Assembly (NCBI GenBank): GCA_963805085.1
Contig: CAWDTA010000004.1
Span: 288,001 to 352,000 of the forward strand
Length of the DNA: 64,000 bases
Source: an uncultured Veillonellaceae bacterium
Lineage (GTDB): Bacteria; Bacillota; Negativicutes; JARBTT01
Direction: 5' to 3'
How positions within the stretch are numbered: the first letter of the stretch is position 1; every line of letters begins with the position of its first letter. Positions 1 to 64,000 of the stretch are shown in pieces. The notes beneath the pieces were generated by a model. That model was not told the origin of the DNA and made no database searches. It was given only the letters and a program-made list of their open reading frames with translations. The position numbers and the translations under genes are program-made.

Positions 1-151
1 GGTTATCGGAAAATTGATGTTCTATATAATTTTCATTCGTGCCAACACCAATTGCAGTTTCTCCACTTGATAAATTATTGATAGGTGCAGCTGAAGCAAC
101 CCCTGTAGTAAGCGTTAAAATAGCTGCAAATGTTAATATACTTTTTTTCAA
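1..151 (-). CDS. 5' part of a secreted, probably outer-membrane protein (runs off the window)
   Basis: GGAGG RBS, then TTG at 151. Reads MKKSILTFAAILTLTTGVASA-APINNLSSGETAIGVGTNENYIEHQFSDN, a signal peptide with an ASA cleavage site. Not in the ORF track. Confidence 0.75.
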   Translation of the reverse strand, partial: MKKSILTFAAILTLTTGVASAAPINNLSSGETAIGVGTNENYIEHQFSDN

Positions 152-441
152 AATGAAATCCTCCTAAGTAGTTTTTATTCTATGACTAATCTGTTCTCAA
201 CTTTCCATTTTAGAATATAAAGTTGATCGATTATACAAAAATAATACTATACCAAATATTATTTTTGTACAATGGGAATAATGGCCAAGTAATATTTAAG
301 ACCGCTATTTACCGCAGTGTAGTATGTACCCTATAAAAATTATAGTATACAACTATTCTTTGAATTTTATAGGAGACCCGGCAGGACTTTTTTCCTATTT
401 TTAGTTGATCAATAAATTCTATTATACCACATAAATAAGAT

Positions 442-1566
442 TTATACGATTTTCTTTTGAAATTTAATTACACTGATTGCTAAAGTAGCGATAATAAATG
501 CAATCAGTGCCAAAGTCTGTGACCACAAGAAATTGATGCCGATTCCTTTTAAGACAATACCTCGCATAATTTCAAGATAAAACGTCAAAGGCAACAAATC
601 ACCTAGCAAATAAAAAAATGTCGGCATAGCTTCTCTCGGAAACATAAAACCCGAGAGTAAGACACTTGGCATAAAGATAAAGAAAGACAGCTGCATTGCC
701 TGCATTTGCGTTTGAGAAATTGTAGAAATCAATACACCTAACGTCAATGAAGCAACAATAAATAAAGAGGTCAAACCATAAAGCAAAGCAATACTTCCCT
801 GTATTGGCAAATCAAAAACTAGAATACCAACAATTAATGCTAATGTAGCTTGCACATAGCCAACAAAAATATAAGGGATGATTTTTCCTAACATTAATTC
901 ATATGATTTCATTGGCGTAACAATCAATTGCTCCAAAGTGCCACGCTCACGTTCCCGTACAATTGCCATTGAAGTAATCATTACCATCGTCATCGTCAAT
1001 ACAATCCCTAAAATTCCCGGAACCATATAAAAAGCCGATACAAAGTCTGGATTATACCATGGGCGAATGCGAATATCATACGGAGTGACCGTCGATTGCA
1101 CACCACTGTTTTGCATTTTTTTGACGATGATTTCCTGCGATTTGATCTGCCCGATCATTTGAGCAGTACTAATCGCTGAGGAAGCCGCTAATGAATCGGA
1201 TGCATCGACAATCACCTGCACCGTAGCACTACGTCCATGCTTAATATTTTCAGTAAAATCGGGTGGAATGATAATTCCTACTTTACTTTTGCCGCTTTCA
1301 ATCGCCTCTGTTACTTGTTGATAGTTCTGCGCAATATTTTTTACATCAAAATAACCACTTGCTGTAAATGAGTCTAATAAATCTCTGCTTTCCTGCTGCA
1401 AAGATTGGTCAAAGACAACCGTCGGCAGGTGTTTCACATCTGTATTGATTGCAAAACCAAACACCAAAAGTTGGATAATTGGCAATACTACCATCATACC
1501 AAAGGTCATACGATCCCGCTTCATTTGGATAAACTCTTTGATTAAAAGTGCTCTAAGTCGTCTCAT
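442..1566 (-). CDS. ABC-2 type exporter permease (YbhR/YbhS-like)
   Basis: IVRERERGTLEQL motif; N-terminal TM, extracytoplasmic loop and several C-terminal TM helices. Confidence 0.93.
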   Translation of the reverse strand: MRRLRALLIKEFIQMKRDRMTFGMMVVLPIIQLLVFGFAINTDVKHLPTVVFDQSLQQESRDLLDSFTASGYFDVKNIAQNYQQVTEAIESGKSKVGIIIPPDFTENIKHGRSATVQVIVDASDSLAASSAISTAQMIGQIKSQEIIVKKMQNSGVQSTVTPYDIRIRPWYNPDFVSAFYMVPGILGIVLTMTMVMITSMAIVRERERGTLEQLIVTPMKSYELMLGKIIPYIFVGYVQATLALIVGILVFDLPIQGSIALLYGLTSLFIVASLTLGVLISTISQTQMQAMQLSFFIFMPSVLLSGFMFPREAMPTFFYLLGDLLPLTFYLEIMRGIVLKGIGINFLWSQTLALIAFIIATLAISVIKFQKKIV

Positions 1567-2468
1567 TTGCTTAGCTCCTTTCGCTTGGATTTTACATAAT
1601 GAACAAAGACATCTTCTAGGGACGGAGCAATGATCTTATAGTTGTAATGAGCGAATTCTTCTAATTGTTCAACAAGAATCAATACATGAATACTTGTGCC
1701 ATAAGGATAGATATCTAATACAGAAATCTTTTTTTCCATAAAACTCTGAAGCATTTCCATCGGGTCGTCAGCGGGAATTTCTAATAAAACTCCAGTAATT
1801 TTCTTTTTCAAGTTGGCGGGAGTATCATTGGCAATCAGATTCCCATTATAAATAAAACCAATCTCATCGCAATGTTCAGCCTCATCCATGAAATGCGTTG
1901 TTACCATCACCGTCGTTCCAGCTACTGCTAGCTGATAAATGATATCCCAAAATAGCCGACGCGATTTTGGATCAACACCGCCTGTGGGTTCATCAAGAAA
2001 CAAAATTGGTGGTTTATGCAAAATCGAGCACCCCAATGCCAAACGTTGCTTCCAACCACCAGATAAATTTACAGTTAGTTCATTACGCCTGTTTTGTAAA
2101 CCTGCCATTTCGAGCATTTCTTCCATACGAATTTTTTTCTCCGCAGTATGTAGTTCATACATTCCCGCATAAAATTCTAAATTTTCCTGTACCGTCAAAT
2201 CATCATATAAACTAAATTTTTGGGACATATAGCCAATTTTTCTTTTAATAGCCTCTGCATCTCGCGCTAAATCAAGTCCCAAAATACTACCACTGCCAGA
2301 GGTCAGTTCCAAAATACCGCACAACATCTTAATCGTTGTGGATTTACCAGAACCATTAGGCCCGAGAAAGCCGTAGATACTGCCGGGTTTAATGGCTAAG
2401 CTAACATTGTTAACAGCAATAAATGAACCAAACTTTCTCGTCAAATTTTTCGTTTCTACTGCGTACAT
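1563..2468 (-). CDS. ABC transporter ATP-binding protein
   Basis: Walker A GPNGSGKS, signature LSGGW, Walker B LFLDEPT. Confidence 0.95.
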   Translation of the reverse strand: MYAVETKNLTRKFGSFIAVNNVSLAIKPGSIYGFLGPNGSGKSTTIKMLCGILELTSGSGSILGLDLARDAEAIKRKIGYMSQKFSLYDDLTVQENLEFYAGMYELHTAEKKIRMEEMLEMAGLQNRRNELTVNLSGGWKQRLALGCSILHKPPILFLDEPTGGVDPKSRRLFWDIIYQLAVAGTTVMVTTHFMDEAEHCDEIGFIYNGNLIANDTPANLKKKITGVLLEIPADDPMEMLQSFMEKKISVLDIYPYGTSIHVLILVEQLEEFAHYNYKIIAPSLEDVFVHYVKSKRKELSK

Positions 2469-2470
2469 TA

Positions 2471-3370
2471 TCAGCCCTCCTCATTAGCCATCGCCACAAA
2501 AGCATCTTCCAGTGTCGGGGAAATTTCTTCTAACGAGAAAATATCAATTTCTTGTGCTGCAAGCGCGCTCCTCACTGCTAAAATTGCTTCTAGCGGGTCA
2601 TCCACAATCAAATGATATTTATCACCAAACGCATTCATATCTCGCAAATTGCAGTTTTGTAAATATTTTTTTATATCTTTACGATTGGTTTGCAATTCCA
2701 AAACTTTATATGGATACTGATCACGCAACCCCTGTGGTGACTGACACGATACAATCTTACCATTATGCATAAACGCAATTCTATTGCATAATTCAGCTTC
2801 ATCCATATAAGGGGTTGAAACAAACACCGTCATTCCTTCTTTGTTTAAACTATACAGCATCTGCCAAAACTCCCGCCTGGATACTGGATCTACCCCTGTT
2901 GTCGGTTCGTCGAGAAAAAATAGTTTAGGTCGATGCATCAGACCTGCTGCCAAGGCTAATTTTTGTTTCATACCACCTGACAAATTATCTGCCAAACGAT
3001 CTTTAAATGGCAACAAACTTGTAAAAGTTAAAATTTCATTAGCAAGCTTTTCCACTTGGTTTGGTACTGATCCATATAAAGCCCCCATTAGACGAATATT
3101 CTCAATCACTGTAAGATCCCCATACAAACTAAATTTTTGCGGTACATAACCAATGTACTGCTTGATTGTTTCCAAGGATTGATTGCCCATTACGATAATG
3201 CGTCCAGTATTTGCCGCCAAAATACCAGTAATCATACGAATTACGGTCGTTTTACCTGCCCCATCAGGCCCTACCAGTCCGAATATTTCCCCTTCCTTTA
3301 CGGTCAGTGAAATATGATCTACGGCAACTGTCTGACCAAACTGTTTGGTTACGCCTTGCAGCTGAATCAT
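2471..3370 (-). CDS. ABC transporter ATP-binding protein
   Basis: Walker A GPDGAGKT, LSGGM, FFLDEPT; resembles the N-terminal half of YbhF. Confidence 0.95.
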   Translation of the reverse strand: MIQLQGVTKQFGQTVAVDHISLTVKEGEIFGLVGPDGAGKTTVIRMITGILAANTGRIIVMGNQSLETIKQYIGYVPQKFSLYGDLTVIENIRLMGALYGSVPNQVEKLANEILTFTSLLPFKDRLADNLSGGMKQKLALAAGLMHRPKLFFLDEPTTGVDPVSRREFWQMLYSLNKEGMTVFVSTPYMDEAELCNRIAFMHNGKIVSCQSPQGLRDQYPYKVLELQTNRKDIKKYLQNCNLRDMNAFGDKYHLIVDDPLEAILAVRSALAAQEIDIFSLEEISPTLEDAFVAMANEEG

Positions 3371-4341
3371 TTTATCACCACATCTGCTGGCATACCTGGT
3401 TTTAAAATGCCCTCTGCATTATCAATTTGTACTTTAACCGCAAAGACCAAATTAGCGCGTTCACGCTGGGTAATACTTTGGCGTGGCGTAAATTCAGCAT
3501 TTTGACTAATTTCTTTTATTGTTCCCATAAATACTTTATCCGGAAAAGAATCAATAACAACATCTGCCTGCTGGCCAACTTTGATTTGTCCAAGTTGTGT
3601 GGACGATATATGTACCTTAACCCAACAATCATTCATGTCACCAACTGTAGCAATCGCTGCTCCAGCATTTACATATTCACCATCTTCAAAATTTTTTGTC
3701 AGAACCAAACCAGCGAGTGGGCTAGCAATCACCGTATCATCAACCTGTGTATGGCTCGCTTCGACAATTGCTTTATTCCGCTCTACTTCTATTCTTTGCG
3801 CTTCAATTTTATCTGGGCGATTTCCTTCTTTCACTAAGGCTTCATTTTCCTTAGCTGAATCCAAGGAATGATAAGCTACCTCATAGCTAGAACGGGCATT
3901 GTCAAGCTGCTGGGTTGCAATCGCACCTTGGGCATATAAAGCTTGATACCGCGCTAAATCAGCTTCTGCTTTTTCAAAAACTGACTCTGCTGATCCAACC
4001 GCCGCACTTGCTTGGCTCATCTCTTGACTACGTGCGCCTTTTTCCAAATCTCTTAGTTCTGCCTGGGCTTTCGTTAAAGCGGCTTCATCACGGAGCAATT
4101 GTGCCTTTAAATCGGGTCTAGCGATATAAAGTACAACTTGTCCAGCTTGCAACGCATCGCCTTCTTTCATTTTGAGTTGTGTAATATAACCACTCACCTT
4201 AGGCGTAATATCGACTCTCGTCACTTCGATTGTTCCAGTAGCATTGATTCCTGTTGGCTCACGATTATATAATTTATAACCTGCCGCACCGATAGCGATA
4301 ACTAAAATAACGACTAGCACAATGATTTTCGATTTACTCAT
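3367..4341 (-). CDS. HlyD/YbhG-family efflux periplasmic adaptor
   Basis: N-terminal TM, ATGTIE, coiled-coil hairpin, AEFTP and LKPGMPADV motifs. Confidence 0.93.
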   Translation of the reverse strand: MSKSKIIVLVVILVIAIGAAGYKLYNREPTGINATGTIEVTRVDITPKVSGYITQLKMKEGDALQAGQVVLYIARPDLKAQLLRDEAALTKAQAELRDLEKGARSQEMSQASAAVGSAESVFEKAEADLARYQALYAQGAIATQQLDNARSSYEVAYHSLDSAKENEALVKEGNRPDKIEAQRIEVERNKAIVEASHTQVDDTVIASPLAGLVLTKNFEDGEYVNAGAAIATVGDMNDCWVKVHISSTQLGQIKVGQQADVVIDSFPDKVFMGTIKEISQNAEFTPRQSITQRERANLVFAVKVQIDNAEGILKPGMPADVVIK

Positions 4342-4936
4342 AATTAATCCTCCTCACGCCATTTAAATAGATATTCACTGCCTGGATGACATATTTTTCA
4401 TCATGATCGACATTGTCAACTAAAAATTCTTTGGTTATTGGTCGCGCAATAAAATAAAAATTCATAATTCCTGCCAATGAAATACTAGCATAGGTCGGGT
4501 CAAGATCAGAGTTAAAATAACCTTCTTTTACTCCATCGGTAAATGCTTGAGAAATAAACTTAAAAAACCGCGAAATATATTTTTCGACAATGATTTTTAA
4601 AGCAAACGTAGGGTTCGTCAATTCACTATGCATAAATCGCATCAAATATGGTTTTTTTTTATGAACTGATAATATCATTTTTGCATAATACTGAATTCGT
4701 TCGGGTGGGGTTGCTTCTAGTTTTTCAAAAGCCTCCACCAACGTATCTGCTGGTGAAAATAGCTCTTCTAATACCCCTAAATACAAGCCATCTTTTCCAC
4801 CAAAGTAATAAGAAATAAGTGCACTATTGACATTTGCGGCTTCTGCTAATTCCCGAATTGAAACACCTGCTAATCCTTTTTCCGCCAACAAAGGAATCGC
4901 TGCTTCAATTAATTTTGTGCGAGAATTTTTCTCCAA
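4334..4936 (-). CDS. TetR/AcrR-family regulator
   Basis: HTH SIRELAEAANVNSALISYYFGGKDGLY; first gene of the efflux operon. Confidence 0.93.
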   Translation of the reverse strand: MEKNSRTKLIEAAIPLLAEKGLAGVSIRELAEAANVNSALISYYFGGKDGLYLGVLEELFSPADTLVEAFEKLEATPPERIQYYAKMILSVHKKKPYLMRFMHSELTNPTFALKIIVEKYISRFFKFISQAFTDGVKEGYFNSDLDPTYASISLAGIMNFYFIARPITKEFLVDNVDHDEKYVIQAVNIYLNGVRRINYE

Positions 4937-4955
4937 ATTAACCCCTCCTCTTAAC

Positions 4956-4977
4956 TTTAATTAATCGATTGATTAAA
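4956..4977. promoter_or_regulatory. Probable TetR operator
   Basis: Near-perfect palindrome TTTAATTAATCGATTGATTAAA just upstream of the tetR RBS. Confidence 0.6.
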
Positions 4978-5023
4978 TTGTAATACTAATTTATGGAATA
5001 GTCTAGACTTTTTTACTAAAATA

Positions 5024-5061
5024 AACAGCTCCATTTATAATCCATTACAAACGGAGCTGTT
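5024..5061 (-). terminator. Intrinsic terminator after the symporter
   Basis: AACAGCTCC...GGAGCTGTT stem followed by a T-rich tract on the minus strand. Confidence 0.6.
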
Positions 5062-5095
5062 AGAAGTTTATATTATTTTTATAAAAGCAAGTATC

Positions 5096-6517
5096 CTACT
5101 CTTTACTTTTTGCCGGAAATGCATACATCATAGCAATCATAAGAATGATTGTTAATAAAATCGCTGTTGATTGCGCGTTAAGAATCCCCAATCCTCTACC
5201 AGCATTACCAAACTGCAATACCACCGTGGTAATAATCCCAGTAATAGCGCAAAGGAATGCCGCGGTTGTACTAGGTCTCTTAGAAAAAAGTCCAAACAAC
5301 ATTGGTGCCGTTAAGGAAACCGACATTAAAGAATAAAAAATAGATAACGCTGAAATTACATTCGGCAGTATAATCGCCATAACGACCCCAATGATTCCGG
5401 CTACAATAGTAACAATTCGACTACTTTTCAAAAGTTCTTCATCCGAAATATCTGGCTTGATAAAAGATTTATAGAGATCTTTAGTAAAAGAAGAAGTAAT
5501 CATATATAATACAGCATCTGCCGCACTGATTTCAGCCGAAAAAATAGCCGCTAGAGCTAGTGCCGATGCCCAAAAAGGCATACACTCTTTCATGACAATC
5601 GGCAATGCCAAATCACGCTCTGTCAAATTAGGCACGACTACTGAAGCTGCCATTCCCAAAATTACTGGAATCACGGAAAAAGCCAGCATAACAAGACCAC
5701 AAAGCAATGTACTAATCAAGACAGTTTTCTCATTTTTGGCACCATATACCTTGCCGATAAGCCCTGGAGAAATAAAAAAAGATGGTGTCAACATCAAAAA
5801 GAACCCCATAATCGTCGTTAATCCCACACCATCAGTGCTAAAATAACTAGTAGTTTTCACCGCATCACCTAGATTTATGGCAACCTGCGCTTCTAAACCA
5901 CCCCAACCACCAACAAAATTCAAGACAAACGGCACAGCAATAAAAAAGCCGACCAACTTTACGGTCGCTTCAATAACATTGACATAAGCTGCCGCTAACA
6001 GACCACCAGCACAAAAATATAATACCACGACAACTGCACCAATCAAAATCCCAACGGGTTTTGTTACACCTGCAACAACGGATAAAATCCAAGCAATCCC
6101 CATTAGCTGTCCAGCAAAAATCGCAATTGTACCAATGGCCATCATCAGCGAAATCAAACCACGAAAATTTCGATTATACCGAAAATCTAGGTAATCACCT
6201 AATGTATAAAAATTATGTTTTTTCGCCAATCGCCAAATAGCTGGGCCAACAAAAATGGCCAATATAAACGTCCCTATTGCTGATGCAATAATCCACCAAA
6301 TTGCTGATATTCCTAGTTGATAGCCTAGCCCAGCTACACCAACGGTAGAACCAGCTCCAATATTCGGTGCAACCAAAGTGATAAATAAAAGTATCGGGCC
6401 AAACTTTCTGCCCCCTACAAAAAAGTCATCTGCGCCTTTCACACGTTTTCTCATAACCATCCCAACAGCGATCAAAAACAATGCATAAAGCGCAATGACC
6501 CAAACATATCCATTCAT
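5096..6517 (-). CDS. Sodium:solute symporter family protein
   Basis: DDFFVGGR motif, many TM helices, AAIFSAEIS. Confidence 0.9.
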   Translation of the reverse strand: MNGYVWVIALYALFLIAVGMVMRKRVKGADDFFVGGRKFGPILLFITLVAPNIGAGSTVGVAGLGYQLGISAIWWIIASAIGTFILAIFVGPAIWRLAKKHNFYTLGDYLDFRYNRNFRGLISLMMAIGTIAIFAGQLMGIAWILSVVAGVTKPVGILIGAVVVVLYFCAGGLLAAAYVNVIEATVKLVGFFIAVPFVLNFVGGWGGLEAQVAINLGDAVKTTSYFSTDGVGLTTIMGFFLMLTPSFFISPGLIGKVYGAKNEKTVLISTLLCGLVMLAFSVIPVILGMAASVVVPNLTERDLALPIVMKECMPFWASALALAAIFSAEISAADAVLYMITSSFTKDLYKSFIKPDISDEELLKSSRIVTIVAGIIGVVMAIILPNVISALSIFYSLMSVSLTAPMLFGLFSKRPSTTAAFLCAITGIITTVVLQFGNAGRGLGILNAQSTAILLTIILMIAMMYAFPAKSKE

Positions 6518-6545
6518 TGCCTATTCCTCCCCTACGACAAAACGA

Positions 6546-7157
6546 CTACATCGTGATTAAACTTACTATCCCAAAGCTGGCAATAATAAAACCAGAAAAC
6601 TGATTTACATATTTAAGCTTTTTCGTATCAAAGCTTGCTCGAAGTGCATTTACCGTTCCACTTAATAGTAGCCACCAAAGCATCGAACCGAGAAAAACGC
6701 CAAAAACTAAGAATCCAGCGAGTGTATAGCTTTCCCCAGTCGTACCTATCCCGAGTCCGGCAAAAACCGCCGCAAAAGACATGATCGTCATCGGGTTCGT
6801 CAAGGTTAGGAAAAATGCTGAAGTATAAGCACCGAAAATGCCTTTACCACTCGTTTGCGCCGCTGTTTCCGCGGGAATTGACCGATATGTGGTATAGCCC
6901 AAATAAAGTAAAAACAAACCACCAAGAAAACGTAGATAAAATTGATGATCGAATAAAAAATCAGAAATAATCGTAACCCCAAACGCTGCGATGCAGCCAT
7001 ACATCGCATCAGCAGTTGCTGTTCCTAGCCCCGAAAGCACACCAGTGAACATGCCCTTTGCTAAAGTGCGCCGAATACATAGGACGCCAATTGGACCTAC
7101 TGGAGCCGCAATAGAAGATCCTAGAATTATTCCTTTCATAAAAAAGATCAATTCCAT
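6546..7157 (-). CDS. LysE/RhtB-family amino-acid exporter
   Basis: IAAPVGPIGVLCIRRTL and LTLTNP motifs; start refined to ATG 7157. Confidence 0.9.
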   Translation of the reverse strand: MELIFFMKGIILGSSIAAPVGPIGVLCIRRTLAKGMFTGVLSGLGTATADAMYGCIAAFGVTIISDFLFDHQFYLRFLGGLFLLYLGYTTYRSIPAETAAQTSGKGIFGAYTSAFFLTLTNPMTIMSFAAVFAGLGIGTTGESYTLAGFLVFGVFLGSMLWWLLLSGTVNALRASFDTKKLKYVNQFSGFIIASFGIVSLITM

Positions 7158-7164
7158 CTTAAAA

Positions 7165-7623
7165 TTACCCTCTTTCAACTTTGATCGGTAATACTGGAGT
7201 TTCCTTAACCGTGGATAAAATGATCGTAGTCCGAGTTTTCATCCCTGATAAAGATTTAATTTTTTCACTTATTAAAAGTTCAAGATCACGAGTACCTGAA
7301 CAACGCACTTTAAGAATATAGTCTTCTTCACCTGCTATGTGATGACACTCTAATATTTCTGGCAGGTTATTTACCATAGTTAAAAACTCTTTTCTCTGCT
7401 CGGTTCGTTCTAATGTTACAGAAATTAAAGCAGCTAATCCACAGCCAACCTCGTCTGGATTGATTAATGCTGCATAACCTTTGATAATCCCCATTTCTTC
7501 CATCTTATGTACCCTATCAGCCGCAGCAGGAGCTGATAGCCCGAGAAGTGCTCCTAATTCGGCCCAACTTGTACGAGCCTTTTCCATAAGGTGTTTAATC
7601 GCTTTCAAATCGTTACTATTCAT
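7165..7623 (-). CDS. Lrp/AsnC-family regulator
   Basis: N-terminal HTH plus RAM domain (ECHHIAGEEDYILKV). Confidence 0.93.
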   Translation of the reverse strand: MNSNDLKAIKHLMEKARTSWAELGALLGLSAPAAADRVHKMEEMGIIKGYAALINPDEVGCGLAALISVTLERTEQRKEFLTMVNNLPEILECHHIAGEEDYILKVRCSGTRDLELLISEKIKSLSGMKTRTTIILSTVKETPVLPIKVERG

Positions 7624-7715
7624 GTTAAATAACCACCTTTTGCAAAGTTATATACAAATAATACATTCGTTTTAAATCATTGTCAATATTTCTTTGTAAA
7701 ATAAAGTTAATTATA

Positions 7716-7792
7716 GAGATAATAAAATCCGTACCAATCTGCTTCATACATTGCGTATTCCAGCGGATTTTGGTACGGATTTTTATTATCTC
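7716..7792 (-). terminator. Long hairpin/terminator after the aminotransferase
   Basis: GAGATAATAAAATCCGTACCAA ... TTGGTACGGATTTTTATTATCTC inverted repeat. Confidence 0.6.
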
Positions 7793-7838
7793 ATAACCAT
7801 TCTTGCCTCATTTAATAAACCGAATACTTCTTACATAG

Positions 7839-9032
7839 TTATCGGGTGCTATATTCCTTGATTGCTTTTGATAATCGCCTGATACCTTCACGGATTTTTT
7901 CTTCTGGCATATTGGAGTAATTTAACCGCAAGGTGTTTGTAACTCCACCATTAGGGAAAAATGAATCACCAGGAATAAACGCCACATTATTTTCTAAGCA
8001 ATCCTCTAATAATTGAATGGCCTTCATCTGTTTTGGAAGCTCTAGCCAAAGAAATAAACCTCCTTCGGGATGGGTAAAAGTCACACCCTCAGGCAATGTT
8101 GCTTGTAGCATTTCAATCATAACATCTCGCCGTGATCGGTATAACGCTACCAACTCCCCAATATGCGCTTCGAAATCGTATACGTCCATAAACTTAGCAA
8201 TCTCCATCTGACTTCTTATCGATGTACACAAATCTGCCCCTTGCTTTATTAGAATATATTTTTCAAGGATATCCGTATCAGCCGCTAGCCAGCCGATACG
8301 CAATCCCGGACAGAACGTTTTTGAAAAAGTACTCGTAAAAATGACCAGACCTTTTGTATCCATGGATTTTAAGGAAGGAAGTATCTTATTTTCAAACCGC
8401 AATTCGCCATAGGGATCATCCTCAATAACTGGGATTTCGTATTTACTTACCAGCCTCATAAACTCAATCCTACGTTCTAGAGACCAAGTTTTGCCTGTTG
8501 GGTTTTGAAAATCAGGTATTACATAAATTAGTTTTATTCTTTTTTGGCTAGTTAATACTTTTTCTAGCTCTTCGAGGATCATACCTTCATCATTCGTTTT
8601 TACGGCAATGAATTTAGGGGCATAAGCATTAAAAGCACTGATTGCTGCTAAATACGTGGGACTTTCACAAAGGACAATATCATCCTCATCTAAAAAAAGT
8701 TTACCAGAAAAATCCAACCCCTGCTGAGAACCGCAGGTAATTAAAATATGTTCCTTCCTGACAGTTGTTTGAAATTTCCGATTCATTCGCTCCGCTATTT
8801 TTTCTCTTAGCGGTTCATAGCCTTCCGTGGTTGAATATTGCAAAGCTTCATTGCCTTGCTCTTCTAAAACACTGACGGCAATTTTCTTCATCTTTTCTAC
8901 GGGAAATAGTTCCGGTGCCGGTAAACCACCGGCAAAGGATATCATTTCTTTTTTTTGCGTCAGCTTTAATATCTCGCGTATTTCAGATCTACGCAATAAA
9001 TTCATTCGTCTTGCAAAACTAATCGGCATCAT
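7839..9032 (-). CDS. PLP-dependent class I/II aminotransferase (LysN/ARO8-like)
   Basis: ISFAGGLPAPELFP, FQNPTG, EDDPYGEL, TFSKTFCPGLRIGW (PLP lysine). Confidence 0.92.
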   Translation of the reverse strand: MMPISFARRMNLLRRSEIREILKLTQKKEMISFAGGLPAPELFPVEKMKKIAVSVLEEQGNEALQYSTTEGYEPLREKIAERMNRKFQTTVRKEHILITCGSQQGLDFSGKLFLDEDDIVLCESPTYLAAISAFNAYAPKFIAVKTNDEGMILEELEKVLTSQKRIKLIYVIPDFQNPTGKTWSLERRIEFMRLVSKYEIPVIEDDPYGELRFENKILPSLKSMDTKGLVIFTSTFSKTFCPGLRIGWLAADTDILEKYILIKQGADLCTSIRSQMEIAKFMDVYDFEAHIGELVALYRSRRDVMIEMLQATLPEGVTFTHPEGGLFLWLELPKQMKAIQLLEDCLENNVAFIPGDSFFPNGGVTNTLRLNYSNMPEEKIREGIRRLSKAIKEYSTR

Positions 9033-9107
9033 TTGTCCACTCCTCAACTTCTTTTATATTACAGTTTTTTTATTTATATTAACTTGCAGGAATTAAATTG
9101 TAAATAT

Positions 9108-9137
9108 CCAATTTAATATAATTAAAATACCAATTTA
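9108..9137. promoter_or_regulatory. Candidate MocR operator (direct repeats)
   Basis: CCAATTTA at 9108 and 9130, between the divergent aminotransferase and MocR genes. Confidence 0.45.
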
Positions 9138-9160
9138 TTAAATTTAGGAGAAAATCATAA

Positions 9161-10672
9161 ATGGATATTACCAAAATAATCATGGATCTACGCGTTACAT
9201 CCTCACAAAACGCGCCACTCTACCTACAGCTAGCCAATGGCTTAGCAACAAAAATTCAAAATTTCACACTTGCTATTGGTACTAAACTTCCCCCAGAAAG
9301 AGAGCTTGCAAAATTACTGAATGTAAGCCGTACCACAGTAATTAATGCATACCGTTTGCTAGAAGATCAAGGCTTGATCAGTACCAAAATTGGCAGCGGA
9401 TCCTATGTAAATGAAGTATCGCAAGCCACCCAACCAAACGGGGCGATGCCTTGGGAACAGCTCTTCACCCCACAATATAACTCACCCCTCTCTTCCATAT
9501 TGCGTACATTAATTGATCCCCATACGATTGATGAAACAATATCTTTTGCTGCTGGTATGCCCGATCCAACGTTTTATCCGCTTTCCATCATGGAAAAAAC
9601 ACTTAATTCTAGCAAATATCACTTAGCCGCGGCTGACTTTGGCTACATTTCAACGGAAGGCTATCTTCCTTTGAAGCAATCATTAGCCACTTGGCAAGCT
9701 GAATTTGGAATTCATGCCACCCCTGAACAATTTCTTATTGTCTCTGGATCACAACAAGGTCTATACCTAATCGTAAAAGCTTTTATTGCCCCCAGAGACT
9801 ACATTATTCTAGAATCACCTACTTATCTAGGTGCTATTCAAGCCTTCGAAAATTCTGGCGCTCACATTTTAACTTTACCACCATCGGACCAGCTTAATTT
9901 TGAGCTACTTGAGGACTACCTTATCCGCTATCGCCCCAAATTAATGTATACAATTCCTACATTTCAAAATCCAACAGGACGCATTATGTCACTACAAGAC
10001 CGCCAGAAGCTAATCCAATTGGCCGGAAAATATCGTCTGGTAATCGTCGAGGATGATCCTTACAGCTTGCTATATTACGAACAAGAACCACCCGCATCGT
10101 TAAAAAGCCTTGATACTTACGGTGGTGTTATCTCTATAGGTACATTTTCCAAAACCGTTTTTCCCGGACTACGTACAGGCTGGATCACTGCTGCTGAGCA
10201 AGTGATTGATCGTCTGGCACAAGAAAAGCAGCATATTGATTTGCATAGCAATAACGTATCACAAATCATTCTTCATATCTGTCTAGAAGAAGGCTATCTA
10301 GAGAATCATTTATCCTTAATTCGCTTAGAATATAAAAAACGTCGCGATGCTATGGTTCACGCAATCAGACGTTATTGTAATGAATATCTTGAATTTACAA
10401 TTCCAACAGGAGGCTTTTATATCTGGTGCAAAGTGAAAGCACCTATATCAGTTACAGAACTAATTCGTCAAGCAGCGGTTGTCGGTGTTACTTTTGTTCC
10501 TGGTATTGCTTTTTATACCAATGGAACACGCAGTAATGAAATACGTCTTTGCTTTGTTACTCACCATGAAGATTTAATTAGGGAAGGAATACGAAAACTA
10601 GGGAAAATCCTTACATCTGGTGTAGCCAATAGCCTACACTCATCTCGCATGGCAGGTCGCCCTATCATTTAA
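9161..10672 (+). CDS. MocR/GabR-family regulator (GntR HTH plus aminotransferase domain)
   Basis: KLPPERELAKLLNVSRTTV HTH; TFSKTVFPGLRTGW. Confidence 0.93.
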   Translation: MDITKIIMDLRVTSSQNAPLYLQLANGLATKIQNFTLAIGTKLPPERELAKLLNVSRTTVINAYRLLEDQGLISTKIGSGSYVNEVSQATQPNGAMPWEQLFTPQYNSPLSSILRTLIDPHTIDETISFAAGMPDPTFYPLSIMEKTLNSSKYHLAAADFGYISTEGYLPLKQSLATWQAEFGIHATPEQFLIVSGSQQGLYLIVKAFIAPRDYIILESPTYLGAIQAFENSGAHILTLPPSDQLNFELLEDYLIRYRPKLMYTIPTFQNPTGRIMSLQDRQKLIQLAGKYRLVIVEDDPYSLLYYEQEPPASLKSLDTYGGVISIGTFSKTVFPGLRTGWITAAEQVIDRLAQEKQHIDLHSNNVSQIILHICLEEGYLENHLSLIRLEYKKRRDAMVHAIRRYCNEYLEFTIPTGGFYIWCKVKAPISVTELIRQAAVVGVTFVPGIAFYTNGTRSNEIRLCFVTHHEDLIREGIRKLGKILTSGVANSLHSSRMAGRPII

Positions 10673-10694
10673 AGTTATGGGAAATTCGTTCGAA

Positions 10695-10744
10695 TAAAAA
10701 GAGCAACCGGGTACGAATTCATTTCGTACCCGGTTGCTCTTTTA
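10695..10744. terminator. Bidirectional intrinsic terminator
   Basis: TAAAAAGAGCAACCGGGTACGAA...TTCGTACCCGGTTGCTCTTTTA between convergent genes. Confidence 0.8.
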
Positions 10745-10887
10745 ATCTAACAATAATTTAGTATTATAATCTTATATAAAATTATTTTGCAAAAATACTT
10801 TAGCAGCGGCTTGGATATACCCCTCCTGCTAACAATAAAAACCTTCGAAATTCAGCATAATTACGGGTCTGATTAAGCTGACCTAGA

Positions 10888-11304
10888 TCAAGATGTCATA
10901 GTGGTACTAGCAGCCACCGTAGGCCATGTAACATTATCTAAATCTGTAATACTAGATGGTAAATCTCTTAATGCCTGTCTATATGTTGCCCATGCAGATT
11001 TAAGAGTATCTGTCATAACTACATCTGATAATTGCGTCCAATCACATGCTGATAATAAAGCATCTCTTTTTGTTCTTATATTTGCTAATTTTTCTTCATC
11101 TGTTAATGTAGTTATTGCAGGGGCTGTAAATATCGTACCATCATAAGTCCAACCAACTTCTGGTTGTGTTGTTAATGCTGTTATATCTACAAATGTTACA
11201 TCATTTTGATTAAATTTTTGTGCATACAATTTTGTTAAAGTTAAATCATCTTCCATAATCCAGTGTACTGAATTGTTTAATATTTGTGCGTATTTATATG
11301 ACAT
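10888..11304 (-). CDS. Phage tail-fibre assembly chaperone-like protein
   Basis: QPEVGWTYDGTIFTAP and IRTKRDALLSACDWTQLSD...WATYRQALRDLP...VTWP motifs. Confidence 0.85.
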   Translation of the reverse strand: MSYKYAQILNNSVHWIMEDDLTLTKLYAQKFNQNDVTFVDITALTTQPEVGWTYDGTIFTAPAITTLTDEEKLANIRTKRDALLSACDWTQLSDVVMTDTLKSAWATYRQALRDLPSSITDLDNVTWPTVAASTTMTS

Positions 11305-11450
11305 TATAAATCATCCTCCTATATATGTGTTATTAAAATTTGTTTAGAATAAGCTCAAATGTTTTATTTAACCAACCAGAAATACCATAATATATTGTTA
11401 TAGTATTAAGTTAATTGTTACATTATAAGTTTATCTATATTTATAAAATA

Positions 11451-12716
11451 TCACCATTGAATTAATACGAATCCTGCAGCTCCAGAGCCACCAGTAGCGT
11501 TATAACTACTACCTCCATAACCACTACCTCCTCCAGCTCCATATCCTGAACCTGCAACGCCAGTTGATGAACCTGTAACTCCACCACTATGACCACCACA
11601 GCCAAAAATACTATCTCCACCATTGCCTATGTAATAGTCTGTATTACCGCTACCACCACTCATACCACCAAAACCGCCAGCTGAGCCACCTGAACTAGAA
11701 GATCCCCCTCCACCTCCAGCACACGAAAGAAGTGTACCAACTGATGATGAACCTCCTGAACATCCAGCTGAACCGCCTGCTCCTACCGTAATAGTATAAG
11801 ATGCACCTGCAGTTACATTTAATGTTTTACCTATAACAGCGGCTGCACCGCCACCACTGCCACCATAATAGTAATTCATATTACCATCAGTATCAGTACC
11901 GGTATCATATCCACTATGACCACCACCACCGCCACCTGACATGTTTACATATACAGTAGTTACTCCAGCAGGAACTGTAAAAGTTCCACTTGATGTAAAC
12001 ATCTGCTGACCATGTATACCACTAGCAAGTAATTGTGCAGCTGTATATCCACCAAGTGTAGTAGCCGCCGTAGCTGTTGCTGCATTACCCGTACAAGTGG
12101 CTGCAGTATTCGCACTAGTCACATCTACAGCAATAGACACACCTGCCGAACCGTCAAATGTTGCACTTCCCGTGGCATCACCAGTTAAACTAATCGTTCT
12201 GGCAGTAGCTAGTTTAGTAGCTGTTGCCGCATTACCGGAGCAGCTATCCGCATTGGTCACATCTACAGTAATAGCAACATCCGCTGAACCGTCAAATGTT
12301 GTACTGCCTGTAGCATCACCAGAAAGCGAGATTGTCCGAGCTGTTGTCAATGACGTAGCAGTAGCCGCATTACCTGTTATATCTACTGCTAAACTTGTCG
12401 GAGTTGTCCCTGCTGTAACCCTTCCTTTTGCGTCAACGGTAACAGATGTATATGTACCTTCGGTTACCCCACTGTCAGCTAATGTAGCTGGTATAGAAAT
12501 ATCCGCACTACCATCAAATGAGATTGCCGTTCCTACAACATCACCTGTAATTGCGATATTCCTAGCAGTAGCCAACTTAGTAGCCGTTGTCGCTGAATCC
12601 GCAGTTACAGCAGTTGCAGCATCAACAATTTTGTCTTCCTTTAACGCTCTAAAATTCTCTCTGATTGTTTCTGTTGATACAGTAATATCTACTGGTGAAT
12701 CTGAATTGTAAGACAT
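11451..12716 (-). CDS. Phage tail-fibre-like protein with C-terminal glycine-rich domain
   Basis: Repeats GNAATATKLATARTISLTGDATGSATFDGSA; GTYTSVTVDAKGRVTAG; FTSSGTFTVPAGVT...GGGGGG...GAAGFVLIQW. Confidence 0.82.
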   Translation of the reverse strand: MSYNSDSPVDITVSTETIRENFRALKEDKIVDAATAVTADSATTATKLATARNIAITGDVVGTAISFDGSADISIPATLADSGVTEGTYTSVTVDAKGRVTAGTTPTSLAVDITGNAATATSLTTARTISLSGDATGSTTFDGSADVAITVDVTNADSCSGNAATATKLATARTISLTGDATGSATFDGSAGVSIAVDVTSANTAATCTGNAATATAATTLGGYTAAQLLASGIHGQQMFTSSGTFTVPAGVTTVYVNMSGGGGGGHSGYDTGTDTDGNMNYYYGGSGGGAAAVIGKTLNVTAGASYTITVGAGGSAGCSGGSSSVGTLLSCAGGGGGSSSSGGSAGGFGGMSGGSGNTDYYIGNGGDSIFGCGGHSGGVTGSSTGVAGSGYGAGGGSGYGGSSYNATGGSGAAGFVLIQW

Positions 12717-12875
12717 GTAAATTCCTCCCTAAATTAAAATATTATTTTGAAACTTGATATAGCCAAGGATCTCTTATTCATAATTGTGTTTATCCTGTAT
12801 ATCCCCCTTCACTTATATACATTCTTGCAGTTGCAACTTTTAAACTATAAATCTAAAAAAGTCGTCAAAAATTAG

Positions 12876-12977
12876 CAAAAATGGCGTCTGCATCAACAAT
12901 GAGATAGACGCCATTTTTCATTAAAACAATCCAAAAATGCTGGTTTTCCTTATTTTTAAGTGAAAACCAGCATTTTC
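12876..12977 (-). terminator. Two tandem hairpins ending the pectin gene cluster
   Basis: AAAAATGGCGTCT...AGACGCCATTTTT and AAAATGCTGGTTTTC...GAAAACCAGCATTTT. Confidence 0.65.
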
Positions 12978-13021
12978 ATTTTACTAATTATCATAAATAA
13001 AAAACTGTATGATGCAAAACT

Positions 13022-13957
13022 TTAATAACTATCAGCATTTGCTTTTTCACCAGCAATGCAGCATGGCATTAGGCTTATATTAAGGACTTGAACCGCTATA
13101 AAATATTTGTCTAAATATTTTTTAAGCGGTAAATTTGACTTACTAATACCTTCAGTAACAAGTCCAGCAACTTTTAATGAACCTACACGATTGAGATGCG
13201 TGTTATCGATTTTCACACCATTCTGCGTATTCTCTGCATTGTATACGGCATGTAATTTGCCGGCCCCATCATTGCCTAATTGGTTGTAAAGGGCGACGGT
13301 TGCTTTGTTTAAATCAATCAAAGTAACATTCTGTTTTCTAGCGAGTGCTCTCATGGAATTATCATAAGAGATAGTATTTTCACCTTCAACTTCAGAATAA
13401 TGACTGTCTATAACTTTACCGTTACTATCGAAAAGTCTTCTTGCAATCGGCGTAACGAGAACTGGAATTGCACCTTCTTCTCTTGCCAATTTGATATAAT
13501 ATTCATATAGATAGTACTGATAGGAACCTTTTAGCGTTTCATCACCGAGTGGCGAAGCATGACGGTAAAGCTTACTTGTGTCCGTTAAGTTTGCGATGTC
13601 TTGCTTTTCGTCATTATGGCCGAACTGGATGAAGAGATAGTCACCATTTTTCAGATTATCTTTCAGTTCCTGATAGTTATTTTCATAAATAAAGCTTCTT
13701 GCGCTTCTGCCAGAAATAGCTAAATTATTGACTTTAACTTCATTTATGAAGTACTTGTCTATATTCTCACCCCAACCGGAACGAGCTACATCATATTTTG
13801 CTGTATCATCACCGTATTTGCATACTGTGGAATCACCAACTAAATAAATGGTAGTAACTGATGCCTTATTGTTTACGGCTGCAAAAACGGAACCTGCAAA
13901 TAAACAGAATACTACACTGGTTAATACTAACTTTAAGCCTATATATTTCATATGCAT
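13022..13957 (-). CDS. Rhamnogalacturonan/pectin acetylesterase (CE12, SGNH hydrolase), secreted
   Basis: Signal peptide; GDST, SGWG, GRS, QFGHND and DNTH blocks. Confidence 0.88.
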   Translation of the reverse strand: MHMKYIGLKLVLTSVVFCLFAGSVFAAVNNKASVTTIYLVGDSTVCKYGDDTAKYDVARSGWGENIDKYFINEVKVNNLAISGRSARSFIYENNYQELKDNLKNGDYLFIQFGHNDEKQDIANLTDTSKLYRHASPLGDETLKGSYQYYLYEYYIKLAREEGAIPVLVTPIARRLFDSNGKVIDSHYSEVEGENTISYDNSMRALARKQNVTLIDLNKATVALYNQLGNDGAGKLHAVYNAENTQNGVKIDNTHLNRVGSLKVAGLVTEGISKSNLPLKKYLDKYFIAVQVLNISLMPCCIAGEKANADSY

Positions 13958-14019
13958 CTTTCCTCTTCATATATATTCTTATAATATTTTCCTCTAGGCG
14001 ACCTATAAGGTCAGTCCAT

Positions 14020-15198
14020 TTATATGACACTTTTAGCCTTAATAAAAACTTTCGCTTTTAATAATTTCTTAACCATACTATCTGGATTCCAGTCTCCCAA
14101 ATATGTTTTTGGGGTGCATTCTTTAGCCTGTTCTTCGGTAAGTGTTCTTCTATTGGTACTCGTTAGCGCCCCAGGTCCTGTGCTGGCGTATTCAAACAGA
14201 CTATTATCTTCTGGGAAATGATCACCATATTTATTCATCATATGATCCCAACCAATTTCTGAAATATGTGCACCCATTTCACAGTTTTTAAATATTGCAC
14301 TAGAATTTACCGGACGTTGTTCAAAAGATGGATGCCATGGTCTACCGAGCTTTACCGAACCTTCTTCTTTAATATTACTTGTCAACTTACAATCAAGAAA
14401 CAGATATCCCTTATCCGGTATCAGCGTACTCGGAGCTGTAATATAACCTTTCGTGTCACCTTCTCTATCCAATGATTTAATCTCGCATTTTTCATATACT
14501 GCTGTCGCCGCGCCAAAAATAAAGTCTATATCTCCTTCAATATAACACTGATAATAATACTGTCTATTTTTATTGGCAAACAGCGTATCCTGGTTGCCTA
14601 GAAATCTGCAATGAACAAATGTACTCCGATCCGCTTCATTTTTAATTGCGAATGCCTGCCGGCTATCCATCGTCTGCATATTTGCCACTTCATCAAAGTC
14701 ATTGTTAAACGTAATATTTATCGCGGAAAACCCCGTAGCCGTATATTCTACCGTTACCGATGCACAATCCATACGATACATTTTCTTTCCATCGCCACCA
14801 TCTTCAGGTCTTACAACTGTACCTTCGGCATCATTATAAACAATCTGTGTGTTCTCTGCATTTTCGCCAACCAATATAATGTTGGGTTTTGTAATCTTTA
14901 CTTTTTCTCTATATGTACCACTCGTAACCAAAATTTTTACTGGTTTCTCATTTTTTTCAGCAACGGCATCAATTGCAGCACCTATAGTCTTATAGATACG
15001 GTTACCCTTGACTTTTTCTCCATCTTTTCCAGTAAAATTACAATCTACAATCATATTAAACGGTTCTGCTTTTATTAGCTGTTCAATCGGATCTTGATCC
15101 TTTGCCGCTGCTTGCACAATGTTGATATTTAAAGCTGTACCGATAAACGAAGTAATTGCCGTACAAATCAGAACTGACAGCATCTTTTTTATATTCAT
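14020..15198 (-). CDS. Pectin methylesterase (CE8), secreted
   Basis: Signal peptide; GTYREKV, QAFA, GNQDTL, GDIDFIFG, LGRPW. Confidence 0.93.
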   Translation of the reverse strand: MNIKKMLSVLICTAITSFIGTALNINIVQAAAKDQDPIEQLIKAEPFNMIVDCNFTGKDGEKVKGNRIYKTIGAAIDAVAEKNEKPVKILVTSGTYREKVKITKPNIILVGENAENTQIVYNDAEGTVVRPEDGGDGKKMYRMDCASVTVEYTATGFSAINITFNNDFDEVANMQTMDSRQAFAIKNEADRSTFVHCRFLGNQDTLFANKNRQYYYQCYIEGDIDFIFGAATAVYEKCEIKSLDREGDTKGYITAPSTLIPDKGYLFLDCKLTSNIKEEGSVKLGRPWHPSFEQRPVNSSAIFKNCEMGAHISEIGWDHMMNKYGDHFPEDNSLFEYASTGPGALTSTNRRTLTEEQAKECTPKTYLGDWNPDSMVKKLLKAKVFIKAKSVI

Positions 15199-15457
15199 CT
15201 TTAATCCCTCATTTATGAAATAAAATATCCCAATTGTTTACTTTAAAATTAAGGCTGTATCAACCTATTTTTAAAGAATATTGTAAATATCTTCTGCTGC
15301 AATAAATTATGCATAATAGGCACCATTTATGTAAAATTATTTTCTTCGAAAATTACGATTCTAGAGAAACGATACCTAATTACAATTGTTTTATTGTTGT
15401 TTTATAGAAATCAATATATATGAAACAAAGACTGCATATTACAAAACCTAATGGCTA

Positions 15458-17170
15458 TTAGCCTTTATTTTTATCATTCTGAAAAACAAGGTTTTCAAAA
15501 AAACCATTTTTCAAATAATTGATTTTCATTGGTTTTGCATTGTAGAACATAATATTTGAAAAATATAAATTTTCGTGAAATCCATTTTGCGTTCCCTGTA
15601 CTTCAATCGCTGCTCCACCAGTGGTGTCTACAGTACAGTTTTCAATCCGGATATTTTTGAATAGGCCTGGAACTTTAGACTTTTCATATTCAACCACCGC
15701 ATTGGGATCAGAATATCCTGAAGTAAAGATAAATGCTTGATTTTTAATATTTTTCAGTGCATTATCACGGAAGATGATATTTCTTGCCCCGCCGCCGATT
15801 TGTGGCGCAGTTTTTGCCCGAAAACCGACATCGGTATTTTCAATTACATTATCTTCCGCGAGGATATTTTCAATCCAGGCTGCGGTATGGCTGCCTGTTA
15901 CCACTGCACCATGCCCATGATAAAAATAATTATTAAAGATCCAGATATTTTTAGTTGAAGGATCTTTTTGACCTAAAGCACCTAAGCCAGCAGCAAAGTT
16001 TACACAGTCATCGCCTGTATCAAAATAATTATTGATTACAGTCAATCCATTGCCATGGATAAATTCAATGCCATCTCCATTATTGCAGTCAAACGTATGG
16101 AACGTAACATCATTCACCGTTACATCATCACACTTAATATTTACGATTGTATGATTTGCTGGATTACTTACTGTGATTGCACCATAATAAACTTCTTTTA
16201 CTCCTCGCAAGGTAATGAGATTAGACCGCCTTGGATATGCAGATTTAAACGTTTGACCAGCCTGCATCAAATTTTCAACTTGTGCTTTCGCCAAGATTCC
16301 AATATTCAATACATGATTTTGATCCATCACTCCAGCCTTATCTATGGTATTATGTGCATATAGATAAGCTGTTTGCTCGCTATTTTTCTGCCACCCATTT
16401 CCATCAATCGTTCCTTCACCGACAATACGGATTTTTTCAACTACTGGCTCTTTTTCAGTGGGGCCAGCATTGATTAAGGCAAAGAAGCGTTCATCACTAG
16501 AATAAGGATACATTTTAAAATGATAGTCATAATCCTTAGCATTTTCTGAGCCAAGCAAAGTTGCGCCTTTGGCTACTTCCAAAGTCATATTGCTCTTGAG
16601 CCAAATTTGACCTGTCTTAAATACACCAGCTGGAACCAACACTTTATCGCCAGGTGTACAAGCATCAATTGCTTTCTGGATTGCTTTAGTATTTATTGTT
16701 GTGCCATCGCCGACAGCTCCATAAGCTTGGATGTTAAATATTCTAGGAATTGCTGTCGTTTTTTGCTCTATGACGTTGCTGTCGAGCGATTCGTTACCTT
16801 TTGCATCGACGGCCCGTACGGTAAATTTATATTTTGTTGAAGGCTCTAGCCCCGTGATAATATAAGAATGTTTGATCGTCATTTGCGCTTTGGGATTTTC
16901 CGCATAAAATTTATCTATACTTGGTTTCGCAACAGACACTTTATCTGATTGAACATTACCAAGCAGTTTACCATTCATATAAATATGATAATTCACTATG
17001 CCAGTCTGGTTGTCCGTTTTTTCCCAAATTAGGGTGATGCTCTGCTCATCTACAGCCAATGCTGGAACCTTTAAGTGCTGCGGTGCTGATATTGTCGCAG
17101 CCAGTGCCATTGAACTCATTAATAAACCCAAGAGAAGTACCAATAAAATTTGTATTGCATATTTTTTCAT
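15458..17170 (-). CDS. Fn3 plus GH28 exo-polygalacturonase (PehX-like), secreted
   Basis: Signal peptide from ATG 17170; Fn3 (GLEPSTKYKFTVRAVD); GH28 motifs NGDG, TGDD, GHG, RAK. Confidence 0.9.
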   Translation of the reverse strand: MKKYAIQILLVLLLGLLMSSMALAATISAPQHLKVPALAVDEQSITLIWEKTDNQTGIVNYHIYMNGKLLGNVQSDKVSVAKPSIDKFYAENPKAQMTIKHSYIITGLEPSTKYKFTVRAVDAKGNESLDSNVIEQKTTAIPRIFNIQAYGAVGDGTTINTKAIQKAIDACTPGDKVLVPAGVFKTGQIWLKSNMTLEVAKGATLLGSENAKDYDYHFKMYPYSSDERFFALINAGPTEKEPVVEKIRIVGEGTIDGNGWQKNSEQTAYLYAHNTIDKAGVMDQNHVLNIGILAKAQVENLMQAGQTFKSAYPRRSNLITLRGVKEVYYGAITVSNPANHTIVNIKCDDVTVNDVTFHTFDCNNGDGIEFIHGNGLTVINNYFDTGDDCVNFAAGLGALGQKDPSTKNIWIFNNYFYHGHGAVVTGSHTAAWIENILAEDNVIENTDVGFRAKTAPQIGGGARNIIFRDNALKNIKNQAFIFTSGYSDPNAVVEYEKSKVPGLFKNIRIENCTVDTTGGAAIEVQGTQNGFHENLYFSNIMFYNAKPMKINYLKNGFFENLVFQNDKNKG

Positions 17171-17223
17171 CGTTATTTTCACTCCTTCAATATCGCCTGT
17201 CAACTTAAACGCAAGCTATTCCA

Positions 17224-18633
17224 TCAGAAGAAGAATTCAAACTGTGAACGTAACCATTTTTCACTTGCTTTATCCGTTCCGGTAAGATCCTTCTTCTGCA
17301 ACCAACGAGTTGTCCAAAGTACATTTTTAGTTGGAACGTATTTGTAAATCAACTGCCAACCTCTAGCACCCACTGCATTATCTTTAATATCAAAAGTTGA
17401 TTTGATATAAGCAGCAGCTTCTAAATGTACATAATCAAGTTCTGTTGACCAAGAATGAGGAATCACTTTATTAGCTTTCCGATATTCTAGCGAGAAATTA
17501 TAGGCTACATTATTTTCATCCCGATCTGATCTTGCATAGTCTGCACCAAAATTCAGATTTTTGGCAATATCGCGATCAAAGGCAAGTTCCCAAATATTAG
17601 TATCTTTATAACTGGCAACTGTATTCTTCCCTACATCTGTATAATTGCTACCTTTACTCATTGTATGCCAGAGACCTGCATAGAGATTTGTTTTTTCATC
17701 CAATGGATATTTCATATCTAACTGTACATAATTGATACCAACATTTTTTGGATTCACATAAGTTTCGTTGACGCCACGATCATCCTTGTCACCCGCGCGT
17801 AGTGGCACGCCTGTTGTATTACGAGTTGTCGAGTTATAATCCGGTTTAGCATAGGTAAAATTGAATTTTGTTTTATTGCCAAAGCTATAAACGGCACCTG
17901 TATAATATTCATTCATAACCATCCCATTTATGGCTCCGGCTTTGTCACGACCAACCTTTAAGGTTCCGTTGCCGACTGGTCCATAGAAATACAATCTTGA
18001 CATATCAAATTGACCATTTGTATTTTCCTGACCGCCTCTATCTTGCCCATCACGATCTCTAGCACCTAACAAACGAATCAGGCCATTCCACCCACCGCCA
18101 ATCGCTGTAGTTCCTGTCAATTCATAATAATATGATGTGTCTTTTACTCCCGTCGCTGTTGTATCACCTTTAGAATCACTATCTGTTTTATGATCATAAC
18201 GCACTCTGATATTCCCACTCCATTTGATTCCATCCGTTTTAGGTACTGCTGGGGTAGTTGCCACCGGCTCAGCTACTGCTGGTGCCGGAACGCTAACACC
18301 TGGAATCCGAACATTGAGTTGCACTAACTCTTCCTTAAATTCCTTTTCTAATTGTTCAATTTCTACCTTGCTTGCTTGATCCGCTTTATCCATATTAAAC
18401 ATTGCTTTTGCCGTTAACACTGCCATCTCATAGCGCGTTGCTGGTTTGTCACTGCGAAAATCACCATCAACATATCCATCAATTAATCCAGCATGTACAA
18501 GTTTTTCAATCGATTGATAGCCCCAATGTGTAGATGGAACTGTACCAAAAGGATTATCAGACGCTGCAAAAGCAGCATTTTGCATACTAAAAATAAATGA
18601 TGTGGCTAACCCTAAAATAAGACCTTTTTTCAT
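17224..18633 (-). CDS. SLH-domain outer-membrane beta-barrel (OmpM-like porin)
   Basis: Signal peptide, SLH (NPFGTVPSTHWGY...ATRYEMA), coiled coil LEKEFKEELVQL, amphipathic beta-strands and terminal Phe; start refined to 18633. Confidence 0.88.
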   Translation of the reverse strand: MKKGLILGLATSFIFSMQNAAFAASDNPFGTVPSTHWGYQSIEKLVHAGLIDGYVDGDFRSDKPATRYEMAVLTAKAMFNMDKADQASKVEIEQLEKEFKEELVQLNVRIPGVSVPAPAVAEPVATTPAVPKTDGIKWSGNIRVRYDHKTDSDSKGDTTATGVKDTSYYYELTGTTAIGGGWNGLIRLLGARDRDGQDRGGQENTNGQFDMSRLYFYGPVGNGTLKVGRDKAGAINGMVMNEYYTGAVYSFGNKTKFNFTYAKPDYNSTTRNTTGVPLRAGDKDDRGVNETYVNPKNVGINYVQLDMKYPLDEKTNLYAGLWHTMSKGSNYTDVGKNTVASYKDTNIWELAFDRDIAKNLNFGADYARSDRDENNVAYNFSLEYRKANKVIPHSWSTELDYVHLEAAAYIKSTFDIKDNAVGARGWQLIYKYVPTKNVLWTTRWLQKKDLTGTDKASEKWLRSQFEFFF

Positions 18634-18937
18634 TTTTTTGTCCCCTCTCCCATAATAACACTTCTTTTCTAAGTGATAATTAACGAACAATTATAATATT
18701 CCGACTAAACAAAAAATTCTGACATTAGTAACCTCTCCCATTTGCCCTACTTCTAACGCTTAATTCATCTTAGTTCACCCCATTGACTTAGTTAATTCAA
18801 TTAATTAATTTAATGATATAATAATTATATATTTTCCTGTCGTTCACCTTCCATATTTGAGTTTTTTTATGTATTTTCGTTCGACACTTCTTGACGATTT
18901 TCTAAATAATATTCCAATTCATTCGATTTAGGCAAAA

Positions 18938-18962
18938 AAAAGCCCGCAAAATGCGGGCTTTT
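18938..18962. terminator. Intrinsic terminator
   Basis: AAAAGCCCGCA-AAA-TGCGGGCTTTT. Confidence 0.75.
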
Positions 18963-18997
18963 AACGATTTATACTCTTAAGAATCCTATGTAAATAA

Positions 18998-19135
18998 TCA
19001 CTCAGCTCTTACCTAACTCGCAATCGCTCGTATATCATCCGTTGTTGTACGATAGCAGCCACCAATTAAGTAAGCCCCGACCTCATCACAGGAATCAAAG
19101 GAGCTTTAATCTGATGGACCATACCAAGCTATAAT
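18998..19135 (-). pseudogene. 3' remnant of a homocysteine S-methyltransferase (MmuM-like)
   Basis: Translates AWYGPSD*SSFDSCDEVGAYLIGGCYRTTTDDIRAIAS*VRAE, matching the GARLIGGCCRTTPxDI zinc motif, with internal stops. Confidence 0.7.
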
Positions 19136-19210
19136 ATCATCATTTTTTTATTTGACAGCGTTCTTCAGTACTATTTTGTCGCTTTTTTTCCTTCAACTGT
19201 ATAATAAAGC

Positions 19211-20035
19211 TCAAAATAAGTCTTTATGACTTAGCTCTTTTAATAGCCCATCCTGCCCTTTCAAAACTTTGCGATGATTATTTTGCGTGTTACCAAACTC
19301 CGTCATGTATTTCCAGTAACGCTTTGGCATTAGGTTCATCCGACATTTTGGATTGTGCCGACCTTTTATTTCTATGGTATTGTAAAAAACTTTCCACAGC
19401 TCTCGATAAGCTTCTTCAGCTTCATCTGGCTCTGGTAATACTAGCTCCTCAATCGGAATAATCGCGGATTGATAAGGCTGATACACGAGTGCCATTCCAT
19501 GTGTTTTATCATAGATAAGAAAACGCTCCTCGGGATATCGTTCGCAAAAATGTTGCAGCAAAAGGGGCAACACATAATTTTTCGGTTCTATCTCCGCCAC
19601 TAAGATATGATTAAAAATAGAAAACCTGATAAACCCTTTGAACAAATGACTTTCTCTATCTAAATGGCGAACAGCTTTAACCATCGTATGCACTACATCA
19701 TCTGCTAACATCTCCATCACATTAGCACCATGACGATACCCTAGACGTAAAAAAAGCAAGATATACAATTCTTTTTGCGTAAAACAAGTCAAAAAGGCGT
19801 GCTGTACAAAGTCCAAGGCTAAAAAACCTATTTTCGCTGGAATAGACGCCAATACTCGTTTCGCTTTGTCTAAATCAGTAGGAATATTTTTTATTGGTAC
19901 TAGCATCATCTGCGTAGCATCTGGTAGAACAATATCTAGAGGAATTTCTTTTTTATCATAACTTTCAAATACAGAGCAAAGCAGACCATCAAAACTTCCA
20001 TCATACTGATAAACTACATTTGCTGTTGTAGGCAT
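19211..20035 (-). CDS. TIGR03915/DUF4130 putative DNA-repair protein
   Basis: YDGSFDGLL N-terminus, HLFKGFIRF, MPKRYWKYMTE C-terminus; overlaps its radical-SAM partner. Confidence 0.88.
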   Translation of the reverse strand: MPTTANVVYQYDGSFDGLLCSVFESYDKKEIPLDIVLPDATQMMLVPIKNIPTDLDKAKRVLASIPAKIGFLALDFVQHAFLTCFTQKELYILLFLRLGYRHGANVMEMLADDVVHTMVKAVRHLDRESHLFKGFIRFSIFNHILVAEIEPKNYVLPLLLQHFCERYPEERFLIYDKTHGMALVYQPYQSAIIPIEELVLPEPDEAEEAYRELWKVFYNTIEIKGRHNPKCRMNLMPKRYWKYMTEFGNTQNNHRKVLKGQDGLLKELSHKDLF

Positions 20036-21360
20036 TTTACGATATCCTCCTGCAAGAACTCCGGTTGTACTTTGAAAGGCATATCAAACAGAGAAAGCTG
20101 GTCTATTGCTTCCCGCTGGGAGAACTTCATTTGATACTCTTTTCGCGTTTTCTCTGACATTAACGATTGTAATATTGCATTTTCCGTGATTTTGAAGGAT
20201 TCATCTTTTTTACCTTTACAAGTAATAAAATATTGCGCCCGTTTAAGAACAATCCCGAGCTTTTTGAGACTTTCAAAGCTGAGTGTAGTCATACGCCTAG
20301 CAGTGACAATTCGCTTGGCACTATTTACACCGATTCCTGGAACCCGTAGTAAATCACTGTAAGGAGCCCGATTTACATCCATCGGAAAAAAGTCCAAATG
20401 ATGAAGTGCCCAATTACACTTAGGATCTACATAAGGGTTAAAACTTTGATTCTGTTCATCTAATAGTTCATTTGCCGCAAAACCATAAAACCGCAGTAGC
20501 CAGTCCGCCTGATACAGTCGATGTTCACGCCAAAGCGGCGGCTCAGTATCAATCGTTGGCAAAAAAGAATTTTCTATCACTGGCATATAGGCAGAAAAGA
20601 AAACACGTTTCAGCTTATATTTCTTATAGAGTCCTTCTGTTAAGTTTAAAATTTGCAAATCTGTATCTGGTGTTGCGCCGATAATCATTTGCGTACTTTG
20701 TCCCGCCGGAACAAACTTAGGCGCATGCTTGTACTTTACGAGATCCATGGAGTTTTCTTGGATACGATTTTGAATATAGCGCATTGGTGTCAAAATCGAA
20801 TGCTTTGATTTATCGGGAGCCAGTAGTTTTAAACTATCTTGCGATGGCAGTTCAATATTTACGCTCATACGATCGGCGAGCATTCCCAATCTTGAGACGA
20901 GTGCACTATCCGCCCCAGGAATGGCTTTCGCATGAATATAACCAAAAAATCGATACTCTTCTCTCAAGATACGCAGCGTTTCAATCATTTGTTCACAGGT
21001 ATAATCAGGATTTTTCAACACACCAGAACTTAAAAATAAACCTTCAATATAATTTCGCCTGTAAAAATTGATCGTCAAATCAGCCAATTCACGTGGAGTA
21101 AAAGCAGCGCGCGGGGTGTCATTAGAGTGACGATTTACACAATATTTACAATCATAGGCACAAACATTGGTCATGAGCACTTTTAATAAAGAAATACACC
21201 GTCCATCTGCTGCAAAGCTATGACAGATTCCACAAGCTGCTGCACTGCCGATCCCCCCGATTGGTGTCTTTTTATTTACACCACTAGAAGTGCAAGCCAC
21301 ATCATATTTCGCCGCGTCCGTCAAGATTTTTAACTTTTCGAAGACATCCACCTTCATCAA
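20014..21360 (-). CDS. Putative DNA modification/repair radical SAM protein with HhH motif (TIGR03916)
   Basis: AAKYDVACTSSG, CAYDCKYC (CxxxCxxC), REHRLYQADWLLRFYGF, LLRVPGIG. Confidence 0.93.
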   Translation of the reverse strand: MMKVDVFEKLKILTDAAKYDVACTSSGVNKKTPIGGIGSAAACGICHSFAADGRCISLLKVLMTNVCAYDCKYCVNRHSNDTPRAAFTPRELADLTINFYRRNYIEGLFLSSGVLKNPDYTCEQMIETLRILREEYRFFGYIHAKAIPGADSALVSRLGMLADRMSVNIELPSQDSLKLLAPDKSKHSILTPMRYIQNRIQENSMDLVKYKHAPKFVPAGQSTQMIIGATPDTDLQILNLTEGLYKKYKLKRVFFSAYMPVIENSFLPTIDTEPPLWREHRLYQADWLLRFYGFAANELLDEQNQSFNPYVDPKCNWALHHLDFFPMDVNRAPYSDLLRVPGIGVNSAKRIVTARRMTTLSFESLKKLGIVLKRAQYFITCKGKKDESFKITENAILQSLMSEKTRKEYQMKFSQREAIDQLSLFDMPFKVQPEFLQEDIVKCLQQQM

Positions 21361-21379
21361 CTCCCCTTACTCTGTCCTT

Positions 21380-21409
21380 ATTATATTTCAGAACACACGT
21401 TCTTGTAAA
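21380..21409 (-). promoter_or_regulatory. SigA promoter with a Gram-positive LexA (SOS) box in the spacer
   Basis: Minus strand TTTACA-18 nt-TATAAT; the spacer contains GAAC-N4-GTTC (21391-21402). Confidence 0.8.
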
Positions 21410-21502
21410 GAGGGGTAAAAAAAACTTATTCACCAATAAAAATGAATGATAAATAAGTCTTTATACACAACATTATTTTAATATAACCAAATAGATATTT
21501 GG

Positions 21503-22171
21503 TTACGCTTGATAAATTTCACAAGATTCTACAACTATGTTCGGGGCAAATAATCGAATGTTCGCAATAATTTCATTAAAATGTTCTTCTATCAAATATT
21601 TCTTAATGCCCGCAGGAGCATACACGACAAACATACACGTCTTTGTATTTTCTGTTATTCTTGTCCTATTATCGGGGCCGCATAAAATACTTGAAATAAT
21701 CCCTTGACCATCCTGTATCATCATATCATGAACTTTTGTTACCTGCTCTTTGCCACCAATTCCAATATACCTTTCATCGCTTTTTGCAATGTCGATTTTT
21801 AGTGGCACTTTTAATTTGTCTACATCAAGACCAGCCGTTAAAAGTCCATTTTTCAGTTCAGCCATAAACATTGCCTCTACCAACGCCGCAACACAAGGAA
21901 CTGTCTTTCCTTTAAAAATGATTGATTCCATCTGCGCTACTACATGATATGTTTTTTTATAGTGCTTATAATATGTACTATACCTTTGTATGGAATCATC
22001 AGCTAATAAATCAGCCTTCGTTGTGAATTTTGACTGAAGAAAACTGATTAGCTCAGCTTTTTTTCTTTGCAACGCGTCACTATGTTTAGGATTACTAACT
22101 TTATTTACTATCATTATGCCTACACTTGCGCCAGGATACTGTATTCTCCAGTTATCTTCTATTATTACCAT
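21503..22171 (-). CDS. B3/B4 (PheRS beta-like) tRNA-editing domain protein
   Basis: ALVEAMFMAELKNGLLTAGLD, GIISSILCGPDNRTRIT; start refined to 22171. Confidence 0.8.
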   Translation of the reverse strand: MVIIEDNWRIQYPGASVGIMIVNKVSNPKHSDALQRKKAELISFLQSKFTTKADLLADDSIQRYSTYYKHYKKTYHVVAQMESIIFKGKTVPCVAALVEAMFMAELKNGLLTAGLDVDKLKVPLKIDIAKSDERYIGIGGKEQVTKVHDMMIQDGQGIISSILCGPDNRTRITENTKTCMFVVYAPAGIKKYLIEEHFNEIIANIRLFAPNIVVESCEIYQA

Positions 22172-22205
22172 AAAAAAGCCCTCCATAAAACTACATTTAA
22201 CAAGC

Positions 22206-22769
22206 TTATTCTTTCTTAACCATCTTCTGTCCAATCAAAAAAGCATGATCCAACAAGTCTTTTCGCTCAGAAATTTCACCTTTCTTACTTATTCCTTTTG
22301 CTATCACCTTATCTGATAAATTCATCTCTAAATACTTCAAACTTCTTTCAAAAAACTCTACTACTGGAATAACCGTTTCCATCGTTTTATCTTCAAAAGG
22401 AATAGCAATTACTACATTTTTTCCTTTCACCTTTACTCGATTCTGTTCACAATTATAATAAACAAAGCGATCTATAAATCCTTTCATCAATGCGCTTACA
22501 TTGTACCAATATACAGGCGTCCCCAAGACCAAAGTATCTGCTTGATTAATCTTTTGATAAATCTTGTTCATATCATCACGCTTACTACATTCACTGCCAT
22601 GCCAGCAAGCATAACAGCCATCACATTGTCTGATTGATAGTTCTCCTAAAAAAATAGTTTCTACTGTAGCCCCCTGTTGTTTGGCACCTTCTAAAATCTT
22701 AGAAACCAGAATATGCGTATTCCCATTTTTACGAGGACTTCCTACAATTCCTACTACGTTACTCATCAT
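22206..22769 (-). CDS. Flavodoxin-fold iron-sulfur flavoprotein / NAD(P)H-dependent FMN reductase
   Basis: GSPRKNGNT, CDGCYAC...C, GTPVYW. Confidence 0.9.
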   Translation of the reverse strand: MMSNVVGIVGSPRKNGNTHILVSKILEGAKQQGATVETIFLGELSIRQCDGCYACWHGSECSKRDDMNKIYQKINQADTLVLGTPVYWYNVSALMKGFIDRFVYYNCEQNRVKVKGKNVVIAIPFEDKTMETVIPVVEFFERSLKYLEMNLSDKVIAKGISKKGEISERKDLLDHAFLIGQKMVKKE

Positions 22770-22835
22770 GCACCTCATCCTATTTACTTACCATGCTTTT
22801 TATATTAAAATTAGCATGAAAAATTGATTCTGTGT

Positions 22836-22871
22836 AGTACCAATTTAGAGCGATATTTTTAGTACCAATTT
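22836..22871. promoter_or_regulatory. Candidate MocR operator (11-bp direct repeat)
   Basis: AGTACCAATTT at 22836 and 22861, between divergent genes. Confidence 0.6.
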
Positions 22872-22890
22872 TATTGAGGTGTAATATGCG

Positions 22891-24300
22891 ATGTGTGGTA
22901 TAAAAATTAATAGAACATCTGATTTATCGATTACCAAACAGCTTTATCGACAAATTCGAAAAAACATACTTGAAGAGCACCTCCACGAAGGTGATCGACT
23001 CCCAGCGACTAGAAAGTTTGCTTCAGCTCTTGGTATATCGAGAAATATCGTATTAGAAGCTTATGAACAACTAAAAATGGAAGGATTTGTCCAAAGTCAT
23101 CAGGGTTCCTATACGTCTGTAGCTTCTGGTGCAGCCCTAAAACAACCGATATTAGAACTACCTTCAGAAAACAATTTTATTGAAACTGCAATAGCTGAGG
23201 ATATCATTGATTTTCGCCATGGCATTCCTGCTTTAGATTTATTTCCCAGAAAAGCATGGAACAAAGCCATTACGCAGGTACTATTAGATATTCCTGCTTC
23301 AAATTTTGACTATAACGATTTAGCTGGCTGCCCTAAATTACGAACTTCAATAGCCACTTATTTATTTAAAACAAGAGGAATTTTATGCACGCCTAAGCAA
23401 ATTATCATCACCTCAGGATCAACACAGGCCTTTACATTAATTACGCAATTACTACTTTCAAACAACCGTAAGGTCATTGTTGAAGATCCTCTGAATGATC
23501 AACTGCAAAAATATTTAGGCAAATTAGGTTGTGACTTACATGCAATTCCGGTTGATGAGCAAGGATTGCAAACTAGCTTTCTAATAAAGCAAACTCCTCC
23601 TAGTTTCACTCTAATTACACCTTCTCAACAATTTCCTACGGGTGGAATACTGCCTATTCAACGTCGGATTGAACTGATACACTTTGCAAGAAAAACAAAA
23701 TCTTATATTGTAGAAGATGACTATGAAAATGAATTTACTTATGAAGGAAGCTATATTAGCTCACTCCAAGAACTTGCCCCAGAAGAGGTTATTTATGTAG
23801 GTACCTTTAGCAAAACATTAATTCCCACATTAAGACTAGGATACATTGTTTTGCCAAGTCACCTTATCGAAAAATTTTATCAACTTGATTGGCACGCTAC
23901 CCAACAGCCATCCGCCATTGAACAATTAGCCTTAGCAGCTTTTATTGATACTGGTCAATTGCAACGTCACATCAATAGAATGAAGAAAATTTATCAAAAA
24001 AGGCGTTGCAAAGTCATCCTTGAACTAAAGCGTCATTTTTCAGACGACGTAAACTTCATGAGCACGCCATCGGGGCTACATCTAACGGTTCAATTTAAAA
24101 ATATAAATTTTTCTCCTGAGCTCTTAGAAACTATTAAAAGCTATCGCGTTCATATATATTCTGTCCAACAGCACGTCATTGATAAAAATAATAAAGATTT
24201 ATTAAATCAAGTTATTTTCGGTTATGGAAACCTCAATGAAGCTGAAATTGCCGAAGGAATACAACGATTGAAAGTAGCACTTAATCAAATTGATTCATGA
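22891..24300 (+). CDS. MocR/PdxR-family regulator
   Basis: RLPATRKFASALGISRN HTH; VEDDYENEF; GTFSKTLIPTLRLGY. Confidence 0.92.
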   Translation: MCGIKINRTSDLSITKQLYRQIRKNILEEHLHEGDRLPATRKFASALGISRNIVLEAYEQLKMEGFVQSHQGSYTSVASGAALKQPILELPSENNFIETAIAEDIIDFRHGIPALDLFPRKAWNKAITQVLLDIPASNFDYNDLAGCPKLRTSIATYLFKTRGILCTPKQIIITSGSTQAFTLITQLLLSNNRKVIVEDPLNDQLQKYLGKLGCDLHAIPVDEQGLQTSFLIKQTPPSFTLITPSQQFPTGGILPIQRRIELIHFARKTKSYIVEDDYENEFTYEGSYISSLQELAPEEVIYVGTFSKTLIPTLRLGYIVLPSHLIEKFYQLDWHATQQPSAIEQLALAAFIDTGQLQRHINRMKKIYQKRRCKVILELKRHFSDDVNFMSTPSGLHLTVQFKNINFSPELLETIKSYRVHIYSVQQHVIDKNNKDLLNQVIFGYGNLNEAEIAEGIQRLKVALNQIDS

Positions 24301-24414
24301 TGCTCACTAGCTTACACAAATCATCAAACATAAATTTTATTTCTCTATGTAAAACAAAAAAATCTCTATCACCGGAAGTTAACGCATTTCCGATAATAGA
24401 GACTTTTTATTGTT

Positions 24415-24678
24415 TTACTTTTTTTTCTCAATTCGAATGGCACAATCGGGACAAACCATTTGACACATCCCACAAACAATACAACCTTCCATTCTAGGTT
24501 CAACTCGCGGCGTTCCGTATACGCCAAGTTCACTCGACCATTGAATTACTTTGGTAGGACATTTTTGTATGCATAGGCCACAACCTTTACATAAGCCGGG
24601 GAATCCTAGCCAAATTCCTTTATCATTATCATAACGTACCGATTTCCATTCAGTTTTAACTGCTTCTGCTTTACCCAT
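24415..24678 (-). CDS. 2x[4Fe-4S] ferredoxin (oxidoreductase delta subunit)
   Basis: CKGCGLCIQKCP and CIVCGMCQMVCP. Confidence 0.92.
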   Translation of the reverse strand: MGKAEAVKTEWKSVRYDNDKGIWLGFPGLCKGCGLCIQKCPTKVIQWSSELGVYGTPRVEPRMEGCIVCGMCQMVCPDCAIRIEKKK

Positions 24679-25405
24679 TTTTTTCTCCTTTTAACAAACC
24701 TTCCACCAATTGATAGCCCCGCATAAGAGCTTTTTTGTTTAACTCTCTGAGTTTAGGGTCTTTCTTGAATTTGTCCTTAAGCTTTTCTTCTAATGCTTTT
24801 TCAATCGCTGCAAGCGGCAATATTTGCGTAACCGCAATAACTGCACCAAGGATCATAATATTAAATACGCGGGGGCTCAGCTCATTTTTTGCAATATCAT
24901 TGGCTGGAATCGCTACTATTTTTTTCACATTTTGAGGAATGTCTTTGACATTGGCCTCATTTTTTTTATAATATCCAGCACTTTTGTTATCACCGACATC
25001 TTCTTCTTCTATTTTTACTTCTGGCTGATCAGTAGGACAAGGAGGTGTGCTTTCGAAATACTGCAGACCAATAATTTGGTCATTCACATGCGAAGCTTCA
25101 ATTAAAGAGTTATCATAAACATAAATCGTATTCTCTCCAGCATGATGCTTTGTTTTCGCTATCGCCCTCGAACTTAGGGCAATTAAAATATCGGCCAATT
25201 CAAACTTAGGCGCACCGATTTTATTTCCACTTTCTGTTATCTGCAAATAAGCCATTGAGATACCGCCGCGTTGCTCAACACCAAAGTTTGGAATATACAA
25301 TGCTTCTTTTCCTTCTTCATTGGCGGCTTCAGCAAGGATTTCAGCAATCGACTGAATACCTTGCCCGCCTTCGCCAGCAAGTAATATTTTAAGTATGGTG
25401 TGCAT
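24671..25405 (-). CDS. 2-oxoacid:ferredoxin oxidoreductase gamma subunit
   Basis: AGEGGQG, FGVEQRGG, NIMILGA. Confidence 0.9.
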   Translation of the reverse strand: MHTILKILLAGEGGQGIQSIAEILAEAANEEGKEALYIPNFGVEQRGGISMAYLQITESGNKIGAPKFELADILIALSSRAIAKTKHHAGENTIYVYDNSLIEASHVNDQIIGLQYFESTPPCPTDQPEVKIEEEDVGDNKSAGYYKKNEANVKDIPQNVKKIVAIPANDIAKNELSPRVFNIMILGAVIAVTQILPLAAIEKALEEKLKDKFKKDPKLRELNKKALMRGYQLVEGLLKGEKNG

Positions 25406-26177
25406 TTTCTTCCTCCTTAGCTGTTGGAACCTTAATTTCTCCTACTTTAAAATAAGAGGCCATGTCTTTCTCAATAAACTGCCAAGTCTTTTCTGCATTG
25501 GTTCGCCAATTGGTAGGGCAAGAAGATAGTGCTTCAATAAAAGATATCCCTCGTCCAGCCATTTGATTTTCAATTCCCTTACGGATAAATTTTGTTAACT
25601 GTTTTATATTCGCGATAGTTCCTCTTGCTATATAGGCTCCCTCCTGGCTGATCGCCGCAACCATCTCTGGTCCAAGGATTGGTTTACCAACCGACTCAAC
25701 ATCTTTTCCATAGGGGCTAGTTTCGGTAATTTGCCCTGCAAGTGTCGTTGGTGCCATTTGTCCACCCGTCATGGCATAATTTACATTGTTAACCAATATG
25801 ATTGTAACTTTTTCATTACGAACGGCGGCATTGACTAAATGCTGGCTACCAATCGCATACCCACCGCCATCCCCCATATAAGCAATTCCGATAATTTCAG
25901 GAGTTGCCCGCTTAGCTCCAGCGATAAATGGTGTTGTTCTGCCATGATGCGTTTGCACACAATCTGCATTGAAGAAATTCCAGCTTAGTAGACTACAACC
26001 AATATCACAGCCGTAAACAACTTGATCTGCGATCTTGAGTTCATCAATTGCCTGTCCAAGACATTTTAGCACGATGCCGTGACCACAGCCTGGACAAAAA
26101 TTGTGTGGTTTTGTCGTTTCTAACCAAGAGCTAGGAAACGCTGGTTGAAAATATTCTCCTACTTTTAAATTTTGCAT
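25389..26177 (-). CDS. 2-oxoacid:ferredoxin oxidoreductase beta subunit (TPP-binding)
   Basis: FCPGCGHG, DIGCS, HGR, GDGG...NN, MTGGQMAPTT. Confidence 0.93.
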   Translation of the reverse strand: MQNLKVGEYFQPAFPSSWLETTKPHNFCPGCGHGIVLKCLGQAIDELKIADQVVYGCDIGCSLLSWNFFNADCVQTHHGRTTPFIAGAKRATPEIIGIAYMGDGGGYAIGSQHLVNAAVRNEKVTIILVNNVNYAMTGGQMAPTTLAGQITETSPYGKDVESVGKPILGPEMVAAISQEGAYIARGTIANIKQLTKFIRKGIENQMAGRGISFIEALSSCPTNWRTNAEKTWQFIEKDMASYFKVGEIKVPTAKEEENAHHT

Positions 26178-26181
26178 GTGA

Positions 26182-27264
26182 TCACCCTTTCTTCGGAAGT
26201 ATTTTTGCTGTTTCTCGATATACTTCTTCCGTTGTTATGCCGAGTCCCGGTCGAAATACAGTTGTAATTGGTATTGTAAGACCATATAAAGCCTCTGTTA
26301 CCATTTTGTAAAGCTGTCCTTGCGCTGATTCAAAAAGAATTAGTTGCTTCGCCTTAGCTACAGCTTTACGAATTTGTTCTACTGGAAAAGGACGAACTGT
26401 AATTGGTCGAAAATATCCCACTTTTTTTCCTTCTTCTTGAAACATCGTACAAGCAGACATACAAGAACGACTAACGATTCCATGACTGATTACAATCGTA
26501 TCAGCAGTTTCACACCATTGTGCATCCCATTCCACGATCTGAAGCGCCATACTTTCATAATCTTTGATATGTTCTTGCAGCAGTTCATATAATTCTTCTT
26601 CCGTATTATAAGTATTTCGGTAATGTTTGTAGCCTTCGGTAGCAGCCTGCCCTACAAGTGGATAGGCTGGCACAAATTCCATTTGTTCTTGCTCGGGATC
26701 GTAAACCATCAGTGATTCACGCATTTTACCTTGATAGCCATCACCAAGAACATAGGTAGGAAAACGATATTTCCATGCAACGTTAAAAGATTTGATCGTG
26801 TAATCAAAAAGCTCTTGGTGACTTGCCGTTGAATATACCACACGAAATCCTTCGCCATTGCCACCAAAGGCTGTTAATGTTGTTTCTTGTTGTCCATAAA
26901 TAACCGTGGCTGTAGAAGGTCCACCCCGTTGCTGAATGATAAATACAATCGGAATTCTCATCATTTCCGCCATGGCCATTGGTTCCTGCATCAATACATT
27001 ACCAGGTCCAGCTGTACTGGTAAAAGCTCTTTTTCCTGTCATTGCTGCACCTAAAGTATAATAGCCAGCTGAAAGTTCATCTTCCGTTTGTAAAAATAAT
27101 TTGTGATGTTCACTAGCAAACTTTACCCAATACTGCATAACTTCTGTCTGGGGGGTAATGGGATAACCAAATAAAGCATCCGCTTTTGCCGCAATTGCAG
27201 CACGAGCGATCGCTTCATTGCCAGTGATAAACATTCGTTTTCTCGCTAACATTGTATCAGACAT
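26182..27264 (-). CDS. 2-oxoacid:ferredoxin oxidoreductase alpha subunit
   Basis: GNEAIA, GYPITPQTE, QTEDELSA, QRGGPST. Confidence 0.93.
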   Translation of the reverse strand: MSDTMLARKRMFITGNEAIARAAIAAKADALFGYPITPQTEVMQYWVKFASEHHKLFLQTEDELSAGYYTLGAAMTGKRAFTSTAGPGNVLMQEPMAMAEMMRIPIVFIIQQRGGPSTATVIYGQQETTLTAFGGNGEGFRVVYSTASHQELFDYTIKSFNVAWKYRFPTYVLGDGYQGKMRESLMVYDPEQEQMEFVPAYPLVGQAATEGYKHYRNTYNTEEELYELLQEHIKDYESMALQIVEWDAQWCETADTIVISHGIVSRSCMSACTMFQEEGKKVGYFRPITVRPFPVEQIRKAVAKAKQLILFESAQGQLYKMVTEALYGLTIPITTVFRPGLGITTEEVYRETAKILPKKG

Positions 27265-27449
27265 ATTTTGCCTCCCTCTAGTAATTCGCTTTTCAAAAGC
27301 ACCGCTTCATCTTATTGTTCCTAAAAATTGTTACTATATTCTAGGATCAACAAGCTTTTGCCATTGTTTTGTCATTGCTAGAATAAAAAAAGCGTTATCT
27401 ATCTTCGCAAAGATAAACAACGCTTTTTACCATACTTTTACTGAGTATA

Positions 27450-27833
27450 CTATTTTTTTATCGAAAGATGATCTTTTTGAATCGTTTTGCACAGACGTGA
27501 AAACGTCCAAAACATATTATAAGGGGTCACTATCGCTTTTAAGGCAATCTTTTCAATATTCTCTGCCTTAAAATTTAATAGTATCTCATTCATGCGCTTA
27601 TTGTTAATTCCCTGCATCACCATCACTTCTTGATCAAACAGCTCAGCAGGTTCTTCACCTACCGTTTCTTTAAAACTAGGCATTTCTACTAAGTAGCCGA
27701 CTTTTTGCGACATCATTTCCCCGGAAATACTTTTGGTTTTAATCTTCATACGCTTTAAGATTGTTTTTATTCTAGCTTCTCTTTCTTCATCGGTAAAATG
27801 ATACAAAAGAATTAATTCTTCTACTTTTTTCAT
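27450..27833 (-). CDS. DUF3783-like protein
   Basis: Pattern QKVGYLV...KAIVTPYNMFWTF. Confidence 0.75.
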   Translation of the reverse strand: MKKVEELILLYHFTDEEREARIKTILKRMKIKTKSISGEMMSQKVGYLVEMPSFKETVGEEPAELFDQEVMVMQGINNKRMNEILLNFKAENIEKIALKAIVTPYNMFWTFSRLCKTIQKDHLSIKK

Positions 27834-27938
27834 TTTTAAAATGCCTCTATTCTTTATTTTCATTATATATACTTCAACAAATGTAAAAAAAAAGCACCCG
27901 CCTTTCCAGCCAAGTGCTATATATTGATTTTTATCATC

Positions 27939-28511
27939 CTAACGTTTCTTATCTGCATTAGATTTTGCTGTTTGTTCAGAGATAAATTGCATGAAACGAT
28001 TTTTTTGCACCTGAATAAATTGCGTAACATTCTCTATGATTGGTGCATTTTCAGTAAGTATAGCTTGTAATTTACCTTCCCCGCTTGCTTTCATACTTTC
28101 CGTAGTTGAAGTAACCTTTTTGATTCCTTTTTCTGCGTTATCCAATGATTGTGTGACAACTTCTTTCTTCACTGCTACTTCATTCAGATAATTTTCTACT
28201 TTGGTTTTTACCTCACCTAGTTCTAGTAAGTCCGTCTTAGCAGTTTCTTTCTGCTGCACTACCATCTGCTTTTTATGCATTCGTTCATTTTCAGCGATAT
28301 CTTGTTTATCATGATAGTAGGACAATGTAAAATAGCCAATCACGAATGCAAGAATAAATACGCCCCCCATAATCGCCAACCATTTCTTCTTCGCTCTTGG
28401 GTTTAACGCTTTGCCTCGTTCTTTTCTCATAAAAGCATCCAGTTCCGGATTTCTCTGCGTGATCTCCAGTTTTTCCATTTTTACCGTTTTATCATCCACC
28501 ATCAACATCAC
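27939..28511 (-). CDS. Hypothetical single-pass membrane protein with coiled coil
   Basis: TM segment WLAIMGGVFILAFVIGYFTL followed by a helical C-terminus. Confidence 0.7.
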   Translation of the reverse strand: MMLMVDDKTVKMEKLEITQRNPELDAFMRKERGKALNPRAKKKWLAIMGGVFILAFVIGYFTLSYYHDKQDIAENERMHKKQMVVQQKETAKTDLLELGEVKTKVENYLNEVAVKKEVVTQSLDNAEKGIKKVTSTTESMKASGEGKLQAILTENAPIIENVTQFIQVQKNRFMQFISEQTAKSNADKKR

Positions 28512-28669
28512 AAATCACTCCAAAACAATTCTGTACCTATTAACAAGCTATATTTTACACTAAAAAAGCCCCGCTTGCCAAACTTTCCTGACAAAAATCT
28601 ATCGCCTATCTAACTCATTACATTCTCGATGAATAACTACGTTTACTTGCTAATGCAAATACCTGAATT

Positions 28670-29221
28670 TTAAATCAAGTAGTAGTTGATTATGGTCATC
28701 CTTAATAAAGTGTCCTTTTGATTAAAATAAACATGTTTTTGCATAGAATCAAATACGATAGAATCACCTGCATTCAAAACATATTGTGTCATACCAATGG
28801 TCAATGTCAACTGTCCCTCATCAATCAAAATATATTCTTGGGCTTTTTCTCCATGCGGAACTGATTCATAAACCGTATGGGGATCTACCTCCACACTAAA
28901 AAGTTCAAAATTGCGATTGGTATGATTGGTAAAATAACAAAGAAGCCGATATTTTCCGTCTACCGCACTTTGCAGTTTTGCATCTTCTTTTCTAATGCAA
29001 ATATTCGTTTCCATCGGTTCATCGATCAGTGCCGTATAAGGAACTTTTAGTCCAGCAGCTATTTTCCAAATCGTATTGATCGTGGGGTTCGATTCACCAC
29101 GTTCAATTTGTCCTAGCATAACTTTGCTAACTCCGCATAGGTCTGAAAGTTTTCCCAAACTGAACTTTCGATCTGATCTCAGTCTTTTTAAATTAGCCGC
29201 AATAATCGTATTTAAATTCAT
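28670..29221 (-). CDS. XRE-family HTH plus cupin regulator (SutR/PuuR-like)
   Basis: GVSKVMLGQIERGESNPTINTIWKIA; C-terminal cupin; divergent from azlCD. Confidence 0.9.
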   Translation of the reverse strand: MNLNTIIAANLKRLRSDRKFSLGKLSDLCGVSKVMLGQIERGESNPTINTIWKIAAGLKVPYTALIDEPMETNICIRKEDAKLQSAVDGKYRLLCYFTNHTNRNFELFSVEVDPHTVYESVPHGEKAQEYILIDEGQLTLTIGMTQYVLNAGDSIVFDSMQKHVYFNQKDTLLRMTIINYYLI

Positions 29222-29357
29222 AAAAATCTCCTTGACAACTATAAAGTACAAAAGTAAAATATAACTTACGAAGATACTCTATAATACTACCATTTTACAT
29301 TATAAAGTACGCTTTTATTTTACAACGCTACTTATAACTTAGCAAGGGGGACGAAGT

Positions 29358-30092
29358 ATGGAAGCACAAAGACAATACATAACTTCTAACAAAAAACAAA
29401 ACAAATCCACTTACAATGATTTTTTTCAAGGTGTACAGGATTGCGTACCAACTATTTTCGGTTATTTAAGTATCGGTTTTACTTGTGGCGTGGTAAGTAA
29501 GTCTTGCGGTTTAACCTTTTGGGAAACGATTGGCATGAGCACCTTTATCTATGCAGGTTCTTCGCAATTTATTGCCGCCAGTATGATTTTATCTGCGATC
29601 TCAGCACCGAGCATTATTTTCACCATTTTTTTAGTGAATTTACGACATTTATTTATGAGTGCGGCCTTGGCACCTTATTTTCAAAGAAATTCATTCTGGC
29701 GGAATTTCTTTATAGGAACTCTATTGACGGATGAAACCTTTGTAGTTGCATCTTCAGAAGGCACGAAAAATAATCAGCTAAATTATGCTTGGATGATGGG
29801 ATTAAATATTACCGCCTATCTTAATTGGATTTTAGCAACGGGATTTGGTGTTTTATTTGGAAACCTAATACCAAATTACGAAGTCTTTGGTTTAGACTTT
29901 GCTCTCACAGCGATGTTTATTGGATTATTAGCTTCCTCAATAAAAACTAATATTGTGTTAAGGAAAAGTTTAATGATCATTTTTTCTGCCATTCTCATTT
30001 TGTTGATAAGTACACCTTTCGTATCCTCTAATACAGGTGTACTTTTGGCAGCAATAGGCGGAGCCTTCATCGGGACGGTGATAAAAAAATGA
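29358..30092 (+). CDS. azlC: AzlC-family branched-chain amino-acid exporter
   Basis: YAGSSQF, LVNLRH, LTDETF, GLDFALTAMFI. Confidence 0.9.
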   Translation: MEAQRQYITSNKKQNKSTYNDFFQGVQDCVPTIFGYLSIGFTCGVVSKSCGLTFWETIGMSTFIYAGSSQFIAASMILSAISAPSIIFTIFLVNLRHLFMSAALAPYFQRNSFWRNFFIGTLLTDETFVVASSEGTKNNQLNYAWMMGLNITAYLNWILATGFGVLFGNLIPNYEVFGLDFALTAMFIGLLASSIKTNIVLRKSLMIIFSAILILLISTPFVSSNTGVLLAAIGGAFIGTVIKK

Positions 30093-30412
30093 ATATCTAT
30101 GTATGGACGATTATTCTAGGTGGTTGTCTCGTGACAATAATACCAAGGGTGTTACCTATTACTTTATTATCTAAAGTGACACTAAACGAAAAGCTCGCTG
30201 ATTTTTTAACATATTTACCTATATCCATATTATCTGCTTTAATCGCAGTAGAATTATTGATCGTTGATAATCACATCGCATTTTTTGAAAATGCAATAAA
30301 ACTATTAGCTACACTGCCAACATTGTTTATCGCTATTAAAAAAAATAATTTACTATTGACTGTCTTAACTGGAATCATAACGCTGGCTGTATTAAGATTT
30401 ATATCTTGTTAA
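30089..30412 (+). CDS. azlD: AzlD-family small membrane partner
   Basis: VTIIPRVLP...YLPISILSAL; coupled to azlC by an ATGA overlap. Confidence 0.88.
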   Translation: MNIYVWTIILGGCLVTIIPRVLPITLLSKVTLNEKLADFLTYLPISILSALIAVELLIVDNHIAFFENAIKLLATLPTLFIAIKKNNLLLTVLTGIITLAVLRFISC

Positions 30413-31286
30413 CATCTACAATCGGTTGATAAATATCTAACTCACAATAATTATCTTTACATAAGTGATTATTGATATATTCAAATCTAAAAGTATCCGC
30501 AAATTTATAGCCTGAATTAAAAATCCATTTGGAATACATATGAACAAGCAGCCGACCTATTTGTCTCCCATTGATATCATCCGGACGAAAAAATCCTACA
30601 AAATGAAAAACAACATAATTATGTGCTGGTATGACTATTCCTTCCATATTGCTTGGTATCTGTTTGAGATCATGAACTTGCAATGAAGGCATATAATAAA
30701 TGCAGCCATTATCAGTATCACTCCAGTCTGTATAACCAAAATATACTTGTGAATCAACTGGATTTTTAATTTGCTGACTTTGCTGATAAAAAAATTCTCT
30801 GCCATAAGCATTCGCAATTCGATCACCCGATTTGCTAAGAATTTTATGTTTTACACCTGTTAAAAAGAACTTTTGTTTGAACATAAAGGAAGGTTTATAG
30901 ATCACAGAATTATTAACAGACATAATATCATCTACATTTAATTTTTCCTGTATGACAAGTGACATTGGCTCAGATCTTATCTTCAGTGGCGTAAATCCAA
31001 ACTTTTTGCGAAAAGCTCTAATATAAGATTGTTCATAATCAAATCCATAATCCATTGCAATATCAATAATTCTTCTACCTGTATCTTTTAGTTCTGAAAT
31101 ACTTGATGAAAGCTTGCGTGATTGAACATATTCCATTAAAGATTCACCAGTCAATGATTTAAACATTCTATGCAAGTGATATTTTGACATACCACACTGT
31201 AGGGCTATATCATCTAAACTAATTTTTTTATAGAGATTAGCTTCTATATATCGAAGACATACAGCAATCGTTTCTTTTAAATCCAT
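30399..31286 (-). CDS. AraC-family regulator with GyrI-like effector domain
   Basis: N-terminal AraC HTHs (SKYHLHRMF, YGFDYEQSYIRAF); C-terminal GyrI-like region ending ELDIYQPI. Confidence 0.88.
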   Translation of the reverse strand: MDLKETIAVCLRYIEANLYKKISLDDIALQCGMSKYHLHRMFKSLTGESLMEYVQSRKLSSSISELKDTGRRIIDIAMDYGFDYEQSYIRAFRKKFGFTPLKIRSEPMSLVIQEKLNVDDIMSVNNSVIYKPSFMFKQKFFLTGVKHKILSKSGDRIANAYGREFFYQQSQQIKNPVDSQVYFGYTDWSDTDNGCIYYMPSLQVHDLKQIPSNMEGIVIPAHNYVVFHFVGFFRPDDINGRQIGRLLVHMYSKWIFNSGYKFADTFRFEYINNHLCKDNYCELDIYQPIVDVNKI

Positions 31287-31355
31287 TATGATATAGCCCT
31301 CCTTCAAATACAATTATCGTGAATTAATAAAATTACCCAACAAACTATCTGAACT

Positions 31356-32605
31356 TTACTTAATGTATCTTTCATATGCTTTGAAAATCAACGTAGCATT
31401 ATGCCCACCAAAACCAAAAGAATTACTCAATGCATGTGTAACTTTGCTTTGTCGTCCCTGATTAGGTACATAATCCAAATCACACACTGGATCCAAATTT
31501 TTATAATGAATCGTCGGTGGTAGAAATCCCTCTTTCACTACTAAGGAAGAAATAATTGATTCAATAGCTCCAGCAGCGCCCAACAAATGACCGGTCATGG
31601 ATTTCGTTGAACTTACGGCAAGTTTATATGCCTGCTCACCAAAAAGAGTTTTTATCGCTGTCGTCTCGGTCTCATCATTTAACTTAGTCGAAGTTCCATG
31701 TGCATTGATATATTGAATATCATATTTCGTTAAATTTGCATCTTCTAGAGCTAGTTTCATACAGGCAGCGCCACCTTCTCCGTTTGGATCAATTGCTGTA
31801 ATATGGTATGCATCATTTGTACAACCATACCCAACAATTTCAGCAATAATATTTGCGCCGCGATTTAAAGCATGGCTAAGTTCTTCTACAATCACTATGC
31901 CAGCTCCTTCACCCATAACAAATCCATCTCGTTCTAAATCAAAAGGTCTACAAGCTGTATTTACATCTAAATTCGTTGTCATTGCTTTATTTGCACAAAA
32001 ACCAGCCATTGCCAATCTGGTGATCGGAGCTTCGGTTCCACCTGCAATCATAACATCTGCAGCATCTCTTTGAATGATTTTAAAAGCATCACCAATTGCA
32101 TTGGTAGAAGAAGCACATGCAGAAACTATGCATTCGACGAATCCTTTTATCCCAAATTTGATAGCAATCGTTCCGGCTGCCATATTCGGTAACATCATAG
32201 GAATAAGAAATGGGCTCACACGATTTGTTCCTTTTTGCAAAAGTGTATTATGCTGAGTTTCTAATGTTTCAAGCCCCCAATACCAGAACCAATCATGATA
32301 CCAGTTCTACCACTTTGTTAACGTTATCTAGAATCTATTTCGGAATTCTCAACTGCCATTTGGGATGCAGCCATCGCATATTGTGAAAACCTATCCAATC
32401 TTTTTATTTCTTTTTTTTCAATAAAATCATTAGGATTAAAATTTTTTATTTCAGCTGCAACTTTAGTCGGTAAATCACTTACATCTACTCTTTCAACAAG
32501 ACTAATTCCTGATTTACCAGCTTTAATTGACTGCCAAAAGGTATCTATATCTAACCCTAAAGATGTAACTGCCCCCATACCAGTAATAACAACACGTCGT
32601 TTCAT
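31356..32605 (-). pseudogene. fabF: Beta-ketoacyl-ACP synthase II, frameshifted (or sequencing errors)
   Basis: N-part RRVVITGMG (32324-32605) and C-part with the Cys/His/His triad (SACASS, NAHGTST, TGHLLG). About three small indels at 32270-32335 interrupt D-L-D-N-V-N-K...[15 protein letters not shown]. Confidence 0.85.
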
Positions 32606-32782
32606 TTATTTTTCCTCCAATATTCGGCATCATTGCCGTTAACTTTCTAAATCATCTTTATTGACGAATCTTTTCTAAGGTTAACATATATTACAGAGCA
32701 AAAATGAACAACTATTGCTTTTCTCAGAAACAATGCATTCCAATTATAATAAATAAAATAAGCCTAAAAAACTACTGATATG

Positions 32783-32838
32783 TAATATGCTCCCCCTAAA
32801 GTGGCAGTTTTTATTATTTCAACTGTCTTCTTTAAGGA
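32783..32838. mobile_element. Left part of a 66-bp palindromic MITE (remainder at 44406-44415), split by the composite transposon
   Basis: Rejoined sequence TAATATGCTCCCCCTAAAG...CTTTAAGGAGAGCATATCA is self-complementary and is flanked by ATG direct repeats (32780-82, 44416-18). Confidence 0.65.
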
Positions 32839-34438
32839 CAATGTCATTAAGTTAAGCAAAATAGAATGTTTACATCGATAAAAGTAGATGTAAACATTCT
32901 ATTTTTATATTTGCTAGTCATATAAAAAAACACTTGACAAATAGTCGAAAATTTGCGGCTCCGCCCTTGAAATATAAAGTTTCTAGGGAGGAACACATAT
33001 GAAACCAACTGAAGTAAAAGAAATACTTTCACACATAATAAGTACTATATCAGATGATCCATCTGATTTTTTGCAAAATCCATCAAAGGACTTTACAAGG
33101 AATCGAAAACTATCATTTGAAACAATTATTAAAATGATGATTGGCATGGGCGGAAATAGCTTATGTAAAGAAATATATGATTGGTTCAATTATGCAGAAG
33201 ATACCGCATCTGTTTCTGCCTTTGTTCAACAAAGGCAGAAAATTTCATCTAAAGCTATGGAATATATTTTTAGAGAAATGGTTAAACAATGTGACGAGCG
33301 GATTTTATTTAAAGGATATCGTCTTCTTGCTGTAGATGGGTCTGATATAAGATTACCTAAAAATAAAAATGACGATAATTCTCATATCAAAAATGATGAT
33401 AATACTAAAGGATATAATCTTCTTCATCTTGATGCTATGTATGATTTGATGCGACATAATTATGTTGACGCTTCAATACAAAGTAAAAAAGGTATGAATG
33501 AACATAAGGCTCTGGTATCAATGATTGAAAAATCTGAAGCAACTGGAAGTGTTATTGTTATAGCTGATAGAGGATACGAATCTTTTAATAATATTGCTCA
33601 TTTTCAAGAAAAGAATTGGAATTATATTATACGTTCGAAAGAATCCTACGGTATTAAATATGAAAATCCTGATAGTGATGAATTCGATAAAGAAACCACC
33701 ATCACCCTTACTCGGAGAAAAACGAAAGATACAATAGCATTGATTAAAGAAAATCCTGATAGATATCGTTGGATTCAACCTCATACAACGTTTGATTACT
33801 TACTGTCTAGAGAAAATGAGATGTATGATTTGAAATTTAGAATTGTTCGATTTAAAATTTCAGATACCACTTATGAAACGTTATTCACAAATTTACCTGC
33901 GAATGAATTTCCTGCTGAAGTTTTGAAAGAACTATATAAAATGCGATGGGGTATCGAAACTTCATTCAAAGAATTAAAATATGATGTTGGATTAGCCAGC
34001 ATTCATAGTAAAAAGCAAGATTTTGTACTTCAAGAAATTTTTTCAAAGTTAATTATGTACAATTTTGCAGCTTTAATATCTTATCAAGTAGAACATCCAA
34101 AAGATAAAAGAATCAATTTCGCTAGAGCGATACATTTTTGTTATCAGTATTTTAAAGGCAAAATTTCTGAAAGAAGTCTTTTGAAAATTGTGCAAAAATT
34201 TATGTCTCCAATACGTCCTGGCAGAGTATTTGAAAGATATCAAAATATTAAAAAGGCTGTCGGGTTTGCATATAGAATTTCTTAACAACAACTCTTCATA
34301 TCTGCATGTTGTACAGATGGCTTATAACGTCATCTGCTTTTGGTATGTTTAAATCATAAAAATGGTGAACACTTATCATAGCGTTCACCATTTTTTGATA
34401 CATTAACCTGCTCTTAATTACTTAACTTAATGACATTG
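32839..34438 (+). mobile_element. IS4-family insertion sequence A (1600 bp)
   Basis: Terminal IRs CAATGTCATTAAGTTAAG / CTTAACTTAATGACATTG around a transposase gene. Confidence 0.92.
32999..34285 (+). CDS. IS4-family DDE transposase
   Basis: FTRNRKLSF, LLAVDGS, IADRGY, Y-K-M-R-W-G-I-E-T-S-F-K-E-L-K (YREK signature). Confidence 0.95.
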   Translation: MKPTEVKEILSHIISTISDDPSDFLQNPSKDFTRNRKLSFETIIKMMIGMGGNSLCKEIYDWFNYAEDTASVSAFVQQRQKISSKAMEYIFREMVKQCDERILFKGYRLLAVDGSDIRLPKNKNDDNSHIKNDDNTKGYNLLHLDAMYDLMRHNYVDASIQSKKGMNEHKALVSMIEKSEATGSVIVIADRGYESFNNIAHFQEKNWNYIIRSKESYGIKYENPDSDEFDKETTITLTRRKTKDTIALIKENPDRYRWIQPHTTFDYLLSRENEMYDLKFRIVRFKISDTTYETLFTNLPANEFPAEVLKELYKMRWGIETSFKELKYDVGLASIHSKKQDFVLQEIFSKLIMYNFAALISYQVEHPKDKRINFARAIHFCYQYFKGKISERSLLKIVQKFMSPIRPGRVFERYQNIKKAVGFAYRIS

Positions 34439-34645
34439 ACTTCCTGGTGCACACCAAAAGCCATCATAATTACCAATATTTCTAATTTGCAACTGCTCTT
34501 CTAGAGATTCCGTAGATAACCATTGTATTTCTACATTAACACCTAAATTATCTGCACAATGCTGTAACGCATCATTTGTCGCCTTGTGTGATGGCCGTTT
34601 CAAATCGAGATCGCCAATTACTCCTATTCTTATTAAACTACTCAT
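34439..34645 (-). pseudogene. CTP-synthase C-terminal-like glutamine amidotransferase, truncated by IS A
   Basis: IRIGVIGD...PSHKATNDAL...WLST...YDGFWCAPGS runs directly into the IS right end; the rest of the gene is absent from the window. Confidence 0.8.
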
Positions 34646-34688
34646 TTCAATCTTCCCCCAGTTTTATTCTCAAATTTCAAGGACGGGT

Positions 34689-34865
34689 AGGGACGTCAGA
34701 CTGTACAAAAACGCTGTACCCAATAAATCAAAAACTAAAAAGTGGCGGATAAATATTAGTTTTAAGTTCATATTGGGGCTATTTATCCCAAAATATAGGC
34801 CATTTATGTAGTAAAGTGGGAGAATTAAAAATAAAAAAATAGTTTTCGCACACCCCGACGCCCCT
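34689..34865. repeat. Possible MITE with degenerate 24-bp terminal inverted repeats
   Basis: AGGGACGTCAGACTGTACAAAAAC versus the reverse complement AGGGGCGTCGGGGTGTGCGAAAAC (18/24 identical); no TSD seen. Confidence 0.4.
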
Positions 34866-34894
34866 TCTTAACCAAAAACCTACACTAATCTAGA

Positions 34895-35064
34895 AGACAA
34901 GGTGACGGTTCTTCCTGTCTTGTTTTTTTATACCGTACTTACCTCGTAGCACCTTTTCCGAAGACAGTACCTCCACCACTTCGCCCTCCTCAACCTGCCA
35001 TCGCTTTTTGATATTAAATTTACATATTCTCATAAAAGCTCAAAATTCCTGCCAAATTCATACA
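34895..35064. repeat. 170-bp direct repeat, copy 1
   Basis: Matches 41541-41710 with three substitutions seen. Confidence 0.93.
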
Positions 35065-35548
35065 GAATTCTACAGGAGTTTCCTTTTTAGTATTTATACG
35101 ATAACCCCCATATATTTCATGGTTTCGCTACCTCGTAAATTCACTCATACTATAAAATCCACGCAATTTCTATAATTTTAGTCCCCAGATTGTTCCCCAA
35201 AGACTAGTATAGTTCCACTTTTTTCTTCCAGTACATGCCATTAAAAAACACAATTTTTAGCTTCTGATCCCATACGTTATATGCCTTCAGGCCTCTTTCA
35301 CTTTTCTCCCATGTCATGCTACACTGTATAATCGAACGTCAAGGTAGGCATTAATCAATAATTTACTGAATGTCTATTTTAAACGTCAATCAAAATCACC
35401 CCGAACCCCTAGAAACACTTGTTTGGGCACTATACCTTCTGCTACATTTTCACTGTACAATTAATTAATATGATTATTATTTAATTGTACAGGTTGAATT
35501 AGACTATGATTTTACTTATTTGATGATATTTCACTCACTACATGACAA

Positions 35549-36190
35549 TTAAATTTCAATAATTTGCTTTAGCGGTTCCATTTTCTTGAACCATTTGACC
35601 AACATACCGACAAACAGCGCAGCGGCTATTGTTCCGGTTCCTATGTCGGTCAATGTATGGTATAAGGTAATTGAGCCAATAACTGCAATCACAACCATTG
35701 TACAGTCCATAATAATTTTGATGCAGCTGTATTCTAAATCGCTGACTTTGGTTATAGCAACTAACATGGCATCCGGTGCAAGCATTAATAAATCAGCTTC
35801 CAAAAGTAAGTAGATTCCGAAAGCAAGACAAACAATACCTAATACACACAAGGCTACTTGCAGCCATAAGATATTGTCCGGGATACCGCTCAATAAGGAA
35901 AGTGTAAAATCTGTGAGTTTGCCATAGATAAAACCGACAACCAGCTGCAGCAACTGTAACAACTGAAAATCTTTACGTAAAATGATGATCTGTACAACCA
36001 CACAGGCAGACAACATAATCCACATAACAGTTCCTATCGAAACGCCAAGTGAATCACTGAAAACTGCTGGACAGACTCCAAGTGGCGATGTACCTAACTT
36101 TGCCTTTAAGGAAAGACTTACTCCTAAAGCAGCAAAAAATAAACCTACAAGCATAACAAAATTTTTCAATATCATTGTTTTCTTAAGCAC
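35549..36190 (-). CDS. YczE/YyaS/YitT (DUF6198-like) membrane protein
   Basis: AKLGTSP, GTGTIAAALFVG, hydrophobic duplicated architecture. Confidence 0.8.
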   Translation of the reverse strand: MLKKTMILKNFVMLVGLFFAALGVSLSLKAKLGTSPLGVCPAVFSDSLGVSIGTVMWIMLSACVVVQIIILRKDFQLLQLLQLVVGFIYGKLTDFTLSLLSGIPDNILWLQVALCVLGIVCLAFGIYLLLEADLLMLAPDAMLVAITKVSDLEYSCIKIIMDCTMVVIAVIGSITLYHTLTDIGTGTIAAALFVGMLVKWFKKMEPLKQIIEI

Positions 36191-36259
36191 ACACTACATC
36201 CTTTCACATACTATTTTTTCTTAGTTTCTCACTTTCTGCGCATTGACATTATTATACTA

Positions 36260-36308
36260 CCAGTCTTTGGAATAAATTTCAATTATTTAAATTTATTCCA
36301 AAGACTGG
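36260..36308. repeat. Perfect 20-bp-arm inverted repeat between divergent genes (operator or cruciform)
   Basis: CCAGTCTTTGGAATAAATTT-9 nt-AAATTTATTCCAAAGACTGG. Confidence 0.8.
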
Positions 36309-36321
36309 CGAAAACGATAGC

Positions 36322-37249
36322 TGTATATGATAATGAACGTTTGATTATTAAAATTTGTAAACTTTTTTTACGAGGAACACAAAACGTAGAAAGAAATCTC
36401 CGATATATTGAAAATCTCGAAATCACAGATTTCCCATATGATAAATTATGCAAAAAATAAAGGAATTGTCACTTTTAAATTTACAATCCTTATAAAAAAA
36501 GAATTCACGCTGGAAAAAATGTTGGCGGATAAATATCATTTAAAAGAAGTTTCCGTATATGATCTGGACTATTCCGCGGAGGAAGACGGACAAAATAGAT
36601 TTGGCGCTTATTGTGCCGAGCAACTCGAAAAATATATTTCTGACAACATGGACATTGGCATCATGAGTGGGAAATCATCTCGTCCATTGCCATGCATATT
36701 ACGAAACAGCCAAAAGAAGGACTGCATTTTATACCTCTAGTCGGCAGCTTCAAAAGCAATGGAGCCGATTATCATGCAAATATGATTGCGCGGCAGTTTG
36801 CTGAAAACGCCACCGGTTCGTATAGCATTCTGAATGTGACAGCTACTATTGGAATCTGAAGAAACATACCAATAGAGCCATCCATTCAACAAATTCTTTC
36901 TTTGGGTAACGCTTGCGATGTTTCCATCATCGGAATTGGTGAAATCAGTCTGGACTCGCAAGAATATACCAGTGAAGCCTATGCATCAGCTGATTAAAAA
37001 AAATTAAAACAGTTGGAAGTGGCATGTATTATGTGCACTTCTTATCTTGCGAAAGACGGAACGATTATGCCCACACCTCTCGATCAACGTACGATTGGCA
37101 TCCGAACAAATGAACTTCATCATGGAACGGTTATTGCCTGTTCGGGCAGTACAGCTAAAATATTAGAAATCAATGCAGCTTTACAAAGTGGTTATATTGA
37201 TGTGTTTATGACATCTCAAGAGATTGCAGAAGAACTTGTATCCCTTTAA
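36322..37249 (+). pseudogene. SorC/DeoR-family sugar-binding regulator, degraded
   Basis: RLIIKICKLFYEEHKT*KEISDILKISKSQIS...KGIV HTH with a nonsense codon and frameshifts; C-terminal fragment AALQSGYIDVFMTSQEIAEEL. Confidence 0.8.
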
Positions 37250-37520
37250 AGCCCTTACATCGCTCTTTTTATAACTGCTTCTGTCACGAAACGACTATTT
37301 GCAATAAATAATCTACTCAAAAGTGTTACTTTAGTGTACATGGCACCAATGGCACGTACTATAACCGACGGAACCAGTTAAAAAGATTGTATACCAGCAT
37401 ACAAATATGTAAGTAATTTACATTAACAATGCATAGAATGACTACTCATCGCAGCAAAACCGAATTCATGTACCTTTACTCTTTTATATAGGAGCTGCAA
37501 TAATCCGAAAATTATGCTGT

Positions 37521-39716
37521 TCACTTTTGCGGAATAATAGGAAGCTGCAGATAGGATGGATGCATTGCCCCAGTAAAAATTGTATTGAGAGCTTCTTTTT
37601 GATATGTCGCATCTAGAGAATCAAAGCTGGGCTGCAGATCCAGCCGGATACGCCATCCTTTTTTGATGACGGCCGTAGTAGGCCAAATTTCCACCTCGCA
37701 TTCCACAATTTCTCCGGATGTAAGCGGCTGATAGTCTTCTTTCAAATGAGTATAGTAAGGACGATAAATTGTGGTTTTTTCAATATCCTGCTTTCTATGG
37801 GAAACTTTAAGTGCCCCTTGAGCCATTGGATACACATTACCTCCAGCAAAAGCCCTACTTGTACTCGATTCAATCGCATACGGAACTTCTTTATTATTTT
37901 CGTCCATTACCCGAATGACTGCCTGAATCGCCATGTCGTAGGAAGTAGACGCCACCCATAATCCTAACTTTGCATACCCGGCAATAAGGATATCTTCCGA
38001 CATGAAATCTGTCAGAAAACTAACCCCCTTTGTCTCGCCAGCCGCATAAGTTGCACTTTCCTCACTAGTCGGAATGGATTTTCCCATATGCAAACCAGCT
38101 GTAGCTACATTCAGATAATACTTCTCATATTGAGTTCTTTGGAGCGGCCATTCCGCTTCATTCTGCCAATAATAGCTTCCCCAGCCAGTACGCACCATCA
38201 TCCGGACTGTGGGTCGATCCATAATGCCGTTGTCTACTCCTTTGAGCCAATAGTCAAAGAATGCAATATGCTCTCGCACAAACTCAGGAGCATACATCCA
38301 AAAATGGATACCTGTTTCAGACAAAATAGTGAGCTTTTTATTTTGTGAAGCACTATGAATAAAGGCTTCGCTGCTTCCCCGAGTGTGCACAGGCATTTCC
38401 AGATTCATAACATCCCAAAAAGGAACAATGATCTTGTCAGGGTCAGGACTGATGCAAATACTGCCGTTCGGACCATATACAGCAGGATCGTAAAATTGAT
38501 TAGCTTTAGCAATGTTTAGCCAGTCAATCCCCTGCCACTCGTCGCAGCAAATTTTGGCAATAAACCCAAATTCATTGTACAGCCCCCCACCGCTATAAAC
38601 ATAATCACGATACGAATCTATATCCCCGGCTATTGGCATCATGGCCTTCAAACTCGGCGGCTGAAGCGAAGCTACATTGAGTGCATTCATCGCGTAATAG
38701 GAAGCACCATATAGTCCCACATTGCCATTTGACCAAGATGTCTGCGCCGCCCACTCAATGGCATCATAGTAATCCTGCGCCTCTTGCAGGCTAAACTGCT
38801 CGAACATCCCGGGCGTTTTACCCGTTCCACGGCCATCTATCCGAATGACCACATAACCGTTGGGAACCCAATCTGCCGTATTGGCCAATTCAAAATGTTC
38901 GCTTACATGGGGCAGTGCAGGATTTTGTGGGCTACCGGAGGGTGGTAACTGCGAAGGAGGAATTTTTCCAGCAATTTGACAATGAAATTGAATAAAGGGA
39001 GTTTCTACTTTTATTCCTTCAAAATAAGCATCTTCCATTTCTTCATGTTTCAGTAAATCTTTTTGAGAGCCGATGCATCCAAACCAAAAAGCTTTTCCAT
39101 ACCCGCCAAAGCTCATAATAACGGGATATTTCCCCTTTTTCGCGGGACGGTATACGTCAGCCAGAACATACGCCCCATCCCGTGTCGGAACTTTGACATC
39201 AGTCATCTTTCGGATGCCTAAAAGAGCTCGCCGCAGATGATTTCTCGCCTCCGCACCTGAGCGAAGTCTGGTTCCAATTTCGGCAAATAGCGCTTCGGCA
39301 CTGAGACCAAAAGTTTCCTCACTTTGGTCGAAACATACGTCATAACGATACTTCCCGATACAGTTTCTAATGACATCAGTGATTATAATACTTCTCTCAA
39401 TATTAGTAGCTGAATTCAAACTCTGAACAAACCTCGCCAAATTGGTTACTTTACGGTTGGAGATTTTTTTGATATCTCCGCCTACCTCGATCACGAGATG
39501 AGCGGGAGTAAGCAAGGCAGTGCCAAGCGCGGACCCCAGCACTAGTCCACGAATCGAAAAGGTAACCGTTTCACCACAGCGATAGTGGAATGCTCCATGC
39601 TCGTCGGTCATACCTGAAAAAGTCTGTGTTTGATACTCCAGTCCTTGCACAGGAGTGGAGTCAAAGATACCCGTGCGGATTTCTGTAGCTTTTTCCATAA
39701 TCATCATATCTCCCAT
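37521..39716 (-). CDS. CocE/NonD-family serine hydrolase with extra N-terminal domain
   Basis: VKVPTRDG..LADVYRP, GYVVIRIDGRGTG, nucleophile GASYYA, C-terminal PepX-like domain ending PSYLQLPII. Confidence 0.88.
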   Translation of the reverse strand: MGDMMIMEKATEIRTGIFDSTPVQGLEYQTQTFSGMTDEHGAFHYRCGETVTFSIRGLVLGSALGTALLTPAHLVIEVGGDIKKISNRKVTNLARFVQSLNSATNIERSIIITDVIRNCIGKYRYDVCFDQSEETFGLSAEALFAEIGTRLRSGAEARNHLRRALLGIRKMTDVKVPTRDGAYVLADVYRPAKKGKYPVIMSFGGYGKAFWFGCIGSQKDLLKHEEMEDAYFEGIKVETPFIQFHCQIAGKIPPSQLPPSGSPQNPALPHVSEHFELANTADWVPNGYVVIRIDGRGTGKTPGMFEQFSLQEAQDYYDAIEWAAQTSWSNGNVGLYGASYYAMNALNVASLQPPSLKAMMPIAGDIDSYRDYVYSGGGLYNEFGFIAKICCDEWQGIDWLNIAKANQFYDPAVYGPNGSICISPDPDKIIVPFWDVMNLEMPVHTRGSSEAFIHSASQNKKLTILSETGIHFWMYAPEFVREHIAFFDYWLKGVDNGIMDRPTVRMMVRTGWGSYYWQNEAEWPLQRTQYEKYYLNVATAGLHMGKSIPTSEESATYAAGETKGVSFLTDFMSEDILIAGYAKLGLWVASTSYDMAIQAVIRVMDENNKEVPYAIESSTSRAFAGGNVYPMAQGALKVSHRKQDIEKTTIYRPYYTHLKEDYQPLTSGEIVECEVEIWPTTAVIKKGWRIRLDLQPSFDSLDATYQKEALNTIFTGAMHPSYLQLPIIPQK

Positions 39717-39764
39717 AAATTTTCGAAACTAATTTGTTTTTTCCACATTTAATTCCAATACTTC

Positions 39765-40742
39765 TTAGATTCCAATATTAGGTGGATTTCCAAGAAGTTT
39801 CTGACCTTCCTTGATAATTGATGAAATAATGTCTTTTACCGGCCTTATTTCATCAACTAAAGCAACAATCTGACCAGCCATAACAGCGCCTTCGTTTTCC
39901 ACATCGCCTTCAATCATTGCTTTTTTCAATGAACTTTCCGCCACTGTTTTTAATTTTTCCGCGGCTTCAATTTTAGGGTATTTTGCTTCAATATCTAAAA
40001 TACACTCAGAAAGTTTATTCGCCAACTGTCGACACGCTTCTCCGGTTGTGTTACCGGTAATTACCGTACTCATATCTTCGGCGTCAATCACCGCTTGCTT
40101 AACATTCGGATGAATATTAGCCTCTTTGGCCGCCATAAATATGGTTCCCATCTCAATACCTGATGCACCAAGCATAACCGCTGCTGCCAGTCCTCGACCG
40201 TCAGCAATGCCACCTGAAGCCACGAGCGGAGCCTTTATTTTATCGGCCGCCTGAGGCATAAGAACCATTGTTGACTCAAACGTGACATGACCGCCCCCTT
40301 CCCATCCTTTGACGATTACAACATCAGCACCCGCCGCGTCCGCAACCAATGCATCTGCCATATGACTGGCCTTGATCACGACTTTAATGCCATATTGATG
40401 CCAAATATCCACATATTTCTTGGTAAACTTTATTTCCATTCCTGACAACGTATCCGCATAAATCACCGGCGTCTGTGTTTCAATCGCGATTTGGGTAATT
40501 TGGTCAATCGTCCCCAGACCTGGAACCATGAAGATATTGATTGCGAAAGGTTTACTTGTTAACTTCTTAGTTTCGTAAATTTGATTCTTTACGAATTCGA
40601 GCGGTGCAAAGCCGACCCCTAACACTCCAAGCCCACCGGCCTCACTAACAGCGGCGACTAAGGACGCTGTGGCAATCCATGCCATTGGCCCCTGAATAAC
40701 TGGATATGAAATGCCTAGTGCTTTACATACTGGATTGTTCAT
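39765..40742 (-). CDS. Nitronate monooxygenase / FabK-like FMN oxidoreductase
   Basis: YPVIQGPM, VSEAGGLG, GWEGGGH, ASGGIADGRG, MAGQ. Confidence 0.88.
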   Translation of the reverse strand: MNNPVCKALGISYPVIQGPMAWIATASLVAAVSEAGGLGVLGVGFAPLEFVKNQIYETKKLTSKPFAINIFMVPGLGTIDQITQIAIETQTPVIYADTLSGMEIKFTKKYVDIWHQYGIKVVIKASHMADALVADAAGADVVIVKGWEGGGHVTFESTMVLMPQAADKIKAPLVASGGIADGRGLAAAVMLGASGIEMGTIFMAAKEANIHPNVKQAVIDAEDMSTVITGNTTGEACRQLANKLSECILDIEAKYPKIEAAEKLKTVAESSLKKAMIEGDVENEGAVMAGQIVALVDEIRPVKDIISSIIKEGQKLLGNPPNIGI

Positions 40743-40944
40743 TAAATACTCCTCCTTAAAAATAAACTTTTGAATTTTTTTGAATACTGTTATACTTAAA
40801 ATATTGAGTTTAATCCTCGATCCTCTTAAAATATTATATTTCAGCAGCTTATTTCGTACAATTAGTGATTTTTATGCCACCTAGTTACCTTTTTGACACT
40901 ATTAAATTGATTTGACTGGCGTACCGCAGAGGAGGGAATTATAT

Positions 40945-41316
40945 ATGAAAATCCTATATGATCCTGGTGATCGCCCATACGACTACTTTCATCGAGTGAT
41001 GGGCGGGAAATGGAAAATGTTTATTATCCGCGGGATTCACCAAAATGGATTTATTCGTTTTAATGAAGCGAAGCGAATATTAGGCGTATCCGGTAAATTT
41101 TTGCAACAACAGCTCCGCGACCTTGAACGAGACGGCATAATTGATCGCATTGTTTATCCTGTTATGCCCCCTCATGTTGAATATGTATTTACACCTGCCG
41201 GCAAAGAATTAGTACCAGTCCTTGACAGTATTTACGAATGGAGTACGAAAAGAATGCAGGAATTGCAGATACCTATTGCTCTCCTATCTCCCGTATACCA
41301 CAAAAAAACTGACTAA
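40945..41316 (+). CDS. HxlR-family winged-helix regulator
   Basis: MGGKWK, LQQQLRDLERDGII.R.VYPVMPPHVEY; RBS GGAGG before ATG 40945. Confidence 0.9.
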   Translation: MKILYDPGDRPYDYFHRVMGGKWKMFIIRGIHQNGFIRFNEAKRILGVSGKFLQQQLRDLERDGIIDRIVYPVMPPHVEYVFTPAGKELVPVLDSIYEWSTKRMQELQIPIALLSPVYHKKTD

Positions 41317-41540
41317 GCCTGATCTTCCGGCCGTCCTTCAAACAAATTCTATGCTAAATATAAATTGGTCATAATCAGCAGCATCGATCTAAATCGTAAG
41401 CGTCAAAAAGGCCGTTACCTTGACAACACCTGTTATAACTGGCACCCAGTCCTGGCCGTCATAGGGCTTGGTCAGATTTTTATCATTTTGCAGCCATTTG
41501 TGCAACGTACCTAGGCCAATGCCGTTTTCTCAACGCCACG

Positions 41541-41710
41541 AGACAAGGTGACGGTTCTTTCTGTCTTGTTTTTTTATACCGCACTTACCTCGTAGCACCT
41601 TTTCCGAAGACAGTACCTCCACCACTTCGCCCTCCTCAACCTGCCATCGCTTTTTGATATTAAATTTACATATTCTCATAAAAGCTCAAAACTCCTGCCA
41701 AATTCATACA
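41541..41710. repeat. 170-bp direct repeat, copy 2
   Basis: Matches 34895-35064. Confidence 0.93.
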
Positions 41711-41781
41711 TTTTCCCAAAAAGTCATGTGTTTATATGGAACGTTTCAAAATACTGATTTACGACATTTTGGAACTATAAA

Positions 41782-41821
41782 ATTATAAGTATTAAAATGT
41801 ATACATTTTAGTACTTATAAT
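41782..41821. repeat. 40-bp loopless palindrome
   Basis: ATTATAAGTATTAAAATGTA|TACATTTTAGTACTTATAAT with one mismatch. Confidence 0.75.
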
Positions 41822-41890
41822 ATAAATATTTAGCCCTCTGATTTAGAGGGCTTGAGTAATTTCACTATTTCAAATCTACTTTACTTTTTA

Positions 41891-42178
41891 TTAGGACACC
41901 TCTTCATTTGAAAAAGAAAAGACTTTTTTTGTTTCATTTTTTCCAGTGAATTCATTTTGTGCTATATCAGTTGCTTTTCTAATCTCAGCAATCTGTTTAT
42001 CAGTGTATTCATAACTTGATTTATTCGACAATTTACCAATCAAATTAATCTGGTTTAAAACCGCTGAAACTCTGCGTACTGAAATTCTTACAAAATCTCC
42101 TGCCTTATCTTTTACTTTTGGCGTTGCTGTCTCGTCGCCAAGGATCTCTCCATTATTTAAATTTGTTTCATCACTCAT
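41891..42178 (-). CDS. Small hypothetical protein of a family common in phages and mobile elements
   Basis: FVRISVRRVSAVLNQINLIGKLSNKSSYEYTDKQI pattern; RBS AGGAG; own terminator at 41832-41852. Confidence 0.65.
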   Translation of the reverse strand: MSDETNLNNGEILGDETATPKVKDKAGDFVRISVRRVSAVLNQINLIGKLSNKSSYEYTDKQIAEIRKATDIAQNEFTGKNETKKVFSFSNEEVS

Positions 42179-42348
42179 AATTAAAAACTCCTTATCTTAT
42201 TATACATTTTAAAATTCTTTTATTTACTACCTAGAATGGTATTTGTGTCTACTAAGTTACCTTTAATACCTCAATAGCACTCTTATTACTTGGCTTCATA
42301 CAAATTGCAGGTATGAAAAACATATAATACGTATGTTTATATATTTAT

Positions 42349-42687
42349 TCATCTAGTTTGAATACCTCGAATTCTACTACCATCGTTTTTATTTATTTCA
42401 TAAGAGATCCCATTCCAATTTCCAACAACAATTTCATCAGACAAATCATCAAAATTTGTATATGGACTATCCTCATAGATTAAATCAGGTTCTTGAATTC
42501 TCCAGCGAATATCCTTATCTTTGATGTTTACCGCATAGACGTTCTGGTTATTTATTTCCCCTTTAGGAACAGTAATTAAAACCAAAACCAATTCTTCATA
42601 TAATTTAATACTTTTAATAGAATGTGAGAAATTGATAGAGTCCCCAGCTATAAATAACTGGTTATTAACATAATGTATATCCATCAT
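42349..42687 (-). CDS. Small hypothetical protein, possible polymorphic-toxin immunity protein
   Basis: QNVYAVN..DKDIRWRIQ...SPYT...VGNWNGISYEIN..DG beta-rich pattern; family recalled, not verified. Confidence 0.55.
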   Translation of the reverse strand: MMDIHYVNNQLFIAGDSINFSHSIKSIKLYEELVLVLITVPKGEINNQNVYAVNIKDKDIRWRIQEPDLIYEDSPYTNFDDLSDEIVVGNWNGISYEINKNDGSRIRGIQTR

Positions 42688-42782
42688 TTGTCACCTAACT
42701 TCCTTGTATTTTGCAAGCGGCAGGATCATCGAGGCGTTCTAATAATTCATATCCGGTTAGCAAAAAAGGCTAACATTTCTGC

Positions 42783-44395
42783 CAATGTCATTAAGTTAAA
42801 ACATAGAAGATCAATCCCCAAAAGAATCGAGTACAAAAAAGCGTACCCGGTTCTTTTTTTGTAGAAAAAGGTTGACAAACAGACGAAAATATGTGATGAA
42901 GCTCCTTGAATGAATACATTTTGGGAGGTTTCGCTTATGAATTTCTCTGAAAGCGTGAAACAAGTATTGTTGGGAAAAATACAGGAGATGGCAACTTGTC
43001 CTGGATTGTTTGTACGCAATCCAGACAGTGATTTTACAAGAAAGCGAAAGCTTGATTTTGAAACAACAATTCGGTGTCTGATTGCCATGGAAAGCGGTAG
43101 CCTGAAGAAAGAACTGCTGGAGCTTTTCCATTACAATCTTGACACCGCGACGGCATCGGCTTTTAATCAGCAACGTGAAAAGATACTCCCGGAAGCATTG
43201 GAATTTCTCTTCCGAGAATTCAGCAAAGCCTTTGCACAATATCAAACATACCGTGGGTATCGATTACTTGCCTGTGATGGCACTGCCTTGAACATAGCTC
43301 AAAATCCAAGTGATCAGGAAACTTATTTTCAGTCAATTCCCGGAGATAAAGGGTTTAATCAACTCCATCTAAATTCCCCCCTATACGATTTATGTAGCAG
43401 ACGGTATGTGGATGCTGTAATCCAACCTGGAAGAAAAAAGAATGAGTGCCGCGCCATGACAGACATGATCGACCAGTGCGTTTCCGGACACAAGACAATA
43501 TTTATTGCAGATCGCGGCTATGAAGCTTACAACACCTTTGCTCACGCAGAACAACGAGATATGTATTATCTTATACGTGTAAGGGAATCTGGACATAGTA
43601 TGGTAACTAGCTTTGGTTTGCCGCTAACGGACTCATTCGATACACATGTGCATCTTACACTGACCCATAAACAGTCAGCTCTGGCAAGAGCATGTCCCGG
43701 TTATAAATTTCTTCCATCAAACAGTACATTCGATTATTTGGATCAAAGTGATTTCTATCCTATCACTTTACGCATTGTACGTTTTCTAGTCACGGAAGAT
43801 ACCTATGAATGCGTTATTACCAATCTGCCCAAAGATACGTTTCCACCGGATGAACTCAAGAAACTCTACGCAATGCGTTGGGGAATCGAAACGTCCTTCC
43901 GGGAATTGAAATATGCAATTGGTCTCAGTTGTTTCCATGCCAAAAAGGTGGAGTATATCAAGCAGGAAATCTTTGCCCGTCTGCTTCTTTATAATTTCTG
44001 TGAGATCATCACGACCCATGTGGTGATCCAGCAAAAAGATACGAAGCACATATACCAAGTGAACTATACTCTGGCAATCCACTTATGTCGGCATTTTCTG
44101 CGATTTCCTACGGATATATCTCCACCCGATGTTGAGATGCTGATACAGAAAAATCTTCTTCCTGTCAGACCCGGACGCAGTGACCCTCGCAAAGTCAAGC
44201 CCAAGGCAGCAGTGAGTTTTCTATATCGTGTAGCATAATCTCCTATTTACTATATCCCTTTTATTGGCAGATAGCAATCTGCCTTTTTGTGGCGCTCAAA
44301 AATAGACAAAAAAGACAGGGAGACCATTATTTCTCAATCTCGCTGTCTTTTCCGTTGTTTCTTTGTCGTTTTGTTTTCTTAACTTAATGACATTG
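42783..44395 (+). mobile_element. IS4-family insertion sequence B (1613 bp)
   Basis: IRs CAATGTCATTAAGTTAA / CTTAACTTAATGACATTG. Confidence 0.92.
42937..44238 (+). CDS. IS4-family DDE transposase (distinct from IS A)
   Basis: DFTRKRKLDF, LLACDGT, IADRGY, YAMRWGIETSFRELK; RBS GGAGG before ATG 42937. Confidence 0.95.
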   Translation: MNFSESVKQVLLGKIQEMATCPGLFVRNPDSDFTRKRKLDFETTIRCLIAMESGSLKKELLELFHYNLDTATASAFNQQREKILPEALEFLFREFSKAFAQYQTYRGYRLLACDGTALNIAQNPSDQETYFQSIPGDKGFNQLHLNSPLYDLCSRRYVDAVIQPGRKKNECRAMTDMIDQCVSGHKTIFIADRGYEAYNTFAHAEQRDMYYLIRVRESGHSMVTSFGLPLTDSFDTHVHLTLTHKQSALARACPGYKFLPSNSTFDYLDQSDFYPITLRIVRFLVTEDTYECVITNLPKDTFPPDELKKLYAMRWGIETSFRELKYAIGLSCFHAKKVEYIKQEIFARLLLYNFCEIITTHVVIQQKDTKHIYQVNYTLAIHLCRHFLRFPTDISPPDVEMLIQKNLLPVRPGRSDPRKVKPKAAVSFLYRVA

Positions 44396-44461
44396 TCTTT
44401 AAGGAGAGCATATCAATGGTAGCTTTTCGGACTTATTCTAATCTTTTTCTTTCTTTATCTA

Positions 44462-46423
44462 CTAACCCTTGAACTTACTAACCGCTTCTTGTAAATTCTG
44501 TGCCATTTGTGCTAGACTTTGACTCGAAGATGCGATTTCTTCCATAGAAGCAGCCTGTTCTTCTGTTGCTGCCGAAACATTTTGCACCTCACCACTTGTA
44601 TTCTTCGTTAGTTCATCAATCTGCTGCACTGAGACAACAATTTGCTGACTATCATTCGCCAGATGTTGAATAACAGCTGATGTATCCCCAACTTGACCAG
44701 CCAAGTTTGTTACCATCTCAATAATTTTTTTAAAGCTTTCACCAGCTTCATTTACAACACCTGTACCAACCTTCACTTCTTTTGTACCTTCTTGCATAGC
44801 CACTACAGCCTTATCTGTTTCACCTTGAATTTCCGCAATCAGGTTGGCAATTTGTTTTGCCGCTTCCTGCGATTGCTCCGCTAATTTGCGAACTTCCTCG
44901 GCAACAACAGCAAAGCCTCGTCCTTGTTCACCTGCCCTGGCCGCCTCGATCGCAGCGTTAAGAGCTAGAAGATTCGTTTGCCCTGCAATTCCAGAAATAG
45001 TATCGACGATCTGCCCTATTTCTTTTGAGCGTTCACCAAGCTGCGCAACTACCGTGGCTGAAGTACTAACTGTATGCTCAATATCTAGCATCTGCTGAAC
45101 AGCAGATTGTACTGCCCTACCGCCTTCCTTAGCTGTATCAACAGCTTTCATAGACTGCTCCGACACTGCATTCGCATTATCCGCTGCTTGATAAATATTT
45201 TGTGACATCTGTTCTATTACTTTGGTTACGTCATTCACTACTCGATATTGCTTATCAGTTCCTTCTGCTACTTCAGTTATCGATGAAGCTACTTGATTCG
45301 CAGCGATTGCAGATTGTTCAGCGCTCGACGTTAGTTGTTCTGACGATGCTGCTAATTGATGGGAATTTTCTTGTACTTGTCCGACTAGCTTTTTTAAATT
45401 AACTACCATTGTAGCAAAGGCAGCCGCTAACATTCCAATTTCATCTTTTGAAGTTATCTCTATTTTTTGATTAAGATCCCCCTGTGCAATTTTACTTGCT
45501 AACTGCTGCATTTTTAAGATTGGTTCTGAAAAACCTTTCGCAATATAAAAAGCTAGAATTCCTACTAAAATTAAAACGACTAATGTTACCAAACTAACCA
45601 TGAGTAATAAAGCGTGCGTTTTTTCTGTTATCACACTATAAGGTGTCTCTAAACAAATCAACCACCCTGTTTTATCATCATAAACATATGTAATGATTTT
45701 CTTTCCACTATTTTTATCCTCAACAATGGCAAAGCCACTCTTTTTACTGGATAAACCTTCTTTTACAAAGCTTACTTCATTCATATCAGCACGATCTTTT
45801 ACAAGATTTTGCTCTGGATGCGCTAGTATTTTCCCTTCACTATCAATAACATAGGCCAGTCTACCGTCATTGGACAACTTTTCTACAAACTCACTAATTT
45901 TTGTAAGTGTAAGCGAGCCCTGCATTACCCCAATAACATTGGTTCCATTTAAATCACGTACAGGTGTCATCAGATTTACCACGGCACGATTTGAGTTCTT
46001 ACTAAACACAACGCCTGATATTGCCTCATCCTGCCCCTTAAGTGCAGCTTGATAAAAGGGCCTTTCCCAAATATTTGCCAATGAGATATTGTCTCCGCGT
46101 ACAACCTGATTGCCTTTTGCATCATCAAGTGAAAAAGAACTTTCCGGATAAACCTTCTGCATTTGCAGTAGATAGGTCTTTACCTTAGGTAAATCATATT
46201 CTTTTACCGTCGGATTAGCAGCAATCGTTTTAAGTGCCATGAAAGATTTATCAATATAACCATCCATCTGCATATCAACTTCCATAGCAAGTTCCTTACA
46301 TTGATTGATTGCTTCTTTTTCTAGTTCCGTACTTAAATACCTTACTGAAATCACCGACAATATGATGAGTGGAATAAAACTTATGGATATCATAATCAAT
46401 AATAATTTCTTTTTTACGCTCAT
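44462..46423 (-). CDS. Methyl-accepting chemotaxis protein (dCache, HAMP, MCP signalling domain)
   Basis: Two TMs; Cache-type [13 protein letters not shown]; [37 protein letters not shown]. Confidence 0.95.
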
Positions 46424-46610
46424 TTCGATAGCTCCCCCTATTAATTTCAATAGTAAATACTGCTATATATAACACACTAAACTTTCTATCAATCTTTAGT
46501 GCTTTCTATATAGTACAAGCAACAAATTTTACTGCTATAAATTTTCATCTTTCATATCAACAGTAATAAACTCTAAATTCACCATTTTTTCGTACCGTTG
46601 GATATATTTA

Positions 46611-46626
46611 TGCAATTTTTATGCCA
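46611..46626 (-). promoter_or_regulatory. Sigma-54 (-24/-12) promoter of the MCP gene
   Basis: Minus strand TGGCATAAAAATTGCA matches TGGCAY-N5-TTGCW. Confidence 0.75.
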
Positions 46627-46866
46627 ATTCATTCCACCTTGATAACACTGGGTTTGTGATTTTACACTAGAAATGATCGTTTCATAATGCAATATATTCA
46701 ATGCATTATGCATCATTTATTTTTGAGTTGCAAATATTCTTCATAATTATTATTTATTTTTTTTAATGCTTACATACAGTATTTAAAAGTGCTAAATTGA
46801 ATGATACTACCTTTATTTCCATAAAAATAGCCCTTGTCCATTTTGCTTTTGGATAAGGGCTATCTT

Positions 46867-47286
46867 CTATTTCAATGTAGGTAAACTTCCCGTTAAGTGA
46901 TTGATTTCTTTTTTGTTGCCATAAAGGCAAATTCCAAGGTAGTTAAGACTATTCGCGAAAGCACCTGCCATTTTCGTTGTATAATCTTCATACGAGTTAC
47001 AACGCTGCGCCAAATCACTAAAACCTACTAACATCATACTTTCTTCATATTCTGCATTAGCTGTTTGATAAATTTCTTTAATTTGATCTTTACTAGCGGC
47101 TAAAATAGGAAGAGGCGTATTGATAATACCAAGGTGCTGATGCTGGTCTTGATCGACTACATCCTCACCGACAATTTCCTGTATCTGTTTTCCAAGCGTA
47201 CAACCTAATATTGCCGCTGTATTGGCAATCAATCCTATCGGTAGATTTTGATCAATCACTGCTACACATTTTTTCGAAGAGTCCAT
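46867..47286 (-). CDS. DUF2000-family protein
   Basis: KCVAVIDQNLPIGLIANTAAILG...YLGICLYGNKKEINHLTGSLPTL. Confidence 0.85.
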   Translation of the reverse strand: MDSSKKCVAVIDQNLPIGLIANTAAILGCTLGKQIQEIVGEDVVDQDQHQHLGIINTPLPILAASKDQIKEIYQTANAEYEESMMLVGFSDLAQRCNSYEDYTTKMAGAFANSLNYLGICLYGNKKEINHLTGSLPTLK

Positions 47287-47365
47287 GTAAAATACCTTCC
47301 TTCTATTGGTGTTTCATCTAGTATAGCAATTATATTAGAAGGTATATTGTAAAAAATTGCTCTAT

Positions 47366-48163
47366 TTAATGTAACTTCTGATAAAGGTAAGGGGTTACTC
47401 CACAATACTCTTTAAACGATTTAGAAAAATGACTTTGATCATAAAAACCTGCTTCATGAGCTACGTATGCAATATCATTTCCTTTTTTTAACATCATTTT
47501 AGCATGATTTAGCCGCAATTGCATTAAATAGGCGTGCGGCGTCATCGCATAATTTTTATGAAACAAGCGAATCAGATGATATTTGGTAACGCCTAATAGA
47601 GCTGTCATTTCATCTAATGTTATAGCTTCAAGGTAATGTCTCTCTATATAATTGCGTAAAAAGCAAACAGCAGTATTATGATTGTTGTTGATTGTTGGAT
47701 AAAGGGCGCTATTCTTAAACGAAAGAATTTCTGCTAGGGTAGTAATCAGCTCAGTTTCTTTTTCTAGTTGTGATGCCTTGGATTCGAGGAAAGAAAAAAA
47801 TGCTTTTATTTTATTGCAATTGGTCGCATGCAACTTTTTTATCGCTACTGAGATTACGGCATCTTGGTTAAATACAGATTGCAGCCAATTGTTATCAACA
47901 TAAAGCATTTTAAATTTCCACGATTTGATATCTTGAGGCGCACATTGATGCATAATCTTCGGTGGAAAAATAACCAAATGATTATGACCAACGGCAAAAT
48001 TAGTCCCCTGGCAACTTACCAGGCTCGTACCGCTTTCAACGATTCCAATAGACAGTTCACTATGACAATGGCATTTAGACGCAGGAATATTATATTGTCC
48101 CGTTTTAATTTCATAATAAGGAACTTGTTCATCCCGATAAAAATGTAATTTCTTCATCTTCAT
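47366..48163 (-). CDS. AraC-family regulator with cupin sensor
   Basis: HCHSELSIG cupin; YHLIRLF, AGFYDQSHFSKSFK..GVTP. Confidence 0.92.
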   Translation of the reverse strand: MKMKKLHFYRDEQVPYYEIKTGQYNIPASKCHCHSELSIGIVESGTSLVSCQGTNFAVGHNHLVIFPPKIMHQCAPQDIKSWKFKMLYVDNNWLQSVFNQDAVISVAIKKLHATNCNKIKAFFSFLESKASQLEKETELITTLAEILSFKNSALYPTINNNHNTAVCFLRNYIERHYLEAITLDEMTALLGVTKYHLIRLFHKNYAMTPHAYLMQLRLNHAKMMLKKGNDIAYVAHEAGFYDQSHFSKSFKEYCGVTPYLYQKLH

Positions 48164-48273
48164 TCTCCTAAATACCATTGTAATTAAAAACATTATACCG
48201 AATTACAGCTATAAAAAACAACTGATAAAACCATAGTATTCTGCATAAACTTCCTAGTAGTAACTATATTTTT

Positions 48274-49209
48274 CTAGATAGTTTTGAGCATATCAATATG
48301 CTCAATTCCAGCCTCTAGATATATTTCGCCTTTTGCTTCAAACCCAAGCCGTTCATAAAAATTTCTTGCATGTACTTGCGCTGATAATTTCATTGACTGG
48401 TAGCCTATTTTTCTAGCCTCAGCTTCAATTGCTTTCATAATCATTTTACCCGAACCATTGCCACGCTCTTTAGCCAATACAGCTACGCGTTCAATTTTTA
48501 GCACTCCATCACTATACGGACGAAAACGAGCGGTTCCCACTGCATTTTGCTCTTGGTCTACTAGAAGCACATGCTTGGTAGATTCTTGCTTATCATATGT
48601 ATCAAGCTCCAATTCTTCTGGCACATTTTGTTCTTTAACAAAAACTGCACGCCTGATCCCATACGCTTTTTCCTGATCTTTAGGATCAGTTATAATCATA
48701 ATTTTAAAACTACTTTCTTTTTCAATATGCAATTTATAAAATATTGTATCAACTTTCATTACAGGAAAAGTCACTGGTAGATTTTCTTTCGGTAGTTGAA
48801 TGAATTGATTCTTTTCATAGAAGCGATGTGCAGCCAAAAATTTCTCAGTAGTTCCGAGATAAATCTCTTGCATACTGTGTTTTTCTGCCCATTCAATTGT
48901 TTCTTTCAGCAATAACTTTGCTGCATTATATATTTTTCCTCTATAAGAGGATTTTACAAACATTTTTCGCAAAGCCCCTTGTTCATTACCAATGTCAATC
49001 AGTGCAATCGTCCCTACAACACACTCTTGGCTCATAGCTACCCAAAAGTTACTGCTACCGGATTGATAAAAATTTTCTATATCATTTAAATCTGGCTGCT
49101 CTTCTTTTTTTATAGGAATCTGAAATTCATTTTGTTGTATATCAAGAATTAAATTAATAATTTGCTCTTTATATGCTTCAGTATATTCTTTTATGATGAT
49201 TTCTTCCAT
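48274..49209 (-). CDS. Tandem GNAT acetyltransferase fusion
   Basis: Domain 1 LRKMFV...LGTTEKFLAAHRFYEKN; domain 2 ElaA/YjcF-like IRRAVFVKEQNVP...LSAQVHARNFYERLGF...EAGIEHIDM. Confidence 0.88.
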   Translation of the reverse strand: MEEIIIKEYTEAYKEQIINLILDIQQNEFQIPIKKEEQPDLNDIENFYQSGSSNFWVAMSQECVVGTIALIDIGNEQGALRKMFVKSSYRGKIYNAAKLLLKETIEWAEKHSMQEIYLGTTEKFLAAHRFYEKNQFIQLPKENLPVTFPVMKVDTIFYKLHIEKESSFKIMIITDPKDQEKAYGIRRAVFVKEQNVPEELELDTYDKQESTKHVLLVDQEQNAVGTARFRPYSDGVLKIERVAVLAKERGNGSGKMIMKAIEAEARKIGYQSMKLSAQVHARNFYERLGFEAKGEIYLEAGIEHIDMLKTI

Positions 49210-49252
49210 TCGTGATAGCCCCCTCTTATAAGTGAACTTGTTATAAAATTCT

Positions 49253-49717
49253 TTACTTTTCTTCGTCTTTCAATGACTTTGTTGTTTTCCAATCCTGTTC
49301 AATATTTTGACCCATTCGTTTTATCAAATGCTCCGCTATTTTTTTTTCTTCATCACTGAAATCAGAGAAACAGCTGGCAATCCTTCGATTTTCTTCTTGA
49401 ATAATGTAATCATAAATTTTTTCAGCCTTTACTAAAGGAAAGAGATGCCACATCCTTTTATCTTCGAGATCACGTCTTCTTAGTACATAATCTTCTACTA
49501 TTAACTTTTGTACTGCCTTGGTCGTTGTTGCCTTATCTACTTTTAGAATATTGGAAAGCTCGATAAAATTAATTCCTGGACACTCGCAAATACGAGTTAG
49601 AAAGATGAATTGTCCTCTTTGTAAATTAAATTCACGAAATTTTATATCGCTAATGGATTGAACACAACGTGCCAAAGTGCCAACGTCCCTTAGAATTTCA
49701 TTTTTAAGTCTCCTAAT
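49253..49717 (-). CDS. MarR-family regulator (start probably ATT at 49717; TTG at 49675 is the alternative)
   Basis: LQRGQFIFLTRICE.PGI...LKVDKATTTKAVQKL...D.EDKR; the frame is open upstream and GGAGG lies 7 nt before ATT. Confidence 0.85.
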   Translation of the reverse strand: MRRLKNEILRDVGTLARCVQSISDIKFREFNLQRGQFIFLTRICECPGINFIELSNILKVDKATTTKAVQKLIVEDYVLRRRDLEDKRMWHLFPLVKAEKIYDYIIQEENRRIASCFSDFSDEEKKIAEHLIKRMGQNIEQDWKTTKSLKDEEK

Positions 49718-49773
49718 AAAAATTCCTCCATATTCAAACTAGTTTAAAGTTCAACTAACTATACCATATGTAA

Positions 49774-49797
49774 TTTAAGTTGAAATGTCAACTTAAA
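49774..49797. promoter_or_regulatory. Probable MarR operator
   Basis: TTTAAGTTGA-AATG-TCAACTTAAA perfect 10-bp arms; a degenerate copy lies near 49740-49757. Confidence 0.65.
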
Positions 49798-50108
49798 TGT
49801 CGTAAATATTTTTTGATCCTTCTACCTAACAGGCACTGCTTATAAGTTTTCAGATACCCACCTTTAATAATTGCAAATTATGTTTAATTATGTTAAATTT
49901 CTTGACTTTCATATTGAAATATCTATAATAATTAGTATAGTAGTTAAATAAAAGTAAGTAATATGTAATCATCCCATATTACTTTTTCTTCAAGTGACGG
50001 TAAATAATGTTTTCGAAAGATGGTTAAATAATAAAATTATCAATATTGATTCTGGCTGATTAACGATCAATTATATACATATAAATTATCTATAGGGAGG
50101 ATTTTATT

Positions 50109-50774
50109 ATGATAATTCAAGCAACCAATGGAGAAAATACGAAGTTTCAAACACCCTCAGCTACACAAGCTCAGGCAAAACAAACTACAACGGCTAGCGT
50201 AACCACCGATACTGCGACACAAGACTTATCAGCACAAAAAGATATTGTAGAATTAAGTGCAGATGGTTTACAAAAATCCAAAGAAGCAGGAACTTCCACT
50301 GTAAAAACACTATCTTCTTCAGAAGATACGTCGACTACAAGTGCGTTAGTTATAACCTCTTCTGAAGGAGACACCGCAGAGTTAAGCGTATCAGGCATGC
50401 ACGCCTCGCAAAGTTCTCAAAAGGCCTCTATATCAACAACAAATTTATCTAGTTCCACATCCTCCACTTCCTCATCAGACGGAGATGATTCAACTGTCGA
50501 TACAAACAATCTTTCACAGTACAATAAATCTCAATTGAAAGATATGGTATCCGATGGAACGATTACTAAAGCCGAATATAACCACGAAATCAGCAAGCGT
50601 GAATCAAGTAGTGATACAAGCAATCTTTCACAGGATACTGAATCCCAATTGAAAGATACGGCATCTAATGGAACAGCTACAAAATCCGAATATACCCGCG
50701 AAATCAGCAAGCGTGAATCAAGTACTGATACAAACAGTTCCATAGGAAACGCTGTAGCAACTCTTCTTAACTAA
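50109..50774 (+). CDS. Ser/Thr-rich hypothetical protein with internal repeats
   Basis: RBS GGGAGG; low complexity; 38-aa tandem duplication; terminator at 50822-50886. Confidence 0.75.
   Translation: MIIQATNGENTKFQTPSATQAQAKQTTTASVTTDTATQDLSAQKDIVELSADGLQKSKEAGTSTVKTLSSSEDTSTTSALVITSSEGDTAELSVSGMHASQSSQKASISTTNLSSSTSSTSSSDGDDSTVDTNNLSQYNKSQLKDMVSDGTITKAEYNHEISKRESSSDTSNLSQDTESQLKDTASNGTATKSEYTREISKRESSTDTNSSIGNAVATLLN
50499..50735 (+). repeat. 114-bp tandem duplication within the CDS
   Basis: Units start GATACAA at 50499, 50613 and 50727 (partial). Confidence 0.85.
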
Positions 50775-50987
50775 CCATCAAACTGTGTATAAATAACGCA
50801 AAGATTAAACTTCTTTATAATAAAAATAAGGTCTAAAAATCAGCTAAATGGACAGTACCCGACCGCTGATTTTAGACCTTATTTTTATTTCATAATCATA
50901 AAAGTTCTTTTTTAAAATTAACATTATATTATTGATTATATAGTCTCATATTTATTTTATACCACCCCTACGACTGGGGGGATCTTG

Positions 50988-51566
50988 CTATATTCGAACT
51001 TCAAAATTCTTTTTAACTTTATTGTTTGTTGTCTGCGTGGACACAGCGATATCTATTCCTTCTTTACTCATTACAGTACTGGTTCTCGCTGAATAGTCAA
51101 TCAGTGTCCTCGGCTCTTTTGTTTTATTTTTAAATAAACGTAATCCTACTAAAATTAGGGCAACAACTACAACAATCCCAACAAACGGTGCATAACTCAA
51201 GCTGATTGGCTTGCTATTGACCGCTGGCGCTTTCAGTGAAGTAGTAGTCTGCGTGGCAACTGCATCCTGAGAATCAGTTGATGCAACAGGAATGGCTTGC
51301 TTACTGCTTGCTTTGGCTGCTGTGTCAGAAGCTTCCTTTGCACCATCCTTAGGTTGCACTTGATTCCCTTGTATAGCCTTGCCTATTTCTCCAACTTTCT
51401 TAGCTGCCCCCGCCACTTCTGGGCTTACCAAACTATTCGAGTTTTGCGTTGAATTAGCAGGAGCGGTTGTCGTAGAACTATCACTATCTGATGCCGGATG
51501 AGAGCCCGTCGGCGTAAGCACAGGCGGCGTTGGTTTTGTTGGTGGATTAGGCGCAACTACTGTCAT
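50988..51566 (-). CDS. Pro/Ala/Thr-rich hypothetical protein with one C-proximal TM helix
   Basis: RBS AAAGGA; TM FVGIVVVVALILVGL followed by basic residues. Confidence 0.65.
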   Translation of the reverse strand: MTVVAPNPPTKPTPPVLTPTGSHPASDSDSSTTTAPANSTQNSNSLVSPEVAGAAKKVGEIGKAIQGNQVQPKDGAKEASDTAAKASSKQAIPVASTDSQDAVATQTTTSLKAPAVNSKPISLSYAPFVGIVVVVALILVGLRLFKNKTKEPRTLIDYSARTSTVMSKEGIDIAVSTQTTNNKVKKNFEVRI

Positions 51567-51744
51567 AACAAAACGTCCTTTCTAATTCATATCTTTAACC
51601 CGTTCTACTCAAACCGTGGCAAGTAAACCCAAAATTCAATAGAACTGTTTTCTTTATCTAAATACATATTATTATTTATACTATATCATAGGAACACACA
51701 GTCCGCAAAGGCATCCATTAACAGCATGCTTTAAGATATTTCAA

Positions 51745-52509
51745 TTAATATACTGGAATATTTTGTCTGAACATCTCGGCAATGATCGTTTCCATTGTAT
51801 AACTTCCTGGGGGTTTTCCTATCAGAAATTTCACTGCGAAAATTGCGCCCTGACCAAAGGCCGCCCTGTTGATGCTTTGATGTGATAACCGTATGATCTG
51901 ATTAGGCAACCCAAAAATAATTTCATGATGACCTACGATTCCACCGACTCGAATTGAATTTACGTGCTCTGCTTCAAGGTTTAGCACTTTTGCAATTTTC
52001 TGAGCTGTACCTGATATTTCTGTTTTCCCTTTAAAATGTTCCTCGACAATTTCAATATCTGCATGAGGAGCTATTTTCTGCAAAATCTGAGCCGCTACCA
52101 TAAGAACATTAATCCCCAAGGTGATGTTCGGAGAATAAAGGACTGCCGTAGACTCGGCAAACGATTCTAATAGCTTCAGATCTTCTTGTTCATATTTTGA
52201 AATTGCAGATATAATAGGAATTCTTATTTTTGCTGCCTTTTCGTATAAACGAACGCCTGTAGAGTCAGAAAAATCCACAATAATATCTACTGGTTTTTCT
52301 AAAAAGAAGGTATCGTTGATGTCCTCACCAGAAAAAATTTCCCCTGCATCAAATTCATATCCCAACATCCGGCTAGCATATTTATGATGATCTTCATTAC
52401 CTCTACGCACTACCCAGCTTAACGTAAATAAACTATTACCTAAAAATTCGTTGACAACAACTTTACCTGTTTTGCCAAAGCCAAAAAATCCAACTTTAAT
52501 TTTTTCCAT
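51745..52509 (-). CDS. Divergent DapB-like (4-hydroxy-tetrahydrodipicolinate reductase family) protein
   Basis: Rossmann GFGKTG, VDFS, SPNITLG, EIVEEHFKGKTEISGTA, SIRVGGIVGHHEIIF, RAAFGQGA. Confidence 0.82.
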   Translation of the reverse strand: MEKIKVGFFGFGKTGKVVVNEFLGNSLFTLSWVVRRGNEDHHKYASRMLGYEFDAGEIFSGEDINDTFFLEKPVDIIVDFSDSTGVRLYEKAAKIRIPIISAISKYEQEDLKLLESFAESTAVLYSPNITLGINVLMVAAQILQKIAPHADIEIVEEHFKGKTEISGTAQKIAKVLNLEAEHVNSIRVGGIVGHHEIIFGLPNQIIRLSHQSINRAAFGQGAIFAVKFLIGKPPGSYTMETIIAEMFRQNIPVY

Positions 52510-52659
52510 TATAAATGATAAACCTCCTTCAAACTGTAATTTGTCAGCTCCTTGTTACCCTCACTCTGCATGAAGATGGGAAACCTTACAAAATCAGTCT
52601 TCGAGAAGGAACATTATTCAATAACCGCTCAACTGGTTCTTGAATGTTTGGCAGAACAA

Positions 52660-52785
52660 AACCCCTTCTCTTTCAACGCCTACGATGTTAGCTCACGATT
52701 TCAGGCAAAAAGCCCCCCCGCTCGCACAAGATTCATCCCCAAAACGGGTCCCCGCTTCCACTAAATAATTTTGGCGATTGTCTTT
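52660..52785 (-). ncRNA. c-di-AMP (ydaO/yuaA) riboswitch
   Basis: Minus strand AATCGC...AGCGGGGACCC...TGGGGATGAATC...CGTGAGCTAACATCGTAGGCGTT..GAGAAGG follows the ydaO consensus order; TATAAT lies upstream. Confidence 0.75.
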
Positions 52786-53168
52786 TGATGATAGGAATTG
52801 AACTACCGATGTTTATATTATACCATTGTTTCTATAATTATGATTTATTTTAATAAACTATAATACCTTGTTCCAAGTACAACAGTATAAAATTGAAGAC
52901 TTTTTCCCATAAAAAAATATATTGTATGTTGTCCTTAATATTTTATACTAACGCAATTAAATTATACAAAATTAACCAATGAAGGTCTATACTTTTTATC
53001 TTACATATTTCTCACTAAAATTTATTGCACAAAAAATACCTGTTTCTCAGTATCTCACTGAAAAGCAGGTATCTTACGGTCTTATTTTATACTGAATTGA
53101 TACTGATATTTCTTTCATTTAAGATTATCTTAGAAAGACCTTGCTTGAATTATAATCTCATTTACCAA

Positions 53169-54053
53169 TTATGTAGTTTTCCGTAATTCTTTTTCTGCAA
53201 GTTGTGTGAACTTTCTTAGCAAAGGAGAAAACCACTTATTCTTATGATAGATAAGTTGCGTACTAATTTTATCTTCCATAGATAGATCAAGCTCAAAAAA
53301 TCTCATTTTTTCAGACTCAACTTCATGTTTAACAGTACTATACGGTAAAATACCAACTCCAGAGTTTATTAATATGCTTTGTTTTATGGCCTCAATACTC
53401 AACGCTTCAATAACATTTCTACTATTATCTAAATAATTTTCCAAGTATTTGTCAAATATATTCCGGTAACTGCAATCATTTTTAGGATATACAAACACCA
53501 AATTATTGTTTTGCAAATCCTCTAATGATTGTAGCTCTTGATACTTTCCTACGATCCCCATTTTTTCTTCAACCAAGTCTATCGCTACTAAATGATCATT
53601 TTCGTACTGTCTTTGCATAAGAAACAGCAAATCAATTTCTGCTGTTGATAGCTTGTCGATTAACTCTGATTTTTGACCTAACACTTGAACTATCTTTGTT
53701 TGAGGGCAATCTAGTTGAAACTGTTGAATAATCGGCTGCAGGCGATAGAATGCCACAGATTCTTGAGCACCTAACTTAATGGTACTTTCATTGCAGCTCT
53801 TCCCATTTTTCAATCTTTCAATTTTTTCATTTGCTTTTAATATAACATCAGCAATTGAAATCAAATCCTTACCTAAATTAGTTATTACGATATTCTTGCC
53901 TATTCTGTCAAACACTTTTCCATTCAATTCTTTTTCAATCGCTTGAATATGTATAGTTATCGTTGACTGAGAGTAGCTCAATTCATCACTAGCTTTTGTA
54001 AAGCTTCCCAAACGCGCAACCGCCTTAAACGTAACCAAGTGCCTAATATCCAT
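53169..54053 (-). CDS. LysR-family regulator
   Basis: MDIRHLVTF..VARLGSFTKASDELSYSQSTIT HTH. Confidence 0.93.
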   Translation of the reverse strand: MDIRHLVTFKAVARLGSFTKASDELSYSQSTITIHIQAIEKELNGKVFDRIGKNIVITNLGKDLISIADVILKANEKIERLKNGKSCNESTIKLGAQESVAFYRLQPIIQQFQLDCPQTKIVQVLGQKSELIDKLSTAEIDLLFLMQRQYENDHLVAIDLVEEKMGIVGKYQELQSLEDLQNNNLVFVYPKNDCSYRNIFDKYLENYLDNSRNVIEALSIEAIKQSILINSGVGILPYSTVKHEVESEKMRFFELDLSMEDKISTQLIYHKNKWFSPLLRKFTQLAEKELRKTT

Positions 54054-54225
54054 GATACACCTCATAAAATCACTGCAGAATTCTAACTCAATTATTCTCA
54101 CTAAATATTATTCTATTAGTATTTTCAATATTTATATTTAGTAAATTGAATTTTACTTATACCAATTTTAACACTAATATAACAAGTGAGAAAAGTAAAA
54201 TTACTAGTTTAAGGAGACGTCCATA

Positions 54226-55125
54226 ATGAAAACCTATAAAGTTTATCAAGTAGATGCATTTACGTCCAAAAAATTTAAAGGAAATCCCGCTGGCGTAGTC
54301 ACAAATGCGGAGGGATTATCAGATGGTGATATGCAGTGTGTCGCACGTGAACTTAACAATTCTGAAACTGCCTTTATTTTCCCGCCTGATGATACAACTC
54401 ACGATGTCAAGCTTAGATATTTTACACCGACTACTGAAGTACCATCATGTGGGCATGCCACAATTGCAGCTCATTACGTTCGAGCTATAGAAAATCAACT
54501 CCAATCTAGCAGAGTAATTCAAAAAATTGGTATTGGCACTTTGCCAGTAGATATTGTAAAAAATAATGATTATACAATATGGATGACACAAGGAAACATT
54601 GAATTTTCTAAGCCTTTTCTAGATAAAAATCGTGACTATCTGTTAGCATCTCTCGGTTTAGCAGAACAGGAAGTAGATGAACGTTGCCCTATTCAGATAG
54701 TTTCTACGGGACATTCCAAAGTAATGATTGGGATTAACTCCATGGCCAAGCTCAATAGTTTATCTCCCGATATGAGCATGCTATGTAGCTTAAGTAAATT
54801 GATTGGCTGTAATGGCTATTATGTTTTTACTTTTGCATCCGATCCCAATAAGATTTTAACTCATGGTAGAATGTTTGCACCCGCCATTGGTATTTTAGAA
54901 GATCCTGTAACAGGAAATGCCAACGGTCCGCTTGGAGCATATCTAGTTAAGCACGGGTTAGTTGAACATGACAACTCCTTATTTTCCTTCACGGGGGCTC
55001 AGGGAGAGGCTATCGGACGTAGTGGAACAGTAGATGTGAGGGTAAAAATAGAAAATGGTGAACCATCACAGGTTCAAATAGGCGGAACAGCCGTTATTGT
55101 ATTTAAAACACAGATAGAAATATAA
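54226..55125 (+). CDS. PhzF-family isomerase/epimerase
   Basis: QVDAFT..KFKGNPAGV, NNSETAF, CGHATIA, EDPVTGNANG. Confidence 0.93.
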   Translation: MKTYKVYQVDAFTSKKFKGNPAGVVTNAEGLSDGDMQCVARELNNSETAFIFPPDDTTHDVKLRYFTPTTEVPSCGHATIAAHYVRAIENQLQSSRVIQKIGIGTLPVDIVKNNDYTIWMTQGNIEFSKPFLDKNRDYLLASLGLAEQEVDERCPIQIVSTGHSKVMIGINSMAKLNSLSPDMSMLCSLSKLIGCNGYYVFTFASDPNKILTHGRMFAPAIGILEDPVTGNANGPLGAYLVKHGLVEHDNSLFSFTGAQGEAIGRSGTVDVRVKIENGEPSQVQIGGTAVIVFKTQIEI

Positions 55126-55484
55126 AGCCCCCTAAGTTAGCATGCCTAGTAAAATAGTATAAGTTTCTTTATACAACTAGAGACTAAGTCAAACACCCCT
55201 AAATAGGATTGATAACTTAACCTCTAGTTTTAATACTTCATAAATATAAATTTTATTTTCTACACCATATGACCATTTTTATCTACATAAGCAGTTCTTT
55301 CTAATGCTTTCTCCCAATTGGTGTATGAATATTTAATGCGTGTCAACAATTCATGTAGTATTTTTGTTATATTCTCGACTGTGATTTAATCACTGAGCAT
55401 ACTTGATTAATTTGGTATAATAAATCATTAAGTATCATTGATTTTTCAGGTCTACTTTTACATAATCAAAGAAAGGATTACCGT

Positions 55485-56156
55485 ATGGATTATCTAATAT
55501 CATTTTTAGAAGGGATTATCACCTTCATCTCCCCCTGTCTACTGCCAATGCTACCTGTCTACATTTCGTACTTTGCTGGGCAAAATAGCGATGGTAACAA
55601 GAAAACAACGGTTATCAATGCGATAGGATTTGTCCTAGGCTTTACCATTATATTTGTATTGCTTGGTGCTTTTGCCGGAGCAGTTGGAAGTTTTTTAAAG
55701 GAATATAGCACAGTGGTAAATATTGTATCCGGTATGATTATCATACTGTTTGGCCTAAACTTTATGGAAGTTATCCGAATTCCTTTTATCAATGCAAATC
55801 ATCAATTGAACATGCAAACTGCGAATGTAGGTTTCTTCTCTTCCGTGTTATTCGGTATAATATTTTCGATTGGCTGGACTCCCTGTGTAGGCACATTTTT
55901 AGGCTCAGCTTTAATGCTCGCCGCGTCCAGTGGCGAGAGCCTAAAAGGAATCCTTATGCTTTTCAGCTTTTCACTTGGACTTGGAATTCCTTTTATTACA
56001 AGTGCAATTTTAATTGACCAATTAAAATCAACATTTGCTTTTGTAAAGAAAAACTACCGAGTTATTAATTTGATTTCTGGTAGTTTACTCATTATCGTCG
56101 GACTTCTTATGGCAACTGGCCTTATGGGATATTTTTTATCTCTACTTACATTTTAG
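55485..56156 (+). CDS. ccdA: CcdA-family disulfide-reducing membrane protein
   Basis: FISPCLLP and GWTPCVG redox cysteines. Confidence 0.92.
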   Translation: MDYLISFLEGIITFISPCLLPMLPVYISYFAGQNSDGNKKTTVINAIGFVLGFTIIFVLLGAFAGAVGSFLKEYSTVVNIVSGMIIILFGLNFMEVIRIPFINANHQLNMQTANVGFFSSVLFGIIFSIGWTPCVGTFLGSALMLAASSGESLKGILMLFSFSLGLGIPFITSAILIDQLKSTFAFVKKNYRVINLISGSLLIIVGLLMATGLMGYFLSLLTF

Positions 56157-56165
56157 GAGGAAGTT

Positions 56166-56753
56166 ATGAATACAAAAAGAAAAACTATTTTAGGGATACT
56201 CATCTTTGCGGCCTTTCTTGGTATTGCATCTTTTGCCTATTCTACTTTAACAACTAACTATAAACAAACGAAGGATATACAAATTACAAAGAATTCCGAC
56301 GAGCAGGATGAGTATGAAGATAATGAAAATAAAAAGTATCCAGCTCCAAATTTCACAGTCTTTGACAAGCAGGGAAATAAGGTCAAATTATCTGACTTTG
56401 CTGGTAAGCCTATTATCTTGAACTTTTGGGCATCTTGGTGTCCACCATGTAGAAGTGAAATGCCACATTTTAACAAAGCATATGCAACCGAGAAAGAAAA
56501 TATTGTTTTTATGATGGTAGACTTAGTTGATGGTCAGCGCGAAACGCAGGCAAAGGGACAAAAATACGTCCAAGATCAAGGGTATGATTTCCCTGTATAT
56601 TTTGATAATGAGCAACAAGGCCTCAATACCTATAGAATTTCATCCATTCCAACTACACTTATCATTGATTCTGCTGGCAATGTTGTCGCCGAATATCAAG
56701 GTGCATTTGATGAAAAAAAACTAGCAAAGGCAATTAATTTGATAAAGCGCTAG
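56166..56753 (+). CDS. Membrane-anchored TlpA/ResA thioredoxin
   Basis: N-terminal TM; NFWASWCPPCRSEMP; SIPTT. Confidence 0.92.
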   Translation: MNTKRKTILGILIFAAFLGIASFAYSTLTTNYKQTKDIQITKNSDEQDEYEDNENKKYPAPNFTVFDKQGNKVKLSDFAGKPIILNFWASWCPPCRSEMPHFNKAYATEKENIVFMMVDLVDGQRETQAKGQKYVQDQGYDFPVYFDNEQQGLNTYRISSIPTTLIIDSAGNVVAEYQGAFDEKKLAKAINLIKR

Positions 56754-56996
56754 AAAACTAGTCCATAAATCAACCAGACTTATATATCAAAAGCTCGGTG
56801 TATCAATTTCAATTAGCTACTTGTTAATTGGTTGGCTCAAAAATATAGAATCAATTTAATAAGAACGAAACAAAGAAGTGGTATAAGTTAGCACTAGAAG
56901 CTAATTTTATACCACTTTTACTTTCTTAACGTTTATTTTCTAGGTTTTTCATCCATCATTTGAAAAATTATTCTGACATAACCCCTTTATTTGTGA

Positions 56997-57947
56997 CTAT
57001 TCAAAGTCAACATTATGTATTTTGAATTGTTCCGTAACCATTTCAATGAACAAACAGGCAGCTTTAGAAACATAGGCATTCTTAGGAACTAAGATTCCCA
57101 TTGTCCAATAAGCGGCATATTTCTCGTCAATATAGTAATACTCGGGAAAATAGTCTTCCTGAAAGATCTTTAAATATTGCATCGGAACAAAAGTTACACC
57201 GATTCCCACGCCAGCTAGTCGTCTTGCTGTTTCATAACTTTTACTCGTCAAAACAATATGGGGATCAATATTGGCCTTATCTAAAATCAAATCAGAAACC
57301 TGTCTGATCTTCTGTCCTTTATTTAACAAAATAAAGGGTTCTTCAGCGAACAAGGTAATGTCTATTTTCGGATACTCAATATTTTCAACCGGTACAGCAA
57401 ATTCCTTTAGCGGATGATCTTTACACGTTGCTAAAAGCAGTGGATCTTTAAATAAAGGATAAAAAATAAACTTTAGGTTATTAGAATTTTGTAAAAATGG
57501 CAGGACATGCATAATTGCAAAATCTATTTCGCCCGCGGTCAATGCCTTATCCAATTCTGTCGAATTTTTCTCAACAATATGTATTTCTATGTGAGGACAC
57601 TTTTGCTTAAATACAGGCAAGATAACGGGTAAAATATACGTTGCTAAATACACGGTAATCCCAATCGTAATCCTACCTTTTTTCAGGTTATTGATGTCAC
57701 TGATCTCAATCTCAAAATCACTGTATATCTTTAAAATATTGGTAGCAATTTGATAATATCTTTCTCCTGCAAAAGTTAAAGTCAGTCCCGTACTCATTCG
57801 TGTAAACAATTTAGTAGCAAGGTTTGCTTCTAGTTTATGAATGCAATTACTAAGTGAAGGCTGGGTCAAAAACAATTTTTTTGCCGCTTTCGAAATGCTG
57901 CGTTCATCAGCAATTGTTTTTACATACAATAGCTCTCGTTCTGTCAT
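56997..57947 (-). CDS. LysR-family regulator
   Basis: SISKAAKKLFLTQPSLS HTH; divergent from the hydratase operon. Confidence 0.93.
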   Translation of the reverse strand: MTERELLYVKTIADERSISKAAKKLFLTQPSLSNCIHKLEANLATKLFTRMSTGLTLTFAGERYYQIATNILKIYSDFEIEISDINNLKKGRITIGITVYLATYILPVILPVFKQKCPHIEIHIVEKNSTELDKALTAGEIDFAIMHVLPFLQNSNNLKFIFYPLFKDPLLLATCKDHPLKEFAVPVENIEYPKIDITLFAEEPFILLNKGQKIRQVSDLILDKANIDPHIVLTSKSYETARRLAGVGIGVTFVPMQYLKIFQEDYFPEYYYIDEKYAAYWTMGILVPKNAYVSKAACLFIEMVTEQFKIHNVDFE

Positions 57948-58161
57948 AGTATAATCTGCCTCTTCTTTTTTAATATTTATTTAATATAGAAAAAATCTAT
58001 AGGGTATATAAAACATTAAGAATTTGATTATATCGCATCTCAATTATATAATAAAACCAACTATTAGTAATCATATTTATCCAAATATACAAAAAATTTA
58101 TATAAAAATCCAATAACGCTCTTGCATTACATTATTTTACAATTGGAAAGGAAGAACTAGA

Positions 58162-60450
58162 ATGGTCAATTTGTACGATACTGGTGTCTATCTTTTAGAA
58201 GGATCAGAAATTATCATTGATGATGAAAACGCTGCAACAAAAATTCAATGTAAAACTGGGAAAGTTATAAACAAAGCAGAAGCAAAAAAAGGAACCATTG
58301 CTTCTGCTATTTTACAAAATCATACGATCATACAAACTAACAATACCTTAAAGCTAAAATTCGATAGTTTAACTGCCCATGATATTACGTATGTCGGAAT
58401 CATCCAGACAGCCAGAGCTAGTGGTTTAGAGGAATTTCCTATTCCTTTTGTTATGACAAACTGCCATAACAGTCTTTGCGCTGTCGGCGGTACGATTAAC
58501 GAAGATGATCATATGTTTTCTCTATCCGCTGCAAAAAAATATGGTGGTATTTATGTACCGACAAATATGGCTGTTATCCATTCTTATAATAGAGAGATGA
58601 TGGCTAAATGCGGGAATATGATTCTCGGTTCAGATAGTCATACCAGATATGGTGCCTTGGGTACATTAGGTGTAGGTGAAGGTGGTGGTGAACTAGCCAA
58701 ACAATTATTAGGTAAAACCTATGACCTTACCCCACCTGAAGTGGTTGGCATCTATCTTACTGGCAAACCACAAAAAGGTGTAGGGCCTCACGACATCGCT
58801 TTAACAATCATCGGTAATGTATACAAGAAGGGCTATGTAAAAAACAAAGTAATGGAATTCATTGGTGATGGCATAGGCAATTTGGATATCGATTATAGAA
58901 ATGGCATTGACGTCATGACCACAGAAACAACTTGTTGGAGCTCTATTTGGTGTACTGATGAAAAAGTAGAACAATATTATACAATCCATGGCAGACCAAA
59001 AGATTATAAAAAATTAGAACCAAAAGATATTGCCTATTATGATGGCCTCGTCTACGTTGATCTCTCTATCATCAAACCAACAATTGCAATGCCATTCCAT
59101 CCTAGCAATATTTATACAATCGAAGAACTCAAAGCCAATGCTATTGATATCCTGCAAAAAATACAAAACGATAGCATGAAACAATTTGCGCAAAGTAAAA
59201 TAAACTTTGACCTTACTAGCAAAGTAAAAAATGGTGAAATTTACGTTGATCAAGGTATCGTTGCCGGCTGCTCTGGTGGAACCTTTGATAATGTCGTTGC
59301 CGTAGCTAACATAATGAACGAAAACTCTACTGGCAATGGTACATTTTCTATGAGCGTCTATCCTGATAGTCAACCCAATCACCTTGAATTAGTAAGAAAT
59401 GGTTCAATCGAAAAGTTAATCAGTGCTGGCGTTATTGTCCGTTCTGCCTTTTGCGGACCTTGCTTTGGCGCTGGCGATACTCCAGCAAATCAAGAATTTT
59501 CTATTCGCCATACGACTAGAAACTTTCCAAATCGCGAAGGCTCAAAACCAACTGAAGGACAACTTTCTTATGTAGCACTTATGGATGCTCGTTCCATTGC
59601 TGCAACTGCAATCAACGGCGGGAAATTGACCGCGGCGACAGAAATAGAATTCAATAACAAAAAACGGCCTTATTACTTCAATCGAGAAATTTATGACAAA
59701 CGCGTTTTTAATGGAATCGGTAAAAATGATCCTGACTTGGAATTGAAATTTGGCCCTAATATCAAAGATTGGCCGACCATTCCAAAACTAACCGAGCATT
59801 TATTGCTCAAAGTTATAAGCTATATTGCCGATCCAGTTACAACGACTGATGAACTCATTCCTTCTGGGGAAACTTCCTCCTACCGGTCTAATCCCCTCCG
59901 CCTTGCCGAATTTACCCTTAGCAGAAAAGACCCCCATTATGTAGAAAAAGCGAAAGAAGTTCAAGTATATGAACAACAAAGAGAAGATGGTATCGCACCA
60001 AACTTAGGTTCAGAAGAATTAGATTGTGTTTATCAAAAAATTAAAAGTATTATTGGCTTTTCAAACATTGATTTTCAAAACATCGGCATTGGCAGTACGC
60101 TCTTTGCCAACAAACCTGGTGATGGTTCAGCAAGAGAACAGGCCGCCTCTTGCCAACGAGTTCTGGGTGCGTGGGCAAATTTGGCGAAAGAATATGCGAC
60201 CAAACGATATCGTTCCAACCTGATTAATTGGGGGATGATTCCGTTTATTGTTGATGAGCCACTCTTTAATGAAAATGATTTTATATTTATCCCGAACTTG
60301 AAAACTAGTATTATACAAAGAAATTCCAAAATCAAAGCTTACGTTTTAGGTGAAAAGATCTCGGAAATTTTTCTTTCTGTTAGCAATTTAACTATGGATG
60401 AGCAGAAAATTCTTATCGCTGGCTGTTTGATTAATTATTATAAGGAATAA
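58162..60450 (+). CDS. YbhJ-like aconitase-family hydratase
   Basis: HDITYVGIIQTARASG, TNCHNSLCAVGGTINEDDH, GSDSHTRYG, Fe-S cysteines AGCSGG and FCGPCFG, TRNFPNREG, GDGSAREQAA. Confidence 0.92.
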   Translation: MVNLYDTGVYLLEGSEIIIDDENAATKIQCKTGKVINKAEAKKGTIASAILQNHTIIQTNNTLKLKFDSLTAHDITYVGIIQTARASGLEEFPIPFVMTNCHNSLCAVGGTINEDDHMFSLSAAKKYGGIYVPTNMAVIHSYNREMMAKCGNMILGSDSHTRYGALGTLGVGEGGGELAKQLLGKTYDLTPPEVVGIYLTGKPQKGVGPHDIALTIIGNVYKKGYVKNKVMEFIGDGIGNLDIDYRNGIDVMTTETTCWSSIWCTDEKVEQYYTIHGRPKDYKKLEPKDIAYYDGLVYVDLSIIKPTIAMPFHPSNIYTIEELKANAIDILQKIQNDSMKQFAQSKINFDLTSKVKNGEIYVDQGIVAGCSGGTFDNVVAVANIMNENSTGNGTFSMSVYPDSQPNHLELVRNGSIEKLISAGVIVRSAFCGPCFGAGDTPANQEFSIRHTTRNFPNREGSKPTEGQLSYVALMDARSIAATAINGGKLTAATEIEFNNKKRPYYFNREIYDKRVFNGIGKNDPDLELKFGPNIKDWPTIPKLTEHLLLKVISYIADPVTTTDELIPSGETSSYRSNPLRLAEFTLSRKDPHYVEKAKEVQVYEQQREDGIAPNLGSEELDCVYQKIKSIIGFSNIDFQNIGIGSTLFANKPGDGSAREQAASCQRVLGAWANLAKEYATKRYRSNLINWGMIPFIVDEPLFNENDFIFIPNLKTSIIQRNSKIKAYVLGEKISEIFLSVSNLTMDEQKILIAGCLINYYKE

Positions 60451-60536
60451 TGATACGCCCCCATATTCACGAAACATTTTATATTGATAAAGTTCTATTA
60501 AATTGACGATAAAAATAAGAAATGAGGATGATTATC

Positions 60537-61394
60537 ATGGGAAAAGTTTCATTACACGGCGTTATTGATATGCATGTTCATTCATCACCAGATATCCGCG
60601 AGCGTGCCTACAGTGATTTCGAGCTAATGGAAGCTGGAATCAAAGTAGGTGCAAGGGCAATTGTAATAAAATCGCATCATGGAACAACAATGAACCGTGC
60701 TTACTTAGTCAATGAACATAATAAAATTTTGCATCAAAATGATAATAATTTTACGATGTTTGGCAGCATCACATTAAACGCTGCAATTGGTGGTTTAAAT
60801 CCTATTGCTGTAGAAACCGGACTAAAAATGGGCGCAAAGATTGTCTGGCTGCCAACAACCAGTGCTCAAAATCATTTGAAAAAATACGGTAAGACGGGCG
60901 GAATTGCTTGCCTAACCAACGGAAAAATCGTCGAACCACTGAAAGAAATCTTTAAACTGGTGAAAGATTACGATGCTGTTTTAGGCACAGGACATCTAGC
61001 ACCAGAAGAAATATTTCCCATAGTAGACCAGGCAAAAAGTATGGGTTTAGAAAAAATCGTTATTACTCATCCAGAATTCTGGGTTGTTGGAATGTCGCAT
61101 GAAGACCAAATAAAAATAACCAAAGACTACAATGTCTATCTCGAAAGATGTTATGCACAGCCTATGGGCGGCGGTGTTTATCAGAGCAACCTTGAAGACA
61201 ATCTGGCAATCATAAACAAAGTAGGTTATAAAAACATCATTGTCGACACCGACGGTGGTCAAGTAGAAAATCCTCATTGGGAAATTGCTTTAGAAACCTA
61301 TATGCAATATCTCGCCGACCATGGCATTACCGACGAGCAAATTGATGTAATGACGAAAAAAATCCCAGCTAGATTACTAGGATTAGCGAACTAA
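60537..61394 (+). CDS. DUF6282-like metal-dependent amidohydrolase-fold protein
   Basis: IDMHVHSSPD, IKSHH, WLPT, LGTGH, ITHP, DTDGGQ. Confidence 0.8.
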   Translation: MGKVSLHGVIDMHVHSSPDIRERAYSDFELMEAGIKVGARAIVIKSHHGTTMNRAYLVNEHNKILHQNDNNFTMFGSITLNAAIGGLNPIAVETGLKMGAKIVWLPTTSAQNHLKKYGKTGGIACLTNGKIVEPLKEIFKLVKDYDAVLGTGHLAPEEIFPIVDQAKSMGLEKIVITHPEFWVVGMSHEDQIKITKDYNVYLERCYAQPMGGGVYQSNLEDNLAIINKVGYKNIIVDTDGGQVENPHWEIALETYMQYLADHGITDEQIDVMTKKIPARLLGLAN

Positions 61395-61441
61395 ATTTAT
61401 ATTAAAAACAACGTAATACTACGAGCAATAGGAGGCTTATT

Positions 61442-62737
61442 ATGATTAGTTTTATTGTCGTACTCTCAATCGCCATTTCTATTTTTCTGGGGTATCGAAC
61501 AAAAATCAATACTGGTTTTTTTGCTATTTTCTTTGCCTACCTAATCGGTTGTTTCTTTTTAAACTTAAAATCAACTGAAGTTATACAAATGTGGCCAATT
61601 AGCATTTTCTTTGTTATTTTTGCAGTTTCACTCTTCTATAATTTCGCCCTGGTAAATGGTACTTTGGAAAAATTATCTGCGCACCTTTTATATGCTTGCC
61701 GTAGTTTCCCGCAGTTACTTCCTTTTGCTATTTTCTTTGCCGCTACACTGATTGCTGGATTGGGCGCGGGATTTTTTACTGTAATGGCTTTCATGGCTCC
61801 AATCACCCTTCTCCTTTGCGAAAAAACAGGTCTTAGTAAAACGATCGGCGCAATCTCCGTAAACTATGGTGCCCTTGCTGGAGCCAATTTTATGACTAGC
61901 CAAAGTGGTATTATTTTTAAAACTCTAATTGATGCTGCTGGTTTTGCTGAAAACGATTTTGCTTACACCACGACAATTTTTATTACAACCTTACTCATTC
62001 CCCTATTTGTAATTTCAGGCTTTTTATTCTTTACTAAAAACGGAAAATCATTTAATAAAATGATCACCATAGAGAAACCGACCGCTTTTGATTCTAAGCA
62101 AAAAACAACCTTGTATCTTATTCTTTTCATGATGACTATGGTTCTGGCAGCACCACTCTTACATATGCTACTACCTCACAGTAAAATGGTGACTTTTATC
62201 AATTCAAAAATGGATATCGGACTAATTGCAATTTCACTTTCGGTTGTGGCACTTATGTTAAAACTTGCTGACGAAAAGCAAGTGATTGCAAAAGTTCCTT
62301 GGAATACTTTGATTATGATTTGTGGCGTTGGTATGCTCATTTCCGTCGCAATCAAAGCGGGAACAATTAATATTTTAGCTAGCTGGATTGGTGCAAACAT
62401 ACCAGCTTTCTTAGTGCCAATTGCATTATGCATCGTTGGTGGAATTATGTCATTTTTCAGTAGCACCTTGGGTGTTGTGTGTCCAGCCCTCTTCCCGATT
62501 ATTCCATCTATTGTAGAGACGACAGGTCTCAATCCTATGCTACTCTTTACTTGCGTCGTAATTGGTGCACAAGCAACAGCGATATCACCATTTTCTTCCG
62601 GTGGCAGTCTGGTATTAGGTTCTTGTAATAAAGAGGAAGATCGCGATACTCTATTTTCTCAATTATTACTCCACGCAGTGCCAACCTGCCTTATCGCCGC
62701 TACGATTACCAGTATCCTTCTATTTTTTATCATATAA
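61442..62737 (+). CDS. SLC13/IT-superfamily carboxylate permease
   Basis: INTGFFAI, NGTLEKL, MSFFSST, ISPFSSGG; many TM helices. Confidence 0.82.
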   Translation: MISFIVVLSIAISIFLGYRTKINTGFFAIFFAYLIGCFFLNLKSTEVIQMWPISIFFVIFAVSLFYNFALVNGTLEKLSAHLLYACRSFPQLLPFAIFFAATLIAGLGAGFFTVMAFMAPITLLLCEKTGLSKTIGAISVNYGALAGANFMTSQSGIIFKTLIDAAGFAENDFAYTTTIFITTLLIPLFVISGFLFFTKNGKSFNKMITIEKPTAFDSKQKTTLYLILFMMTMVLAAPLLHMLLPHSKMVTFINSKMDIGLIAISLSVVALMLKLADEKQVIAKVPWNTLIMICGVGMLISVAIKAGTINILASWIGANIPAFLVPIALCIVGGIMSFFSSTLGVVCPALFPIIPSIVETTGLNPMLLFTCVVIGAQATAISPFSSGGSLVLGSCNKEEDRDTLFSQLLLHAVPTCLIAATITSILLFFII

Positions 62738-62749
62738 CTTCAAAAAGAA

Positions 62750-62845
62750 TTCTATATTGATTAGCAAAACTGTTGAAAAGCAGTGACGCAAAGCTATGGA
62801 TCTACCGTCATCGATTGACCACGATTGCCAGGCCGCCATGTAAAC
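62750..62845 (+). ncRNA. GEMM-I (cyclic di-GMP-I class) riboswitch, A20 variant
   Basis: AGCAAAACTGTT-GAAA-AGCAGTGACGCAAAGCTATGGATCTA...GATTGCCAGGCCGCC shows the GAAA tetraloop P2, the GACGCAAAG junction and P3. Confidence 0.8.
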
Positions 62846-62850
62846 ACATG

Positions 62851-62880
62851 AAAACGGTCAGAATATTTCTGGCCGTTTTT
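62851..62880 (+). terminator. Intrinsic terminator (riboswitch expression platform)
   Basis: AAAACGGTCAGAA-TAT-TTCTGGCCGTTTTT immediately after the aptamer. Confidence 0.75.
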
Positions 62881-63007
62881 AACTTTTACTTAACAATTAT
62901 TTAACATTTACTACAAGTCAATTCATTGTTAAGCTAAGTTAATAATGTTAGAATGATACTTAAATAGTATCATTTATATATTTTTTTATTATAAAAGGAG
63001 AAAAAAA

Positions 63008-64000
63008 TTGAAATTTATAGAAAATATGAAAGTAAGTTTTAAATTAGGCACATTACTCTTTATTAGCATTTTCTTTATGGGAATTATCGGCTACACGGGG
63101 TATCACTATCTTGCGCAATCAGATAAAAATATGAATTCGATGTATAAAGAAAGATTGATTCCCGTCAAAATCGTAAATGAATGCGCTACAAACGTTAGAG
63201 GTTCATTAGGCTCGATCATGGAGTTAATGGTTACAAATGACGAGAAAAAAAGCGAGCAGCTAAAGAGTGATGTTGAGAAACGGTCAACACTCATTAAGCA
63301 AGCACTTACTGAAATCGGAGAAGTCACTTCGGATCCTCAGGGAAAAGAATTGATTGCTAACGTACAGGTAGCTTTTGAAAAGCAGTCACAAGCACGCGAT
63401 AAAGTAATCCAATTAGCATTGCAAAAGAAAGATGCTGAAGCGTATGCACTCTATATTAATGACGTCGAACCGTTAACAAAAACTCTTACTGGTAATTTAC
63501 GTATTTTAATGGATTATTACACCGACTTATCAGAAAAAATGAATACCAACAACCACCAACAATTTGAACTTGCGATGAAAATCACGCTTGGTACTTTATT
63601 TATTTCTTTCCTTATTCTAGCTTGCATTGGTTGGTTCATTGCCAAAGGAATAACCTCTCCATTACGCACTATGGTATTATTTTGCGAAAAATTATCCGCT
63701 GGCGATTTTCGCAATCATCCAACCGGATTAGTTCGTAAGGATGAATTTGGCCAACTAGCTGAGGCTTTGGTAAACACCCGCACTAGTATTCGCACATTAA
63801 TGACAAGTGTAAATGAATCTGCCGAACAAGTCGCAGCCTCTTCCGAAGAACTTACTGCCAGTGCAGAACAGTCCGCTTTAGCTTCAAACCAAGTTGCTGA
63901 ATCCATTACTGATGTAGCTCATGGCACGGAAAAACAATTGGCTGCAGCACATTCTACAGCCAATGTTGTGGAACAAATATCAACTACGATCCAACGGATT
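63008..64000 (+). CDS. Methyl-accepting chemotaxis protein with four-helix-bundle sensor (5' part, runs off the window)
   Basis: RBS AGGAG, TTG 63008: MKFIENMKVSFKLGTL...TM...MNSMYKERLIP...HAMP (RKDEFGQLA)...AEQVAASSEELTASAEQSA. Absent from the ORF track because it has no stop in the window. Confidence 0.9.
   Translation, partial: MKFIENMKVSFKLGTLLFISIFFMGIIGYTGYHYLAQSDKNMNSMYKERLIPVKIVNECATNVRGSLGSIMELMVTNDEKKSEQLKSDVEKRSTLIKQALTEIGEVTSDPQGKELIANVQVAFEKQSQARDKVIQLALQKKDAEAYALYINDVEPLTKTLTGNLRILMDYYTDLSEKMNTNNHQQFELAMKITLGTLFISFLILACIGWFIAKGITSPLRTMVLFCEKLSAGDFRNHPTGLVRKDEFGQLAEALVNTRTSIRTLMTSVNESAEQVAASSEELTASAEQSALASNQVAESITDVAHGTEKQLAAAHSTANVVEQISTTIQRI

Follow-up and report, generated by a model that had tools for sequence, protein, structure and literature searches.

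A probable hybrid composite transposon bounded by two unlike insertion sequences of the IS4 subgroup in an uncultured Veillonellaceae bacterium

Introduction

In a 64,000-nucleotide stretch of DNA from an uncultured Veillonellaceae bacterium (hereafter, the window), two insertion sequences (ISs), which we call ISA and ISB, bracket a set of passenger genes between a fabF-like gene and a gene for a methyl-accepting chemotaxis protein (MCP). In the composite transposons Tn10 and Tn5, the outer ends act together, and one target duplication lies around the whole unit. Here, the two ISs are unlike, and the locus raises the question of whether DNA held between two different elements arrived as one piece and, if so, by the action of which transposase.

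Two distinct IS4-subgroup elements

The first-pass annotation of the window placed ISA and ISB in direct orientation and considered them to be distinct in both transposase and base composition. The coordinates prove exact (Table 1), and the distinction is borne out by a transposase alignment with 41% identity over 434 aligned positions and by G+C contents of 0.30 in ISA and 0.41 in ISB. At the DNA level, the two show no match outside their ends. As the flanking ISs are thus different elements, and not two copies of one element as in a classical composite transposon, we use the label "hybrid".

Both elements nevertheless fall within the same subgroup. Each contains a single DDE_Tnp_1-type transposase ORF without a frameshift, as expected of the IS4 family, with matches to PF01609 (1.6e-30 for ISA and 1.5e-21 for ISB) and to NF033592 (195.6 and 171.9 bits, respectively, with a cutoff of 115). 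The YREK signature, Y-(2)-R-(3)-E-(6)-K, as defined by De Palmenaer, Siguier and Mahillon 2008 (PMC2266710), reads YKMRWGIETSFKELK in ISA and YAMRWGIETSFRELK in ISB in the transposase alignment, in which both ORFs are intact and also retain the D, D, and E residues. For the IS4 subgroup, the same source describes ends of the form -AATR--------WTW----, direct repeats of 10–13 bp, and sizes of 1400–1650 bp (PMC2266710). The terminal repeat of ISA and ISB matches this end consensus at positions 2–5 and 14–16, and their 10-bp target-site duplications (TSDs) and sizes of 1600 and 1613 bp lie inside the published ranges. In having a single DDE transposase ORF, the YREK signature, and fitting ends, repeat length, and size, both therefore resemble the subgroup as it is described there.

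As first reported, the two ISs end in the same 17-bp repeat, CAATGTCATTAAGTTAA, which is present at all four ends and accounts for four occurrences in the window (≤2 mismatches; 0.04 expected from shuffles). A shared end is not special to this pair: the repeat is the conserved end of the entire IS4 subgroup, with exact matches in at least 129 public stretches spanning several phyla and, within the class, in 42 of 401 genomes. The outer ends of the unit remain true to each IS type as far as 12 bases inward of the repeat; at the right end of ISB, these subterminal 12 bases are the same as in the ISB-like copies of two genomes (G048 and G034). A second ISA copy, on contig C2 (C2:1510482-1512081), shares 99.8% identity with the first and is flanked by a 10-bp TSD. 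Among the complete copies checked, duplications of 10 bp accompany all five ISA-like and four of five ISB-like ones, with the fifth matching at 9 of 10 positions.

Table 1. Features of the two-IS unit and its surroundings (positions in the window).
Feature	Position	Strand	Remarks
fabF-like gene	31356–32605	-	left neighbor; two ORFs, different frames
X1, inner part	32776–32838		72-bp IS3-like remnant inside the fabF/MCP terminator loop
Target duplication, left copy	32829–32838	+	TCTTTAAGGA, 10 bp; last 10 bp of the inner X1 part
ISA	32839–34438	+	1600-bp IS, IS4 family, subgroup IS4
ISA inverted repeats (IRs)	32839–32855 (+), 34422–34438 (-)		17 bp
ISA transposase ORF	32999–34285	+	428 aa
Cargo	34439–42782		8344 bp
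GATase class-I-like gene	34439–34645	-	5' fragment, 69 codons
DUF6198 membrane protein	35549–36190	-
SorC-like fragment	36408–36740	+
S15/PepX_C hydrolase	37521–39716	-
NMO-family oxidoreductase	39765–40742	-
HxlR regulator	40912–41316	+
Two small ORFs	41891–42178, 42349–42687	-	without Pfam families
ISB	42783–44395	+	1613-bp IS, IS4 family, subgroup IS4
ISB inverted repeats (IRs)	42783–42799 (+), 44379–44395 (-)		17 bp
ISB transposase ORF	42910–44238	+	442 aa; likely true start 42937
Target duplication, right copy	44396–44405	+	10 bp
X1 tip	44406–44417		GAGCATATCA plus AT
MCP gene	44462–46450	-	right neighbor

One target duplication around the whole unit

The 10-mer TCTTTAAGGA occurs exactly twice in the window (0.24 expected), only at the outer junctions of ISA and ISB, and the inner flanks, ACTTCCTGGT and ACATTTCTGC, are unlike each other; on both points, the first-pass annotation was correct. 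A single target duplication thus surrounds the whole unit and neither IS individually, as in a composite transposon. The outer flanks form the two halves of one target, X1, joined by a perfect 10-bp direct repeat. Here and in other genomes, ISA-type ends show the 10-bp repeat and then the X1 tip. Rebuilt X1 aligns at 60 of 80 positions with an IS3-like element that is present in multiple copies in genome G062, at the left end of that element. Members of the IS3 family encode OrfA, with a helix-turn-helix domain, and then OrfB, with an rve integrase core; their ends have the form TG...CA, and they duplicate 3–4 bp of target. The ORF reading inward from the G062 end contains HTH_28 (1.5e-10) and HTH_Tnp_1 (1.6e-8). 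On C2, an 81-aa rve_3/rve_2 C-terminus stops 77 bp short of the second ISA copy, and the NCBIfam IS3 score on a 102-aa fragment is only 22.8 bits. The IS3-like ends read TGATATG... and ...CATATCA, and no matching 3–4-bp repeat is evident around X1 itself.

It had been predicted that relatives would show an empty site, with fabF and MCP adjacent and a single TCTTTAAGGA between them. The adjacency is observed in one relative, G004 (~80% identity): 5 bp (C7:3223391 and 3223385) separate its fabF-side block from its MCP-side block, compared with 11.6 kb in the window. The single TCTTTAAGGA is not found, and G004 lacks X1; being 20% diverged as well, it does not represent the immediate pre-insertion state of the locus. 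In a search for closer relatives, the family of G004 was found to contain G004 alone.

The inner end of ISA cuts a gene, as originally proposed, leaving 69 codons of a class-I glutamine amidotransferase-like (GATase-like) sequence. A full-length paralogue of 255 aa is located at C2:1454959-1455726, and positions 34439–35098 of the window are 98.8% identical to C2:1455164-1454505. Apart from these opening 660 bp and two repeats of 170 bp, the cargo is present once in its own genome (G000). It has no substantial match in five ISA-bearing genomes, the best being 231 bases at 77%, and was not found among 30 relatives. No second copy of the unit was found at another site, and neither inner flank has a partner beside any other IS end in the genome. 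The cargo consists of ordinary metabolic and regulatory genes, none of them evidently selectable.

Contrasting target preferences of ISA-type and ISB-type elements

The two types of element differ sharply in where they insert. Across several genomes, 17 of 20 distinct ISA-like ends adjoin an IS3-like terminal repeat, with insertion specific to positions 11–20 of the IS3-like end, whereas only one of 17 ISB-like ends does so, namely the outer end here (0/16 for the others); these flank counts include related copies and are not independent. Instead, T-run, terminator-like flanks are observed at 13 of the 17 ISB-like ends, including ISB's own inner flank. Given these contrasting habits, the outer end of ISB bears the target signature of ISA and is paired with the outer end of ISA across one target. 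The inner flank of ISA (ACTTCCTGGT GCACA...) is atypical as an ISA target, and the arrival of ISA at a donor site thus lacks an explanation in a composite model.

The conserved flank is not part of ISA, since ISA occurs in either orientation relative to it. Readings of this flank as a promoter, a structured RNA or terminator, or a free-standing MITE were all dropped; there is no Rfam match at E ≤0.01 within positions 30000–47000. Metagenome scans with a 28-base left-flank query and a 22-base right-flank query returned 0 stretches each.

The same 10-mer with 12 further bases adjoins the right end of an ISA fragment on contig C5 (C5:20554-20575), beyond which lies different DNA, the truncated hairpin of another repeat. 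This is an independent ISA insertion at a second IS3-like end. We considered and rejected the idea that the 22-base identity was left behind by an earlier, simple insertion of ISA at the present locus, as the flank is an IS3-like tip that ISA hits in several genomes. It had been anticipated that the 10-mer might be a recurrent target hit by both ISs: it is indeed recurrent and is hit by ISA on C5, but recurrence does not explain the pairing at the outer ends.

Origin of the unit

Taken together, the anatomy of the unit, the duplication across one target, the empty site of the relative, and the contrast in target habits point to a hybrid composite transposon, which was likely mobilized by ISA's transposase. 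ISA and ISB would have come to bracket 8.3 kb at a donor site, with ISB in a terminator-like palindrome, its usual target, and ISA inside the GATase-like gene. The left end of ISA and the right end of ISB, with their identical 17-bp repeats, would then have been synapsed by a transposase, most likely that of ISA, and the resulting block of 11,557 bp would have been cut out and pasted into positions 11–20 of the decayed IS3-like terminal repeat in the fabF/MCP terminator loop, with 10 bp duplicated at insertion. We infer that this was a single event, and the cut-and-paste chemistry is presumed from the family. The proposal in the first-pass annotation that the 11.6 kb moved whole, with each IS supplying one end, is independently supported by the G004 site and the target contrast and is still the explanation we favor, although the case is circumstantial.

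In its favor, the same ends also move larger units elsewhere. One is an element of 6182 bp (L217) that encodes a single transposase, contains two passenger ORFs, and is flanked by a 10-bp TSD. In another (L218), two MITE-like elements of 221 bp and 73 bp enclose 4.5 kb; an 11-bp TSD lies outside the pair, and neither element has a TSD around it. Against the composite reading, the unit is seen only once. Three complete genomes that carry ISA-like or ISB-like copies showed only simple end pairs, 1.1–1.65 kb apart.

An unlikely alternative is that the unit was assembled in place, beginning with a simple insertion of ISA (less likely ISB) into X1, after which recombination exactly at the shared 17–18-bp terminal repeats added the cargo and the second IS. 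A possible route is that a circular ISA-cargo-ISB molecule integrated via ISA homology and that the DNA between the direct right-end repeats was then deleted. The choice of target would be accounted for by ISA alone, and the right end of ISA adjoining the same 22 bases on C5 implies that ISA alone can occupy such sites; however, the C5 junction then runs into different DNA and so marks a separate IS3-like end, not a relic of this locus. Two derivatives resemble what end-to-end recombination would produce: a 400-bp ISA derivative (L151), which has no TSD and lies between two unlike IS3-like tips, and a 949-bp ISB-like element, in which the deletion stops exactly at the right repeat. Stepwise assembly would nonetheless require at least two rare events, one of them recombination within 17–18 bp, and a simple reciprocal exchange between the right ends of ISA and ISB predicts ACATTTCTGC, the target duplicated by ISB, at the inner end of ISA, where it is absent.

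We give still less credence to a wrong join through repeated IS sequence, in which case ISA, the cargo, and ISB would not be contiguous in cells. The assembly, in 5 contigs, has 83% completeness and 6% contamination, the second ISA copy is nearly identical, the two frames of the neighboring fabF may reflect an indel error, and contig C4 is closer to G004, from another family, than to the listed genome of the same genus. On the other hand, the matching 10-bp repeats on both sides of the other full ISA copy account for its flanks, ISB has no second full copy through which to mis-join, and a chance mis-join is not expected to place both halves of a 72-bp target and a perfect 10-bp repeat outermost. 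One sequencing run (0.05 share of words) yielded nine short contigs, all in the cargo and none on a junction or IS, and has no bearing on the assembly. Very improbable, finally, is that the two ISs inserted independently into copies of a hot-spot sequence. The recurrence of the 10-mer and 12 adjoining bases beside the ISA end at C5:20554-20575 would fit such a history, but two separate simple insertions should each be flanked by a duplication of their own, and here the inner flanks are unlike the outer ones. Furthermore, the outer flanks run into DNA native to the locus (fabF and MCP, which are adjacent in G004), and none of the 16 other ISB-type ends lies in such a target.

Discussion

The hybrid composite transposon proposed here has partial counterparts among known systems. 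Tn10 and Tn5 are described as IS4-family composite transposons (PMC2266710), and like them, the unit has two ISs flanking passenger genes and a single duplication outside; it differs in that the ISs are unlike (41% transposase identity), are in direct orientation, and enclose no evident selectable gene. A precedent for unlike ISs is Tn1547, which is named in a paper title as a composite flanked by IS16 and IS256-like elements (Quintiliani and Courvalin 1996, cited in PMC9866002), although it involves another IS family, another host, and a resistance operon.

Insertion into the ends of mobile elements also has parallels, as IS231A prefers a transposon end as its target. ISRm22, a target-specific IS4-family element found in REP elements (PMC1525189), resembles ISA in occupying one position of a repeated palindromic sequence; as described in that source, it differs from ISA, for which the target is positions 11–20 of an IS3-like terminal repeat in several genomes. 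Some members of the IS4 subgroup are credited with "spectacular apparent insertion specificity" (PMC2266710), but the preference for IS3-like ends that we observe in the ISA type is not noted in the available text of that source.

The proposed unit represents a modest variation on a known route by which bacterial DNA is shuffled. A more speculative reading, which we offer tentatively, is that the 17-bp end serves as a universal handle spanning phyla, such that any transposase of the subgroup could move DNA between two such ends. The usable ends would be those of full ISs, MITE-like remnants, or solo repeats, and the acting transposase would afterwards be legible from the target signature. Under this reading, the ISA clade would be "IS hunters" that insert 10 bp inside IS3-like ends, making decayed ISs landing pads for captured genes. 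The sharply different target habits of ISA and ISB make this locus unusual among natural examples, in that the landing site reveals which transposase probably acted. In practice, its use lies in annotation, namely in spotting hetero-paired duplications and nested IS-in-IS targets. If the hybrid composite reading is right, elements of the IS4 subgroup could capture genes without a matching pair of ISs: the conserved end on any two elements would suffice, and more chromosomal segments would be mobilizable wherever several such ISs or MITE-like remnants reside.

Two unlike elements with a common end

Two IS4-family insertion sequences, ISA and ISB, bracket an 8.3-kb cargo, and the observation in the first-pass annotation of two direct-orientation elements with a shared end, a pair of outer 10-mers and a cut gene was confirmed as written after its coordinates, 17-mer and 10-mer were checked. 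The 17-mer CAATGTCATTAAGTTAA marks all four IS ends and is otherwise absent from the window (4 found with up to 2 mismatches, 0.04 expected), while TCTTTAAGGA occurs there exactly twice, immediately outside the ISA left end and the ISB right end. That the transposases and base compositions are clearly different also holds: the proteins align at 41% identity, G+C is 0.30 in ISA versus 0.41 in ISB, and the two DNAs have no similarity apart from their ends. Both transposases match PF01609 in a profile search, pass the NCBIfam IS4 model NF033592 and, as read from the alignment, retain the catalytic and YREK residues. The outer ends (ISA left, ISB right) are authentic to IS type for 12 bases past the shared repeat. 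At the ISA inner end, a class-I glutamine amidotransferase-like gene breaks off, leaving 69 codons; a full paralogue is found on contig C2 of the same genome.

Within the IS4 family, the ends seen here match the end consensus -AATR--------WTW---- published for the IS4 subgroup, and the 10-bp duplication and element sizes likewise agree with the values given for that subgroup (PMC2266710). At least 129 stretches of the genome collection contain the exact 17-mer (among the matches listed: Flavobacterium, other Bacteroidota, Lachnospiraceae, Lactobacillus, Streptococcus, Gammaproteobacteria, Chloroflexota and others), as do 42 of 401 sampled genomes of the class, many occurrences being MITE-like pairs spaced 70-270 bp apart. 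The 17-mer is no peculiarity of ISA and ISB and, because it is so widespread, it is normal for two IS species in this subgroup to have a common end; the sharing of a terminal repeat thus stands, but not as something special.

Locations of the elements and sites discussed (window coordinates unless a contig is named; C2, C3 and C5, contigs of the source genome; G-numbers, other genomes; L-numbers, loci)
Feature	Location	Size	Remarks
ISA	32839-34438	1600 bp	one intact transposase ORF, + strand
ISB	42783-44395	1613 bp	one intact transposase ORF, + strand
Second full ISA copy	C2:1510482-1512081		99.8% identity; 10-bp TSD ACTTGACGGG
ISA-type/IS3-like end sites	window 32776-32838 + 44406-44417; C2:1510482-1512104; C2:81556-81740; C5:20554-21489; L147, L148, L150-L159		
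ISA derivative, L151	G116:C14:5110-5509	400 bp	
ISB-like derivative	C3:281960-282908	949 bp	91% identity over first 933 bp
Mobile-element patchwork, L012	C5:17000-25000		
Split fabF-like gene	31356-32240 + 32324-32605	93 aa and 294 aa	two ORFs, different frames, minus strand
Cargo repeat	34895-35064 and 41541-41710	170 bp	direct orientation
SorC-type ORF	36408-36740	110 aa	
L217	G126:C17:577-6758	6182 bp	10-bp duplication
L218	G303:C14:33711-38536		11-bp duplication

An empty site in a relative

In the relative G004, blocks matching window 30397-32773 (AraC-like gene, fabF) and 44413-46423 (methyl-accepting chemotaxis protein, MCP, gene) at ~80% identity lie 5 bp apart on the same strand, and the region between fabF and MCP is a plain hairpin. 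Relative to G004, the window has an extra 11.6-kb block plus ~72 bp (32776-32838 plus 44406-44415) inside the hairpin loop. The predicted adjoining of fabF and MCP was therefore found, but the single 10-mer expected between them is absent from G004. Another genome, G010, may have the same neighbourhood, judging by matches at 67-69% identity that carry little weight, MCP paralogues being many.

The window region is closer to G004, a genome assigned to a different family, than to G001, which is listed in the same genus (only ~67% identity); mis-binning of contig C4, which holds the window, horizontal transfer or a placement problem are possible reasons. The split fabF-like gene is either a pseudogene or the product of an assembly indel error.

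The target is the end of an IS3-like element

The 22 bases that follow the ISB right end recur at C5:20554-20575, where they adjoin a truncated ISA copy at its right end, with unrelated DNA beyond. Past the duplication, the flanks of the second full ISA copy resemble the outer flanks in the window, and ISA-like copies in other genomes (92-98% identity plus one at 65%) have the same flank pattern: on one side a variable 10-mer and then GAGCATATCA, on the opposite side the complement of the 10-mer and then AGACAG with A/T-rich sequence. In genome G062, at least 7 contig ends carry an identical stretch of at least 85 bases ending ...GGGAGCATATCA and differ beyond it, and the ORF inward from this tip has HTH_28 and HTH_Tnp_1 domains; on C2, an rve_3/rve_2 C-terminus stops 77 bp ahead of the second ISA copy. 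The rebuilt 72-bp window segment matches the G062 end at 60 of 80 aligned positions. We conclude that the sequence hit is the terminal repeat of Y, an IS3-like element and putative IS3-family member, with the duplicated 10 bp at positions 11-20 from its tip, and that the window carries a 72-bp remnant of Y, X1.

ISA-type insertion 10 bp inside an IS3-like terminal repeat is site-specific, occurs in either orientation and is seen in several genomes from different families; 4 IS3-like ends in the source genome harbour ISA or an ISA fragment. The short ISA derivative L151 has IS3-like tips on both sides with different 10-mers and no duplication, and looks like a recombinant of two ISA copies. The L012 patchwork of mobile-element fragments includes a ~900-bp repeat with at least 15 copies genome-wide (75-94% identity) and a conserved hairpin at its end; the C5 copy gave no Pfam match.

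Target habits of the two element types

Flanks were classified for all distinct ends among the loci returned; the copies are related, and the counts are descriptive, with no statistical test. Of 20 ISA-like ends, 17 lie directly against a Y-type half-site, 12 of them at the tip side and 5 at the inner side. The other three are the window ISA inner end, where the flanking DNA is untypical of ISA targets, a G110 end whose partner side is a clear tip hit, and a single G062 end. Among 17 ISB-like ends (79-91% identity), 13, including ISB's own inner end, are flanked by T-runs of the kind typically seen at bidirectional terminator hairpins, and only one, the window ISB outer end, abuts a Y tip. The motif was present at 3 of 110 other public 17-mer ends, one of the 3 being ISA-like. 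The pattern is clear: the ISB outer end lies in an ISA-type target and its inner end in an ISB-type target.

In the 949-bp ISB-like derivative, an internal deletion stops exactly at the 17-bp right repeat, and a perfect 10-bp duplication lies inside a terminator-like palindrome.

Cargo

Within the source genome (5 contigs, 83% completeness, 6% contamination), the cargo is single-copy except for two 170-bp repeats and the initial 660 bp, the latter being 98.8% identical to C2. It was not found in the 30 relatives or the 5 ISA-bearing genomes compared. Two metagenome scans with stretches from the flanks of the unit gave no hit, and the one sequencing run identified contained only short cargo pieces covering no junction. 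The 170-bp repeat has ~20 copies in one 100-kb region (C2:1.42-1.52 Mb) and no Rfam match. The boundaries at 35098, 41534 and 41710, within the cargo, are also contig break points in a soil-metagenome run. The SorC-type ORF, matching only the first 67 of 257 positions of the Sugar-bind profile, is probably a gene fragment.

Origin of the unit

Because the ISB right end is joined to the right half of X1, a transposition event joining that end to this target is needed, and since the partner end in the same event must adjoin the other 10-mer copy, the partner is the ISA left end. The simplest account is a single cut-and-paste event using these two ends, probably catalysed by the ISA transposase, as the target is ISA-type. 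A stepwise route, in which recombination at the 17-18-bp repeats joined the parts, is less likely: it requires more events, and the flank expected from its simplest version is missing. The first-pass annotation had also raised independent hits of both elements on a recurrent 10-mer; the target does recur, with the 22 bases beside the ISA fragment on C5, but we disfavour hot-spot hits, which leave unexplained why each element is without a duplication of its own. A mis-assembly is an unlikely source for a perfect repeat shared by both halves of a single 72-bp target.

We consider the feature real and a hybrid composite transposon its most likely identity. Movement of the 11.6 kb as one unit by the ends of two IS species is likewise the favoured reading, given the target signature, paired 10-mer and authentic ends, tempered by a composite unit observed once only, by the atypical flank at the ISA inner end and by the completeness and contamination figures of the assembly.

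Relation to known systems

The unit would work like Tn10 and Tn5, except that its ISs are two unlike elements. A composite transposon with unlike ISs, Tn1547, is reportedly on record. Marked insertion specificity has been recorded in the IS4 subgroup (PMC2266710), and REP sequences are described as the target of an IS4-family element (PMC1525189). Limited keyword literature searches found no description of an IS4-subgroup element targeting IS3-like ends; as they were few, keyword-bound and without ISfinder, we do not claim this targeting as unpublished.

Two further loci bear on the mobility conferred by such ends. Between the same 17-bp ends as those of ISA and ISB, L217 contains a single DDE transposase together with two passenger ORFs; YadA-like anchor and stalk domains occur in one of these ORFs and a CoiA_N domain in the other. 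In L218, two MITE-like elements with these 17-bp ends, one of 221 bp and the other of 73 bp, bracket 4.5 kb encoding Hsp20 and an ATPase_2/DUF234 protein; the duplication lies in a terminator loop and is confined to the outer ends, and the inner flanks are inverted repeats of each other (26/28). Both loci support the movement of larger pieces by these ends.
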